DNA of 64,000 nt, from positions 192,001 through 256,000 of the IMG/VR virus record IMGVR_UViG_3300032312_001422, one strand, 5' to 3'. The stretch comes from a virus (taxonomy: Duplodnaviria; Caudoviricetes). The translations under genes and the position numbers were made by a program. The notes beneath the pieces were generated by a model, which ran no database searches, had not been told where the DNA came from, and worked only from the letters and a program-made list of their open reading frames with translations. Of this stretch, positions 1 to 64,000 are shown piece after piece (the first letter of the stretch is position 1; each line of letters starts with the position of its first letter).

Positions 1-1074
1 CAACGGACTTTGAAAACTTGGAAAGCGTAATATGTTTAGTGAAAAATTAATTGAATCTTTACCGTGCTTGAGTTTCCAGTTATATACCATCTCAAGGAAG
101 CTGTCTAACGTATCCAAGCACAATGCATTAATGGTACACATGACATGCAGGCCGCGGAACTTGCCCGAGTCTAGTAGACGTTCAACATTATTAGTCCAGT
201 CATCAAACACAAGGCCATCTCGAATGTATTCAGCTTGCAATCCTATTGATTCGTTGCTGGTATATAAATCAATTTCTACTCCATCAATTGCAACAAGCAA
301 TCGATCAATATCCACGTCAGTGCCTAGGTTACTGTTGATGGCAAGACGTGTAGAGCTTTTACCTTTATTGGTTTTAAACCAATCAATTAACTTCCAGGTT
401 TCCGCACTCATCAACGGCTCACCGCCAGTGATGCGTAATTCTTTTAGTGTCCTGTGTAGATCTGATTCCCACCATGCATGAAAAGCTTCAACGTACGGAT
501 TTGTTTCTCCAAACTTGTAAAGCTGACTAGCATCATGGGCATGAGTAAAGTGATTGCGGCCATCGCTGACAAGACCGTTATAAGCACCATTGGTCTTGAT
601 GTCTCGGACCCAAGTACTACTGAACGCTGGGTTACAGTAGCTACAGGCAAATTGGCAGGTTCTGTCAAACGCAATTTCCAGGGTTTGGAGATCAATATCT
701 TCGCTGGCGGGTGTTCTAAAGGCATGTGATAAATCCTTGTCATCGTATATAACTGTTTTGTAAACACGATCACTGATGTTGTCTCGGCCAATGTCTTCTA
801 TTTTCCAGCAGTATTCACAACCAGTGGGACGTTCACCTTTTTGCATTTGTTCGCGTTCCATTTTTTTCTTTTGCGTATTATGCAACGCTTTTGGATTACG
901 TGCAACATCCTCTACACTTACTTGGTGTGGCAATGGATGATGACAACTGGTAGTTTGCCCCGATCCTAGCCAAATAGTAGCATTGTACCATTTGGCTCCG
1001 CAGAAGCTTTCTGACTTGATGTCAATTACTCTGCGTTTATACTCTAAATCAGTTTCGTTATTAATTCTGGGCAT
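1..1074 (-). CDS. Radical SAM protein (twitch/SPASM-type), truncated by the left window edge; absent from the ORF track
   Basis: Manual translation from ATG at 1074: MPRINNETDLEYKRRVIDIKSESFCGAKWYNATIWLGSGQTTSCHHP...CEYCW...FDRTCQFACSYCNPAFSSTW...ITGGEPLM. Has the CxxxCxxC and GGEP motifs, is open at both ends where checked, and is paralogous to 1155..2444. Confidence 0.9.
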   Translation of the reverse strand, partial: MPRINNETDLEYKRRVIDIKSESFCGAKWYNATIWLGSGQTTSCHHPLPHQVSVEDVARNPKALHNTQKKKMEREQMQKGERPTGCEYCWKIEDIGRDNISDRVYKTVIYDDKDLSHAFRTPASEDIDLQTLEIAFDRTCQFACSYCNPAFSSTWVRDIKTNGAYNGLVSDGRNHFTHAHDASQLYKFGETNPYVEAFHAWWESDLHRTLKELRITGGEPLMSAETWKLIDWFKTNKGKSSTRLAINSNLGTDVDIDRLLVAIDGVEIDLYTSNESIGLQAEYIRDGLVFDDWTNNVERLLDSGKFRGLHVMCTINALCLDTLDSFLEMVYNWKLKHGKDSINFSLNILRFPSFQSPL

Positions 1075-1154
1075 GGTATTTACATTCGTTCCAAAATTCT
1101 GTCATTTCTGGAAAAGTTTTTAAAAAGTCAGTTTTGCGTCGTTTGTCGTGTTCG

Positions 1155-2444
1155 TTAAAAAAAACGATAAAAGTCTGCACGTTGCAGTTTAACATATTCT
1201 GGGTCTAGATTGCGACCTGCTTTCATCCAATCTATATCTCTACGCATACGCTGTACTTCGTAGTCTTTGAATCCATGGAATGGGTCATCTGCGGTTTCCA
1301 AATTGAGTTCCATCCAATCTGCCACACGTTCTAGCACACCAATGTAGACTTCGGGTAATATTTGTAAACTTTGCCAGGTAGGTGTACGCAACAGCGGAGT
1401 ATCAAACCAAACACGCTGGTAGGTTTTACTATGCACTCGACGTAGGTCGAGTATCCACTCTAGTTGTCGTTGTAAGCCCAACACACTTAGATTGTTCATG
1501 GTAATAATAAATGTCAAACTGTTACGATACGGAATGTCTGTTAAGAAACGACTTACATTATCAGCCATGCGAGAAAAATTTAAACCATGTCTAATGTACT
1601 CTGCATGTCTGGGTTTACCCGAATCTAAACTCACATACTGCATAAAGTGTTCAATCTGGGTTGAACATAATTGCTTGACATAGCCCAAGTACTTGTGAAA
1701 CAATCGGTCTTCTACACTGAAGTTGCTGGTCACATCCAAGTGTAGTTCTGGATTGGGTAGTGCCAACACATAATCAAATACTTTGTAGGTATTCTTATCC
1801 ATTAGGGGCTCACCACCGGTCATGCGGAAATGTTTCAAATGAGGATACAGCTCAGGCCACCATTCCCAGAACGCATCCACGTAAGGATTGTCGTAACTGG
1901 CTGGGATAGGCCTGCGGCGACCAGTGAAGTGCTTGGGATCGTTATGCGGTGTGCTGGTAGGGTATGCACCGTAGTAGTCAGTTTCTTGCATCCAGGTGCT
2001 AGAGAACTGCGGACTGCAATAGCTACACTTGAGATTACATACATGATTGAAATTTACTTCAACATAACTGGGTATCCAATCTTCTGTACCTGTGCTGGAC
2101 TTGATTGCGTTATAGTCGTTGGCGGCCCAGGGTTCTCCTGAGCGGTAATGACGGTCACTGAGATTGCCCATGTCCTCTTGTGTCCAGCAATAACCGCACT
2201 CCTGTGGGCGTTCATTTTTAAGCATGATCACACGTTGATCTTTTTTGTGTGCTGTGTTGTGTAGTGCACCAGGATTGTCTTTTAATGCTGTAGGGTCAAT
2301 TTCATGCAGGGGCGGATGATAACAACTGTTGGTCATACCTGTAGCCAAATGCAAGCTGACTTGTTTCCATTTGGCTAGGCACAGCCCAGGACCCAATAGT
2401 TCCTTCATCTTTTCTGCAGAGGACATAAAATTGCTTTTTGACAT
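1155..2444 (-). CDS. Radical SAM protein (twitch/SPASM-type); the true C-terminus probably extends to 1061 across a +1 frameshift in a T8 tract
   Basis: CNLKCSYC, MTGGEPLM, and N-terminal CLAKW...SCYHP...CGYCW. The ORF stops abruptly at RFF-TAA inside a homopolymer (see finding). Confidence 0.9.
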   Translation of the reverse strand: MSKSNFMSSAEKMKELLGPGLCLAKWKQVSLHLATGMTNSCYHPPLHEIDPTALKDNPGALHNTAHKKDQRVIMLKNERPQECGYCWTQEDMGNLSDRHYRSGEPWAANDYNAIKSSTGTEDWIPSYVEVNFNHVCNLKCSYCSPQFSSTWMQETDYYGAYPTSTPHNDPKHFTGRRRPIPASYDNPYVDAFWEWWPELYPHLKHFRMTGGEPLMDKNTYKVFDYVLALPNPELHLDVTSNFSVEDRLFHKYLGYVKQLCSTQIEHFMQYVSLDSGKPRHAEYIRHGLNFSRMADNVSRFLTDIPYRNSLTFIITMNNLSVLGLQRQLEWILDLRRVHSKTYQRVWFDTPLLRTPTWQSLQILPEVYIGVLERVADWMELNLETADDPFHGFKDYEVQRMRRDIDWMKAGRNLDPEYVKLQRADFYRFF

Positions 2445-2447
2445 TAA

Positions 2448-3404
2448 TTAATCCTCAACTAGAGTAATTTTTTTAGAATAATTGCGATGTATTAACAAGT
2501 TATAGTTGTGATCTAGTATGCTTTGCATTGTGTGGTACATAGTGTTGAGCTCGTTTTTAGATTTGGTTGCCAACGTATCTGTCAACTTGATAATGTGGTG
2601 AAAACGAGTAACTGGATCGTATCCATCGTAATCTTCATCCCAGAAATCGTGGAATGTACGAAATCCCAGCTGACGTAAATAAATTAAATGATTTTTTGGG
2701 CCCATAATTATAAATGGCTTTTTCATCAACATGGGCCTAAATGTTTTTTCTGTGGGGCAAAAAGTATTGCCAGAGGTGTAACTTTCTGCTACCACGTCGA
2801 TCAGTATGTCTGGGTAAAATTCCAACAACTGATCTGTAAATCCCGAAGTATCTTGTTGTCCTGGAGTATATCCATCTTGCGTTTCTAGCATCAATGGCAA
2901 ACTATCAGCAATCGTTGCGAACGTTTTAATTTGTTCTGGCGCATTGGTAAACAGTTCTGTTAATTCAAATAGTTTGCGTGAATCTTCGTTGCGGTAATCG
3001 CCACGTAAATTCACGTACGATTCTGCGGGATACTGTGCCAACAAATGCCCAGCAATGCCAAGGCGGTGCCAAATTGGTCTTCCGTAATATGCTAAAAATA
3101 TCTTATTACCGTTCCATACATGATATTTGCTGTCTACTGGTTTTTTAACCTGTGCCCACTGTAGCAATGATTGGACTCTAATAAAATACTTGTCATGTTG
3201 TTCAATACAATTTCCGCTGTGTATTTCAACATATTTAAAATTGAATTTGTCTAATAGATCATACAAACCCGTTGCTGAACAGCTGGCACCTTCGGTTCTT
3301 GTGTCTATGCTTATTGTGCCACCTTGATTTTTAACTAAGAAATCAACTAGCTCAACTTGGTTCCAAATAAACGTGTCAGCAGTTATTACAGTAAATTTAT
3401 TCAA
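2448..3404 (-). CDS. Putative glycosyltransferase, GT10/fucosyltransferase-like C-terminal motif (paralog family A)
   Basis: IDVVAES...PTEKTFRPMLMKKPFIIMG...LRQLGFRTF..FWDEDYD, shared with 5630, 6666 and 59305. Resembles the GT-B FEN...TEK donor-binding motif. Confidence 0.55.
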   Translation of the reverse strand: MNKFTVITADTFIWNQVELVDFLVKNQGGTISIDTRTEGASCSATGLYDLLDKFNFKYVEIHSGNCIEQHDKYFIRVQSLLQWAQVKKPVDSKYHVWNGNKIFLAYYGRPIWHRLGIAGHLLAQYPAESYVNLRGDYRNEDSRKLFELTELFTNAPEQIKTFATIADSLPLMLETQDGYTPGQQDTSGFTDQLLEFYPDILIDVVAESYTSGNTFCPTEKTFRPMLMKKPFIIMGPKNHLIYLRQLGFRTFHDFWDEDYDGYDPVTRFHHIIKLTDTLATKSKNELNTMYHTMQSILDHNYNLLIHRNYSKKITLVED

Positions 3405-3921
3405 TCAAAAATCCAGAAATCTGTAATGTAAATTTATTTTGTAATCCAGCATTGGCACTAAGATGTTCTACAGAACTGTCCCATTGCAATCCTTCACCGG
3501 CACGCCAGTGTGTACTGACTTCATTGTCGTACTGTATAAAATGTCCCAGTTTCCAATCTTCCAAATAGATATTGGATCGAACTTTGATTTCTTTTCTGTC
3601 AGGATAATTTTTATTAATTTGAAAAAATGTATCTCTATGTAACGGAATCATGCAACCAGGTTCTTGTAAAATACTACTGACCATAATGACTTCCATGTTC
3701 AGCTGGCGGCCAAATTCTTCGTAGTCTACTTGTGTACGATCCCACCAAAGCTGATGTATTTTGGTATTGTCATAATTGAATGTGTTTGGGTAGCCGCCGT
3801 ACTTTTGATAGATATCATCAAGTTCTTTTTTCTGATGAGTCATGCAACTACCTTCGTGCTGGTTGTAGTCAGCTGCCAGTATAGTGGAAAAATCGTAATC
3901 TAAATTTATTTTATTAATCAT
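3397..3921 (-). CDS. 2OG-Fe(II)/cupin-fold dioxygenase
   Basis: PGCMIPLHRD (HxD) ... WRAGEGLQWDSSVEHLSANAG (distal His); 174 aa. Confidence 0.7.
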   Translation of the reverse strand: MINKINLDYDFSTILAADYNQHEGSCMTHQKKELDDIYQKYGGYPNTFNYDNTKIHQLWWDRTQVDYEEFGRQLNMEVIMVSSILQEPGCMIPLHRDTFFQINKNYPDRKEIKVRSNIYLEDWKLGHFIQYDNEVSTHWRAGEGLQWDSSVEHLSANAGLQNKFTLQISGFLIE

Positions 3922-3922
3922 A

Positions 3923-4804
3923 TTAAAACCTTGTGGGTATTTTACTAGGGTGCCAAAACTTTGTTAAATCTTGTCCTTGTAATATCAATGCTGTGGCTTG
4001 CTCAGTCCACTCTTGTGTTGCTGGATCTATTTGAATGTCTAGTGCAACTTTGTTTAGATATTCTAAATATTCGGTTGGTATTGGATGCGTGTCGTAACGA
4101 TGTAAAAATCTATTGCTAAACAGATGTGTTTCGTTTATTTCACGGTGAATTTCTGCATCCAAATTGGTAAAATCTTGATTGGTGAATTGTTTCCACGTGG
4201 GCCAACTATCCCCACGTTTTATTTCATATTCTTCTTTTAATTTTGCGTTGTCCAAATAGCCTTTTCGGCTGTACCAGTCGCAATTAAAAATTACTTCATA
4301 AACACTAGGAGCAACTGTGGCCAGTTCTTCTCTGTATAAATTACTTATCTTATTGTCTATGCTAAAAATTTTAAACACATTATCGTCAGGCACATTAAAT
4401 GGCACAATACTAAAGAAATAGTACTGGCAACCTATTGCATCTAATACAGCTTTGGCGCCAGCCAGGTGTGCTGTGTCACGCAACAAGTATCCGGTTGGAT
4501 CGGTAAATTTCTTAACAAAATTCTCATCGTAGTCGGTTTGATTGTATATGCTTCCGGGAGTTAGCCACTCGCCCCCAACATAACGATCCTCACGGCCAAT
4601 ACTGCTCCACATGATCATTACTACATCATCTTGGGTTATCTTGTTACGCTTGTGACATTCCATTAGGCTGTAAAAGATAAAACTATTGCCGGCGCCGGGT
4701 TGCCCCCAATTTTGATAATGAGTGTACTGTCGTGCCACTATGTCAGCCCAGGTAGGATGTTTTGATCTGGTGAACGAGCAACCGAAAGCAAAGAATCTTG
4801 TCAT
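3923..4804 (-). CDS. SGNH/GDSL-fold hydrolase or acyltransferase-like protein
   Basis: N-terminal FAFGCSFT (block I Ser), NWGQPGAGN (block II) and C-terminal DTHP (DxH). Confidence 0.65.
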   Translation of the reverse strand: MTRFFAFGCSFTRSKHPTWADIVARQYTHYQNWGQPGAGNSFIFYSLMECHKRNKITQDDVVMIMWSSIGREDRYVGGEWLTPGSIYNQTDYDENFVKKFTDPTGYLLRDTAHLAGAKAVLDAIGCQYYFFSIVPFNVPDDNVFKIFSIDNKISNLYREELATVAPSVYEVIFNCDWYSRKGYLDNAKLKEEYEIKRGDSWPTWKQFTNQDFTNLDAEIHREINETHLFSNRFLHRYDTHPIPTEYLEYLNKVALDIQIDPATQEWTEQATALILQGQDLTKFWHPSKIPTRF

Positions 4805-5637
4805 TTTGTTAGTACGTTATTATAATGTAAAATCACACTTTCGTCATCCTGGGCAGTTGGACACATGGTACATACCTGATGTGGTCGACCATAATTGTTT
4901 AGGAATGCCGCTATATCAGAATCTGGGCTGTCCGGAGTAATGTACTTGCCTTTGTATGGATCCCATGCAGGATCTACGTTGCCAAAACGATCCAGTGTTT
5001 GTTCTAGGCCGCCCAAGGTACTGCACTTGTACATGCGACCATTGAACATCAACGGACATTTCTGTTGCATACAGATATTGAAACTGTCTGCCGGGTTTGA
5101 GTCAAACGGCATCATGTTAGGATAGTCGTTCCGGTAGTACTTGATAAATGTCAGTGGACGATTGACTTGAAAACGCAAACCATTTGTAGTCTTGTATCGG
5201 TATATACCAAACTCGTACACAGGTTCCCACTTGTACATTGAGAATATTTTAGCTATTACGTTTTCAACACGTTCGCTGTGTTGATGCACAGTAATTTTAA
5301 AAACAAAGTTGCCCACTTCGTGTGCTGTTTCTACAACATCCAAGTGCCGGTCCAATAGCTCTCCATTGGTACTAAAGCGTATAGGGCTTGTGGGTAATAA
5401 CTCACGTAGGCCACGTATCCACAGTTTGAGTTCAGGGTTGATCAAGGGCTCACCTCCCATGATACCGAAGTCTTCAATTGCCATTCTGGGCAACCACGAT
5501 TCTATTTCTTGACGGCCGTCTGCCCAAGGAACATAACCTGTGTGTTTTAAGTCAGCATAATTACTGCACCCAACACAACTCAGGTTACAAAATTGTGTAA
5601 CCATCATTTCTACAAAAGGTAAGTGATGTTTAGTCAT
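4801..5637 (-). CDS. Radical SAM protein (MoaA-like core with C-terminal Cys cluster)
   Basis: CNLSCVGC, MGGEPLINP, STNG; auxiliary Cys residues in CMQQKCP...YKC...CTMC. Confidence 0.88.
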   Translation of the reverse strand: MTKHHLPFVEMMVTQFCNLSCVGCSNYADLKHTGYVPWADGRQEIESWLPRMAIEDFGIMGGEPLINPELKLWIRGLRELLPTSPIRFSTNGELLDRHLDVVETAHEVGNFVFKITVHQHSERVENVIAKIFSMYKWEPVYEFGIYRYKTTNGLRFQVNRPLTFIKYYRNDYPNMMPFDSNPADSFNICMQQKCPLMFNGRMYKCSTLGGLEQTLDRFGNVDPAWDPYKGKYITPDSPDSDIAAFLNNYGRPHQVCTMCPTAQDDESVILHYNNVLTK

Positions 5638-6676
5638 TGAATGTGTTCTGTATTTGTTGATGTGTTAGTGCCATGAATACATTATAGTTATGATCAAGTA
5701 CGGATTGCATATTGTTTAGTGTTGTAATTAGTTTTTCTGGACTCCATAGACCAATGGTGTTGATTAATTTTAATATTTCTCGTACACGCCACTGCATACC
5801 ATATTCATCATAACCTTCGTCCCAAAATTCATTGAATGTTTGAAATCCTAAGCGACGCAGGTTAGCCAAATGATTTCTACCACCCATGGTAATAAATGGC
5901 CGACGTGCCAGGATAGGACGCCAAGTTTTTTCTGTGGCAAAACAAACCTCATCACGCACAAATGTTTCATGCACAATGTCAACAAATATATTATTATAGT
6001 ATTGTAATATATTAAGATTTGCTGGCAATTGTATAGGATAACAATCATCCTGTTTGATATATGTAGACATGTTTTTGATTGCTTCTATTTCTTCAGGAAT
6101 AAATTGAGGACAGGTTTTTAAAAATTCCACAGCCACGTCAATTTGATCACATTCCATTTTAACTAAATCTTCTAATCCTACAAAATCACAAAGGCCATCA
6201 TTTTTTACCAAATAGTGTGTGCCAATGCCAGTATTATATGTTTGGAATGTTTTGTCTCTAAAGTTTTTATGCAATGCTGATGCTATCCACAATCTATTCC
6301 AGTTGCTTTTTCCAATAAAATGTCCAAAATGTAAATTGGGGTGTTGTCCAGTATCTACTGAGTTATTTGTCAGCCACTTTTGTATAACTGGAAGTTCGAA
6401 CCAGGCACCAGCATCTTTTACGATTGTGTACTCAGGGTGTTGCTCGATCATGTTGCCTGTACGTATACTAATGTTCTGTTTATTGTATCCGGTGTGTTTG
6501 CAAAACGCATCTAGATATCTGTACAATCCGCATCCTTCCAAACTTGATCCTTCTGGGACAACTGTTAATTTTGCAGAGTGTTTGTTGTTTAAGCAATCGT
6601 ACAGGTGCATAACCAACAAGTCTTTACGCCAAAACTTATTGTCATTGATGCCAACGTGATATTCTTTATTCAACAT
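5630..6676 (-). CDS. Putative glycosyltransferase (paralog family A)
   Basis: VDIVHET...ATEKTWRPILARRPFITMG...LRRLGFQTFNEFWDEGYD. Confidence 0.55.
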   Translation of the reverse strand: MLNKEYHVGINDNKFWRKDLLVMHLYDCLNNKHSAKLTVVPEGSSLEGCGLYRYLDAFCKHTGYNKQNISIRTGNMIEQHPEYTIVKDAGAWFELPVIQKWLTNNSVDTGQHPNLHFGHFIGKSNWNRLWIASALHKNFRDKTFQTYNTGIGTHYLVKNDGLCDFVGLEDLVKMECDQIDVAVEFLKTCPQFIPEEIEAIKNMSTYIKQDDCYPIQLPANLNILQYYNNIFVDIVHETFVRDEVCFATEKTWRPILARRPFITMGGRNHLANLRRLGFQTFNEFWDEGYDEYGMQWRVREILKLINTIGLWSPEKLITTLNNMQSVLDHNYNVFMALTHQQIQNTFND

Positions 6677-7628
6677 AGGTTATTTGAGTAGTAAATTTTT
6701 TACTTAATAGCAACTCGTAGTTGTGATCAAGTACGGATTGCATGTGATTGTACATATCTTGTAATTCTGCGTGTGACTTGTTGGCCAATGAATCGATCAA
6801 TGTCAGTATTTTTTTGTATCGATGTTCTGTGTTGTGTCCATCATAGCTTTCGTCCCAAAATTCATTAAATGTACGAAATCCCATTTGCCGCAAGTGTATT
6901 AAAAAACATTTTGGACCCATTACAATAAACGGTTTTTTCATCAGCATAGGTCTTACAGTTTTTTCTGTAGGATAAAATGAACGTCCCGCAACAAAAGTTT
7001 CTACTACCACATCAATTAAAAAATCAGTATAAAATTCACAGAGCTGATCAGTGTGATTAACTACAGTATCGCCAATTGTACACCCATCCACAGTTTCCAA
7101 CTGTACAGGAAAATCTTTATAACAATTCATAAAAAATTGTAACGATTCTGGATCTACTTCAAATAGTTTTTCTAATTCAAACATTGGTCGCTGATCTTTA
7201 TTGTGCGGATCGAATCTAAAATTTAACAATGTTTTGTTGTAATATTTGGTATGCAAATAACTGGCCAATCCCACTCGGGGCCAAGTTGGACGATTGTAAA
7301 AAACACCAAATTGTTTTGCACCTGACCATGCGTGATACTGACTATAGTCTATTGTTTCTGGCACTACAAAATACTGAAACGCATCTCTATGTACAACTAT
7401 TTTATAGTTATTATTTGACTCTACTATATTGTTTGTACATATTTCAACTGATTTAAAAGAAAAAAAATCCAATAATCGATACACTCCCAAATTTTCTAAA
7501 CATGCACCTTCAGGTATGGCAACATGAATTGATTTTCCTTGCCAATCTATCAGGAATTGTACCAATTCATCATAGTTCCAGATTGTGGTATCATTTATGT
7601 TGAGAATAACTTCGTTTTCAAGTTTCAT
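6666..7628 (-). CDS. Putative glycosyltransferase (paralog family A)
   Basis: IDVVVET...PTEKTVRPMLMKKPFIVMG...LRQMGFRTFNEFWDESYD; close paralog of 2448..3404. Confidence 0.55.
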   Translation of the reverse strand: MKLENEVILNINDTTIWNYDELVQFLIDWQGKSIHVAIPEGACLENLGVYRLLDFFSFKSVEICTNNIVESNNNYKIVVHRDAFQYFVVPETIDYSQYHAWSGAKQFGVFYNRPTWPRVGLASYLHTKYYNKTLLNFRFDPHNKDQRPMFELEKLFEVDPESLQFFMNCYKDFPVQLETVDGCTIGDTVVNHTDQLCEFYTDFLIDVVVETFVAGRSFYPTEKTVRPMLMKKPFIVMGPKCFLIHLRQMGFRTFNEFWDESYDGHNTEHRYKKILTLIDSLANKSHAELQDMYNHMQSVLDHNYELLLSKKFTTQITYVE

Positions 7629-8335
7629 ATATAGTTATTTTTTATCAAATGATCGTGCAACTGGTCTGCATATTGTTGGTGTGCAATTGGCATTGGATGT
7701 AACGTATCATCAAATGCATTGAGTTTTTTAGCAACACCATGCAAACATACATCAGTAAAAAAGTTTTTATCATCAATCATATTATATAAACTGTCACATT
7801 CTTTTATGCGTGATAAAGGCCGGTACGGTATAAAAACATAAGGAATATTTGTTGCTTTTAATGTGTTTTGTAAAGATATTATTTTTACAATAGTAGAAAA
7901 AATATGGTCTTTAAGGCCAGTTACTTTATAGTACTCATGTACCACGCGACCTAGGCTATCATCTTTTTTGCGATTTAAATGACCTCCCCCAAACACCCAA
8001 TTTTTTTGTACGTAGTCTTGATCATTGATTGGAAATATTTTTTTACTGGGCCAGTCATTTTGCTGACTTTCATAGTATGATGTAGTTTTAATGTCGCTAA
8101 ATTGGTGAATATTTCTAACTCTGAAGTCAAATCTTTCTGCATAAGACCACATAATCAATACAAGGTTGTATGGTCGCTGACTGATTTCAGCCACAGTAGC
8201 TTCATGTATATATGTGTTGCCAGCACACGCCATTGATAAATTTACAATGTTACAATTTGGTATTTTTTCCTGTAACAGGTAAGGCCAGGACCCTTCTCCG
8301 CGGGAGACTGAACTTCCATTAATTAGTATATTCAT
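7625..8335 (-). CDS. SGNH/GDSL-fold protein
   Basis: LINGSSVS (block I), NLSMACAGN (block II) and C-terminal DTLHP (DxxH). Confidence 0.6.
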   Translation of the reverse strand: MNILINGSSVSRGEGSWPYLLQEKIPNCNIVNLSMACAGNTYIHEATVAEISQRPYNLVLIMWSYAERFDFRVRNIHQFSDIKTTSYYESQQNDWPSKKIFPINDQDYVQKNWVFGGGHLNRKKDDSLGRVVHEYYKVTGLKDHIFSTIVKIISLQNTLKATNIPYVFIPYRPLSRIKECDSLYNMIDDKNFFTDVCLHGVAKKLNAFDDTLHPMPIAHQQYADQLHDHLIKNNYI

Positions 8336-9231
8336 TCTCTAACCATTGGTCCTTGATTTTTAAATTGGCTCTTATAGTGATGCTTAAAAAATTTACTTTC
8401 CTCAGGATCCATGTCCACAATAGGTAAACCAAGACGTGTGCGTAGGGCTTCTCCTACACCCCGGCATTGGTCCGGACCATCTTGTTCAAAACTTTTCCAC
8501 AACATTGCTAGGATATCAAAATCCTGTACTTGTCGATGATCCCATCCTTCCAACATCATCATGTATGTGCCAAGTCGTGCTCCGTAAATGGCCCAAAAAC
8601 CATTTTCAACATCTGCTCCTACGCTTTGCCAAATGCACAAATTATCATAGTTGCGAGTATTGACACGACTTTCAAATTCCTGCAAGGAAATCTTTGCTCC
8701 ACGGTCCAGTGCCATCTTCACACCCTCGCGGAATCCGGCTCGCCATGCCTGATAAGGTGTTGCATTGGGATAGGTAGTTGAGTAGCAATCATTCATTGAC
8801 CAATAGTCAGGATAAAAACAAAACTCTACATCATTTTCTGCAGACCCATCTGAGGCTTCGTGTGTACGCATTGAATAGATAAAGTCCTTGGTCCAACAAC
8901 TCATTCCCCCGTTGCCGTATAAAAGACCATTGATAATGTTACGAGCTTTCCAACGAAACACACAGTCATTACTACCACTATCCAGTTGAAGTTGGAGGTT
9001 GAAAAAAGCGGGATCAGGAACATTGTCCCCATCAATGATAATAAACCGATCGGTATCGCTGTTATCAGCAGCCGCTTTATGTGCGGCATCCGATCCTTTA
9101 ACCCCGTCCACTCGCTTGGCCCAGGGCACCATGTTTTGTATTTTAATCCAATTAGTTTCTTTATTAGGTTCATCATAAGTTAGGTATATGCAGTCTAGAT
9201 CTGCAACGTCAATTAATTGTTTTTCTGTCAT
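8332..9231 (-). CDS. GT-A fold glycosyltransferase-like protein
   Basis: DCIYLTYDEP...RVDGVKGSDAAHKAAA...FIIIDGDN (DxD after a hydrophobic strand). Confidence 0.6.
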   Translation of the reverse strand: MTEKQLIDVADLDCIYLTYDEPNKETNWIKIQNMVPWAKRVDGVKGSDAAHKAAADNSDTDRFIIIDGDNVPDPAFFNLQLQLDSGSNDCVFRWKARNIINGLLYGNGGMSCWTKDFIYSMRTHEASDGSAENDVEFCFYPDYWSMNDCYSTTYPNATPYQAWRAGFREGVKMALDRGAKISLQEFESRVNTRNYDNLCIWQSVGADVENGFWAIYGARLGTYMMMLEGWDHRQVQDFDILAMLWKSFEQDGPDQCRGVGEALRTRLGLPIVDMDPEESKFFKHHYKSQFKNQGPMVRE

Positions 9232-9577
9232 AATATTCTATATCTTGATATTGTTCATTGGGCGCCAATGCCAGTGCAGCCAGACCTCGAACCACTGGTT
9301 GACCGGTGTTGCTTTTTGCAAGATGCGTTCGTGTTATCTTTGTGTCGATGATTTTTAGTTCGCCGTTGATTACACGTAATCTGCTGGTGTTGGTTTTAAA
9401 AAATACATCGGGATTGTCTATCACAATGTAATTGGTGTCAGGCGGATGAGCAGTTTCACAGTACATGGTAACGTTGCCTTCTTCGTCATAGTATATCCTG
9501 GGCTCTGTGATCAGTACGGGACGTTGACGATTGTATTCTTCAACCAATTGTAGTGCTTCAAGCAATTCTGGATTCAT
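9209..9577 (-). CDS. Hypothetical protein (122 aa)
   Basis: Overlaps both neighbours within the operon; no recognisable motif. Confidence 0.7.
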   Translation of the reverse strand: MNPELLEALQLVEEYNRQRPVLITEPRIYYDEEGNVTMYCETAHPPDTNYIVIDNPDVFFKTNTSRLRVINGELKIIDTKITRTHLAKSNTGQPVVRGLAALALAPNEQYQDIEYYDRKTIN

Positions 9578-10409
9578 ACCATTCTTTCATTTCGGCTGTG
9601 ACAAAATCTTTTTCAAAATAGTGTAACGGTTGTAGTTGGTTTACGTTGTTGATACGAATCATACCCGAATCGAACTCTGTAACCAATTGGTCAGTTACTG
9701 GTGTAGTTTCTTCTATACCATTGATTGCTGGCTTTAGATGTACAAAGTTTAAGAAATCCATGCTGGGCATTGTACAAGTTTCTTGACCAACCATAACAGC
9801 AGCCAGGGCGTACATCACATCTGTGCTGGGTTCAGTCTCAACACAATGTTTAAGACCTGCACGTACATACTCCCAATTCTGTTGTATATACTGTGCAGCA
9901 TCAAAGAACTGTTTGGCTTCTTGACTAAATCTAAAATACATCAAGCCGTTATACACGTCTGGCAAACGGTTTGCATCAAACAGTTCTCTATACCAGCGTA
10001 CAGTACTGTTGATACCTAAATAATTTTTGCATCCGTGGCTTAGACAAACGTTCTTTAATCTAAATGCTGTCCACCAATGATCAATTGATCGTGTAAACAG
10101 TAAGTCAGACTCTAGTTTAATAGTTTCTTTAAATGGTGTAAGTCGAAACACTTGCCATTCGTTCGCAAACTTTCTAGTACTGGCAGAGTCATTATGATCC
10201 ACGGGAAGATCAATAACATAATCAAAAACACGACGATGACGTTCATTTACTTTCTCCTGAGTAGCAGTATCAACAATGACTGCATATTTGTTTTGTGTTT
10301 GAGTTGCTTTGATATTCAATGCTTGTATATAGGCCAATTCAAGATAATCTATATCCTGTGTGTTTTGTGCAAAAGTTACAAAACCTTGTTGTTCTTTATG
10401 CTGTGACAT
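9558..10409 (-). CDS. Nucleotide-diphospho-sugar transferase-like protein (GT-A, GT8-like)
   Basis: GFVTFAQN...DYLELAY...TPFKETIKLESDLL...PDVYNGLMYF...STDVMYA; paralog of 10396..11184. Confidence 0.55.
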   Translation of the reverse strand: MSQHKEQQGFVTFAQNTQDIDYLELAYIQALNIKATQTQNKYAVIVDTATQEKVNERHRRVFDYVIDLPVDHNDSASTRKFANEWQVFRLTPFKETIKLESDLLFTRSIDHWWTAFRLKNVCLSHGCKNYLGINSTVRWYRELFDANRLPDVYNGLMYFRFSQEAKQFFDAAQYIQQNWEYVRAGLKHCVETEPSTDVMYALAAVMVGQETCTMPSMDFLNFVHLKPAINGIEETTPVTDQLVTEFDSGMIRINNVNQLQPLHYFEKDFVTAEMKEWYESRIA

Positions 10410-11184
10410 TGTTAATAAACTCTTTAAAATTATTGCTTTGTAAATATTGTTTGCTCATTACGTGCATGTTCATTCGTGGAACCACATAAGCAGTTTTCTG
10501 ATCTTTGATAATTACTCGATTGCCTTGCAATACAATTGATTCAATTGGTTGTAGTATGTTCAGCATGGGTCCTGGTATACTGACATCAGAAACAGCAAAC
10601 CCATTTAGTATTATGTCGGCCATGGCAAATGCATAATCGTTTCTGTAACTTCTACTTTCCGCATTAAACAATTCTCTGTAGTAGTGATAGTTGGCTTCAA
10701 TTCGTTGCACCAAGTCAAAAAATACCTTGGCACGACTGGTTTTTCTAAATGCAAAAACCGTGGCCCACACATAAGGTAAACTGTGAGCACCCATAACACC
10801 AGGTACATATTCATCATTTAAACTTCTGGCCGATCGTTGCAACAGGTAATCCCAGGGCAAATCAAATATTTTTAACAAGCCGGCATCTTGTACCACATAG
10901 TCCACATCAATAACCAAGGTTTCGTCATATGGGCTTAACTCATAACAGAGATTGCGACCAAAATTTTTCCATTCAACTGGTTGACCAAGATCCACATCAT
11001 GTCTGTAGTTATGCCAGTTTTTATCAGCCCTGTGATCTTCAGTGATGATGGTATAAGGTAAATCTAATACCCGAGCAGCCAATGCAACAGTTTGCTCAGC
11101 AATAGCCGTATAGTCTGTGGTTGCTGTGTTGATAGCAAACGCAACAATACCTCTAGATTTTTCTGATCTGTTTGAGTTCTGCAT
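10396..11184 (-). CDS. Nucleotide-diphospho-sugar transferase-like protein (GT-A, GT8-like)
   Basis: GIVAFAIN...SPYDETLVIDVDY (DxD)...VWATVFAF...YRNDYAFAMA. Confidence 0.6.
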   Translation of the reverse strand: MQNSNRSEKSRGIVAFAINTATTDYTAIAEQTVALAARVLDLPYTIITEDHRADKNWHNYRHDVDLGQPVEWKNFGRNLCYELSPYDETLVIDVDYVVQDAGLLKIFDLPWDYLLQRSARSLNDEYVPGVMGAHSLPYVWATVFAFRKTSRAKVFFDLVQRIEANYHYYRELFNAESRSYRNDYAFAMADIILNGFAVSDVSIPGPMLNILQPIESIVLQGNRVIIKDQKTAYVVPRMNMHVMSKQYLQSNNFKEFINNVTA

Positions 11185-11467
11185 GTTCTTGATGCCAGCG
11201 GTTCATTACTTTTTGATAGTGTTCTCTACACAAAGTCAACAATTCAATTCGATCAACTTCAATGGGATTGTGATATGTATCTTCAAGATAAACTGTGTTG
11301 TTGGGCCATGTGGTTAAAAAGCCAATCAACTCTGTGGTAACAAAAAACAAGCCACCGTTATAGGCAACGTGTAGGTCTGTTAGAATCTTTTCACGTAGGA
11401 TTTGTTTGTTGATTTGATAATCGGTGGCAAGACGCACTTGCTCAACAAGTTGATTGATATCTGACAT
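11153..11467 (-). CDS. Hypothetical protein (104 aa), first gene of the accessory operon
   Basis: Lies directly downstream of the sigma70-type promoter and overlaps the next gene by 32 nt. Confidence 0.75.
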   Translation of the reverse strand: MSDINQLVEQVRLATDYQINKQILREKILTDLHVAYNGGLFFVTTELIGFLTTWPNNTVYLEDTYHNPIEVDRIELLTLCREHYQKVMNRWHQEHAELKQIRKI

Positions 11468-11480
11468 AGTTAAAATAGAT

Positions 11481-11518
11481 AGAATAAAGGCATAGTATAG
11501 TTTACACTAACTATGCCT
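11481..11518 (-). terminator. Intrinsic terminator after the tail fibre operon
   Basis: Minus strand AGGCATAGT-TAGT-GTAA-ACTA-T-ACTATGCCT followed by TTATTCT; GNRA loop. Confidence 0.65.
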
Positions 11519-11527
11519 GGTTGTCAA
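11499..11527 (-). promoter_or_regulatory. Sigma70-type promoter TTGACA-N17-TAAACT for the accessory operon
   Basis: Minus strand reads TTGACA accaggcatagttagtg TAAACT: perfect -35, 17-nt spacer, about 30 nt upstream of the ATG at 11467. Confidence 0.75.
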
Positions 11528-11544
11528 CTGGGTTAACTAGAAAA

Positions 11545-12540
11545 TTAAATCGAACTAATAGTTACCGCACCCCAGGTATTGCTTAGATTTGTGGTTGACG
11601 GGAAGCTGACATCAACTGTTCTGATCACGTTGACACCAAATGAGTCGTCAAAACTAAAAGTGCCATTGTCGCCACCGGAAAATGTTTGTATAACAGTCCA
11701 AAAATCCACGTTGATACCGTTACCGTTGTTGCTGCCTTGGCTGCCATTGGGGTTTACATAAACATAAATCTTATTTGATGTATAGTTGGCTGTGGTACCG
11801 GTAATATCAATAATGGTATTATTGGAATCGAATGTACTGGTCCAATATCCAGGAGCGGTACTGTTGGTGACCACTGTACCAGACGATCCGGTCCGACCAC
11901 CGTTGGTATTGGCACCAAATGTGGCTACGCCGCCTGCAAATCCTAATAAACTAATAATTGAATTGGTACGACTAGTGGTACTGGAATTTTGTGTTCCACT
12001 TAGATTTAATTTTAGACGTCCGCCAGCATTGAAGAAATAACGAGCTTGGTCAGCACTGGCAAAGGTGCATCTGGTACCAAATGCTCTGGTCACACTGGTC
12101 ACACTGGATCCACCAGCGGGTGGATTTGAGCCGGGTGGAGATACGGTCACGTTCCAGGCCGTGCTTAAACTGCCGCCCACTGCTGTGGCCACTGCCAAAT
12201 TTGAGGCAAATGATAATCTTGAGGTGTATGCAGCAGCAATTATTGTGGTTAGATTGCTCAAAAAATCAACTTTATTACCGGATACCACTGGGAGAATTTC
12301 TGATACAGATCCGGTTTGATGTGCTCTGGCGCTGTTTAGATTGTTGATCAAAGTGGCCCATTGTGTGGCTGTGATTGTGTTGGTAGCAGCAACTTGACTT
12401 ATAGCAGTCTGCCCATATCCAGCACTTCCAGAACCGACAGCCCATACAGTATTGATACGGTTGGTGGTGCTACCGGGACTGGTACCTATTAGATTATTAT
12501 AATCTGAAGCATCAATTTTATCGCCTTGTGCATAACTCAT
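11545..12540 (-). CDS. Virion structural protein (tail/baseplate-associated)
   Basis: Thr/Ser/Gly/Asn-rich 331 aa protein at the end of the fibre operon; RYFFNAGG motif. Confidence 0.6.
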   Translation of the reverse strand: MSYAQGDKIDASDYNNLIGTSPGSTTNRINTVWAVGSGSAGYGQTAISQVAATNTITATQWATLINNLNSARAHQTGSVSEILPVVSGNKVDFLSNLTTIIAAAYTSRLSFASNLAVATAVGGSLSTAWNVTVSPPGSNPPAGGSSVTSVTRAFGTRCTFASADQARYFFNAGGRLKLNLSGTQNSSTTSRTNSIISLLGFAGGVATFGANTNGGRTGSSGTVVTNSTAPGYWTSTFDSNNTIIDITGTTANYTSNKIYVYVNPNGSQGSNNGNGINVDFWTVIQTFSGGDNGTFSFDDSFGVNVIRTVDVSFPSTTNLSNTWGAVTISSI

Positions 12541-12592
12541 AATTTATTTCCTGTTTATATTACTTATCTTTTTGTAATGTTTTAGTTAAAAT

Positions 12593-14596
12593 TTAACCAA
12601 TTCTGGGAAGACCTGCATTTACTCTTAAAACATTAATTTCATCACGTAACTGTTTGATAGCTTCAATGAACAACGGAGCAAAACGCTCGTACTGTACAGT
12701 CAAGTACTGGTCGTCGATTGGAGCTCGCTTGACAATTTCGGGGGCTACTCGTTGTGTGCTTTGGGCACTGACACCCATTTCACGTTGAACTGTGTATCCT
12801 AGTGCTTGTGCAGTTTCATTGGGGTTATAGTAAAAACCCTCTAAACTGCATACCTTGGACAGAGCGTCTTCAATTCGACTCAGACGTGTTTTTAATCTGT
12901 CGTCTGAGAAGTAAGCGATAACGTTGTTGGTAGCACGAATTTCACCGGCAGTTCCTGATGCTGCTGTACCAACTCCTAAACTGTTAACTTGGAAGTTAGA
13001 GCCAGTGTGTAAGTTTTGTGGAGCACTCAAGGTAATATTTCCTGATGCTGCACTGGTAGTAATTTGGTTGGCTGTTCCTGTAACACTTGATACCAAAGTT
13101 TGACTATAAGTACCACCTAGAGCTACACTAATTCCGTTGATAACAATACCGCTGTTGATCAAAGCACCATTTGGAATGCTATTGAAGTTTGTGCCACGTA
13201 GTGTTGGACTAGAATTAATTTCAACGTTTTGATTCAGTGTCCAGGCCGCTGTGGTTGTTAGGCTACCACCTAAAGTAATTGTTCTTACACCATTGTTAAC
13301 ACCTGTACCACCGTATTGTGGTTGTACTGTGGTGGCACTCCAGGTACCAGTAGTAATATTAGCCACGCTGACCAAAGCAGATGCTGTGGTAACGTTGGGT
13401 TGGCTAGCTGTAGTCAATGTGCCTGTTAAAAGTGCTCCAGTATTGCCAATAGTACCTGCTTGTACAGTACTGGCAATAATGGTGCCATTGGACGTCAGTG
13501 CCGCTGTTGTGGTCAGAGCCGATGCTGTTAATGTGGTAAATGCTCCTGTGCTAGGTACAGCATTACCAATTGGTGTGCTGTTAATAGAACTGAAGTTGGC
13601 AGGATCGCCAATTCTGGCAATAGGACTGCCATTGAGTATGGCACTTGCAGCAGTTATGGCCACGTTGCCATTGACATTGAGTGCAGTAAGTGTACCAAGT
13701 CCAGTTACGTTAGGCTGACTGGCAGTTAATAGTGTGCCTGTGTATCCACTTGACGCACTGATACCGGCAGCACGAATAGTGGTTGCTTCTACTAGATCAG
13801 CTGTGACGTTACCGGCAATATTTCCATTGAATGAAGTTGTTGCAATAACAGTTGGCGAAGTGATAAAGTTGGTACCAGTCAATATTGTACCTGTAATTCC
13901 ACTACCGGTGATACCTGCAGATGAGTCGCGTTGAACCAAGGTACTGGCCGTAGCATTGATATCTTGGGTACTTAATACCATGGTTGGACTGGCAATGGTA
14001 CTAAAATTAATACCGGCTTTGACTGTGCTAAATCCAGCTAACGCACTAGGGAAAGTGTCTTTGCTGACGATCATATAAGGAACACCAGCAATTCTAATCT
14101 GTGTGACAATGTGACTACCGCCCAGGGTATCTGTCATCACACTTGGGAAAGCACCAGTGTCGCCTGTAATTGGTGTTGCTGCTGGACCCACTGTGACCCA
14201 GTTAGATCCAGAGTATATTTTTAACTGTTGATTGGTGCTGTCAAACCATAGGTCCCCACCTAGAGCACTTAGATCTCCGGGCGGGCTACTAAATGGAGCA
14301 CTGGTGGCACCTGTTGAAATTTTCCAGCTTGTACCAGAATACACACGTAAAATATTGTTGGTTGTGTCCCACCAAAGCTGTCCGGCTAAGGGATTGGGTG
14401 GGCCTGATGTAGCACCCGAATTTGGGCTGGCAAAATTTTCTAGTAGGTGTACTAGATTTTCGTTTAGTATTTCGCCGTAACCAGCATAGTTTTTACCAAT
14501 CAGAGTTAAACTGGTAGCACTGGTATCTACAGCGCCGTCAGAAAGACCGCCTGCGATTATTTCTGTGCCATTGGTTAAATTAATTGTGTATGCCAT
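12593..14596 (-). CDS. Tail fibre protein with C-terminal intramolecular chaperone (peptidase S74-like)
   Basis: C-terminal FSDDRLKT...GVSAQ...PEIV...YLTVQYERFAPLFIEAIKQL; N-terminal module shared with 14624 and 17992. Confidence 0.8.
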   Translation of the reverse strand: MAYTINLTNGTEIIAGGLSDGAVDTSATSLTLIGKNYAGYGEILNENLVHLLENFASPNSGATSGPPNPLAGQLWWDTTNNILRVYSGTSWKISTGATSAPFSSPPGDLSALGGDLWFDSTNQQLKIYSGSNWVTVGPAATPITGDTGAFPSVMTDTLGGSHIVTQIRIAGVPYMIVSKDTFPSALAGFSTVKAGINFSTIASPTMVLSTQDINATASTLVQRDSSAGITGSGITGTILTGTNFITSPTVIATTSFNGNIAGNVTADLVEATTIRAAGISASSGYTGTLLTASQPNVTGLGTLTALNVNGNVAITAASAILNGSPIARIGDPANFSSINSTPIGNAVPSTGAFTTLTASALTTTAALTSNGTIIASTVQAGTIGNTGALLTGTLTTASQPNVTTASALVSVANITTGTWSATTVQPQYGGTGVNNGVRTITLGGSLTTTAAWTLNQNVEINSSPTLRGTNFNSIPNGALINSGIVINGISVALGGTYSQTLVSSVTGTANQITTSAASGNITLSAPQNLHTGSNFQVNSLGVGTAASGTAGEIRATNNVIAYFSDDRLKTRLSRIEDALSKVCSLEGFYYNPNETAQALGYTVQREMGVSAQSTQRVAPEIVKRAPIDDQYLTVQYERFAPLFIEAIKQLRDEINVLRVNAGLPRIG

Positions 14597-14623
14597 GTTT
14601 TTTCGCTTTGATTATCTTAATAT

Positions 14624-16600
14624 TTAGTACATTTTTTGTATGTAACATAGAGCGTAATAAGGCGGACGATTTTCGTGCGGTTGTGTACTTCCGCTTGCGC
14701 CGCCTGCACTTTGAGTATTTCCACTCAAAGTCAATGAATGTGTGTGATCTATAACTGATGCAATAGTAACGCTAATTCCAGTAAATACTGTAGTCGTAGC
14801 TTCAGTACCACCAATTTTATTAACGCCAGTTCCTCCTTGTGATGCAGATAAACCTGCAACGTAAGGAAGGGTGTGAAAATGCCCGGGGTCAGTTACAGAA
14901 GTGGTATGTGTGTGCGATCCAGCTGAGCCTGTGGTTAATGAGCCAGTCAATTCATGTGTATGTATTGGCATGGTATTGGCGCTGAGTGTTACTGAAGAGG
15001 CGCCACCTGTGTCGCCTGGCGTGTATGATCCGCCGGCGCCAACAACAAACTGTCCACGTAGGTCTGGAGTTCCATTTGAACCGTTACACAGTTGCCAACC
15101 TGCAGGTATACTGGCTGCTGTGCTGTTCCACATTACAATTATACCTGTGGGCAAAACAGCATGTACAAATGCTGTAGTTGCTACGGCTGTAGTATTATCA
15201 TTGGCAGTTTTTGTTGTGGCTACTGAGGTAATCAAGTTGGCCGATGTAAATGTGTTATTAATACCTGTTACGCCCGACACATTGCCGCCAGAAACCAAAA
15301 TATTTGCACTACTAAAATTAGTTGCTTGGCCAATATTGCCACTGTATGCAGTCAGTCCCGTGGCACTTCCGCCCGTAACTAGGATATTATCTGAACTAAA
15401 GTTGGTTGCTTGTGCTGTTGTGGCTGAAAAATTAGTTAATCCAGTTGCACTACCGCCAGAGACCAAAATATTGCTTGAGCTAAAGTTTGTGCTTTGACCA
15501 TATGCAGTTGAAAAATTAGTTAATCCAGTTGCACTACCACCAGTGACACGTATATTACCACTACTAAAGTTTGTGCTTTGACCCACCAAGGTTGAAAAGT
15601 TAAGCAGTCCTGTGACTGTACCGCCAACGACTAAAACATTGCTTGAGCTAAAGTTGGTTGCTTGACCTGTTGTACTGGACAATGTTGCTATGGTGCCAAC
15701 TGCGGCTGATACGTTGGCTAAATTTTGTATGTATCCACCATATATGGCAACGTTACTACTACTAAAGTTTGTAGAGTGTGTAACTGTTGCAGAAAGATTA
15801 CCAGTCAGGTTGCCTGTCAATGTTGTAGCCACTACGTTACCAGTCAGGTTGCCGACTACGTTGCCGGTTAATGTGCCACTCAATGTTGTGGCCACTACGT
15901 TTCCGTGTACTGTGCCTTGCAGTTGTCGATTGACAATATCTACCATAACCAAACCGCCTGCACCAGAACTGGTTATAACATTGGCATTGACGGTGGGATT
16001 ATTTACATTACTACTAAATGTGATACCAGGATTAACAAAACTAAAACCCGGAATAGCCGGAGTTGGCAAGAATGCAGCATCTGTACTCATAGTGGCATAG
16101 GTCACGTTGCCATACTGTAGTTTTAAAATATTATGATATGTGCCACTGATACTGCCGTCTTCTACAGTGATTGGGACTGCACCGCTGACGCCTTGTTGTT
16201 TGGTATAGGCCGGGCCTACAATTTTAAAACCAGCAGTTCCGCTAGTATCGTACACATACATTTGCTCAGTAGATTGATTAAACCAGATGTCACCATTTTT
16301 ACCTAATGATGGTTGACTTCCTGAGTTAGTGACACCCGAAACTGCCACATAACCTTGTGGTGTGAAAACTTTTAGAATCTGTGCATTCTTATCGTACCAT
16401 AACTGTCCCTGCAAATTGACCGAACTTGGGGCTGTGTTGCTGGCAAAATTTTCTAGTAAACCCACTAGATTTTCATTCAAGTATTCTCCATATCCAACAA
16501 AATTTGGGCCAGCTAGACTTAAACTAGTAGTGGTATCCCTAGTTCCGTCGGCAATTGTGGTTAATACCGTTCCGTCTGTTTTGTTAATTTGATATGGCAT
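14624..16600 (-). CDS. Tail fibre protein with tail-collar domain and 28-aa tandem repeats
   Basis: LPTGIIVMW...IPAGWQLCNGSNGTPDLRGQFVVGAG...HENRPPYYALCYIQK is the collar-type C-terminus. Confidence 0.8.
   Translation of the reverse strand: MPYQINKTDGTVLTTIADGTRDTTTSLSLAGPNFVGYGEYLNENLVGLLENFASNTAPSSVNLQGQLWYDKNAQILKVFTPQGYVAVSGVTNSGSQPSLGKNGDIWFNQSTEQMYVYDTSGTAGFKIVGPAYTKQQGVSGAVPITVEDGSISGTYHNILKLQYGNVTYATMSTDAAFLPTPAIPGFSFVNPGITFSSNVNNPTVNANVITSSGAGGLVMVDIVNRQLQGTVHGNVVATTLSGTLTGNVVGNLTGNVVATTLTGNLTGNLSATVTHSTNFSSSNVAIYGGYIQNLANVSAAVGTIATLSSTTGQATNFSSSNVLVVGGTVTGLLNFSTLVGQSTNFSSGNIRVTGGSATGLTNFSTAYGQSTNFSSSNILVSGGSATGLTNFSATTAQATNFSSDNILVTGGSATGLTAYSGNIGQATNFSSANILVSGGNVSGVTGINNTFTSANLITSVATTKTANDNTTAVATTAFVHAVLPTGIIVMWNSTAASIPAGWQLCNGSNGTPDLRGQFVVGAGGSYTPGDTGGASSVTLSANTMPIHTHELTGSLTTGSAGSHTHTTSVTDPGHFHTLPYVAGLSASQGGTGVNKIGGTEATTTVFTGISVTIASVIDHTHSLTLSGNTQSAGGASGSTQPHENRPPYYALCYIQKMY
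15265..15772 (-). repeat. Intragenic 84-bp tandem repeat (TNFSSxNIxVxGGxxTGLTNFSxxxxQx)
   Basis: TNFS-coding units start at 15658, 15574, 15490, 15406 and 15322 (exact 84-bp period), with a diverged copy at 15772. Confidence 0.9.
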
Positions 16601-16626
16601 ATTGTAATTTCTTCATTATATTAACT

Positions 16627-16634
16627 TATTTATC
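16627..16634 (-). promoter_or_regulatory. T4-type late promoter (GATAAATA)
   Basis: Intergenic NNTAAATA motif 27 nt upstream of the ATG at 16600. Confidence 0.6.
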
Positions 16635-16641
16635 GCTAATA

Positions 16642-17988
16642 TCATCCTAATGCTGTTAGCGATCCGCTAGAAGTAAAAACATGTGTGGTTATTCCGCTGT
16701 TATAAGTAATTGCACCGCCAGTAAATGCCGCAGCGCCAAGGTATTGTACTACTACAATGCCATCACCACCACGTCCGCCTGATGTTTGACCCCCGTGCAA
16801 ACCGCCGCCCCCACCACCTCCAGTATTGGCCTGTGCGGCACCGCCATTTCCGTTGCCCCCACCACCCGGTCCGCCTGGGCCGCCTGGGCCACTGCCGTCA
16901 GGTCCTTGATTTCCGTAACCGCCACCACCTCCGCCACCTACACTAAATCCTAATAAAGTAATGCCGGGTCCACCTGCACCGCCTGCATTTCCGTTACTTT
17001 GTTGTCCTGCTCCAGCAAATCCGCCACCACCACCGCCGCCAGCTTGGCCTTCACCTTGCCATATGCCTGTGCCGCCTTCGTATCCCTGTCCTGGATATCC
17101 TGCGCCACCACCTTTGGTATAAACGTATCCACAGCCGCCGCCGCCACTGCCGCCTGATCCGGCTGTTTGTTCAGGAGTACCCCAACCACCATTACCACCA
17201 CCTAGTGCAGTGATACCGCCTTCTACAATGACAGTAGGGTAATTGATTGGTGCTCTAGTGTCCCAAACCACTGTGCCTTGTGGATTGTAAAGTGCAGCTG
17301 CAAACATGGCTGGACCACCGTAGTTTGTTGATGTGCAAACTATGGTATGTGTACCTGCCGACAAGGTCACTCGATAATCATTGTAGGATCCCCAGTCGCC
17401 ATTTGACCCAACTGCGTTGCCATCAATGCTGACATCTATAGCATTGTCGGCACTGACTCGTAAAGTATAGTCTTGACCTATCTGTAGTTGTGTGGTGTAG
17501 GTGGCTGAGACTGTACTAGGGGCAGCTCCGCTCATTCCCGGATGAGTCCATACACCATAGGTATTTAAAAATCCATTGTAAACTGGATATGTACCTGCAT
17601 ACACCGCTGGAGATACTGTATTGGTTAAAGTAATTCCACCGGTGCCAAACAGCGAAAATGTACCCGATTCATTTGCACCACCACCGGTGCCAACTTTGAT
17701 TGTGTAGTTGTTGCCAGATAATACAGATAAAGTTTGATTTTCTTTGAGTACCACGCCGCCAGCGCCACCACCACCACCACCTTCGTATCCATAACCAACT
17801 CCACCACCACCTCCGCCACCTACTACCAAAATAGTAGCAACAACGTCGCTGGGATAGAACTGTTGCCAGACTCCGTCTCGTTTAACAAAACCCTTTTGTA
17901 CGGATTTCCAAGCGCCACCATCTTTATACGACGGGGCAATTACTCGTTTCCATATACCATTGATTTTTTGAAAGATTCCTCTTGCCAT
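16642..17988 (-). CDS. Glycine-rich virion protein with an inserted beta-sandwich (putative carbohydrate-binding) domain
   Basis: GGGGGGG blocks and GGNGGWG...GSGGSGGG motifs flank a non-Gly domain (SADNAIDVSIDG...HTIVCTSTNYGGPA). Confidence 0.65.
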   Translation of the reverse strand: MARGIFQKINGIWKRVIAPSYKDGGAWKSVQKGFVKRDGVWQQFYPSDVVATILVVGGGGGGGVGYGYEGGGGGGAGGVVLKENQTLSVLSGNNYTIKVGTGGGANESGTFSLFGTGGITLTNTVSPAVYAGTYPVYNGFLNTYGVWTHPGMSGAAPSTVSATYTTQLQIGQDYTLRVSADNAIDVSIDGNAVGSNGDWGSYNDYRVTLSAGTHTIVCTSTNYGGPAMFAAALYNPQGTVVWDTRAPINYPTVIVEGGITALGGGNGGWGTPEQTAGSGGSGGGGCGYVYTKGGGAGYPGQGYEGGTGIWQGEGQAGGGGGGGFAGAGQQSNGNAGGAGGPGITLLGFSVGGGGGGGYGNQGPDGSGPGGPGGPGGGGNGNGGAAQANTGGGGGGGLHGGQTSGGRGGDGIVVVQYLGAAAFTGGAITYNSGITTHVFTSSGSLTALG

Positions 17989-17991
17989 AGT

Positions 17992-19569
17992 TTAGCCAAT
18001 CTGGAACCAAAAATCTCCATCGTCTCCGCCGGTGGGACCACTAGTGCTCACAGTATAACGACTACCTTGCCAACGAGTTAAATTACCAGTGATTGCACCA
18101 CGAACAAATGCTGTAGTTGCAATTTTTGTACTGTTATCTGTTGATAAGGGAGTGTCTGATGTTGCGTTTCCAGAAAATGCCGGGCTAACACTATTTGCTT
18201 TACCAGATAATCCAACGGCCAAGTTTGACGCTGTTGTTGTAGCCAATGCTGTAACTACTGTATTGGTATAGTTAGTGCCAATCAAATCGGCTGCATCAAC
18301 ATAGGCCGTGGTTGCAATACGTGTACTATTGTCATTGGCTGCGGGTGTAGGAGCAGTTGCATTTCCTGTAAATGCAGGACTGTCAATGGTAGACTTAAGA
18401 ACTATGTCGCCCTCAAGACTTGCAATACGTGTGGTCTTGTTGGCCAGGTTAGAATCTATTGTTGCCACGTTGGCTTTAAATGCTGTGTCTAGAGCCGCAA
18501 CATTGGCATTGGTATCTGTGCGTAATTGATTGGTGGCAGATGTTAATACACTGACATTGGTAGTCAATGCCGTAAATGTATCACTGCGTAATTGAGCAAC
18601 ATTGGCATTGACGTTGGCTATGTTGGCCACTAAACTGGTGTTTAGTGCCAATTGAATATCATCAGTGTATGTTTTGGTTGCAATACCCAAGTTATTGGTT
18701 GGGTTAGCGGCCACTGTAATCATGCCGGTGGTGCCGTTGATTCTGAATGCACGAGTATTACCTAGAGTGGTATTGACATAAATGTCAACGTTGCCGCCAA
18801 GTACGGAATTGGTTACTACAAATGCATTGCTACTGTAGAAAACATTGGCATTGGCAATTACTAAATTGCCCACAACACCAAGGTCTGATAAAAAGTCTGT
18901 TCTTGCAGTGGTGCGTGGAAAAGCGTTGGCCCAACTGCCACCCAGTTGTAAACTGTTCATCACATTACCATGCAACATCACATTGGAGGCTAGGGTAATA
19001 CCAGGACGAATAAAACTAAACTGACTGTATGCACCAGTCTGGAATGCGGGATCGTAACTGGCTACCGCAATCAAATTGTTATTGGTGTAAGTGTTAACCA
19101 CAGTATGAGAACTCAAACTGGTATCTGTTACTGTTTCAACCAAAGATCCAGTTTTACCTTGTGTAGCAGAATATGGAGGATTTATTACAGTCCAGGCAGA
19201 TCCGTTATAAAGTTTTAACTGTTGGTCTGCGGTGTCCCACCATTGGTCACCTGTTTTAAATACTGAAGGCGCTGTTGCTCCAACAGTTCTTTCGCTAACA
19301 TTAACAAACTCCGATCCATTGTAAACACGAAGTCGTTGGTTTGTGGTATCCCACCAGAGCTGTCCAGCAATTGGGGCAAATCCTACACTTTGTCCTGGAG
19401 GCAAAGTGCTGGCAAAATTTTCCAACAATCTGATAAAATTTTCATTTTGAATTTCGCCGTAGCTGGTATAGTTGCGACCAATTAAAGTTAATCCAGTTTC
19501 AGTATTGGTGGTACCATCCAATAGTGTGGTCAGGACCGACCCATCTGTTTTGTTAACAATATAACTCAT
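17992..19569 (-). CDS. Tail fibre / baseplate wedge-like protein
   Basis: Shared N-terminal module (NENFIRLLENFA...GQLWWD), a central coiled coil and two DNSTxIATTAxV repeats. Confidence 0.7.
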   Translation of the reverse strand: MSYIVNKTDGSVLTTLLDGTTNTETGLTLIGRNYTSYGEIQNENFIRLLENFASTLPPGQSVGFAPIAGQLWWDTTNQRLRVYNGSEFVNVSERTVGATAPSVFKTGDQWWDTADQQLKLYNGSAWTVINPPYSATQGKTGSLVETVTDTSLSSHTVVNTYTNNNLIAVASYDPAFQTGAYSQFSFIRPGITLASNVMLHGNVMNSLQLGGSWANAFPRTTARTDFLSDLGVVGNLVIANANVFYSSNAFVVTNSVLGGNVDIYVNTTLGNTRAFRINGTTGMITVAANPTNNLGIATKTYTDDIQLALNTSLVANIANVNANVAQLRSDTFTALTTNVSVLTSATNQLRTDTNANVAALDTAFKANVATIDSNLANKTTRIASLEGDIVLKSTIDSPAFTGNATAPTPAANDNSTRIATTAYVDAADLIGTNYTNTVVTALATTTASNLAVGLSGKANSVSPAFSGNATSDTPLSTDNSTKIATTAFVRGAITGNLTRWQGSRYTVSTSGPTGGDDGDFWFQIG

Positions 19570-19573
19570 GGCA

Positions 19574-20260
19574 TTATCCTATCGAGCTAAGGTTAGTTAG
19601 AGTTTGAATACGCACAGTATAGTCTATTTGAATTAATCGATTTAGTGATTTTTGCACAGGGTGGAATACCACGTGTGTTAGCAACAGACCAGTTGAGGTT
19701 AAACCTGTAGTACCGTCTGTGCTACGACCACGCAAGCCCAATTCATCAAACACATATTCACTGTTTAAGTTTTGACTGTTGTCAAACAGGGCTTGTCCAC
19801 TAGGCTCGCCGTAGTCCAACAAACAAGTAACTAGAATATCTGTGTAAATTGTGCCGGGAATATGTGCCACAGTCATTTTGTTATTGACTGGATCTAGATT
19901 GGCAACCGCGGTATTGTCTACAATTTTACTAAATGTGGGATTGTACAGATTTGAGCTTTGTCCTAGAGTGTTTGTGGGAAGATATGTGATAATACCAGTG
20001 GTGTCAACACTTGTTCCGCCGTTGCCCAAGACCATTTCATAGATAAAATTCTGTCCTTTGTTGGCAACACTACTGGCCAATGCACGGCTAAAGTTTTCGT
20101 AGTGAATAGCGTTGGACTTGTCGATGTAAACTTCACCAGATTCTGGATCATGTATTTTGATATGCCCACGGACATAAATGCCGGATGTATCGTCTGGCTG
20201 TTTTTGTGTATTTTCCACTGCTGTTTCCTCTAAATTTTGTTTGTTATCAGTATTTATCAT
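19574..20260 (-). CDS. Virion structural protein; start revised to ATG 20260 (MINTDNKQ...)
   Basis: ATGA overlap with the stop of the 4194-aa gene; the track start at 20359 lies inside the upstream gene. Confidence 0.7.
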   Translation of the reverse strand: MINTDNKQNLEETAVENTQKQPDDTSGIYVRGHIKIHDPESGEVYIDKSNAIHYENFSRALASSVANKGQNFIYEMVLGNGGTSVDTTGIITYLPTNTLGQSSNLYNPTFSKIVDNTAVANLDPVNNKMTVAHIPGTIYTDILVTCLLDYGEPSGQALFDNSQNLNSEYVFDELGLRGRSTDGTTGLTSTGLLLTHVVFHPVQKSLNRLIQIDYTVRIQTLTNLSSIG

Positions 20261-23200
20261 GGTGTGTATCCTGGTGATGCCATCAAGAACGAAGCTTGTG
20301 CTGTAGTACTGTTGGCAAGGGTATTTCCGTAGAACGCATTTGTAACATTTCCGTACCAAATACTACTTTGTGTTACATACGTATTGGCCAATATGGTCAC
20401 ATTACCAACACTACTTACTTGTCCTAGTACATTGGCATACATTACTGTGGTTGCAGTTGTTGTTGCATTTCCTGTAATTCTGCTGACAATAGAAATTGTG
20501 TTGGCATTGCCCGTAAAAATGTTTCCTGTGTGTGGCAATACTGCTATGTTTGATGCAGTTGTTACTGTTTCTAACAAGCGTAAATTAGCAATATTTGTCA
20601 AAATATAATCGCCAATGTTTGCAGTAATATTGCCGTTTAATCGCAGTCTCAGTGCAACGTTAGATGTTGTATTAATTGCTGTGTTTGCAACTACGCTGGT
20701 ATTGCTAATCACAATATCTGGTATAGTTTGTTGTTCGCTTGAGTCTACCACTCTGGTATTGGCAAGATGTCGTACATTATTTGTGCCTGTGTACAACAAC
20801 CGAACATTGGATTCTATACTTGCATATCCTGAGTCTATGCGTCCGGTGTATTTTACATTTGCATTTGCACTAACGTTGGCAAAACTGCTACCATACACGT
20901 TGGCACCAACATTACTAGAAACCTGATACACATTGGATCCATAAAAGAAATAGGTGTTTGGTGCCAACACAACATTAGATCTCCACGATATATCAAATCC
21001 GTAAACATTACCAGTGGTCACATAAGTGTTGCCATTGTATGTGATATATGTTCCGGTAGATAGTGTTACATTAGTGGACCAAGGTGTAGTATTTAGACTG
21101 TTAGGTGCTGTTCCATCTGTAGCACGACGTATCTGTCCCAATACATTGGCTGTATTGGCAATCAGTGCAACATTAGAATTTATTGTGGCAAATCCTGAAT
21201 TTTCATTGTTGTATATCAATGCTGTGTTGGCTGAAATATTAGCAAAATATGGTGCATTAACATTGCCAGTGACTCGATAACTGTTACCGCTGAAGTACAC
21301 ATAACTATTGGCACCAAAGGTTGTGTTTGCAGTCCAAGGAGTATTTGGTGCGTACACGTTGCCCAGGGTTAGGTAGATATTTCCATTGAATGATGTTACA
21401 GTATCTGTTGGAATAACAGCGTTGGCTGTCCATGCTGTTATTGTTTCTTGAGCGTAGTTTCTGTAGTAGCTGATTTTTTCGCCATTGACGAAAATAACGC
21501 CTGGAATACCTGCATCTCTATTTGGGTTTGGTAATCGTGTACCATCAGTTACAAATATCTTATCGTCGGTAATTAACAAATCTCTAGCCAGTGTAGTTGT
21601 GTATTCATCACTGATTCGATAGAAAGTATGCTCTTCACTCATGTTATCAAACAATCTAAATGCATAATCATTGGTTGCTGGTGCTGTATTTGAGAATACT
21701 TTTAGATTTAAACTGTCAAACATGTGTCCGGGCACCAGCTCTTCTGGAGCATGGCTGCTGAATCTATCAACATACTCGCCGCCATCTACATAAATGTTGC
21801 CAGAGTCTACACCTAAATTGTCAGCAAATCTACTTTGGATTATAGCGTCAATTTTTTCTCCACTGACTTGTGTGACATTGGCAACAATGTTGGCAAAATA
21901 GGTTGCATACACATTTCCTGTAACAATGTAAATATTTCCGCTGTGTGAAATTTGTGTGTCTGTAGCAATATTGGTATTTGCTGTCCACGCAGGAACAGTA
22001 TCATATGCAAAGTATGTGTTGCCATCGACTATGACACCAGGATAATCAATTCCCTCAGCACTGGCACTGAGATCAACGTTTCCGTTGTAGGCCACAATAC
22101 GATCATTGGCGGTTGGGAGTGCTCCAGCATCAATTGACAATACATTAGCAAGTGGGAAATCAACATTGGCACTGACAGTATGCGGAAATATTGACAGCTG
22201 ATATATCTCATTGTCAAGATTTATAACAGTATTTGCAGCTATTACCTGACCGGCAACAACTTCGTTCCACATAACTGCTGCATTGGCATTGGTTAATCCT
22301 GTGGTGGTTGAGTAAGAATTACTCCAATCTTCTATTGCAGGACTAAATTTTTTCCAATCGTAAGTGACACGATCAAATTTAATATTGGTTTTGATACTAC
22401 GAACCACGTTGTGTCCAGTGTCATTGCCGTCAAACACATTGCGTAATACGGCAGTGGCCACAGCACCTGTACCAGTGCCGTTGATAATAACTGCAGGGCT
22501 ACTGGTATATCCTGTTCCGGCACTGATAACAGTGACATTGGCAACTTGACCAAAACCATTTATTTGTGCCACAGCGTTGGCACCAGTGCCTCCACCGCCT
22601 GATATAATAATTTGTGGCGCTGTTACATACCCGGAGCCACCTGCTCCAACCACAACATCAACCACACCATAGGAGTAATTATTTTTCCAATCGTAATAAA
22701 CACGATTGTTTAATAACCCTGTGTCGTAACCTAGTTCTCCACTGGGACTACGATAAACATTGATGTTACTATCCCAATATGGTGCTAGATCAAAGTCGGT
22801 TATGTCGCCACCAAATTCGTCATCTCGCTGATAGTTAATGTTGAACTCACGCAAAATTGTGCGGTATGGTTTAACTTCGTTGATGTAACTTTGATAGAAG
22901 TCTTGATTATCGGTGATATAACTAGCAAACTGTTCAAGTTTACGAATGTATTGTGTGGCACTAATAAAGCTGGTCTTAAATACCCAATCAAGATTTTTTT
23001 GTTCCACCAAGGCATACTTAATCAAATTAAAAAATAATTCATTAAACTCTATAGCCAAGTCGTCAATGAAAATTTCATTTTTAAGACTTAATAAAATTTG
23101 TCGAAATTCTTTTCCAGGTATATGTGTTTCAATTGTGGGTATCTGAACAGTACCGGATCCTAGGCCCACGGTAACGCGATTTAAATTATTATCAATGTAA

Positions 23201-26200
23201 TAGATAGCAAATTCATCATTGCCAGCATTGAGAACTTTGATATAAGTATCTGCTTGTAGTGTTAATTTTCCAAATTCTAAATTATCTGTAACAGTAACAT
23301 CAACAGTTGTAGTTGGGTCAAAATCAACCGAATACCAATCAATGTAATTCCAGTAGAGACTGGTTTTATATGATTGTACCCAGTTGCCAAAGACTCCATT
23401 GCCCAATGGGCGTGTTCCATCTGATGGTACTGCCCAAGCTGTGCCTGTCCAATTGTATATTGCCCACTTGGTAAGATAAGTTGGATCACTGAGTACTAAA
23501 ACTTTATATCCAACAGCCAGATTATCGGTGGTAATGTAAGATAATTCAGATTTGGTATCAATTGCTAAATCGTATTGTCCGGTGCGTGAGCTTGGTACAG
23601 CTTGTTCGCTATTAAGTAAGGTTAATACTTTGCGTTGAGTAACTGGATAGTAGTATAACTTTTGATTTACCTGTGTAATTAAGTTTTTTAATGCGGTATT
23701 GATGTCAATGAACATGGTCTGTCTAGGACGTATGTTAATACCATAACGTTGACTTGCTGGCAGGCCTGGATCAGGGACAGGATTTCCTTCTATGTCTTCT
23801 TCACAAAGACTGTCAATTAATTTATTTACAATGTTGGCAGGCAATTGACTACTGGCACTATTTTCTTGTACTAGTGCATATTCGCTGTGTATTAGTCCGG
23901 CATTGGTGCTTTGGCCGCCTAGATGTAAAACGCTATTTTTTCCCACCAATAGATTTTTAACATTGTATAAAGCTATTGTATCGTTGCGTAGAACTGTGGC
24001 ATATGGTATATTTTGATTTTGTGGATTTTCAATTGCCGAAGTAATGGCAACAATGCTGTTTTGTTTACCAGCACGAGTGTTGGCTTGGTCTCTAAAAGCT
24101 ACCCAAAAATAGTATTTGACCCGCACAGCACCAGACTGATCTACATATCCGTATGTACTGTAAGCTGAGTTGTCTGAGTATAAAGGTATGCCGGATTCTC
24201 CGCTGGCAACAAATTCGCTAGGCAATACAGAACTTTCTACCCACTCGTAAATTTCTATTTTACTTTCAGGAAAACGATTGCCCCAGTGGTTTAATCTATA
24301 AATCAATGAATCTTGTTCATAATTTGTATATCGTAGGTTATCAAGATTCCACCATATGTGGCCAACTTGTGCTGGACCCCAATGGTAATCTTTGTATATG
24401 TTTTGTGTTCCAGCATTGTACGTGGCAGGGTCGTGGTCTAATCGATAATTGATGTCACCAGCAACGCTACTTAAAATTTTACCTTTGGCAGGATCAACTA
24501 TATCCAATGGTGTAATTAAATTATTATTTAACTTGTTGTATATAAAAGATCTGTTGATACTGTCAATGTCAACTTGAGGTTGTTGGCTTCGTGTCAATGC
24601 CCAAGAAGGAGTATTTGTTAAGTTATTAAATGTATATACTATGCCCGATGCAGAATCAGATTCCGGTGCACTGGCCAATAATAGTCCCGGGGCAGCAACA
24701 ATAGCAGAGCCAAAATTATCGCCAGTTTCTAATTGTGCATATCTACCAGTTTCTAATTCTTGAGTAAACGAATATACAACATCAGCGGAATTAGACAAAT
24801 TCATCAAGGGCTCAAATACGTAAACACTACCACTGGCCACAATAGAATCAATAAATTTAGTAGAATTGTTGTCAATCACTGTGACAGAATCGTCAAAAAC
24901 AGTTGTTTCTTCGCTGGCACTACCACGGCTTCCTACTGCAACAAATTTTGCATCTGGACTAACGCTGACTGTGGTACCAAATGAACCCGATTGGTCTCTT
25001 GGGCGAGATATATTCCCAGCACGAACATAATTGTTTCCGGTGTATGTCCAATGTTCAACTATGCCATAAAAATTATCTGTGCCCAATGAAGCAGGAGCAC
25101 CAATGAACACGTTGGCGGCTGTGCTGTCTACACCAATTTGATATCCAAATTGGGCGCCTTGATTTTTATATTCGCTGGTTAATGTTTGTGTCAACGACAA
25201 GGCATTGGTTGTCAAATTGGCTGTGTAATAATAAACATTGCCGTTGTAAGTATAAGTGTTTGTAGCATCAGGTGCTGCAATTAATACGAGAGTTCCGTTA
25301 CCAACAGTTTTGATAACATTACCAAAAGCACCAGTTCCTGTTACAGCGGTGGCCCAGGTATATTTGACATTGGCCCAATTACCATTGGTTGTAGTGTAGG
25401 CTTCAACACGATTGTTGCCACCAATGTATATTTGTTTCATGTCCGCACTCATTGACACGCTAGAGATATTACCTGACATGTTGCCAGTAGTAATAGTTTG
25501 TAACAATGTAATGTTGCCTGCGGTCACGTCAATTTGACGAACATTAGACGTTATTGCAGCAAATTTTTCTGCTGTGGTTTCTAAAAATACGTTGGCCGGA
25601 CACACGTTACCGGTTGTGATGTAGACATTACTCAGATAAGAAATTATAGAATTAACAGGAATAAAATTAACGGCACGAGTGTTGGCTATAATGTTAGCAA
25701 ACGTAGGACCATACACATTACCTGTTGTTACATAGGTATTTGAACCATTGCTAATCTGTGTGTTGATAGCAATTATAGTATTGGCAGTCCAGGCTGTGCC
25801 CAGAGTTGGAAAAGCGTTTGATACCCAAGGAATAGCTATTGTGTTGGCAGTAGTGTTGTCATTGTGTCGGTATACACGAACATTACCTGCGGCAGCAACA
25901 GCCAACAAGTTGCCTTGAGATTCTAGTACGCTTCCAAATTTTGCTTCAGCATTTGAGACTGTGACATTGGCACTATACGTGCCGCCTATGTTGGCAAACA
26001 CCTGTACTTGTTTTTGTCCTGGATTACTGGAATAAAAATATTTGCCTGTGGTACTAATGGTCAATTGACTACCAAATTGATCATTGGCCGTTACTGTATT
26101 GGCAACAAGGTTGCCTGAGGTTGTGTTAGGCCAGGCTTGGTTGAAAGTGTAAACTCCCCAGCCTGCATCTGCGGTAGCTGTGTCAACCCAAATTCTGTCG

Positions 26201-29200
26201 TTGTTAATCCATCCATGCATTGGCAAAAGACCGTCAATCGCTGTCACAGTTGATACTTTAGATGATATCAATTTATATACTGCCGCTTCACTAACAACCG
26301 GGCTGGTTGCAATCAAGTTAGACAATGCTGCTGTGTCTTTTAGTTGTACTGTAACTGTTAAGTCGTTGACAACATCAACTACTTTATAGATGTTGTCATA
26401 ATTGGTACTGAAATTTTCTAAGATAGAATTATCAAAGTATGCAACTTGAAATCCTTTTAGTATCAAAAGATCTCCAACTTGAAATGGATGTCGATCTGTA
26501 AACAATAACTGTGCATAATCATCCAACACATAAGTCAGTGTTGTGGCAGAAATGTCAGTTTCTGTAACACGATACACATTCCATTGATTACCTGTGTCTT
26601 TGGCTGTCCAAATTTTGCTACCAACGCCCACGTCAGGATTTTGATTGTAGTCGTTGATATTAAAGATTGTTAAATCTGCATCATCAACGTGTACATATCC
26701 TGCGGTAGGCAAATCATTGACGTAAAAATCTTTATCTCTGTTGCTGTATATTGCAGTACTGGTGTTAGACAAATTGCTAGAATTGTAAACATTTGATATG
26801 GTCAAATTGGCATTGGCCTGTAAATTAACAATTATGTTGCCAGCAGAGTACGTGTTACCCAGCGTGAATGCCACAGGATTGGTGTTGAAAACAGATTGGT
26901 CTAATACAAATTCTTTAAACTGATTACCATCTAGGTCTCCATACTCACCAACCTTGAATCCCCACTCTTCAAAAATTGCTATATTACCTGTTACGTTGTC
27001 AAAGTTGCCTTTGGTCAAGGCAGTGATAGAATTTAGTGTGCCTTTTTCTTTGATAAGACCCTGATAGAATTTTGTTTGTGTTGCAGTAGTAAGTCCCAGG
27101 TCGGTTAGATAATCTCTTGGTCGGAATCCAATTAGGCCTGCACTGAACAGTTGTAATGTTTCATTGGCCGGCGGCTGGTCAACGTTGTAAATGTTTTCAG
27201 ATTGTTGTGCTAATAGCCCCAGACTTGGCAGTAGTCCAGTTTTTAAATCAGATTCTTGAATTTGTGCCCAATCTGCTACATTGAATTTTGTAGTTGCTGG
27301 TATAGAATCAAGTGCGGTATAATAGTTATTGTTAAAAGTAACAATATCTCCCACTTGATAATCTGTGTCAGCAGTCCAATTAACAACATTTGTGGTGTTG
27401 TACATGTATCCGCTGGCACTGAGTGCGCCAGTCCAGCGTCCAGTTTTGGCCCCCGATAAATTTAATCGATACTGTCTTATTCCTTGTGATGGCACATAGA
27501 TAATGTCGCCAAAGTCACTTTCATTGTCAAATACTAACACATGCTCAAACTGAACTAAATTTAAACTGGCAAAACATATACCTGTTCCGTTGAGTGTGGT
27601 TATACCAAATTGATTGCCAGATGCAAAATTTTCAGTTCTTACAATATTAAAATTTCCACTCTTGATAGGCAAGAAATTTTGATCCAATATGCGGCCTGAA
27701 TTTAGTGTATTGGTTATTTCATCTACCACGGTACCAGATGTTTTCAATATCAATCGATTTGTTGCTGGATTTAATACCAGTACGGTGCCTACTTCCCAAC
27801 CTTGTTGACTCCAGTATAAAAATTCTTTAACGCTGGTTCTAAAGTTTTTTACTTCTTGCAAATCTCGGTCAAATTGATCAAATACAAATCCAATGCTTTC
27901 AAGATATCGTTCATAACTGATCAAGAAATCACTCAATTGTTGTATGTTACGATAGGTGGTGCCATATGGTACCAAAATTGTGCGACTTGTGGTGTCTTGA
28001 TACAGTTTAGCACTAACATCTCCCACTGTGACAGTTTCTGCATTGCCATTGGCAACGCTGGGCAAAATTGTAAAGAATGGATCACTGGTGTTGTATCCAA
28101 CCACACTATATCCAGTGTTGGTACGTTGTACTATTACTGCACTATAGGCAACTACGGCCACAGGTATTGATTTATTTAAATATACATCATAGTTGCTGTC
28201 AGGAATAATAACTCCAGAACGTTTGGCTCCCGGAGTAGTTTGTTCAGCTGTAACTGTTAAAATATTTTTGTCAGTGAATCCGCCAACTTTGTAATTTAGC
28301 TTAACACTTAAATTTTCTAAATAACTAGAAATTTTTTCAACTGGATCTATACCAACGTTTTTAATCACATCAGCAATCCAATTAATGTATCCGCTGGTGC
28401 GGTGTACTACGCCAGTGCGTGTGTCACCATTGATTTTTAAATCAGCCGGGTTAATTTTTTCATTGGTAGCACTACTAAATTGTCCAGTAATGTCGCTAAC
28501 ATAGAATCTTGATGTATCGTATTGTGTTCCAAAGTAACTAGCAGGTTTGGCCATAGCAATAGCCATTTGTACAGCAAATGGGTAGTCACTGCTACGTATC
28601 CATGCTGTTTCTACAGGTCCTTCTTGACCAATCACGTAGTTGTTGCCGGCGGCGGTTAAATTATACTGTTTAACTATGTTGATATCAGTTGGTGGCAACA
28701 AATTTCCGGCGCTGTCTACCGGAATAACCTGAGTTAGTCCAGGGCGAACAAAACGAGCATCAGTATAGGCATTGCCATTGTTCCAGACATAGCCGGCTTC
28801 TAAATCTTCCCAAAGTGTGAAATTACCTCGAGTGTACGGTGCTGAACCGTAACGAGTTTTCCACCAGGCAGGTTCAAATCCAAAGCCCAACATTTCCCAT
28901 GGCGCTCTATTGGGTTGATCGGTATCATACCAATAATTATAAATTGCTCTCCAGTTGCCTTGTAACGGCTTGTCATCTACTGTATCTGTAAATTTTTCAT
29001 AGTTCCAGGTCCAACTGTTGTTGGCATCATACCAACTATTGGTAGTGTAGTCTACATTGTTTGTGCCCGACCATTGTAAAAAATTTCGTGATAGAATTTG
29101 TATAAACTCATCCCGCGAGTATTCGGTTGTTCTAAAGCGTCCGGGAACAATATCATATAAATTGATAATATTTTTAGTATAATCTGCTTTGATATTGTTG

Positions 29201-32200
29201 TAGATACGCTTTTCAAGTTCTAATATATAATCATCGCGGAAGTCACCAAATGCTGGCATCACTGATCCGTCGTGTCCTCTAATAACATCTACAGGAGTCT
29301 GATATGTTGTATCTTGATAAATCAAAGGTTCTGATTTGGGATACAAACCTAGTTTGCTTGGAGTTTCGGGAATAAAGTTTCCGTCGGTGTCAAAGTAATC
29401 TCTAATGACAATCGTATCGTCAATCTCAAACGGGATTGAAAAAGTTACTGCTGGTACTGTGGGACTAAATTCATAGTCCTTGCCCAAGGTCAGTTGCACA
29501 CCATTATGCCAGATTAACACAGCACGATTACTTAATTCAGCAGGATTAAAAATGGTACCAATTTCATAATTGGTTTGTCTAACATTCAATACGGTGTAAG
29601 TTATTGTTGTGTAGTTTCCGCCCTGTGGAACCATGTCTGAATAGTACCAAGGAAAACTGGAATTTTTAACTGAGTTGATATTTCGTAAAATTGTGTCTAC
29701 ACCCGTGATAGGGTCGTTGTAGTTTAGGTCTGACAGGGTTGAGCACAAACTTATAAATTTATTTTTAAATCTACTGTATTCTTTTTTGGCCAAATCAATG
29801 CCATTGACAAAATTAAGCATTGGGTCGTTTAAAAATGTCATTGCATAGACCAATGGGGCAGAGTGTTGATTTAATGTTCCGTTTTGCTGTTTTAGGTACG
29901 TGTCCTGCAGAGGTCTACCACTAACAGCCGTGTTTTCTAAAAGTTTATTGTAGTGAGTTCTAATTTGTCCCAAGGCAATGGTTGAAAAATTTTCATTGAG
30001 AGGATTTTGAATTAGATTTTTTGGAACTTCGTAATGTGCTATTTTACTTGCTGTGTCGCTAAAAATTGCAACGTCAAGTTTGTCGCCTACTGCTGGGTCA
30101 GATAAAAAGACTACAATATTATACATGCCATATGTGGTCAATTCATAATCAACATTTTCTGCCAGCAATATATTGTTTTTATAAACTTTAAGATGTGGTA
30201 TAGTATCGGTTGTTGCGGGCAAAACGTCAACTTGAACAAATGCTCTGTTAACTCCGTTGATGTCAATGACTCGTCCATCAAAGAATTTGGTAAACAGCTG
30301 ATATTGACTACTGTCTTCAGCGCCAGTTACCCAAGAATTTATTTTTGTCTGTGTAGATAGATCATTGTTTTTGATCAAATAGCCTGTGCTACAACTGATA
30401 CTTTGTGTTGCTCCAGTGTTGATATCTGATGTGTAAGTAAAGGAATCTGTATGATAGTAATTTTTAAATACGATGTCGCCAATATTGTTAAAGTTTTGAT
30501 AACTTAGAGGAAATCCTAAAATTGTATCATTGTTACCGGTGCCAACGTTGTAGTTGAAAATCTTGTTGCCAGCAAAGGTTGACCCTGGATAAACAGTTGT
30601 ATCGCTAAAACTATATCCAGCTGCATCAACAAGATCAAACAAGGGAGTTTGATTGATACCAGACTTGGCCTGACTTTCAAACCAATCTGTACCATCAAAG
30701 TAGTAAGTTTTTCCTGCGTTGCTGCCTTCGGTGACCAAAACGTTTTCCCCAGCAAGTACTGGATTGTCGTCTGTGGAAATCAAGTTGATATAATTTTGTC
30801 CGGCTAGGCCTTCAATTACAGTTACTTCCCATATTTTATTTTTAACATTAAGATCATAGTCATTGGCAAATACAACTCTGTGGCCGGGGGCCAAAGTAAT
30901 ACCAGATACCACAGCAGTCGTTTGCCCTTGAACTCGAGTTGCGGGTATAGTTATACCAAATGCATCTGTTTCTGCAAAGGTCACTAGATCCACACTATTC
31001 TTTGCTTGTTGACCAAAGTTAAACAGTTGTAAATCTGGGTCAAACTCAATGATAGGTCTGCGACCAGGCAAATTGAGTCCATAATTTTCAGTGGCATTAT
31101 TGTACTCAGCAGTGGCCGCAATCACATCTTTATGAAACCAACGATTGCTACGTGCCCAAGGATTTCTGTCTCGACTGCCGCGATTGATTGTGATGTAGTC
31201 CGGGCTAGTATCTAATAGGTATCCGTAGGCCTCGGGTACTGTTGTTTGCCCAACCGGTACCAAGTTGATTGCTGTGCCAACACCTTCCACATACCATTCT
31301 CTAACTCTGTAACCCGTGGTTCCGTTCCATTCGCCAACTAGTTCTTCGTTTCGATAAGCCACAGCACCGCCACTGTTACCAGTCACAGTGGCACCCATCT
31401 CATTGAGTGCTGTTAGCCAAGTAGAATAATTGACATATTCAAATTTGTAATATGATGCCGGAGAGACCAAACTGTCAAATTGAATTTTTAATCCATTGGT
31501 AAACACCACACCATTGGGACTGGTATATCCAATTTGACCAATGATTTCTGTGTCAACTTCGATGGTATCTGTTGTGTTGTTTATTATACGTATTTCGCCA
31601 ACAAACCCCGGGTTGCTACTGTCTTGATAATATAAACGATCTGTGTTTGCGGTAATTGCCGGCTCTACGTTATATGCTAAATTATCATTGAGCCAAAACT
31701 TTTGTGAAGCATAGGTTTTACCTGAGCTTATAAAAACTTTTTCTCTTGGTGAAATTGCATTTTCCGGAGACAGTTGTATAATAAAATCTGTAGCAACGCT
31801 ATCAACAGCAACTAAATTAATTTTCCAAGTTTTAACGCGAGTGACATCGTTAATTATATCCCCGGGACGAATACTGGCCACATCCAAACTGGTGTATGCT
31901 GGGTCAACTGCGGGCGTGGTCCAGTATACATTGTCCTCATCGTTGCCAATGAATATTAAAGTTTTATTTTGTAACTGGTTGTTAATTCCATCAATACCAT
32001 CAGGGTACTCGTCTAGGAAATCACTTAACAAACGATTTTGTATGTCAGTATACTTGAGTGTAACAGCAGCATCAACGGTGGATTTGATTGGCATCAAGAT
32101 ATAAAAATCTTGTGCATTATACAAGGGCACACGGAAGGTCACTGTGCCGGTACTGGCACCATTATTGGTAACACCATACACGTCTCGAGTGCTTACTGTG

Positions 32201-32841
32201 GGAATATTGGGATCAATGCCATTGGCACCGGGGCTACGCTGTATCCAAAAATCGTGTCCTGGTTGGTCGATATTAAATGTGTACACACCTCCGCGAACCA
32301 GAGTCAATTGGGTATTAGGTTGATATCCCTTGCCGGTAAATGTGTATCCGCCAACAGCACCGTTTCGTGTCACTGTGTAATTGGCAGCGTAAGGCGCTTG
32401 ATTTCCATAAATCAATACAGAATCTGGTCCGTTGGGCAACCAATAATAATTGTAATAGTTTACAAATTTATCGTAATCAAAATGTCCATCCCAGTTGTAC
32501 ATTTCGCTGCCAAATAGACGTTGCTGATTATCTGTTAGGCCGCCATAATTTTTTATGTTTTGTAATAGGTCAATGTAACCGGTGTTGAACGTTATTTCGC
32601 CGTTGCTGTCAGTTACTACAGCACTGGGTTCCAATTGATAATTTTTTCGCAGATCGGTTGATTCAGGAACATAGTTGTTGCCTGGTTTGTAGGTAGGAGC
32701 AAATGTTCGACCTATATATCCATTGATGGGTGTATTAATTGCGTCGGACGCTAAATGGTCCAGAGTAGCACCAAGGAATCGTTGATTGGTTGGTGTACGG
32801 AATATCCTTGGTAAAAAATTAATTGTGTTGACTATTGCCAT
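20257..32841 (-). CDS. Giant virion structural protein (4194 aa), probable baseplate wedge scaffold with accessory domains
   Basis: Uninterrupted ORF coupled to the gp6-like gene by a 1-nt overlap. Contains CBM5/12-like W-x-A-N repeats, FG-GAP/propeller-like FGxxV segments and a VTVISAGTGYTSSPAVII motif. Confidence 0.8.
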   Translation of the reverse strand: MAIVNTINFLPRIFRTPTNQRFLGATLDHLASDAINTPINGYIGRTFAPTYKPGNNYVPESTDLRKNYQLEPSAVVTDSNGEITFNTGYIDLLQNIKNYGGLTDNQQRLFGSEMYNWDGHFDYDKFVNYYNYYWLPNGPDSVLIYGNQAPYAANYTVTRNGAVGGYTFTGKGYQPNTQLTLVRGGVYTFNIDQPGHDFWIQRSPGANGIDPNIPTVSTRDVYGVTNNGASTGTVTFRVPLYNAQDFYILMPIKSTVDAAVTLKYTDIQNRLLSDFLDEYPDGIDGINNQLQNKTLIFIGNDEDNVYWTTPAVDPAYTSLDVASIRPGDIINDVTRVKTWKINLVAVDSVATDFIIQLSPENAISPREKVFISSGKTYASQKFWLNDNLAYNVEPAITANTDRLYYQDSSNPGFVGEIRIINNTTDTIEVDTEIIGQIGYTSPNGVVFTNGLKIQFDSLVSPASYYKFEYVNYSTWLTALNEMGATVTGNSGGAVAYRNEELVGEWNGTTGYRVREWYVEGVGTAINLVPVGQTTVPEAYGYLLDTSPDYITINRGSRDRNPWARSNRWFHKDVIAATAEYNNATENYGLNLPGRRPIIEFDPDLQLFNFGQQAKNSVDLVTFAETDAFGITIPATRVQGQTTAVVSGITLAPGHRVVFANDYDLNVKNKIWEVTVIEGLAGQNYINLISTDDNPVLAGENVLVTEGSNAGKTYYFDGTDWFESQAKSGINQTPLFDLVDAAGYSFSDTTVYPGSTFAGNKIFNYNVGTGNNDTILGFPLSYQNFNNIGDIVFKNYYHTDSFTYTSDINTGATQSISCSTGYLIKNNDLSTQTKINSWVTGAEDSSQYQLFTKFFDGRVIDINGVNRAFVQVDVLPATTDTIPHLKVYKNNILLAENVDYELTTYGMYNIVVFLSDPAVGDKLDVAIFSDTASKIAHYEVPKNLIQNPLNENFSTIALGQIRTHYNKLLENTAVSGRPLQDTYLKQQNGTLNQHSAPLVYAMTFLNDPMLNFVNGIDLAKKEYSRFKNKFISLCSTLSDLNYNDPITGVDTILRNINSVKNSSFPWYYSDMVPQGGNYTTITYTVLNVRQTNYEIGTIFNPAELSNRAVLIWHNGVQLTLGKDYEFSPTVPAVTFSIPFEIDDTIVIRDYFDTDGNFIPETPSKLGLYPKSEPLIYQDTTYQTPVDVIRGHDGSVMPAFGDFRDDYILELEKRIYNNIKADYTKNIINLYDIVPGRFRTTEYSRDEFIQILSRNFLQWSGTNNVDYTTNSWYDANNSWTWNYEKFTDTVDDKPLQGNWRAIYNYWYDTDQPNRAPWEMLGFGFEPAWWKTRYGSAPYTRGNFTLWEDLEAGYVWNNGNAYTDARFVRPGLTQVIPVDSAGNLLPPTDINIVKQYNLTAAGNNYVIGQEGPVETAWIRSSDYPFAVQMAIAMAKPASYFGTQYDTSRFYVSDITGQFSSATNEKINPADLKINGDTRTGVVHRTSGYINWIADVIKNVGIDPVEKISSYLENLSVKLNYKVGGFTDKNILTVTAEQTTPGAKRSGVIIPDSNYDVYLNKSIPVAVVAYSAVIVQRTNTGYSVVGYNTSDPFFTILPSVANGNAETVTVGDVSAKLYQDTTSRTILVPYGTTYRNIQQLSDFLISYERYLESIGFVFDQFDRDLQEVKNFRTSVKEFLYWSQQGWEVGTVLVLNPATNRLILKTSGTVVDEITNTLNSGRILDQNFLPIKSGNFNIVRTENFASGNQFGITTLNGTGICFASLNLVQFEHVLVFDNESDFGDIIYVPSQGIRQYRLNLSGAKTGRWTGALSASGYMYNTTNVVNWTADTDYQVGDIVTFNNNYYTALDSIPATTKFNVADWAQIQESDLKTGLLPSLGLLAQQSENIYNVDQPPANETLQLFSAGLIGFRPRDYLTDLGLTTATQTKFYQGLIKEKGTLNSITALTKGNFDNVTGNIAIFEEWGFKVGEYGDLDGNQFKEFVLDQSVFNTNPVAFTLGNTYSAGNIIVNLQANANLTISNVYNSSNLSNTSTAIYSNRDKDFYVNDLPTAGYVHVDDADLTIFNINDYNQNPDVGVGSKIWTAKDTGNQWNVYRVTETDISATTLTYVLDDYAQLLFTDRHPFQVGDLLILKGFQVAYFDNSILENFSTNYDNIYKVVDVVNDLTVTVQLKDTAALSNLIATSPVVSEAAVYKLISSKVSTVTAIDGLLPMHGWINNDRIWVDTATADAGWGVYTFNQAWPNTTSGNLVANTVTANDQFGSQLTISTTGKYFYSSNPGQKQVQVFANIGGTYSANVTVSNAEAKFGSVLESQGNLLAVAAAGNVRVYRHNDNTTANTIAIPWVSNAFPTLGTAWTANTIIAINTQISNGSNTYVTTGNVYGPTFANIIANTRAVNFIPVNSIISYLSNVYITTGNVCPANVFLETTAEKFAAITSNVRQIDVTAGNITLLQTITTGNMSGNISSVSMSADMKQIYIGGNNRVEAYTTTNGNWANVKYTWATAVTGTGAFGNVIKTVGNGTLVLIAAPDATNTYTYNGNVYYYTANLTTNALSLTQTLTSEYKNQGAQFGYQIGVDSTAANVFIGAPASLGTDNFYGIVEHWTYTGNNYVRAGNISRPRDQSGSFGTTVSVSPDAKFVAVGSRGSASEETTVFDDSVTVIDNNSTKFIDSIVASGSVYVFEPLMNLSNSADVVYSFTQELETGRYAQLETGDNFGSAIVAAPGLLLASAPESDSASGIVYTFNNLTNTPSWALTRSQQPQVDIDSINRSFIYNKLNNNLITPLDIVDPAKGKILSSVAGDINYRLDHDPATYNAGTQNIYKDYHWGPAQVGHIWWNLDNLRYTNYEQDSLIYRLNHWGNRFPESKIEIYEWVESSVLPSEFVASGESGIPLYSDNSAYSTYGYVDQSGAVRVKYYFWVAFRDQANTRAGKQNSIVAITSAIENPQNQNIPYATVLRNDTIALYNVKNLLVGKNSVLHLGGQSTNAGLIHSEYALVQENSASSQLPANIVNKLIDSLCEEDIEGNPVPDPGLPASQRYGINIRPRQTMFIDINTALKNLITQVNQKLYYYPVTQRKVLTLLNSEQAVPSSRTGQYDLAIDTKSELSYITTDNLAVGYKVLVLSDPTYLTKWAIYNWTGTAWAVPSDGTRPLGNGVFGNWVQSYKTSLYWNYIDWYSVDFDPTTTVDVTVTDNLEFGKLTLQADTYIKVLNAGNDEFAIYYIDNNLNRVTVGLGSGTVQIPTIETHIPGKEFRQILLSLKNEIFIDDLAIEFNELFFNLIKYALVEQKNLDWVFKTSFISATQYIRKLEQFASYITDNQDFYQSYINEVKPYRTILREFNINYQRDDEFGGDITDFDLAPYWDSNINVYRSPSGELGYDTGLLNNRVYYDWKNNYSYGVVDVVVGAGGSGYVTAPQIIISGGGGTGANAVAQINGFGQVANVTVISAGTGYTSSPAVIINGTGTGAVATAVLRNVFDGNDTGHNVVRSIKTNIKFDRVTYDWKKFSPAIEDWSNSYSTTTGLTNANAAVMWNEVVAGQVIAANTVINLDNEIYQLSIFPHTVSANVDFPLANVLSIDAGALPTANDRIVAYNGNVDLSASAEGIDYPGVIVDGNTYFAYDTVPAWTANTNIATDTQISHSGNIYIVTGNVYATYFANIVANVTQVSGEKIDAIIQSRFADNLGVDSGNIYVDGGEYVDRFSSHAPEELVPGHMFDSLNLKVFSNTAPATNDYAFRLFDNMSEEHTFYRISDEYTTTLARDLLITDDKIFVTDGTRLPNPNRDAGIPGVIFVNGEKISYYRNYAQETITAWTANAVIPTDTVTSFNGNIYLTLGNVYAPNTPWTANTTFGANSYVYFSGNSYRVTGNVNAPYFANISANTALIYNNENSGFATINSNVALIANTANVLGQIRRATDGTAPNSLNTTPWSTNVTLSTGTYITYNGNTYVTTGNVYGFDISWRSNVVLAPNTYFFYGSNVYQVSSNVGANVYGSSFANVSANANVKYTGRIDSGYASIESNVRLLYTGTNNVRHLANTRVVDSSEQQTIPDIVISNTSVVANTAINTTSNVALRLRLNGNITANIGDYILTNIANLRLLETVTTASNIAVLPHTGNIFTGNANTISIVSRITGNATTTATTVMYANVLGQVSSVGNVTILANTYVTQSSIWYGNVTNAFYGNTLANSTTAQASFLMASPGYTP

Positions 32842-35800
32842 TAATATGTTCCGACTAATGTATTGCCCAAATTCAATTGAGCGGCTGTAATGGCTGAAAT
32901 TATTTCAACATCATTAACTGTGGCGGCACTGGTAATAATTTCCCAGGGTTCGGCATTGATTTGAAAATAATTACCAAATACCAAATTATTACTGGCTGGT
33001 ACAATCAACACGCTTGATATATTAGGTGTCAGTGTGCTGTGCAAGTATGCGGCCAATTCACTAAAATAAAATGTTTCACCAAAATCCCAATTACTCACGT
33101 CAAAGTATTTGTTTACTGCGGTAATAACTTGACTTTTAATTTCATTGTCTGTTACGTTGGCAACTGGATTTTTTACTACTTGGAATCGAGCACGTAGACT
33201 AACATCAGCCTTGGCGCCAAACAAAGGTTTAAATTTTGCTGGATTGTAAATTAATGTATCACTTACTGCTTTATAATTATCCAAGTCGCTGTATGCTGTT
33301 TCTAAACTGGTGCTGGTTGGCAATTCTGGTTCTGTGATTGCGCCGGTTAGGTCTTTGAGATAGTTTGCGTAATCTGTGGCATAAGTTGAGGTCAGCACGT
33401 AAACGTCAACAATGTTTACCGGGGTTGGATTAATGCGGCTACGCCCAGGAACATTATGACGATACTGGAAATACAAACTATCCCTGTCCGTCGATCCAGC
33501 AGCAACTTGAAGATACAGGTCTGGATTGTCGGGAATATTTTCAGCTTGTGTAGTTGGTACACGAACTAACACTTTGGTTTTGTCCACATACCCATCGGTT
33601 GCGGTGATAGTATTATAAATTTGCCACACTATGTCATTGTCTAATGTTGCGGAGGCATTGGGTTTGGTATTAATTTTTAAAATTTTAATAATGTCTTTGA
33701 CATTGGTGCCAATGACGGAGTTGTACACACGCACCGCAGGATCAAAATAAAACTTGGTATTGCCGGCACTAGCAAAAGCATATTCAAGATTTCTATAGTT
33801 AATTGTGTATATGCCTTGGTTGTAAGTAAATTTCAGTATCCAGTCTGTGCTCAATCCAATATCAGCTGGTGCAATATTTTCCCATACACCATATGGTCCA
33901 AATGAGCCGTCTTCGTACTGTACTCTGACTGTTGTGTTGTATTTTAAACCAAAATTCAGCAGGGCCTTGATCTGTGTAATTATGTTGCTAATTAAACTGG
34001 TGCTTAGATCGTTTTTGTAGGCCGGTACAATAGCTTCTGCTCCAGTTAGACTCACATTACTTAAAATTGCACCGGTTGGGACCACTGTGCCTAAAGTGAT
34101 TCTGTTGGGCATAGTCAAGTCTGAGTCAGCTACAATATCTGTGACCACAGCGTAAAAATTCAATGTGTCGCCAGCATTGATCAGCGTATTACCCAACTGT
34201 AGCTGATGTTCACTGTTGAATCTGTATCCGGTTGGTGCACTGAATTGCAACACAGCACCTGTATCAACATACTTTAAATAATGGCTGACATTGGCGCCTA
34301 CCTGTAATGTAACGTTGCTGGCCAAGTTGGCCAAAAATCCTGTACTGGTTCCTGTGCTTACTGTATTCTGATTGAACTTGATATTGCCGCCCGAGACTGT
34401 GTTGGTGTTGCCGCTGAGTCTTGGGAATACTGACGTATTACCGTAGTAGTAGTTTCTAACTTCTGTACTGTTAATTGTTGGTATAATTACATCGTACACA
34501 GCTGAATAAATGTCGTTGTCGGTTAAGAAATCAAACTGTGTTGATCCAATTTTGTTGTTGGCTGATATTGTACCATCATCGCCAAAAATATTTGTGCTGG
34601 AGAAACTGCCGGTTGGGTCCAGTGCGTCTAGATATAAACTCACACCTGAGCTGGTACGATTAACTGCTTTGATCTTTTGAATACTACCATAGTTGGTCTG
34701 TGGAAAGATGTTGTAGTCTTCCGCAGTGATCATACGATTTTGTGTGTAGTACTGTTGTGGAGCTGAAGCTTTGATACTGCTCAAACTTGGTGCTGCATTG
34801 GCATTGGTCACAGTATAATTCAAGCTGGCTGTAACAGTCAGTGTTTCAACTCTGTTTTGTTTGCTGATGTAGCTAAAGGCCACGCTTACACTGGCCATGT
34901 CATCGGGGGTGATACTGTAGGTAATGCCATTGCTGGTACGATAATAAAAACGGAAACGACCTTGTGGTATGTTGCTGAAACTACCATCTCCAAACACCAC
35001 ATCAACTTGATCGTTGGTGCGAGTGTTTACTTGATAAAGATTTTTTTCTGTCAATTGATTATAGATAACATTGATGCCGCTCAAGGCCGGAACTTTGGTC
35101 CATTTCTCGCTGACATTTCTATTCACGTCCAGGCTGTATAACCACTGGTCTGTGTTGTTGATATTGTTAGTGGCCACTGTAACAAAGTTGTTGGGGATAG
35201 CATTGGTAATGTTAAATTCAGTAGAATTTAATTTTCCTTGTTTAAAATACAAAAAGAATCCAGTATTGTTACTGCCATTGCCGTTGTTGTCATTGCGATA
35301 CAAAATGTTAAATGCGCCGGCACTGGTTGGATCACGTTCGTAAAGATAACTTTGTCCCATGCTAGTGGCACTTACTGCTTCAAACGTTACACTACTGCCT
35401 TGTATGGTTGTGGTAAACGGGGCCACCGGTAAAGTATTTGTGTTTAGGCTAATTGTGTATTCGTCTGTTTTGATGTTGTTGATCAATTGACTGTTGCCAG
35501 GCTTGCCCACTGCTTGGCTGCTGACCAAGGCAGAATTGATAATAGTGGTAAACTGTTCTAGCCAGTTTTCGTTGGTAAGATCATTCCAGTGTATGGTAGC
35601 ATTGCTTAAATTAATGCCTGAGCTGTCGGTTAAGGATTCTGTGGTACGAACACTTTCAAATTTGAGCAGTCCGCTAGCACCTGTGTTGCGTTGCGGATTG
35701 TAACTGAGCATACGTGCCAGCTTTAAAATGCTGTCTCGACGCTGTGCTGTGTCAATGAAATTTTCACGAGCATTTAGGTCTGCACGGAACGCCAGGCTCT

Positions 35801-36017
35801 GTCCCAAAAACGCAATCATGTCAATCAAGGCCAGATATTCTGAGCTTTCTAGGAAATCATTGAATGTTTCGGGGTAATATGTTTTGAGATAGGTGATCAT
35901 GCTGTTACGCAGAGTCTCAAAATCATAGCTGGTGAAGTCAGCGTTGGTAAACGTTTGATAGATCTTGGTCCAGTCTTGCTGTACTAAGAGGTTGGTTTGA
36001 CGTGTGGTTTGTGCCAT
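32841..36017 (-). CDS. gp6: Baseplate wedge subunit (T4 gp6-like)
   Basis: DFETLRNSMITYL...LIDMIAFLGQSLAFRADLNARENFIDTAQRRDSILKLARMLSYNP and QNRMITAEDY. Confidence 0.85.
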   Translation of the reverse strand: MAQTTRQTNLLVQQDWTKIYQTFTNADFTSYDFETLRNSMITYLKTYYPETFNDFLESSEYLALIDMIAFLGQSLAFRADLNARENFIDTAQRRDSILKLARMLSYNPQRNTGASGLLKFESVRTTESLTDSSGINLSNATIHWNDLTNENWLEQFTTIINSALVSSQAVGKPGNSQLINNIKTDEYTISLNTNTLPVAPFTTTIQGSSVTFEAVSATSMGQSYLYERDPTSAGAFNILYRNDNNGNGSNNTGFFLYFKQGKLNSTEFNITNAIPNNFVTVATNNINNTDQWLYSLDVNRNVSEKWTKVPALSGINVIYNQLTEKNLYQVNTRTNDQVDVVFGDGSFSNIPQGRFRFYYRTSNGITYSITPDDMASVSVAFSYISKQNRVETLTVTASLNYTVTNANAAPSLSSIKASAPQQYYTQNRMITAEDYNIFPQTNYGSIQKIKAVNRTSSGVSLYLDALDPTGSFSSTNIFGDDGTISANNKIGSTQFDFLTDNDIYSAVYDVIIPTINSTEVRNYYYGNTSVFPRLSGNTNTVSGGNIKFNQNTVSTGTSTGFLANLASNVTLQVGANVSHYLKYVDTGAVLQFSAPTGYRFNSEHQLQLGNTLINAGDTLNFYAVVTDIVADSDLTMPNRITLGTVVPTGAILSNVSLTGAEAIVPAYKNDLSTSLISNIITQIKALLNFGLKYNTTVRVQYEDGSFGPYGVWENIAPADIGLSTDWILKFTYNQGIYTINYRNLEYAFASAGNTKFYFDPAVRVYNSVIGTNVKDIIKILKINTKPNASATLDNDIVWQIYNTITATDGYVDKTKVLVRVPTTQAENIPDNPDLYLQVAAGSTDRDSLYFQYRHNVPGRSRINPTPVNIVDVYVLTSTYATDYANYLKDLTGAITEPELPTSTSLETAYSDLDNYKAVSDTLIYNPAKFKPLFGAKADVSLRARFQVVKNPVANVTDNEIKSQVITAVNKYFDVSNWDFGETFYFSELAAYLHSTLTPNISSVLIVPASNNLVFGNYFQINAEPWEIITSAATVNDVEIISAITAAQLNLGNTLVGTY

Positions 36018-36037
36018 GTTATTTTATCCGTATCAAG

Positions 36038-36045
36038 TATTTATC
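36038..36045 (-). promoter_or_regulatory. T4-type late promoter (GATAAATA)
   Basis: Intergenic, 21 nt upstream of the gp6-like ATG. Confidence 0.6.
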
Positions 36046-36065
36046 GGAAAGAATAATATGGTCTG

Positions 36066-36440
36066 TTAATTAGTGATTAATCTATTGTTGGCTCGATCAA
36101 AGTTTAACGCAATGGTTTGTGTTTGATCTGTGGGAATATAGGCCAAATCAATTGCTATTAAAAACCCATTGTCCTGCTCGGTTACTGCCACTTGTTGTAC
36201 AGCAAGTCTAGGGTCATAACTTACAATTCTTGTGATATCAGTGGTGATAATTTGTTTGGTATCTTCTGTTAAGGGTTCAAACAACATGTCCCAGATTATG
36301 CTGCCAAACTCAGGGTTCATGAGTTTTTCACCTTTGCGTATTTCAAAGTGATTGATCATGTCTTGTTTGGCCAATTCAAAGTCGGTGAGTCTATACTTTT
36401 TGGCATTGAGTCTGGTGCTGAATCCGCGATATATTGTCAT
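36066..36440 (-). CDS. gp25: Baseplate wedge subunit (gp25/GPW family)
   Basis: YRGFST...LAKQDMINHFEIRKGEKLMNPEFGSIIWDMLFEP...YDPRL. Confidence 0.9.
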   Translation of the reverse strand: MTIYRGFSTRLNAKKYRLTDFELAKQDMINHFEIRKGEKLMNPEFGSIIWDMLFEPLTEDTKQIITTDITRIVSYDPRLAVQQVAVTEQDNGFLIAIDLAYIPTDQTQTIALNFDRANNRLITN

Positions 36441-36448
36441 AATAGTAT

Positions 36449-37096
36449 TTATTTGCTTAAAATTGTTATGGCATATCGGCCAGCAGTATAATAACTAGCG
36501 CCTGCGCCAACACTAAAGTAACGCCAGGCATAGGCACCTGTGCCTGTGGTATTGTTCAAGGTGGCGGCTGTACCTGCTCCTAACACCCAGGCCACGTACA
36601 GCATACCTGCTACTACATCTGCGGTGTCGTTGATTTTTATTGCGGCAACTTTGACACACTCACTGTACAAATCTACCAGGCGTTGGTAGGCCAAAAGTTC
36701 TTGCGCCGACGTATTATTTAAAAAATCATTTATGTTGGCAACTTCTGTCAAGTAATCAGCGTAAGTGCTAAAAATAGCTCGCCAGCAATGTTGATAATTT
36801 ACACAATCCGTACCATAGCTGACGTTTGATCCAGCTGTTAGTAATCCGTAAGTCTCTAAGAGATTGGTATCAAATTGATATCTACCTAGCTCGTTGTTAG
36901 CACCAATTTTTGTATAGGACCAAGCACTGGAAACATAAGCTATTTGTGCCAACAAATTTCTTTGCTGTGTGTTAGATAGCTGTGCTATAACTGCCCAGTC
37001 CGGACACGATGCTGTCATGTCAGGACGACCCAACCAACTGACTGGCAACGGGTCAGGCGGTAGTGTGCGAGTGGCTTGAGCTATTCCTGCGTCCAT
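36449..37096 (-). CDS. Lysozyme-like fold protein coupled to gp5, possibly non-catalytic
   Basis: LGRYQF motif and VAGMLYVAWVLGAG...YYTAGRYA; TAATG overlap with the gp5-like gene. Confidence 0.5.
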   Translation of the reverse strand: MDAGIAQATRTLPPDPLPVSWLGRPDMTASCPDWAVIAQLSNTQQRNLLAQIAYVSSAWSYTKIGANNELGRYQFDTNLLETYGLLTAGSNVSYGTDCVNYQHCWRAIFSTYADYLTEVANINDFLNNTSAQELLAYQRLVDLYSECVKVAAIKINDTADVVAGMLYVAWVLGAGTAATLNNTTGTGAYAWRYFSVGAGASYYTAGRYAITILSK

Positions 37097-38502
37097 TATT
37101 TCTTGGGCCTTTGTCCGTTAGCATCTGTCCAGGGCTCGTGTGCTGGTGCCACTGTGCAGGCTGTCATGATTACCCCGCCAGTGTTCCATACGCCACCTTG
37201 TAACTTGGTATCTGGCTTTGGGGTAACAGTGGGCGGCGTAACTGGCATTGGTATGCCAGGTTTGCCTGAATTTAACATCAGCATGCCACCAGTCACACTG
37301 GTTTTTATCAAACTACTCATGCTTAACCAACCGCCGGCAGTCAAACTGGCTTTACCCACTGCACTCAAGGTCAATGCACCGTTGCATTTTAAACTGGCCA
37401 TGCCCACAGCACTGGCACTGAAGTTGCCTGAAGTAGCTATGCTAATTGATCCCAGGGGCACTTTATCATTGCCCATAGCAGTCATTTTAATATTTGGAGC
37501 ACTCATGTTGAGTAGGACATCGCTGTGCAAATTCAATACGCCTTGTGTGCGTAGGTTAAAGCCGGCAGCGCCATACACATTTATCTGTCCGTTTTTACTG
37601 AATTCTAACCAGTGTTGTCCACTGGCGCTGGCAATGTATAAAACGTTTTCTGAGTCGTTCATTAAGATCTGATGCCCACCAGTGGTACGCAATCTCATCA
37701 GCTGATCTTTTCCAGCTGCATCACCGTCGTCCATGACAAACGTGTGTCCACCTTGTCTGGCCAATACTTTTTCTGGTTGGCCGGCCACTTGATCGCCTTT
37801 GCTTACTTTGCGTCCGGGTGTGCTGATGCCATATACGTTGCTGGGACTTTCACGCATGCTACTGGAACTGATAGCACCTCGTATGAGATCCCTATCCAAG
37901 CCCTGCATGATCAATCTGGCGGCTTGAAATTCGTGTGTGTAGCGTGGTGTATTTTCTAAACCATCGGCATCAAATGCTGTGGGCTCATATTTGGTACTGT
38001 ACTCTACCACTGGAAAATTGCTAGATCCTGATGCAGGCAAAGATCCCGGTGCCTTGGTGCGATCTTTGCCGCCAATGTTACGACCAATAGCCGGAACCAT
38101 GTGATGACTACTACTATCGTAGATACAACCAATCCAGTACCAGTCTCCGGCAGGAGTACACATTACCAACACTTTGTTGCCAATGTCTGGGGGTACCATC
38201 CACATGCCGTAGCTTTGTCCGCTGGTAAATGCTCCTTCGGGAATCAGATCAGATTGTTGATCAGTTCCAAAAGTTGTTCCAAAGAATGGACTACAGTAAT
38301 TGGCCACCACAGTATTACCTTCGTCGGCAGGAAGATCCCTGGTTGATGTTGTAACTACTTTGACACGCAATTGGCCTAATCTAGTACCAGCAGCATGAGC
38401 CACTACCACTGCTTCGTATGGGCCCGAATTTAAAGCTGTAGATTTGGGATCAGCTACCGCAGTAGGGTCTGCGCCGGACTTTCTAACCTGTTCTGTTGCC
38501 AT
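37096..38502 (-). CDS. gp5: Baseplate hub / central spike (gp5/VgrG-like)
   Basis: OB-fold YGMWMVPPDIGNKVLV, then GHTFVMDDG...LRTTGGHQILMND and beta-helix-like repeats. Confidence 0.8.
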   Translation of the reverse strand: MATEQVRKSGADPTAVADPKSTALNSGPYEAVVVAHAAGTRLGQLRVKVVTTSTRDLPADEGNTVVANYCSPFFGTTFGTDQQSDLIPEGAFTSGQSYGMWMVPPDIGNKVLVMCTPAGDWYWIGCIYDSSSHHMVPAIGRNIGGKDRTKAPGSLPASGSSNFPVVEYSTKYEPTAFDADGLENTPRYTHEFQAARLIMQGLDRDLIRGAISSSSMRESPSNVYGISTPGRKVSKGDQVAGQPEKVLARQGGHTFVMDDGDAAGKDQLMRLRTTGGHQILMNDSENVLYIASASGQHWLEFSKNGQINVYGAAGFNLRTQGVLNLHSDVLLNMSAPNIKMTAMGNDKVPLGSISIATSGNFSASAVGMASLKCNGALTLSAVGKASLTAGGWLSMSSLIKTSVTGGMLMLNSGKPGIPMPVTPPTVTPKPDTKLQGGVWNTGGVIMTACTVAPAHEPWTDANGQRPKK

Positions 38503-38518
38503 TGTTTACTTGATTCCT

Positions 38519-40696
38519 TTATTCTCTTGGGTCATCTGTGCTGTTGGCGTTTACTTGCACCGTCAACGGCTGTGCGTATGCATTGGCCACTGCCGCATCA
38601 CGTTCTTCTGCGGTCATGCCCGGTGGCAAGGGAGTGTTGTTGCCACCATCACCGGCAGGCTGACTTGGATTGGTCTGTGATAACTCTTTGTCAATCCTTG
38701 AGCCCAATTCAACAGGGTTTCTACCATCGCCGTTTCTTGCCAGTTCAAATGCAGTTGGAATTTCGTCGTTATGAATTCTAGCCAAATTTAATACCTGTTC
38801 AAATTTTCCGCTGGCAAATTTATTAGTAATCGACACTATTATATATTGGCCACTAAACAGGCTTTGGCTATATTTAGGTTGGGGATAAGCCAGGCCTTGA
38901 TTTCCATCTTCGTAGTCAAGATCCATGTCAACAGGAGAATTTATAATTACACGCACGGCCACTTGACCGCGATCCATGGGAATATGTCCGTACTTTTGAG
39001 TATAATCTGCACTTGATATGTCCCACTGTGAAAAATCAGTGTTGTCTCTGGGGTCAGGCACATATAACCAATCGTCTTGTTTGATCAAAGTGGGGTCACC
39101 CACAATGGTCAATTGCAATGATAACATTTCCTGACTTTGTGCAGTATATATGCTTTTTAACACGTCGGCCGAAACCTGTGCTGCCGGACGGTCTTTGACA
39201 TTCATTGTTGAGGTTACATTAACATCGTCCACAACAAATCTATACTGTAACGGAGTAACTGTTGATATTGACGCCAATTGCGGAAACATTTTTGTAAAAA
39301 TTGTTGGATTTAGTGCGACTCTTGCATTGTCTCCCACAGCAGTATTATTTGCAACAGCTACGTCAGTATCTCTGGTTGAATCTTCGGCAGCCTTGGCACT
39401 AGTAAATGCCAAAATTGCGGTGTAATAGGTGCTGTCAAAATTTATTTTAAGGTCAATGATATCTGTATTCAAGCCAGTATAAATGTAATTGTAGTATTTG
39501 GTTGTGTAGGGATAGCTGTTGGCCAGCTGCGTTGCTGCCGGATGTTTGGCGTTCCATATGGCATACTGATGTATATTATAAGTTACAAGTTTAGGGTACA
39601 GATTGGTGATTATATCAATGGCGGGACCATGGCGTTGTCCCGCAAAATCCACACCACCATATTCTAATTTTGTTGTAGTTTTAAAAGCATTAAACACCTT
39701 TGTTGGGTCAAGAAGGTCGGGATTTTCGTTAAGAGTGGCTTCTAAGCCCAACTGTTCTCGTATTAAAAAATCGCTATGGGCCATTACCTTGGTAATGATA
39801 TCCAGTATCGGAGTTCCGCGAGGAATATCAAATGTTGAATTTTTTAAATCTATTTGCTTGACTTTGGGGTTGGCCTTGGCTAGCGATACTTTGGTTTCAT
39901 TAACTATTTTAGATTCGGCAATCTTGGGGTCGATTTTAAAAAAGATTCCGTCGGCTAGAATTGCTTGTTTTTGCCTTACTTTTAAGTTACAAAATTCTTG
40001 CCACTGTTTTGCCAGACCGGCCGGTCCGTTGAAAAATTCCTCGACGGTGCCGGCAGTAATATTAAACTGTTCGGGTGTGACACTATATGTGGTTGATTGG
40101 TGTGCCATACCGCCACTGGGCACAAAATCTATCTTGTATTCTGTACCGCGTGTGGTAACCTCAAGCTTCATGGTCAATATTCTGATAGGAAAACGCTTGT
40201 TATAAGTGGTAATGTCCGAACGACCTTTGGGGATTTGCTCACCATTGTCGTCGTAACCAAAAAATTCCAATTGCAACATGTATGGATTTTCGCAATAGTT
40301 ATTGAATGTTGTTCCGTCAAAGGATGCTGCAACCAATGAATCGATCAAAGTCACACCATATGGTTCTAATATAGTCAGTGAACCACGAACTGTGTTACTG
40401 CTTCTACTGGTTTTGTTTGGTGCCACCACAGTATCAAACTGCACATTTTGTATGTGATAATTTAATCCAATGGTTCCGGGCTGTCTATCATTGGGATAGC
40501 GGCCGCCATCTTGGGCCACAACAAAACTTTTCTTAGAAGGTTTCCAGTTCAGTGCTTCTTCTGGTCCCAATGAATTCATGAGCTCATTATAATCTTTGGG
40601 ATCTAACCACCATAGACTCCAGGAGTAGGTGTAAGATGCGAATCGATGTAAAGGATTGACGATTGCAGCAGTTTCTGCTTGACGTTTGATAGCCAT
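38519..40696 (-). CDS. Baseplate hub protein (gp27-like position)
   Basis: NPLHRFASYTYSWSL N-terminus and LTIVGDP...FSGQYIIVSITNKFASGKFEQVL C-terminal hub-type motif; lies between the gp53-like and gp5-like genes. Confidence 0.6.
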   Translation of the reverse strand: MAIKRQAETAAIVNPLHRFASYTYSWSLWWLDPKDYNELMNSLGPEEALNWKPSKKSFVVAQDGGRYPNDRQPGTIGLNYHIQNVQFDTVVAPNKTSRSSNTVRGSLTILEPYGVTLIDSLVAASFDGTTFNNYCENPYMLQLEFFGYDDNGEQIPKGRSDITTYNKRFPIRILTMKLEVTTRGTEYKIDFVPSGGMAHQSTTYSVTPEQFNITAGTVEEFFNGPAGLAKQWQEFCNLKVRQKQAILADGIFFKIDPKIAESKIVNETKVSLAKANPKVKQIDLKNSTFDIPRGTPILDIITKVMAHSDFLIREQLGLEATLNENPDLLDPTKVFNAFKTTTKLEYGGVDFAGQRHGPAIDIITNLYPKLVTYNIHQYAIWNAKHPAATQLANSYPYTTKYYNYIYTGLNTDIIDLKINFDSTYYTAILAFTSAKAAEDSTRDTDVAVANNTAVGDNARVALNPTIFTKMFPQLASISTVTPLQYRFVVDDVNVTSTMNVKDRPAAQVSADVLKSIYTAQSQEMLSLQLTIVGDPTLIKQDDWLYVPDPRDNTDFSQWDISSADYTQKYGHIPMDRGQVAVRVIINSPVDMDLDYEDGNQGLAYPQPKYSQSLFSGQYIIVSITNKFASGKFEQVLNLARIHNDEIPTAFELARNGDGRNPVELGSRIDKELSQTNPSQPAGDGGNNTPLPPGMTAEERDAAVANAYAQPLTVQVNANSTDDPRE

Positions 40697-40698
40697 TG

Positions 40699-41001
40699 TT
40701 AAATGCCTAGTATTTGCTGTTGAATAACTGTTTTGGTAGGAACGTAAATAATTGTGCCTGTTGTAAAATTCAGTAAAGGATCTTTTAATACGTCAGGATT
40801 GCGTATAGCAAATACCCACCATAGACTGCTGTCTTGATACATGTCGTTGGCCAATAGGTCTGGTCGCAGATTGTATATTTGGTCAATTTGATATACCGCA
40901 TCTGTCATGTTAGCAGAAATAGTCTTACCTGGCCACACGTCTAGGAACTTGCCCCAAGTTTGTGTTCCAGCATATGGACTAGTGCGTGAATAGGTTGCCA
41001 T
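40699..41001 (-). CDS. Baseplate wedge protein (gp53/LysM-like)
   Basis: YQIDQIYNLRPDLLANDMYQDSSLWWVFAIRNPD..DPLLNF..G..IYVP. Confidence 0.75.
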   Translation of the reverse strand: MATYSRTSPYAGTQTWGKFLDVWPGKTISANMTDAVYQIDQIYNLRPDLLANDMYQDSSLWWVFAIRNPDVLKDPLLNFTTGTIIYVPTKTVIQQQILGI

Positions 41002-42011
41002 TATAGGAAGCCACCATTTTTAACGGTGTTGTTGACATGCTTTGTTGGCTGTGTGGCACCAAATGCTGTGGCAGGATTGTTGCCTCTGACCGGATTGATC
41101 AACGCACCACGAGCAAAGTCTTCTAGGCTGAATCCTTGACTTTGTGCATAACGACTGTACACTGGCTGTAGCATCAATGTCATCTGACTGGTAGTAGGCA
41201 AGCGAGTGCTGTTTAGTCTAGGATTCAGGCCCATGCCGCCGCGAGTGACACTGGGTTCAGGAATGTCCACATAGTCTACATCTGCTGGCATGGTATGACT
41301 AAAGCTAGTTACCACACAAGGCACGTTTGGCAAGTAGTATTGTCCATACCCGTTCAAATAAACAATTGGCGGAGGATTGCCTGCATTGGGCCCTGCACCA
41401 AAGAACATTTTGGTACAGCTTCTAAAGAAATAGATAGCAGCCAACAAGTATTGGCCTTCGTTGATGTTTTGCACAGTAAAATCTGTTGTGAGTGTTATTG
41501 CACTAACTTCACTGTTGTCATAAAAATACTGAGCATAGTTGCTGTGTGTCAATTTCTGTGGAGTGTAGCTGGCAGTATGTTGTACAGTTATTGTTGGAGT
41601 ATAGGGAAACACCACACCCACTCTTTTTGTTCCGCCCAGGCCGGTTAACTGCCCAATTGCCGAACCAATGCTGTTGTCAGAACCGCCGCCGGATTCTATT
41701 AGCGGACTCAATAGAGCATTGCCTTGCGGATCATTATAAAAATACTTGCTGTTTGGTGCTAGACTCACACGCACACGCCAATCAGCACTGGCGCTGGGAA
41801 ATGCCGGGTAAACAAATCTAGGAGCTGGTCCTGTTGTTCTGCTACTGTATCTAAACATGTCAGCTACATTTTGTCGGCCGCTCATGCCATTGGGTGCTAG
41901 CCCCACGGCACCCAACAATCCGTTGTTGATGCTTTGTCCCAATTGGGCGCCAATCGACTGCGAGCCGTTAGCAGGGCTTCCTTGTAATTGTGCGTTGGAT
42001 AAAACTGGCAT
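41001..42011 (-). CDS. Tail tube initiator / baseplate-tube junction protein (gp48/gp54-like)
   Basis: VVFPYTPTI...FTVQN...FFRSCTKMFFG...PPPIVYLNGYG...PCVVTSFSHTMPADVDY. Confidence 0.6.
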   Translation of the reverse strand: MPVLSNAQLQGSPANGSQSIGAQLGQSINNGLLGAVGLAPNGMSGRQNVADMFRYSSRTTGPAPRFVYPAFPSASADWRVRVSLAPNSKYFYNDPQGNALLSPLIESGGGSDNSIGSAIGQLTGLGGTKRVGVVFPYTPTITVQHTASYTPQKLTHSNYAQYFYDNSEVSAITLTTDFTVQNINEGQYLLAAIYFFRSCTKMFFGAGPNAGNPPPIVYLNGYGQYYLPNVPCVVTSFSHTMPADVDYVDIPEPSVTRGGMGLNPRLNSTRLPTTSQMTLMLQPVYSRYAQSQGFSLEDFARGALINPVRGNNPATAFGATQPTKHVNNTVKNGGFL

Positions 42012-42031
42012 TATGATTCCTGGTTATACAG

Positions 42032-42039
42032 TATTTATA
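42032..42039 (-). promoter_or_regulatory. T4 late promoter, perfect TATAAATA
   Basis: Exact T4 late consensus 21 nt upstream of the baseplate operon start at 42011. Confidence 0.8.
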
Positions 42040-42088
42040 GATATCAATAACGGCGTAGATAATGTTTTTGGTATTTTTCAAAATTAGG

Positions 42089-42117
42089 TTGACCTGGACC
42101 AGTAAATATGTTAGTAT
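42089..42117 (+). promoter_or_regulatory. Sigma70-type promoter TTGACC-N17-TAGTAT (extended -10 TGn) for gp55
   Basis: TTGACC tggaccagtaaatatgt TAGTAT; the spacer also contains GTAAATA. Confidence 0.7.
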
Positions 42118-42141
42118 GTGCTAACTTTAAAGGAAATACAG

Positions 42142-43032
42142 GTGCGCCATAATTATCTTAACAACAAAGACATTCTAAAAGAGATTCACAAAAGCAAAAC
42201 AACCTATTGCACATTTACAGATCCAGAATATCATGCTTACGATTTAATACTTCCGGACGTGGGCAAAATAAACAAAAAGAACATAATGTTGGCTCGCAAA
42301 GAGCGATGCGTTAGATTGGCCAAATTAGCCCTGGAAGCGGCCATGGCGGACGGTACCAAACGCAAATTAGATGAATTTGAAGTCAAACTCAAAGACGTCA
42401 AAGATACCGATGTGGTTTTTCGTATCATGACCTGGGATCATATTCCTGTGGATGATGTAAAGTCACGTAAGGCTGCTGTCAAGGCTCTGGAAGAGGAAGA
42501 AGGTGCTGTGCCACGCAGTGAGTACGACGATGATGATTTGGACTTGATTGGCAACACCAAATATGTCAAATGTAATTTCCCACCGTTTCAACACTACAAG
42601 GTTGACGAAGCTGGCGAGCCTGTGTGCGTGGGCAAAAGCCACTGGAAGGGCGATTTAGAAAAAGGCGCATTCAATCGCGAACACGGCAAAATGACTCCCA
42701 AGTTGGCTCACATGTTTATCAAACTGTGTGAACGCTATGCCACACGCTCAAACTGGCGTGGCTACACATACAATGACGAAATGCGTAGTCAAGCATTACT
42801 ACAATTAAGTCAAATTGGACTTCAATTTGACGAAGCAAAAAGTCAAAATCCATTTGCTTACTACACAGCCGCCATTACCAATTCATTTACCAGAGTGCTT
42901 AATATTGAAAAACGTAATCAAAACTTACGCGATGATATTTTAGAAATGAACAACTTGACTCCTAGTTACACACGCCAGGGAATGAAAATTTCTGCAACAA
43001 GTGGTGGTAGCGATGGCGGTTACGATGATTGA
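42142..43032 (+). CDS. gp55: Late transcription sigma factor (T4 gp55-like) with a long N-terminal extension; probable GTG start at 42142
   Basis: NWRGYTYNDEMRSQALLQL...FDEAKSQNPFAYYTAAITNSFTRVLNIEKRNQ; AAGGA RBS upstream of the GTG. Confidence 0.85.
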   Translation: MRHNYLNNKDILKEIHKSKTTYCTFTDPEYHAYDLILPDVGKINKKNIMLARKERCVRLAKLALEAAMADGTKRKLDEFEVKLKDVKDTDVVFRIMTWDHIPVDDVKSRKAAVKALEEEEGAVPRSEYDDDDLDLIGNTKYVKCNFPPFQHYKVDEAGEPVCVGKSHWKGDLEKGAFNREHGKMTPKLAHMFIKLCERYATRSNWRGYTYNDEMRSQALLQLSQIGLQFDEAKSQNPFAYYTAAITNSFTRVLNIEKRNQNLRDDILEMNNLTPSYTRQGMKISATSGGSDGGYDD

Positions 43033-43044
43033 ACAAATTAACGT

Positions 43045-43073
43045 TTGATCTTTTCCATTAATTAGTCTATACT
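43045..43073 (+). promoter_or_regulatory. Sigma70-type promoter TTGATC-N17-TATACT for gp47/46
   Basis: TTGATC ttttccattaattagtc TATACT immediately upstream of the ATG at 43081. Confidence 0.7.
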
Positions 43074-43080
43074 AAGTGTT

Positions 43081-44100
43081 ATGACTAATCTATTCAAACG
43101 AGCCGCTGTCTTTACAGACATACACTTTGGGTTAAAATCAAACAGTACCTTACACAATGAGGACTGTTTGAACTTTGTTAAATGGGCCACTGCCAAAGCC
43201 AAGGAAGAAGGTTGCGAAACTTGCATGTTCTTGGGTGACTGGCACAACAATCGTGCATCAATCAATATTCTCACATTGGGCTATAGTCTACGTGCCCTGG
43301 AGCACTTGAATGAAAACTTCGAACAAACTTTCTTTATTCCTGGAAATCACGATTTGTATTATCGCGACAAGCGAGATGTACAGAGTGTGGAATGGGCAAA
43401 GCACCTTAATAGAATACACATTTGTAACGACTGGACTACTCATGGCGATGTTACTATTGCTCCGTGGCTAGTGGGCGACGATTTTAAACGCTTAAAGAAA
43501 CTAAAAGGCAAGTACATGTTTGGGCATTTTGAGTTGCCCGGCTACCTGATGAATGCCATGGTGGCCATGCCTGATCATGGTGAAGTTGATCCCAAAAACG
43601 ACTTAAAAGGATTTGAACATGTGTTCAGTGGGCACTTCCACAAACGACAAACCAAAGGCAACATCACCTATTTGGGCAACTGTTTCCCACACAACTATGC
43701 CGATGCTGGCGACGACGACCGTGGCATGATGGTGTTAGAATGGGATAAACCTCCGGTATATCATGCCTGGCCCGATCAGCCCATGTATCGTGTGTTCCAA
43801 CTGAGTGATGTGCTCAAACACACTGAGGTCATGCTCAAACCCAATATGCACGTTAGAGTTAACTTGGACATTGATATCAGCTACGAAGAAGCTACCTTTA
43901 TCAAAGAAACTTTTATTGACACGTATAAGCTACGTGAGATTACACTTATCCCTGCCAAAGTCACAGACTTGACTGAATATGAAATACAAGGTAACATAGC
44001 ATTCGAGTCAGTGGATCAAATTGTATACGGACAATTAAGCAACATTGACAGTGAACAGTTTAATAAAAACTTGTTGTTGGATATTTACAGAAACTTATGA
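43081..44100 (+). CDS. gp47: Recombination nuclease subunit (Mre11/SbcD-like)
   Basis: Metallophosphoesterase motifs TDIHFG, LGDWHN, PGNHD and SGHFH. Confidence 0.92.
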   Translation: MTNLFKRAAVFTDIHFGLKSNSTLHNEDCLNFVKWATAKAKEEGCETCMFLGDWHNNRASINILTLGYSLRALEHLNENFEQTFFIPGNHDLYYRDKRDVQSVEWAKHLNRIHICNDWTTHGDVTIAPWLVGDDFKRLKKLKGKYMFGHFELPGYLMNAMVAMPDHGEVDPKNDLKGFEHVFSGHFHKRQTKGNITYLGNCFPHNYADAGDDDRGMMVLEWDKPPVYHAWPDQPMYRVFQLSDVLKHTEVMLKPNMHVRVNLDIDISYEEATFIKETFIDTYKLREITLIPAKVTDLTEYEIQGNIAFESVDQIVYGQLSNIDSEQFNKNLLLDIYRNL

Positions 44101-44468
44101 CACTGGACAGTATCAAGCAACAATTACATGCTCAATATCAAATTGTCGACTTTGTTGATTTGCAAGAATATGATCAATTGCCAGAAGGACACTTGTACAC
44201 AAAAATTAAAATGTGTCACAAAGACCAATTTGATGACAATGAACGTATAGTGTTTGTTGCGCCTGCTACACTTAAGAAATCGTACAGCGACGAACCATAT
44301 GATATTTTAATCACCTTGCAAAAATACATACAGCACAAGGACATTCCACATTTTTTTATTGTTGTAATATCCAATGTGGCTTCTATTAAAAACGACTTGG
44401 ATTACATTCACAAAAAATATAATCCAAAAGAAATTGATTCTATCACACTTATGTGTTACAATACCTAA
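44097..44468 (+). CDS. Hypothetical protein (123 aa) between gp47 and gp46
   Basis: ATGA overlap with the gp47 stop; ends 2 nt before the gp46 ATG. Confidence 0.7.
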   Translation: MTLDSIKQQLHAQYQIVDFVDLQEYDQLPEGHLYTKIKMCHKDQFDDNERIVFVAPATLKKSYSDEPYDILITLQKYIQHKDIPHFFIVVISNVASIKNDLDYIHKKYNPKEIDSITLMCYNT

Positions 44469-44470
44469 CT

Positions 44471-46240
44471 ATGTTTAAAATAAAAGACCTCACTGTTAAA
44501 AACTTTATGAGTGTGGGTAACACCACACAGGCAGTTAACTTTGATCGACAAGACTTGACTCTTGTGCTAGGTGAAAACTTAGACTTGGGTGGCGATGATT
44601 CTGGTGCTAGAAATGGCACAGGCAAGACCACTATTATCAATGCCTTGAGCTATGCTCTATACGGCAACGCATTAACAAACATCAAAAAAGACAATCTAAT
44701 CAACAAGACCAATGCCAAGAACATGATGGTCACCATTGATTTTGAAAAGGAAGGCGTCAGCTACCGAATAGAACGTGGACGTAAACCCAACACTATGAAA
44801 TTTTTTGTTGGCGACAGCGAACAAGAAATTACCGACGATGCACAAGGCGACAGCCGAGAAACGCAACAAGAAATAGAACGTATGCTGGGCATGAGTCACG
44901 ACATGTTCAAGCATATTGTGGCACTAAACACTTACACAGAACCATTCCTGGCACTCAAAGCCAATGATCAGCGTACCATCATTGAGCAGTTACTTGGTAT
45001 TACATTGCTGAGTGAAAAAGCAGACAAGCTAAAGGAAGCTGGCAAAGCAACCAAAGATGCTATCACACAAGAAGAGTTTCGTATCAAAGCTGTAGGCGAT
45101 GCTAATAAACGTATTGAAGAACAGATTGAGTCGCTGAAACGCAGACAAAAATTGTGGGCAGACAAACATGCAGAAGATATACAGAAATTACAGACAGGAA
45201 TCGAAGAGCTTCAGAAAATTGATATCCAGGCCGAGATTCAGGCACACCAAACGTTCAAGACATGGGATCAAACCAGAAAGGATATCAATGAACTATCGTC
45301 GGCGATTGGTCGCACAAAACTGGACCTTTCCCGTGAGGAAAAAACGATTGGCAAGATATCAGCAGAACTTGTTTCGTTGGAAAATCATACGTGCCATACC
45401 TGTGGACAGGATTTCCATGACGAGAAGCACCAATCAGTACTGGGACTCAAGCAGAGAGACTTGGCTGGAGCAAAGGAAGCAGCGGATGCCTTTACTGCCA
45501 CTCTGGGTGAATTACAGTCAGCTCACGATGGGTTGGGCAAGCTAGGACCACGCCCTGAAACATTTTACGATCGAGAGTCGGATGCTATTCATCATCAAGC
45601 CACGGTTGATAACTTGATTCGGCAACTGGAAACCAAGTCAGTTGAACAAGACCCGTATGCCGAACAAATAGCAGAAATGCAAACACAAGGTGTAGAAGAA
45701 GTCAGTTTTGATGTGATTAACGAACTAAACAACCTTAGAGAACATCAAGAGTTCTTGCTCAAACTGCTGACCAACAAAGATTCATTTATTCGTAAACGTA
45801 TTATCGATCAGAATTTAAGTTATTTAAATGCCCGCTTGGGACAATACCTGGACCGTATCGGCTTACCACACACAGTCAAGTTCAACAACGATTTGACTGT
45901 AGCCATTACAGAGTTGGGTAGAGATTTGGACTTTGACAATCTAAGTCGCGGAGAACGCAATCGCTTGATTTTATCCTTGAGCTGGAGCTTCCGCGATGTT
46001 TGGGAAAGTTTGTATCAACCCATTAACTTGTTGTTCATTGACGAGTTAGTAGACAGCGGTATGGATAGTTCGGGTGTTGAAAACAGCCTGGCTATCCTGA
46101 AAAAGATGAGTCGCGAAGCCAACAAAAGTATTTGGTTGGTGTCGCACAAGGATGAATTGGCAGGTCGTGTCAATAATACACTACACGTGGTCAAAGAAAA
46201 TGGCTATACCAGTTACAATACGGATGTAGATATTGTATAA
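44471..46240 (+). CDS. gp46: Recombination ATPase subunit (Rad50/SbcC-like); start revised to 44471
   Basis: MFKIKDLTVKNFMSVGN, Walker A GARNGTGKTT, Zn-hook CHTC, signature LSRGE and Walker B LLFIDE. Confidence 0.93.
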   Translation: MFKIKDLTVKNFMSVGNTTQAVNFDRQDLTLVLGENLDLGGDDSGARNGTGKTTIINALSYALYGNALTNIKKDNLINKTNAKNMMVTIDFEKEGVSYRIERGRKPNTMKFFVGDSEQEITDDAQGDSRETQQEIERMLGMSHDMFKHIVALNTYTEPFLALKANDQRTIIEQLLGITLLSEKADKLKEAGKATKDAITQEEFRIKAVGDANKRIEEQIESLKRRQKLWADKHAEDIQKLQTGIEELQKIDIQAEIQAHQTFKTWDQTRKDINELSSAIGRTKLDLSREEKTIGKISAELVSLENHTCHTCGQDFHDEKHQSVLGLKQRDLAGAKEAADAFTATLGELQSAHDGLGKLGPRPETFYDRESDAIHHQATVDNLIRQLETKSVEQDPYAEQIAEMQTQGVEEVSFDVINELNNLREHQEFLLKLLTNKDSFIRKRIIDQNLSYLNARLGQYLDRIGLPHTVKFNNDLTVAITELGRDLDFDNLSRGERNRLILSLSWSFRDVWESLYQPINLLFIDELVDSGMDSSGVENSLAILKKMSREANKSIWLVSHKDELAGRVNNTLHVVKENGYTSYNTDVDIV

Positions 46241-47078
46241 AGTTGTACACATTGAATCCACTGATGTATGTCAGGCCGCTTGTCCGTTATGTGCTCGCGA
46301 AACTGACACTGAATTTAATAAAGCAACAAAGCATCATTTAACTGTAGAACAAGTGCAACAACACTTGTCAGATAACGATATTGCCAATCTAGATAAAATG
46401 TTCATGTGCGGCAACTACGGTGATCCTGCTGCTGGATTACATACATTAGAGATTTATGATTACTTTAGAAAAATTAATCCTGCTATTACATTGGGTATGA
46501 ATACCAACGGTGGTATTCGTGGGCAGTGGTGGTGGAATCAAATTGGACAAAGATTTAATCGTCCACAGGACTACGTTGTTTTTAGCATAGACGGCTTAGA
46601 AGATACCAATCATATATACAGAAAAAATGTAAATTGGAATAGTGTTATGTTTAATACTCAAGCGTTCATTGATGCAGGCGGAAGTGCTCACTGGGATATG
46701 CTGGTGTATAAGCACAACGAACATCAAGTTGATGCTTGCGAACAACTGGCACGTGACATGGGCTTTAAATGGTTTCGTGCCAAGATCAGCAAGCGACCAT
46801 ATATTAACGGATTAGAGTTTCCTGTGGGCTGGCAAAATCCTGTGCAAGAGTCTGGCGATATTCAATGTATCGCAATAAAAGATCAAAGCGTTTATATAGA
46901 TGCACAGGGACGAGCAAGTCCATGCTGTTGGTTAGGTAGTACACAAACAGATTTTGTTACCTTAGAACAAGCACAAGCAACATGGGCAAGCAATCCACAT
47001 CCTACTTGTCGTGCTACCTGTTCTGGTGTCAATAACAGTTTTACTAACCAATGGCAACGTGAGGTAGAATTATGTTAG
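46233..47078 (+). CDS. Radical SAM protein (TTG start, overlapping the gp46 stop)
   Basis: CQAACPLC, MCGNYGDP, TNGG and FSIDGL; C-terminal PCCW...CRATC. Confidence 0.85.
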   Translation: MYKVVHIESTDVCQAACPLCARETDTEFNKATKHHLTVEQVQQHLSDNDIANLDKMFMCGNYGDPAAGLHTLEIYDYFRKINPAITLGMNTNGGIRGQWWWNQIGQRFNRPQDYVVFSIDGLEDTNHIYRKNVNWNSVMFNTQAFIDAGGSAHWDMLVYKHNEHQVDACEQLARDMGFKWFRAKISKRPYINGLEFPVGWQNPVQESGDIQCIAIKDQSVYIDAQGRASPCCWLGSTQTDFVTLEQAQATWASNPHPTCRATCSGVNNSFTNQWQREVELC

Positions 47079-48079
47079 CCACTTGGCACTTTCACATTGA
47101 AATAAGCTCAAAGTGTACCTTGCGTTGTCCTCGCTGTGCTAGACAAGAAGTACCTGCAGGGTTAGTTAACACAGAATTAGATTTAGAGTTTTTTAAACGT
47201 AACTTTACACCAGAATTTATTTTATCCAATGTAGAAAAGATTACATTCTGCGGTGACGACGGCGATCCCGTATATGCACACGATCTTGTTCCTGTAATAG
47301 AGTATATTAAAAGCGTTAAACCTGTAGAAATTGTCGTTATTACCAATGGATCGCACAAACGAGAAACGTGGTGGAGTGAGCTAGGTAGTGTGCTAGACGA
47401 TACAGATACTGTACACTTTAGTATAGATGGCTGGGACAATGCCAGCAATAACTTGTATCGTGTCAATAGCGACTTTGATAGTATCATCAAAGGTATTGTG
47501 GGCCTACGTCGTACTTCGGCATGTAGATTGGTTTGGGCTGCCATTGCATTCAAGTTCAACGAAGATCACCTTGATCGTATGCAGTCAATGGCTCAGCAAT
47601 TAGGTATGGACGTGTTCCAGATTACTAAGAGTACCAAGTTTGGCAGTATATATCCTGGATACGGAATCAACGATGTATTAGAGCCCAGCAACAAATATGT
47701 TAGCAAGACAAAACGATTTGAACGAGAAGTCATTGCTCTTACACAAAAAATCACGTACACTGAACACAAGATTAATGTTGATTTGTACAATCAAGTCAAG
47801 GACAACACAGAGATTGTGCCCTTGTGTGAAATAGGAAACAAAGGTTTATATATAGATGCACAGGGTAGATTGTTTCCGTGCTGTTGGGTGGCCAATAGAT
47901 ACAGCCACAACACAGAATGGCAGGAGTTGGCCAATCAGTTTGATTTAAAGCAACGCACATTGGCAGAAGTAGTAGCAGATCCATTTTGGGAATCAGAGTT
48001 TAAACAATTTCGCTGGCAAGAGTGTCAAACCAAGTGTGCAAAAGCAGTGGTAAATCAAGACTATGCTACAAATTGGTAA
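47072..48079 (+). CDS. Radical SAM protein with twitch/SPASM-type C-terminal Cys cluster
   Basis: CTLRCPRC, FCGDDGDP, TNGS, FSIDG and FPCCW...CQTKC; paralog of 46233..47078. Confidence 0.88.
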   Translation: MLATWHFHIEISSKCTLRCPRCARQEVPAGLVNTELDLEFFKRNFTPEFILSNVEKITFCGDDGDPVYAHDLVPVIEYIKSVKPVEIVVITNGSHKRETWWSELGSVLDDTDTVHFSIDGWDNASNNLYRVNSDFDSIIKGIVGLRRTSACRLVWAAIAFKFNEDHLDRMQSMAQQLGMDVFQITKSTKFGSIYPGYGINDVLEPSNKYVSKTKRFEREVIALTQKITYTEHKINVDLYNQVKDNTEIVPLCEIGNKGLYIDAQGRLFPCCWVANRYSHNTEWQELANQFDLKQRTLAEVVADPFWESEFKQFRWQECQTKCAKAVVNQDYATNW

Positions 48080-48099
48080 CAAAGAGATAACTACTATGC

Positions 48100-48528
48100 A
48101 TGACATGGCTTTACGAACAATCACTAGTAGAAACTCTACCCGAAGACTGTGTTGGTTTTGTTTACCTAATAACAAACAAACTGACCGGTAGGAAGTATAT
48201 TGGCAAAAAATTAGCAAAATTTAGCAAGACCACTTACCGAATGGTCAAGTTGAAAAATGGTAAAAAGAAACGCAAGAAGATTCGTGGTAAAATTGATTCA
48301 GATTGGCAGACATACTATGGCTCCAGTCCTGAATTAACAAAAGATGTGATTGCATTGGGTGTTGACAATTTCAGTAGAGAAATACTATACTACTGTAAAA
48401 GTAAATCTGAATGCAGTTACATTGAGGCGAGAGAACAATTTGCTCGCAGAGTTTTAGAAACTACAGATTATTATAACGGACACATACAGGTCCGTGTACA
48501 TGGCTCACATATTATCAACAAGATTTAG
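48100..48528 (+). CDS. Minimal GIY-YIG endonuclease with a basic insertion and no C-terminal DNA-binding modules
   Basis: GFVYLITNKLTGRKYIGKK (GIY...YIG), YYGSS, FSREIL, YIEAREQF (putative metal-binding Glu) and YYNG (Asn). Confidence 0.85.
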   Translation: MTWLYEQSLVETLPEDCVGFVYLITNKLTGRKYIGKKLAKFSKTTYRMVKLKNGKKKRKKIRGKIDSDWQTYYGSSPELTKDVIALGVDNFSREILYYCKSKSECSYIEAREQFARRVLETTDYYNGHIQVRVHGSHIINKI

Positions 48529-48574
48529 CATACCTGACTCAAAGTCATTCTGCAATAAACACAAAGTTATACTC

Positions 48575-57347: not shown

Positions 57348-58526
57348 ATGACACAAGCATTATTAGAAGGCCGTTGGGGCGAAACAAAAGAAGCCCTGTT
57401 AGAAGGTCTAAATGGTTCTAAAAGAACTACAATGGGTGTAATCCTTGAGAATACACGCAAAATGTTGGCTGAAAACGCAACAGCTGGCTCTACACAAGCA
57501 GGTAACGTAGCTACACTTAACCGTGTAATTCTACCAGTTATCCGTCGTGTAATGCCAACAGTTATCGCCAACGAAATCGTTGGTGTACAGCCAATGACAG
57601 GTCCAGTTGCTCAGATCCATACACTACGTGTACGTTATGCTGACAGCGTTACAGATTCATCTGCATACGCAACAAGCACAACAGCTGGTGACGAAGCATT
57701 GAGCCCATTCAAAATTGCAACAGCTTACTCTGGTAGTAACTCTACTGGTATGGCTAATACAACTAGTACACTAGAAGGTGTTGCTGGTAACCGTATTAAC
57801 GTTCAGATTTTGAAACAAGTTGTAGAAGCTAAAACACGTAAGTTAAGTGCTCGTTGGACATTCGAAGCCGCACAAGACGCACAGTCTATGCACGGTTTGG
57901 ATGTTGAGGCAGAAATTATGGCTGCCCTAGCACAAGAAATCACTGTAGAGATCGATCAAGAGATTCTTGGTTCCCTACGTGCTCTTGCCGCTACTGATGA
58001 AGCATATGACCAATCTGCTGTTTCTGGTACAGCCACATTTGTTGGTGATGAGCATGCCGCTTTGGCAGTTCTAGTCAACCGTGTTGCTAACAAGATCGCT
58101 CAGCGTACACGTCGTGGTGCTGGTAACTGGGCAGTTGTAAGTCCAGCTGCTTTGACAGTACTACAAAGTGCTACAACAAGTGCTTTTGCTCGTACAACAG
58201 AAGGTACATTCGAAGCTCCTACAAACACCAAGTTTGTTGGTACATTGAACGGTGCAATGAAGGTATATGTTGACGGTTATGCAAACGACAGTCAGGCTGT
58301 ATTGGTTGGTTATAAGGGTTCAAGCGAAGCTGATGCAGCTGCGTTCTATTGCCCATATATCCCATTGATGAGTTCTGGTGTTGTACTAGATCCATCTACA
58401 TTCGAACCAGTCGTATCATTTATGACACGTTATGGTTATGTAGAGTTAACAAACACAGCGTCTTCGCTAGGTAATGCTGGTGACTACGTTGGTGAGATCT
58501 CTGTATCAAACCTATCGTTCCAGTAA
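57348..58526 (+). CDS. gp23: Major capsid protein
   Basis: ILPVIRRVMPTVIANEIVGVQPMTGPVAQI, KTRKLSARWTFEAAQD, AEIMAALAQEITVEIDQE, FYCPYIPL and TRYG. Confidence 0.97.
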   Translation: MTQALLEGRWGETKEALLEGLNGSKRTTMGVILENTRKMLAENATAGSTQAGNVATLNRVILPVIRRVMPTVIANEIVGVQPMTGPVAQIHTLRVRYADSVTDSSAYATSTTAGDEALSPFKIATAYSGSNSTGMANTTSTLEGVAGNRINVQILKQVVEAKTRKLSARWTFEAAQDAQSMHGLDVEAEIMAALAQEITVEIDQEILGSLRALAATDEAYDQSAVSGTATFVGDEHAALAVLVNRVANKIAQRTRRGAGNWAVVSPAALTVLQSATTSAFARTTEGTFEAPTNTKFVGTLNGAMKVYVDGYANDSQAVLVGYKGSSEADAAAFYCPYIPLMSSGVVLDPSTFEPVVSFMTRYGYVELTNTASSLGNAGDYVGEISVSNLSFQ

Positions 58527-58560
58527 AAAGGAATATCCACCCCAGGGATGGGAAGGAACA

Positions 58561-58584
58561 AAAAGGCTCTTCGGAGCCTTTTTT
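58561..58584 (+). terminator. Intrinsic terminator after gp23
   Basis: AAAAGGCTC-TTCG-GAGCCTTTTTT, with a C(UUCG)G tetraloop typical of T4-like phages. Confidence 0.92.
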
Positions 58585-58616
58585 GTTGGCTGTGTTTTTA
58601 TCATGTAAATATAATA

Positions 58617-59330
58617 ATGAAGAAACAGTTATTGGTGGCCTTTGGCGACTCGTGGACATTTGGCAGTGAACTAGATATTCCTAGAGAAGATCCCTGGGTC
58701 AAGCACGTAGCTGACCAGCTTGGTATAGAATATGTAAACATGGGCGTACCAGCCAGCAGCATTGGACACACCACAGTACAACTATTTGATTTTATAAAAC
58801 AGCGTCCTAACTTTGAAGAATATAAATTAATTTTCATGATTGGACTCACAGCACCATCTAGGTATTTGAGTTACAACAATCGAGACAACGAGTTTATAAA
58901 CATAACGTCGGAAGCACCGTACAGTACCAGCAACATACACTTTACAGGTAGAGCGCCAGACTGTGTGATGCACATGCAAGACTACGCACAGCAAACATAT
59001 CGGTATGTGGAGTCAGGGCTGTACAATGAATTTTTAGGAGTGCAAACAGTTTTTCAATTTCAACAATTTTGTTTTTACAATGAAATAGATTGCGTGTTCT
59101 TTAGCTACTTTGATCAACTGGTAACTGACAATTACGGACACATGTTGCGTAAAGATCTAATTTACCCAACAACTATTACTCGAGCATTAACCGGCAAAGA
59201 ATATGACTTACCGGACATAAGAGAAAATGAATATTTTACGGGCAAGCTGTTTCATCCCAACATTGCAGGCCACCGGCGTATTGCTGAACTTCTATTAGAA
59301 TTTTATGATCAAAAATATCCTCGGGATTGA
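58617..59330 (+). CDS. SGNH/GDSL-fold protein; start revised to 58617 (MKKQLLVAFGDSWT)
   Basis: AFGDSWTFG, NMGVPASS and C-terminal FHPN. The track start at 58548 would span the terminator. TGTAAATA at 58604-11. Confidence 0.7.
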   Translation: MKKQLLVAFGDSWTFGSELDIPREDPWVKHVADQLGIEYVNMGVPASSIGHTTVQLFDFIKQRPNFEEYKLIFMIGLTAPSRYLSYNNRDNEFINITSEAPYSTSNIHFTGRAPDCVMHMQDYAQQTYRYVESGLYNEFLGVQTVFQFQQFCFYNEIDCVFFSYFDQLVTDNYGHMLRKDLIYPTTITRALTGKEYDLPDIRENEYFTGKLFHPNIAGHRRIAELLLEFYDQKYPRD

Positions 59331-60291
59331 AGGCGACGACTTACCATATCATCTTGAATTGCTCGGACTCGACGCTAACACGTTTGATCCGCAGGTTTTA
59401 TTTTGGCCACTAGTTGACCACTACAACACACATGACGCAGAATGGTTAGCTACATATACCACTCGTGCCAAATCAAGTCGAACAGTCGTTTTTTATGATT
59501 TGGTCAACACTGGCGATTACGAACACACCAAGTTTTGTGAGTTTGTTAGTAACTTTGATCATCCTCATCGTGTTTACCTTACAGCAAATCAAAGTCTCAA
59601 ATTAAAATTAGCCAATGTACACATTGTGCCTTGGGATTTCATGTGGAACCGATATCGCAGTTATTATACAGAAACAGTTCCGTACGATAACCTATACCTG
59701 CATCATTACAGTGGCCCAGCAGCATATCAAATACCCAAATTGAATTTTGATCAACCCAAAGCAAAAAAGTTTTTAAGTATGACCGGGCGTGAGTTCAGCT
59801 ATAGAACCAATTTGTATGAATTTGTCAAAGACTTTGATGACGGATATGTAAGTAACCGTAGTCGTGGAATTACTGTAGAAGGTTGTGACATAATAGGAGC
59901 ATTTCAGCCTGTGCCCAATGCATTTTATTTAGACAGCTATGTCAGCATCTACTGTGAAAGCAATTTTTTACGCAACGACCTTATACACATTACAGAAAAA
60001 ACATTTGAGCCGTTGATCAAAGGGCATATCATTTTACCATTTAGTAACCCCGGTACTATCAGTAGACTGGTTGAAATGGGGTTTAAGATGCCGGACTGTG
60101 TAGACTATGGTTTTGATAACATAACCAATCCACAACAGCGATTTACTGCATTAACTGAAGAATTTCAACGATTAATGACAAAAGATTTGCCACAGTTATA
60201 CAAACACAATCAAGAAATATTTGTACACAATCAAGAATGCATTAACACTATCAAGTATGATACCAGGATATTAACACTTTACAATGTTTAA
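59305..60291 (+). CDS. Putative glycosyltransferase (paralog family A)
   Basis: VSIYCES...ITEKTFEPLIKGHIILPF...LVEMGF. Confidence 0.55.
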   Translation: MIKNILGIEGDDLPYHLELLGLDANTFDPQVLFWPLVDHYNTHDAEWLATYTTRAKSSRTVVFYDLVNTGDYEHTKFCEFVSNFDHPHRVYLTANQSLKLKLANVHIVPWDFMWNRYRSYYTETVPYDNLYLHHYSGPAAYQIPKLNFDQPKAKKFLSMTGREFSYRTNLYEFVKDFDDGYVSNRSRGITVEGCDIIGAFQPVPNAFYLDSYVSIYCESNFLRNDLIHITEKTFEPLIKGHIILPFSNPGTISRLVEMGFKMPDCVDYGFDNITNPQQRFTALTEEFQRLMTKDLPQLYKHNQEIFVHNQECINTIKYDTRILTLYNV

Positions 60292-61165
60292 ATTTTACCA
60301 CACACTCAGTTTTGAAGAAAGTATTGATCACAGGCACACAGACTGGAGTCAGGACAACGTGTACAGTTATCGGCAGTGGTACGAAGAAGATATCCAAGGA
60401 CAAGATACTTTGTTGATCATGGTTGGAGATTCGTGGACCTGGGGCGATCATTTAGGCACAATAGATTGGGACAAAGCCAGTAACGATCCTTGTAGACAGG
60501 AACAGATAGCAGGCAGACATCTTAGCCGTCTACTAGATGCTGATTGGGTTAATCTAGCCAGGCCGGGCTGTAGTAACTATTGGATGTTGGAAAAACTACA
60601 AGATTTGCAACCATTTATTCAACAAGCTAATTATAAAAAAATCTATATAGTGGTAACACTAACTGAAGACCTCCGCGAAGCAGAGTATACTCGTCGAATA
60701 CGGGTTGAAGAACCATATCAACAAATGTGGAAAGCTAGCAACACCATTGAACAGTTCTTGCGGCAAGTGGAACAATACCTGTTACTTAACTTAGAAACCT
60801 ATTTTAAAAACGTACCTGCGGTATCGGCACACGTTGGTCGAGCATTTACAGATTTTTGGCCCGGTGTTTCCGGTCCTTTGCTATTGAAAAAAACTTGGTG
60901 CGATGTAATACAAGATAATTTTAATTTTGACAATTATCAACAGCCTGTGCCTTTTATAGGCCAGATGAGCATTGACCCTTTAACAAAAAAATATATTGTA
61001 CAAAATCCTGAACGCAAGTCTGAGTTTTTAGATATCATGGACCGTGTGGGCACACGCTGGAGATTCCTTGGAGACAGTCCGTACAATCTCAAAGGCAGTA
61101 CTTGCCATCCCAATCCTGCAGGACACCAGTTATGGGCCGAATATGTTTATACCCAAATTAGATAA
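60284..61165 (+). CDS. SGNH/GDSL-fold protein
   Basis: MVGDSWTWG, NLARPGCSN and C-terminal CHPN. Confidence 0.7.
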   Translation: MFKFYHTLSFEESIDHRHTDWSQDNVYSYRQWYEEDIQGQDTLLIMVGDSWTWGDHLGTIDWDKASNDPCRQEQIAGRHLSRLLDADWVNLARPGCSNYWMLEKLQDLQPFIQQANYKKIYIVVTLTEDLREAEYTRRIRVEEPYQQMWKASNTIEQFLRQVEQYLLLNLETYFKNVPAVSAHVGRAFTDFWPGVSGPLLLKKTWCDVIQDNFNFDNYQQPVPFIGQMSIDPLTKKYIVQNPERKSEFLDIMDRVGTRWRFLGDSPYNLKGSTCHPNPAGHQLWAEYVYTQIR

Positions 61166-61168
61166 ATA
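61161..61168 (+). promoter_or_regulatory. Late promoter GATAAATA followed by a structured leader of about 65 nt
   Basis: The motif overlaps the upstream stop codon; hairpin at 61187-61207; AGGAG RBS at 61227. Confidence 0.6.
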
Positions 61169-61238
61169 CTTTGTTCGTATGAAACTCTCAGGTAAGCCTA
61201 CCTTGAGTAGCCTAGAACGCTAAAATAGGAGAAACAAA

Positions 61239-61742
61239 ATGGCAAGAGGATTAAAAATTGCTCACAAGCAAGCAGATGGTACATTATCAGATCAACGAAT
61301 CACTGGTAGTACAGTAGGAACTTCAAATTACTTTGGTGGTGTTGGTGGCATCCCACAGTGGGTAACTACTACAGGTGTTAAAACTATCAAGGTTCAATTT
61401 CGTACAGCAGCTGGCGTATTGCATGCCAATGCTTACATTGTTAGACAAAAAGGTGCAGATCAATTTTTGGTCGCTAACGCAGTAGGCGCAGTAAACGGCG
61501 CAACACACAGCAACGCCAGTGTTACAGTATGCACATTGGCCGCCGGAGCAGATGCAGCAAACGCCGCACCAGCCAGTGGAGCAAGCACATGCACAATTAC
61601 TGGTTACACCACAAGTAACACAGCTTTTTATGCTAGTCGTATCACTACAAAACATGTGTATGATCAGTCCAATAACAAAATGCGTTACAGACATCAGACT
61701 CAAGTGGCTACAAGCACATTTGCCAACGTAGTTACACATTAA
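61239..61742 (+). CDS. Probable virion structural protein (167 aa), monocistronic
   Basis: Has its own late promoter, a strong RBS and a terminator; Ala/Thr/Gly-rich. Confidence 0.65.
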   Translation: MARGLKIAHKQADGTLSDQRITGSTVGTSNYFGGVGGIPQWVTTTGVKTIKVQFRTAAGVLHANAYIVRQKGADQFLVANAVGAVNGATHSNASVTVCTLAAGADAANAAPASGASTCTITGYTTSNTAFYASRITTKHVYDQSNNKMRYRHQTQVATSTFANVVTH

Positions 61743-61760
61743 TCAAATTTGATTGATAAG

Positions 61761-61787
61761 AATAGCAGCTTCGGCTGCTATTTTTTT
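61761..61787 (+). terminator. Intrinsic terminator
   Basis: AATAGCAGC-TTCG-GCTGCTATTTTTTT. Confidence 0.92.
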
Positions 61788-61810
61788 GAACTTGACAAAG
61801 TTTTACCGCT

Positions 61811-61818
61811 CATAAATA
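61811..61818 (+). promoter_or_regulatory. Late promoter CATAAATA
   Basis: About 21 nt upstream of the ATG at 61840. Confidence 0.6.
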
Positions 61819-61839
61819 CACTATAAACAGGATACTAGA

Positions 61840-62400
61840 ATGAGTCTGACCAAACGCATCATAGGTGATTACCAAATAACCAACAAAGATACATACGGTG
61901 CCAACGTAACATTAAGCACACATACTTTGTTTGTGCAAGGAAATATGGTGGTTGGTGGAAACACCAGCGTAGTTACCAAAACTGATACAGAAATCACTGA
62001 CAACACTATCCTTCTAAACAAAGGCGAAATTGGTGCCGGTGTAACATCAGTATTTTCAGGCATTGAAGTTGATCGTGGATCGTTGGCTGACGTTGGTATC
62101 AGATACAACGAAAACATTGATAGTTGGCAGTTGACCAACGATGGCATAACTTATGCCAACATTACCAGCGGATCAATCTCGGCAATTGGAAACGTCTTTC
62201 AGGATCCAGCACCAAGAATCAGTGGCAATTTGGAAATAACTAGCAAGACATTATTTGACACAATTGCCAACGTAGAGATTCGTGCAAACACAGCAGCCAT
62301 GGGTGGATCGGGCGTGTACACCAACAACATTGGTGTAGCAAATAACAGAAAAGAATTAATCACAAAGAGTAGAGCATTAGTCTATTCAATCATATTGTAG
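61840..62400 (+). CDS. Virion structural protein (fibre-like)
   Basis: ITDNTILLNKGE..AG...SGIEVDRGS...IRYNE..DSW, a fibre-type motif. Confidence 0.6.
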   Translation: MSLTKRIIGDYQITNKDTYGANVTLSTHTLFVQGNMVVGGNTSVVTKTDTEITDNTILLNKGEIGAGVTSVFSGIEVDRGSLADVGIRYNENIDSWQLTNDGITYANITSGSISAIGNVFQDPAPRISGNLEITSKTLFDTIANVEIRANTAAMGGSGVYTNNIGVANNRKELITKSRALVYSIIL

Positions 62401-62410
62401 GATAACAAAA

Positions 62411-62725
62411 ATGGCCATACAAAGCACAGCACTAGGAACAACAGTAGGTAACATTTATGTATCTTCAGGTACAGACGGAAACGTTGTATCAGTTACATAT
62501 TTTTGCAACAGATCAGCATCAGCAACAACGTTTACGTTGCATTTAGTACCAGCTGGTAGTACTGCAGGACCAAACACAACAGTATACAGCAACAAAACTG
62601 TCACTGCCGGAGACACATATATTCTTGAATTAGAAAAAATTATATTAAGCACAGGCGATATGTTACAGGCCGTTGCCAATACAGGTAATGCCATAGTTGC
62701 TACTGTCAGCACGTTAGGTATCTAA
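62411..62725 (+). CDS. Small beta-rich virion protein (104 aa)
   Basis: YFCN...FTLHLVP...EKIILSTGD; AGGA RBS. Confidence 0.6.
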   Translation: MAIQSTALGTTVGNIYVSSGTDGNVVSVTYFCNRSASATTFTLHLVPAGSTAGPNTTVYSNKTVTAGDTYILELEKIILSTGDMLQAVANTGNAIVATVSTLGI

Positions 62726-62726
62726 C

Positions 62727-63176
62727 ATGGGACGTTATCTTAAAAATACTCAGCTGGAAGGCGGAAGTTATGCTGTTCAATTGCCGATTGGCAGCAACAG
62801 CATTGGCCCGGATAGTCCAGTTGACGGTCAAATTAGATTCAATCAGACCACTAGCAAAATTGAATTTTATTACAACAGCGCCTGGAACTCAGTGGCCAAA
62901 ATTGGTCAAGTACCAATTACCACAGATACATTTACCACAATTGATGGCGGCATTGTAAATCAATTTACCATGGCCAATGCGCCACGTGATTATATCACTG
63001 GGGAAGAAGCTAGTATATTGGTGTTCATCAGTGGAGTACAACAAAGACCTGTGGAACACTATCATTTTAGTTCAGGCGTGGCATCAGATCAATTGTATCT
63101 TGAACCAAGTGCAGTTGGAGACGCAGGACAAACAGTATTGGTAATATACAATCTCAACAGCACTGATGCTACCTAG
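62727..63176 (+). CDS. Virion structural protein (149 aa)
   Basis: P.DGQIRFNQTTSKIEFYYNSAW and ILVFISGVQQRP, both fibre/baseplate-type motifs. Confidence 0.6.
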   Translation: MGRYLKNTQLEGGSYAVQLPIGSNSIGPDSPVDGQIRFNQTTSKIEFYYNSAWNSVAKIGQVPITTDTFTTIDGGIVNQFTMANAPRDYITGEEASILVFISGVQQRPVEHYHFSSGVASDQLYLEPSAVGDAGQTVLVIYNLNSTDAT

Positions 63177-63186
63177 GAGCCCGTAA

Positions 63187-64000
63187 ATGGCAATAGGTAA
63201 AATATCAGGAGTAATGCTCAAAGACAACCTGGAACGCCAGGGTGTCAATTTGTCCTTTGATGGAAATTTAGCATATCTTGATGTTACCAATCGTAGACTT
63301 GGTGTTGGCACAGACACACCGCAGTACGGTCTAGATGTTCCGGCCAACGTTCGCCTAGCTAACCTTACCATTCTTGGCAACACAATTACCAGCAACACTG
63401 GTCGAATTGGGTTTGGATCAATTTCAAGTCTTGTGGTCACAGGCGGCGCAGCATACAATGTAATTTTAACTGATGGCGCTGGCAATCTACGCTTTGGCAC
63501 TTTGGATGAAATTTCTGGTAATACAACTTTTACTGGTAATACCATTGAGCTTGGTGCAAACAGTTCTGGGGCACTGACCAGTAACGCAGTAACCTTAACA
63601 ACATCAACATCAGTCACTGATGGTATAGCACAATTAAATTTTGTATTGGGCAAACTGGTACCACCTGCACCGCCCACATTCCCTGGCGCCAGCACCATTA
63701 CAATCAGCAGTTTAAGCACATACCGCATGGCCAATCTCACACAGATTGATCTAACCGGCAACTTAAGAACAGTGGCAGCCGGCACAACAGTAGCCAACGT
63801 AAGACGTGCGGCATCATATACAACCAGCAACGTGACCACTGTAGGGCCAGGAGACTCTGGCACAGTAAGTGTTTTTAGAAATAGTGTGTTAATGGGCAGT
63901 CGGGCCATGGCACTTGGTGCACAAAACGGCACTCACGGACAGTTGGTCATAGGTAACGATCAAGATTATGCTGCTATCACAGGCGATGCAGGCGGGTTTT
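63187..64000 (+). CDS. Long virion structural protein, truncated by the right edge; absent from the ORF track
   Basis: AGGAG RBS followed by MAIGKISGVMLKDNLERQGVNLSFDGNLAYLDVTNRRLGVGTDTPQYGLDV...; the 63084..63932 minus ORF is its antisense shadow. Confidence 0.85.
   Translation, partial: MAIGKISGVMLKDNLERQGVNLSFDGNLAYLDVTNRRLGVGTDTPQYGLDVPANVRLANLTILGNTITSNTGRIGFGSISSLVVTGGAAYNVILTDGAGNLRFGTLDEISGNTTFTGNTIELGANSSGALTSNAVTLTTSTSVTDGIAQLNFVLGKLVPPAPPTFPGASTITISSLSTYRMANLTQIDLTGNLRTVAAGTTVANVRRAASYTTSNVTTVGPGDSGTVSVFRNSVLMGSRAMALGAQNGTHGQLVIGNDQDYAAITGDAGGF

Follow-up and report, generated by a model that had tools for sequence, protein, structure and literature searches.

A ~23-kb operon, located directly behind the tail-fibre genes of a 289-kb uncultured T4-like phage, may encode soluble cytoplasmic enzymes that build and heavily tailor a glycoconjugate in assembly-line fashion. 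Models and profile comparisons confirm predicted glycosyltransferase folds in six of the fourteen operon genes that fall in the window, the 64,000-nucleotide stretch of the phage genome that was analysed. The explanation tentatively preferred here, at somewhat less than even confidence, is that a fibre-type protein, F0, is glycosylated in the cytoplasm and the glycan is tailored in place. If so, the phage spends some 23 kb on decorating a fibre-type protein with an unusual modified sugar chain.

Organization of the operon

The operon contains 27 genes and is cut by the window edge. Positions 1-11467 of the window hold its 5' half, 14 consecutive co-oriented open reading frames on the minus strand (Table 1), and 13 further genes extend past the edge to genome position 180084. 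From g01 to g14 the junctions are, in order, -32 (the overlap of g01 with g02), -14, -20, -23, -4, -4, -11, -8, -4, +1, -8, +3, and +80 nt, i.e. overlaps or gaps of at most 3 nt everywhere except at the single 80-nt junction. The ORF list and the junctions thus bear out the tight packing described in a sequence-only reading of this DNA; its 14-gene operon, however, is only the 5' half, since 13 genes follow and g14 runs off the window.

The gene classes gave the same tally as that reading: three radical SAM proteins (g09, g13, and g14, by Pfam and NCBIfam), two SGNH proteins (g06 and g10), three TEKT-motif paralogs (g07, g08, and g12), three GT-A-like proteins (g02, g03, and g05), one protein with an invariant HxD...H (g11), and two proteins without an assigned family (g01 and g04). 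Past the window edge, in the 3' half, there are three further twitch radical SAMs and a fourth TEKT protein, together with four SGNH proteins, a carbamoyltransferase, a fusion of kinase and nucleotidyltransferase, and a gene for a 33-aa peptide. Genes of nucleotide-sugar type, which the earlier reading did not see in the window, do lie outside it: an epimerase/dehydratase-family gene of nucleotide-sugar type and a DegT aminotransferase gene are found just past the operon end. In a Kyte-Doolittle scan, none of the 26 proteins had a hydrophobic 19-mer with a mean above 1.5. Therefore, the enzymes of the operon are all soluble, without a membrane segment, and a flippase, a polymerase, and a polyprenyl-phosphate transferase are absent.

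Table 1. Features of the 5' half of the operon and its upstream region (window coordinates).
Feature	Position	Strand	Description
F0 (g00)	11545..12540	-	331-aa fibre-type protein, candidate glycan acceptor
Terminator-like hairpin and sigma-70-like promoter, overlapping	11488..11527	-	placed before g01
g01 (u1)	11153..11467	-	conserved 104-aa protein, first gene of the enzyme operon
g02 (A2)	10396..11184	-	GT-A-like, paralog of g03, invariant DxD (D93, D95)
g03 (A3)	9558..10409	-	GT8 (glycogenin)-like GT-A protein; DxD site is E100-x-D102
g04 (u4)	9209..9577	-	122-aa protein
g05 (B5)	8332..9231	-	N-terminal GT-A fold, C-terminal helical part
g06	7625..8335	-	SGNH-fold; invariant G7-x-S9, G39-N40, H213
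g07	6666..7628	-	TEKT-motif GT-B glycosyltransferase-like protein
g08	5630..6676	-	TEKT paralog; 31% identity to g07, E 6e-49
g09	4801..5637	-	short radical SAM enzyme with C-terminal Cys cluster
g10	3923..4804	-	SGNH superfamily, DUF6071-like branch; invariant G8-C9-S10, G39-N40, H240
g11	3397..3921	-	probable cupin / Fe(II) oxygenase; invariant H95-R-D97, H153
g12	2448..3404	-	TEKT paralog; 48% identity to g07, E 2e-99
g13	1061..2444	-	N-terminal-twitch radical SAM, interrupted by one extra T
g14	1..1074	-	N-terminal-twitch radical SAM; 449 aa in full

Proteins with glycosyltransferase folds

The head of the operon is conserved. The u1 family was found in 55 related loci and in the cultured Ralstonia phage RsoM2USA (ORF354, E 3e-8); g01 had no match in Pfam, PHROG, NCBIfam, or PDB, and an Atlas feature search suggested DUF4376 at 0.88, as a lead only. 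The families of g02 and g03, paralogous at E 5e-7, are always paired, and RsoM2USA ORF353 matches g02 at E 4e-28. A profile of g03 built from 28 homologs matches glycogenin-1 chains along the first 100 residues (E 0.004), and the glycogenin DxD aligns to the E-x-D of g03. Homologs of g04 occur in 17 loci and its family searches gave no match; the same slot in RsoM2USA and in minimal loci holds ORFs of 184-187 aa, to which g04 has no detectable similarity.

With 70% mean column identity in its alignment, g05 is the most conserved enzyme of the system; its start, YDEPN, is GT2-like, and D67-G-D69 is invariant. Its model (pLDDT 79) retrieved GT-A-fold enzymes in nearly all of the top 50 Foldseek rows; most of these are glycosyltransferases, with PBCV-1 A64R and SunS at the head of the list. 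In VIA-align the model matched B4GALNT1 (Z 9.5, rmsd 3.2, 141 aligned) and STIV A197 (Z 9.3), while nucleotidyltransferases with the same fold reached Z 8-9.

The TEKT paralogs (mutually 31-48% identical) had no match to Pfam or PDB sequences, and none of the 497 homologs of g07 carries a name; at least 525 viral contigs carry TEKT relatives. T221-E222-K223 is invariant in the g07 family. The AF2 model of g07 (pLDDT 94.3, pTM 0.91) retrieved GT-B glycosyltransferases almost throughout its Foldseek rows. Its best VIA-align match was T4 beta-glucosyltransferase (Z 9.7), and the others included AtFUT11 (Z 9.6, rmsd 3.9, 199 aligned), Helicobacter pylori alpha1,3-FucT (Z 9.1), FUT9 (Z 8.6), a phage HY126 glycosyltransferase (PDB code: 9iqz, with no substrate in the entry title; Z 8.5), and T4 alpha-glucosyltransferase (Z 8.3).

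The sequence-only reading had proposed a phage-encoded glycan pathway, to be given up if these proteins had other folds. Since the TEKT model is GT-B, the g05 model is GT-A, and the g03 profile matches glycogenin, a biosynthetic-cluster-like system built around glycosyltransferases stands. Overall, the glycan interpretation is partly supported: sugars as substrates of the radical SAM and SGNH enzymes are an inference, and the Tyr-tailed peptide encoded in the operon, which is invariant, keeps a peptide-based chemistry in play.

SGNH proteins, probable oxygenase, and radical SAM proteins

The SGNH assignment is upheld by the invariant residues in Table 1, by the match of the g06 family profile to Escherichia coli thioesterase I (TesA) (E 2.8e-7), and by the profile-profile match of g10 to the g06 family (probability 98.7%, E 3.6e-16). 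The HxD...H residues pointed out earlier in g11 proved invariant; its matches were Pfam Asp_Arg_Hydrox, below the cut-off (E 0.0075), and AtsK at E 0.49 only.

The radical SAM assignments also hold. The g09 protein matches Pfam Radical_SAM above the cut-off (E 4.5e-13) and has CxxxCxxC near the N-terminus and more Cys motifs near the C-terminus. Five proteins belong to N_Twi_rSAM (NF033640; 277-398 bits, cut-off 170), namely g13 (276.7 bits) and g14 (283.1 bits) inside the window plus g16, g17, and g19 outside it, and they have four conserved Cys ahead of the CxxxCxxC core. The 3' end of g14, which is 50% identical to RsoM2USA ORF202, lies 275 nt past the window start. A full-text literature search found no paper naming or characterising NF033640. 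Its members are present here as five paralogs in one phage operon among glycosyltransferases, and in Bdellovibrionota as arrays of up to seven.

The 80-nt junction (window 1075-1154) is a one-base frameshift within g13, as had been suspected. The 0-frame stop UAA (1155-1157) directly follows a T8 run (1157-1164), and the last 31 codons, in the +1 frame, end at 1061, overlap the g14 ATG, and match the C-termini of the paralogs. Five g13 orthologs (up to 93% identical) have TTTCTTT at this site and read in frame over ~460 aa.

The fibre-type protein F0 and its proposed glycosylation

The F0 protein is rich in Thr (13.9%), Ser (13.6%), Gly (11.2%), and Asn (10.3%), and its gene directly precedes u1 in 54 of the 56 related loci that hold the operon head. 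The co-occurrence of these families across related phages, suggested earlier as a check, takes the form of a fixed order, F0-u1-A2-A3-(u4)-B5-[variable]-R13-R14-R16-R17-R19-u20...carbamoyltransferase, in ~55 of 79 fetched loci. Association with a fibre-type protein is preserved in three architectures. In this phage F0 is free-standing. In the split, minimal version of RsoM2USA, the F0 domain forms one protein with an N-terminal anchor of tail-fibre type: residues 98-364 of ORF355 match F0 in a profile comparison (probability 96.5%, E 1e-9), and its first 90 residues match the N-terminal anchor of the tail-fibre proteins in the window (E 1e-15). The gene for this fusion lies beside those for the tail tube and sheath, and u1-A2-A3-x-B5-R13 come after it. 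In the minimal loci, a 575-881-aa T/G/S/N-rich protein is followed by u1-A2-A3-x-B5-B5'-peptide-carbamoyltransferase, with no radical SAM.

The 81-nt region between F0 and g01 folds at -20 kcal/mol (z -4.68; 0 of 200 shuffles fold as well), with a hairpin at 11488-11518 followed by a U-rich tail. A promoter scan placed TTGACA at 11527-11522 and TAAACT at 11504-11499, with a 17-nt spacer. By eye, many of the 36 distinct F0-u1 spacers in relatives have a GC hairpin, then TTTAC...TGTATAAT; the strict pattern TTGAC[AT]-N16-18-TAnnnT was found in six of them. The late motif ATAAATA lies upstream of structural genes and is absent before g01. F0 and the fibre genes appear to be driven by ATAAATA late promoters, and, with a terminator and a sigma-70-like, early-type promoter in between, F0 and the enzymes do not form one transcription unit.

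A proposed sequence of steps can be described as follows. The head, with u1, the two GT8-like GT-A proteins, and the GT2-like B5, most likely starts the sugar chain on F0. The variable middle, with TEKT GT-B and SGNH proteins, the cupin oxygenase, the small radical SAM, and the five N-terminal-twitch radical SAMs, may extend the chain and edit it in place, e.g. by epimerisation, oxidation, dehydration, and acyl handling. The 3' end would add a carbamoyl group, helped by the 33-aa Tyr-tailed peptide. The acceptor, which the earlier reading had left open, can be narrowed by the upstream fibre-type protein, the membrane-free enzymes, and the neighbouring sugar-nucleotide-type genes. Gene layout, folds and families, synteny, and the lack of membrane segments are observed directly, and from these the acceptor, the order of steps, and each reaction are inferred.

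Glycosylation of F0 is favoured by the six glycosyltransferase-fold genes, the fixed order, the F0 link in three architectures, and the lack of membrane glycan machinery among the 26 proteins. The epimerase/dehydratase-family and DegT genes and the kinase/nucleotidyltransferase fusion are beside or inside the operon, and the structural neighbours of B5 include the capsid-glycosylating PBCV-1 A64R and the peptide S-glycosyltransferase SunS. However, several observations argue against it. The terminator and promoter split F0 from the enzymes, richness in Ser, Thr, Gly, and Asn is common in fibre proteins anyway, and Bdellovibrionota chromosomes have B5 homologs beside up to seven twitch radical SAMs without F0. 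The top structural match of the TEKT model is a DNA glucosyltransferase, and twitch radical SAMs act mostly on peptides, one of which, invariant, is encoded in the operon. Adjacency to fibre genes may also just reflect a plastic 'host recognition' region (PMC7029224).

Alternative functions

The 33-aa peptide ends in RKRDPFIYK and is very basic. Its gene fills an apparent 63-nt gap, its start overlapping g21 and its stop overlapping the g22 start in ATGA. Among the peptides encoded in related loci, the nine C-terminal residues hardly vary and the N-terminal part is variable; a DNA pattern for the tail has matches in at least 120 additional viral contigs. Of 81 loci with downstream sequence, 61 have the peptide gene and then the carbamoyltransferase gene in direct succession, and in 18 more a single SGNH gene separates the two. 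It is kept in the full operon, in RsoM2USA (there unannotated), and in the minimal loci.

These properties would suit a peptide-primed, RiPP-like hybrid pathway, an unlikely but serious competitor. The peptide would be the scaffold, whose tail is modified by the twitch radical SAMs and on whose Tyr the GT8 proteins prime a sugar; the remaining transferases and the carbamoyltransferase would then complete the product, either a glycopeptide or a small molecule excised from the peptide. Since SPASM/twitch radical SAMs are mainly peptide maturases and g03 resembles glycogenin, a Tyr-glucosylating enzyme, these families fit as well. However, searches of u1 and the radical SAMs gave no RRE/PqqD signal, NCBIfam has no model for the peptide, and the minimal loci lack a radical SAM. 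In RsoM2USA, the peptide-carbamoyltransferase half is ~95 kb from the transferases, which stay with the F0 domain; this arrangement ties the transferases to F0 and not to the peptide. Moreover, of the 36 loci that extend 7 kb or more upstream, 12 have the peptide-carbamoyltransferase pair without other operon families nearby, so the peptide seems to pair with the carbamoyltransferase and not with the transferases.

Remodelling of the host envelope (such as the O-antigen or capsule), which would block superinfection or alter recognition as has been suggested for the glycosyltransferases of the pelagimyophage host-recognition cluster, is improbable. O-chain modification is favoured for such a gene region in related myophages (PMC7029224), and the early-type promoter fits a host-takeover function. 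Against this, the 26 proteins include no membrane protein, flippase, polymerase, ligase, or polyprenyl-phosphate transferase, and the cassette, always with a fibre-type protein, spans very different hosts, i.e. those of aquatic T4-like phages and of a Ralstonia soil phage.

Even less probable is hypermodification of phage DNA with a glycan or carbamoylated adduct. The high rank of both T4 glucosyltransferases and the HY126 protein for the TEKT model points that way, but their Z scores are within 1 of those of GT10 and protein O-glycosyltransferases. The very basic peptide, the early-type promoter, and the position of the lone peptide-carbamoyltransferase pair in another phage class, between DNA primase and DnaB-like helicase genes in four of five loci examined, could also suit a role on DNA. 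However, the linkage to the fibre gene is left unexplained, and the single thymidylate-synthase-family gene in this ~80% complete record is a full-length match (E 1.5e-108) next to DHFR, and hence a real thymidylate synthase, not a hydroxymethylase supplying an attachment point.

The enzyme mix (DegT, BtrN-like twitch radical SAMs, a TobZ/NodU-type carbamoyltransferase, kinase, and transferases) recalls aminoglycoside tailoring. A free pseudo-oligosaccharide or aminoglycoside-like metabolite acting on the host or competitors is nevertheless very improbable, even with similar cyanophage genes called 'antibiotic synthesis genes' (PMC12801897), since no cyclitol or other scaffold synthase, exporter, or resistance gene is seen in the operon and the fibre-type protein and the peptide would be unexplained.

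Comparison with known systems

Glycogenin (GT8) glucosylates Tyr. The g03 match covers the N-terminal half of glycogenin-1, DxD site included, but it is weak, with ExD for DxD, and does not imply Tyr self-glucosylation. The GT10 alpha-1,3-fucosyltransferases of H. pylori (PDB code: 5zoi), human (FUT9, PDB code: 8d0o), and Arabidopsis (FUT11, PDB code: 9s6a) share with the TEKT proteins a GT-B fold (Z 8.6-9.6) and a TEK motif located in the C-terminal domain, which binds the nucleotide sugar; they differ in having no Pfam or PDB sequence match to them, and their scores are tied with those of T4 beta-glucosyltransferase, POGLUT, and OGT. In mycofactocin and PQQ synthesis, SPASM/twitch radical SAMs work on a short peptide whose tail ends near an aromatic residue, and in mycofactocin a GT2 enzyme adds sugars afterwards. 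In the HypF-HypE system, HypF, which is related to carbamoyltransferases of the NodU type, transfers a carbamoyl group to the HypE C-terminal tail. The operon has no sequence relation to MftA-F, PqqA-E, or HypE and no RRE, and its peptide can occur with the carbamoyltransferase alone.

The genomic place of the operon is that of the pelagimyophage and cyanomyophage 'host recognition cluster', where tail fibres and glycosyltransferases occur together with 'cassettes related to radical SAM proteins' in a hypervariable region (Zaragoza-Solas et al. 2020, PMC7029224). That study lists genes and proposes modification of the host O-chain, without the operon structure, families, core, peptide, or fibre-type partner. 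In mycobacteriophage virion glycosylation (Freeman et al. 2023, as cited in PMC12619734) and chlorovirus capsid glycosylation (A64R, PDB code: 2p6w), soluble viral glycosyltransferases are likewise encoded beside structural genes. Those systems have few transferases, whereas the present operon encodes in addition six radical SAMs and six SGNH proteins, along with an oxygenase, a kinase/nucleotidyltransferase, a carbamoyltransferase, and a conserved peptide.

Extent and layout of the operon

The operon is cut by the window edge. The sequence-only reading had described an array of 14 co-oriented, tightly packed genes, and 14 minus-strand ORFs indeed fill this region; the junctions between them range from -32 to +3 nt, apart from a single one of +80 nt. 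In ORFs called on the whole genome, a single contig of 288,815 bp, the array of tight overlaps extends 13 genes past the window. No membrane-like segment was found among 26 operon proteins. That no nucleotide-sugar genes are visible, as the same reading had stated, holds for the window; beyond it, an epimerase/dehydratase-family gene of this type lies at the operon end. Just before this gene and a DegT aminotransferase gene, SGNH/DUF6071-like genes are interleaved with those of DHFR and thymidylate synthase. The features and their positions are collected in the table.

Table. Features of the operon, its genome setting and the RsoM2USA counterpart (window coordinates unless marked genome)
Feature	Position	Strand	Remarks
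Operon genes g01-g14	1-11467	minus	
Split site in g13	1155-1164		T8 run at 1157-1164
F0 (g00)	11545-12540		331 aa, Ser/Thr/Gly/Asn-rich
Tail-fibre-type genes	12593-16600		matches to Peptidase_S74, collar and PHROG tail-fibre
Single ORF of 4194 aa	20257-32841	minus	within tail gene block
Small SGNH-like and TEKT-like pair (second)	58548-60291	plus	ORFs 58548-59330 and 59305-60291, among plus-strand genes; weak paralogy to g22 and g07
g16, g17, g19	beyond window		three further twitch radical SAMs
g18	beyond window		fourth TEKT-like protein
SGNH-like proteins	beyond window		four more
g20	beyond window		conserved protein, function not assigned
Peptide (33-aa ORF)	genome 184181-184282 (L001:8181-8282)	minus	about 7.8 kb before window start
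Carbamoyltransferase	beyond window		NodU/TobZ-type; Pfam E 3e-48 and 5e-38
180-aa protein	beyond window		no assignment
APS-kinase-like P-loop fused to HIGH-type nucleotidyltransferase	beyond window, within operon		
End of the array	genome 180084		
388-aa TEKT-like protein	convergent with operon end		
611-aa protein	convergent with operon end		C-terminal part g05-like
DegT aminotransferase	convergent with operon end		E 6e-64
NAD-dependent epimerase/dehydratase-family gene	convergent with operon end		nucleotide-sugar type; E 4e-44
SGNH/DUF6071-like genes with DHFR and thymidylate synthase	genome 172479-174897 (L162:12479-14897)		
Further TEKT-like C-terminal domains	genome 35614, 52757, 58616, 178737		
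RsoM2USA piece 1	directly after ORF355		ORF354 u1, 353 A2, 352 A3, 351, 350 B5 (39% identity), 349 R13-type radical SAM, 348
RsoM2USA piece 2	about 95 kb off		ORF203 SGNH, 202 R14-type (50% identity), 201 SGNH, peptide, 200 SGNH, 199 carbamoyltransferase (46% identity)
RsoM2USA peptide copy	L082:14155-14275		between ORF201 and ORF200; unannotated in GenBank record

The +80 nt junction is a one-base frameshift in the radical SAM gene g13, where UAA directly follows a run of eight T. The +1 frame holds 31 further residues, which match the ends of paralogs and overlap the g14 start. The site, UUU UUU UAA C, has the look of a 'shifty stop', and a programmed +1 frameshift was considered and rejected. 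Since five g13 orthologs (up to 93% identical) carry TTTCTTT in place of the slippery T8 run and read through it in frame to about 460 aa, the shift more probably stems from an assembly error in the homopolymer, or from a recent insertion of one base, than from conserved programming.

The gap between F0 and u1 (g01) contains a strong hairpin (z -4.68) with a U-rich tail, overlapping TTGACA-17-TAAACT, and in many relatives a GC hairpin is followed by TTTAC...TGTATAAT. This arrangement suggests that an early-type promoter drives the enzymes separately from F0. The window shows no enrichment of the exact T4 late promoter TATAAATA; the shorter late-type ATAAATA fits the structural genes and stands before them, the fibres included.

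Enzyme families of the operon

Five proteins (g13, g14, g16, g17, and g19) score 276.7, 283.1, 398.1, 337.3, and 292.2 bits, respectively, with NCBIfam NF033640 (N_Twi_rSAM), all above its curated whole-protein cut-off of 170 bits. At 27.7 bits g09 is not a member of this family; it is a shorter radical SAM protein (Pfam E 4.5e-13). The Pfam SPASM match covers residues 8-108 and is followed by the Radical_SAM match, and the twitch cysteines C44, C63, C104, and C107, ahead of the core C158, C162, and C165 (CxxxCxxC), are invariant in 26 sequences from all five paralog groups. A PDB sequence-profile search gave no significant match for the family. Genuinely chromosomal N_Twi_rSAM genes of bacteria are concentrated in the predatory Bdellovibrionota, in arrays of up to seven paralogs. 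The arrays, found in chromosomes and MAG contigs, often come with GT-A proteins resembling g05 and with radical SAMs of other types, and both F0 and the peptide are absent from them. Their neighbours are more radical SAMs (one of them B12-binding), MoxR, DUF58, asparagine synthase, and an S49 peptidase, genes that give no clue to the substrate.

The TEKT proteins (g07, g08, and g12 in the window) belong to a family of 497 homologs, none of which is named. Pfam gave no match for these three at E 0.01, and the family profile found nothing among PDB sequences at E 10. An alignment-based model of g07 (pLDDT 94.3) predicts a GT-B fold with two facing Rossmann-like domains, and GT-B enzymes make up nearly all of the 50 best rows from Foldseek and from VIA-align, the latter headed by T4 beta-glucosyltransferase (Z 9.7), Arabidopsis FUT11 (9.6), H. 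pylori alpha1,3-FucT (9.1), and FUT9 (8.6). T221, E222, and K223 of the TEKT motif are invariant in 31 sequences, and the likeness of TEK to the GT10 C-terminal domain is at the level of the motif. Membership in GT10 (Pfam Glyco_transf_10) was considered, and the TEKT proteins were left out of it because neither Pfam nor the PDB sequences gave a match. Further TEKT-like C-terminal domains and a second SGNH-like and TEKT-like pair lie elsewhere in the genome.

With a mean column identity of 70%, g05 is the best conserved protein of the system. In its model (pLDDT 79), residues 6-164 align with GT-A enzymes at Z 8-9.5, D67-G68-D69 is invariant, and the structural neighbours include PBCV-1 A64R, SunS, B4GALNT1, and STIV A197. 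Nucleotidyltransferases sharing this fold score about equally, and because of the DxD a transferase is favoured. A PDB sequence-profile search gave no significant match for the g05 family, and an ESM Atlas feature search returned unnamed viral clusters only. The g03 profile matches glycogenin-1 weakly (E 0.004, about 100 residues, DxD aligned to E100-x-D102); its paralog g02 has an invariant D93-x-D95 and a profile with no PDB match, and neither protein matches Pfam.

The sequence-only reading would have been overturned by structure searches that placed the TEKT and DxD proteins in other folds. The outcome favours glycosyltransferases, since g07 is modelled as GT-B and g05 as GT-A, and the g03 profile weakly matches glycogenin. 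Its SGNH assignment also stands: the g06-family profile matches E. coli TesA (E 2.8e-7), the g10 family is linked to the g06 family at 98.7% probability, and both have an invariant GxS (block I Ser), GN (block III Asn), and H (block V). The g10 family gave no significant match in a PDB sequence-profile search. In g11, a candidate cupin or 2OG-Fe(II) oxygenase, H95, D97, and H153 (H-x-D...H) are invariant in seven sequences; its oxygenase matches, to Pfam Asp_Arg_Hydrox (16.6 bits, cut-off 22.6) and to AtsK (E 0.49), are both sub-threshold. Searches of Pfam, PHROG, and NCBIfam found no match for u1, u4 (g04), F0, g20, g25, the TEKT proteins, g02, g03, g05, and the peptide; PDB sequence-profile searches gave no significant match for the u1 and g20 families. 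The ESM Atlas feature search of u1 pointed to DUF4376 at 0.88, below the trusted level.

Conservation and a split system in a cultured phage

When viral contigs were scanned with the TEKT profile, relatives turned up in at least 525 of them. Gene order is fixed in 79 fetched loci as F0-u1-A2-A3-(u4)-B5-[variable TEKT/SGNH/small rSAM/cupin]-R13-(T)-R14-R16-R17-(T)-R19-u20...carbamoyltransferase, in which A2, A3, and B5 are g02, g03, and g05, T is a TEKT protein, R13 to R19 are the twitch radical SAMs, and u20 is g20. F0 precedes u1 in nearly every locus that holds the operon head (54 of 56), and its ESM Atlas feature search returned unnamed viral clusters only. The complete operon, including F0, is also carried by contigs of 183 kb and 148 kb (L089 and L090) binned as a Haliscomenobacter MAG; both probably represent genomes of jumbo phages that were wrongly assigned to a bacterium, and several short 'MAG' contigs (L083-L088) look alike.

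The peptide, a 33-aa ORF ending in RKRDPFIYK, fills an apparent gap of 63 nt; it overlaps g21 at its start and the beginning of g22 at its stop, and two SGNH genes flank it without gaps. It is present in nearly all fetched loci that reach its region, with the last nine residues nearly invariant, and at least 120 further viral contigs match the DNA pattern of the tail. In 61 of the 81 informative loci it stands immediately before the carbamoyltransferase. Three loci have a minimal form with no radical SAM, in which a T/G/S/N-rich protein of 575-881 aa is followed by u1-A2-A3-x-B5-B5'-peptide-carbamoyltransferase. Twelve loci, from another phage class, have the peptide-carbamoyltransferase pair without the other families of the operon for at least 7 kb upstream. 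Five of these loci were examined, and in four of them the pair is inserted between the genes of a DNA primase and a DnaB-like helicase; these four show neither a glycosyltransferase nor a radical SAM for 8-12 kb upstream. No g05 relative was found in five contigs with the order primase-peptide-carbamoyltransferase-helicase, an absence that carries no weight because the contigs are only 4-22% complete.

Nucleotide and protein searches of the cultured-phage collection found no match to the operon DNA, the TEKT protein, or F0; matches came only from g05 and the radical SAMs, and pointed to the Ralstonia phage RsoM2USA (MG752970). This phage has a split system in two pieces, in which every annotated gene is labelled hypothetical, and its peptide copy ends in ...IRKQDPFIYK. 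The N-terminus of ORF355 is that of the tail-fibre proteins of the window (E 1e-15), and the remainder is homologous to F0 (probability 96.5%, E 1e-9). Mass spectrometry has detected the neighbouring ORF356 (tail tube) and ORF359 (sheath) in virions; the published proteomic study of the virion covered ten identified gel bands and was not aimed at modifications. Judging from the ORF355 fusion, its virion-protein neighbours, and the adjoining piece 1, the F0 domain belongs to a fibre-type protein and goes together with the transferase half.

Acceptor and product

The most economical explanation of the operon would be a soluble assembly line for a tailored glycoconjugate, with a phage polypeptide as acceptor. 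F0 may be this acceptor, a proposal to which we give slightly less than even weight. It is favoured because an F0-type domain accompanies the transferase half across three architectures and in two phage lineages distant from each other, because lipid-carrier machinery is absent, and because protein glycosyltransferases of viruses and bacteria are among the fold neighbours.

The main rival, which we consider unlikely, is a scaffold role for the Tyr-tailed peptide, much as in the mycofactocin, PQQ, or HypE systems. SPASM/twitch radical SAMs mostly act on peptides, and this bias speaks for the peptide, as does the invariance of its tail; however, the peptide is apart from the transferases in RsoM2USA and also occurs with the carbamoyltransferase alone. 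Of the features of a RiPP system, the operon has a conserved peptide and twitch radical SAMs; the search for an RRE gave no signal, and the peptide also occurs in some loci that lack a radical SAM. It is unlikely, though conceivable, that the operon is a viral RiPP-glycan hybrid, in which the peptide would be carbamoylated, cross-linked or oxidised by the twitch radical SAMs, and furnished with a Tyr-primed glycan by the glycogenin-like enzymes. Such a product might be loaded onto F0 or serve alone, for instance beside the replisome, where the pair sits between primase and helicase.

Remodelling of the host envelope is improbable as the purpose of the operon. DNA hypermodification is more improbable still: the sole thymidylate-synthase-family gene in the genome, in a record only about 80% complete, is a full-length thymidylate synthase beside DHFR, and therefore no hydroxymethyl-pyrimidine handle is apparent. 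That the product is a free metabolite is very improbable.

Significance and comparison with known systems

In such aquatic jumbo phages, and in at least one cultured phage from soil, the operon takes up as much as 8% of the genome. Should the product decorate a tail-fibre-type protein such as F0, abundant environmental phages would have a new layer of host recognition or of immune or defence evasion, and the pathway would be the first in a virus with radical SAM enzymes that edit a glycan. With the peptide as scaffold, the product would represent a new RiPP-like natural-product class of viral make, and the hybrid, if true, a categorically new class of phage-made glycopeptide or cofactor-like molecule. 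The split minimal version in RsoM2USA opens the question to direct bench testing.

Full-text literature searches found no paper on N_Twi_rSAM, the peptide tail, or a phage operon of such make-up. The nearest published statement concerns host-recognition clusters of pelagimyophages with glycosyltransferases and radical SAM cassettes, which were read as host O-chain modification (PMC7029224), and similar genes in cyanophages were termed 'antibiotic synthesis genes' (PMC12801897). A virus-encoded virion glycosylation system would have a glycan covalently bound to a virion protein and dependent on viral transferases; the link of the present operon to fibre-type proteins is one of synteny.
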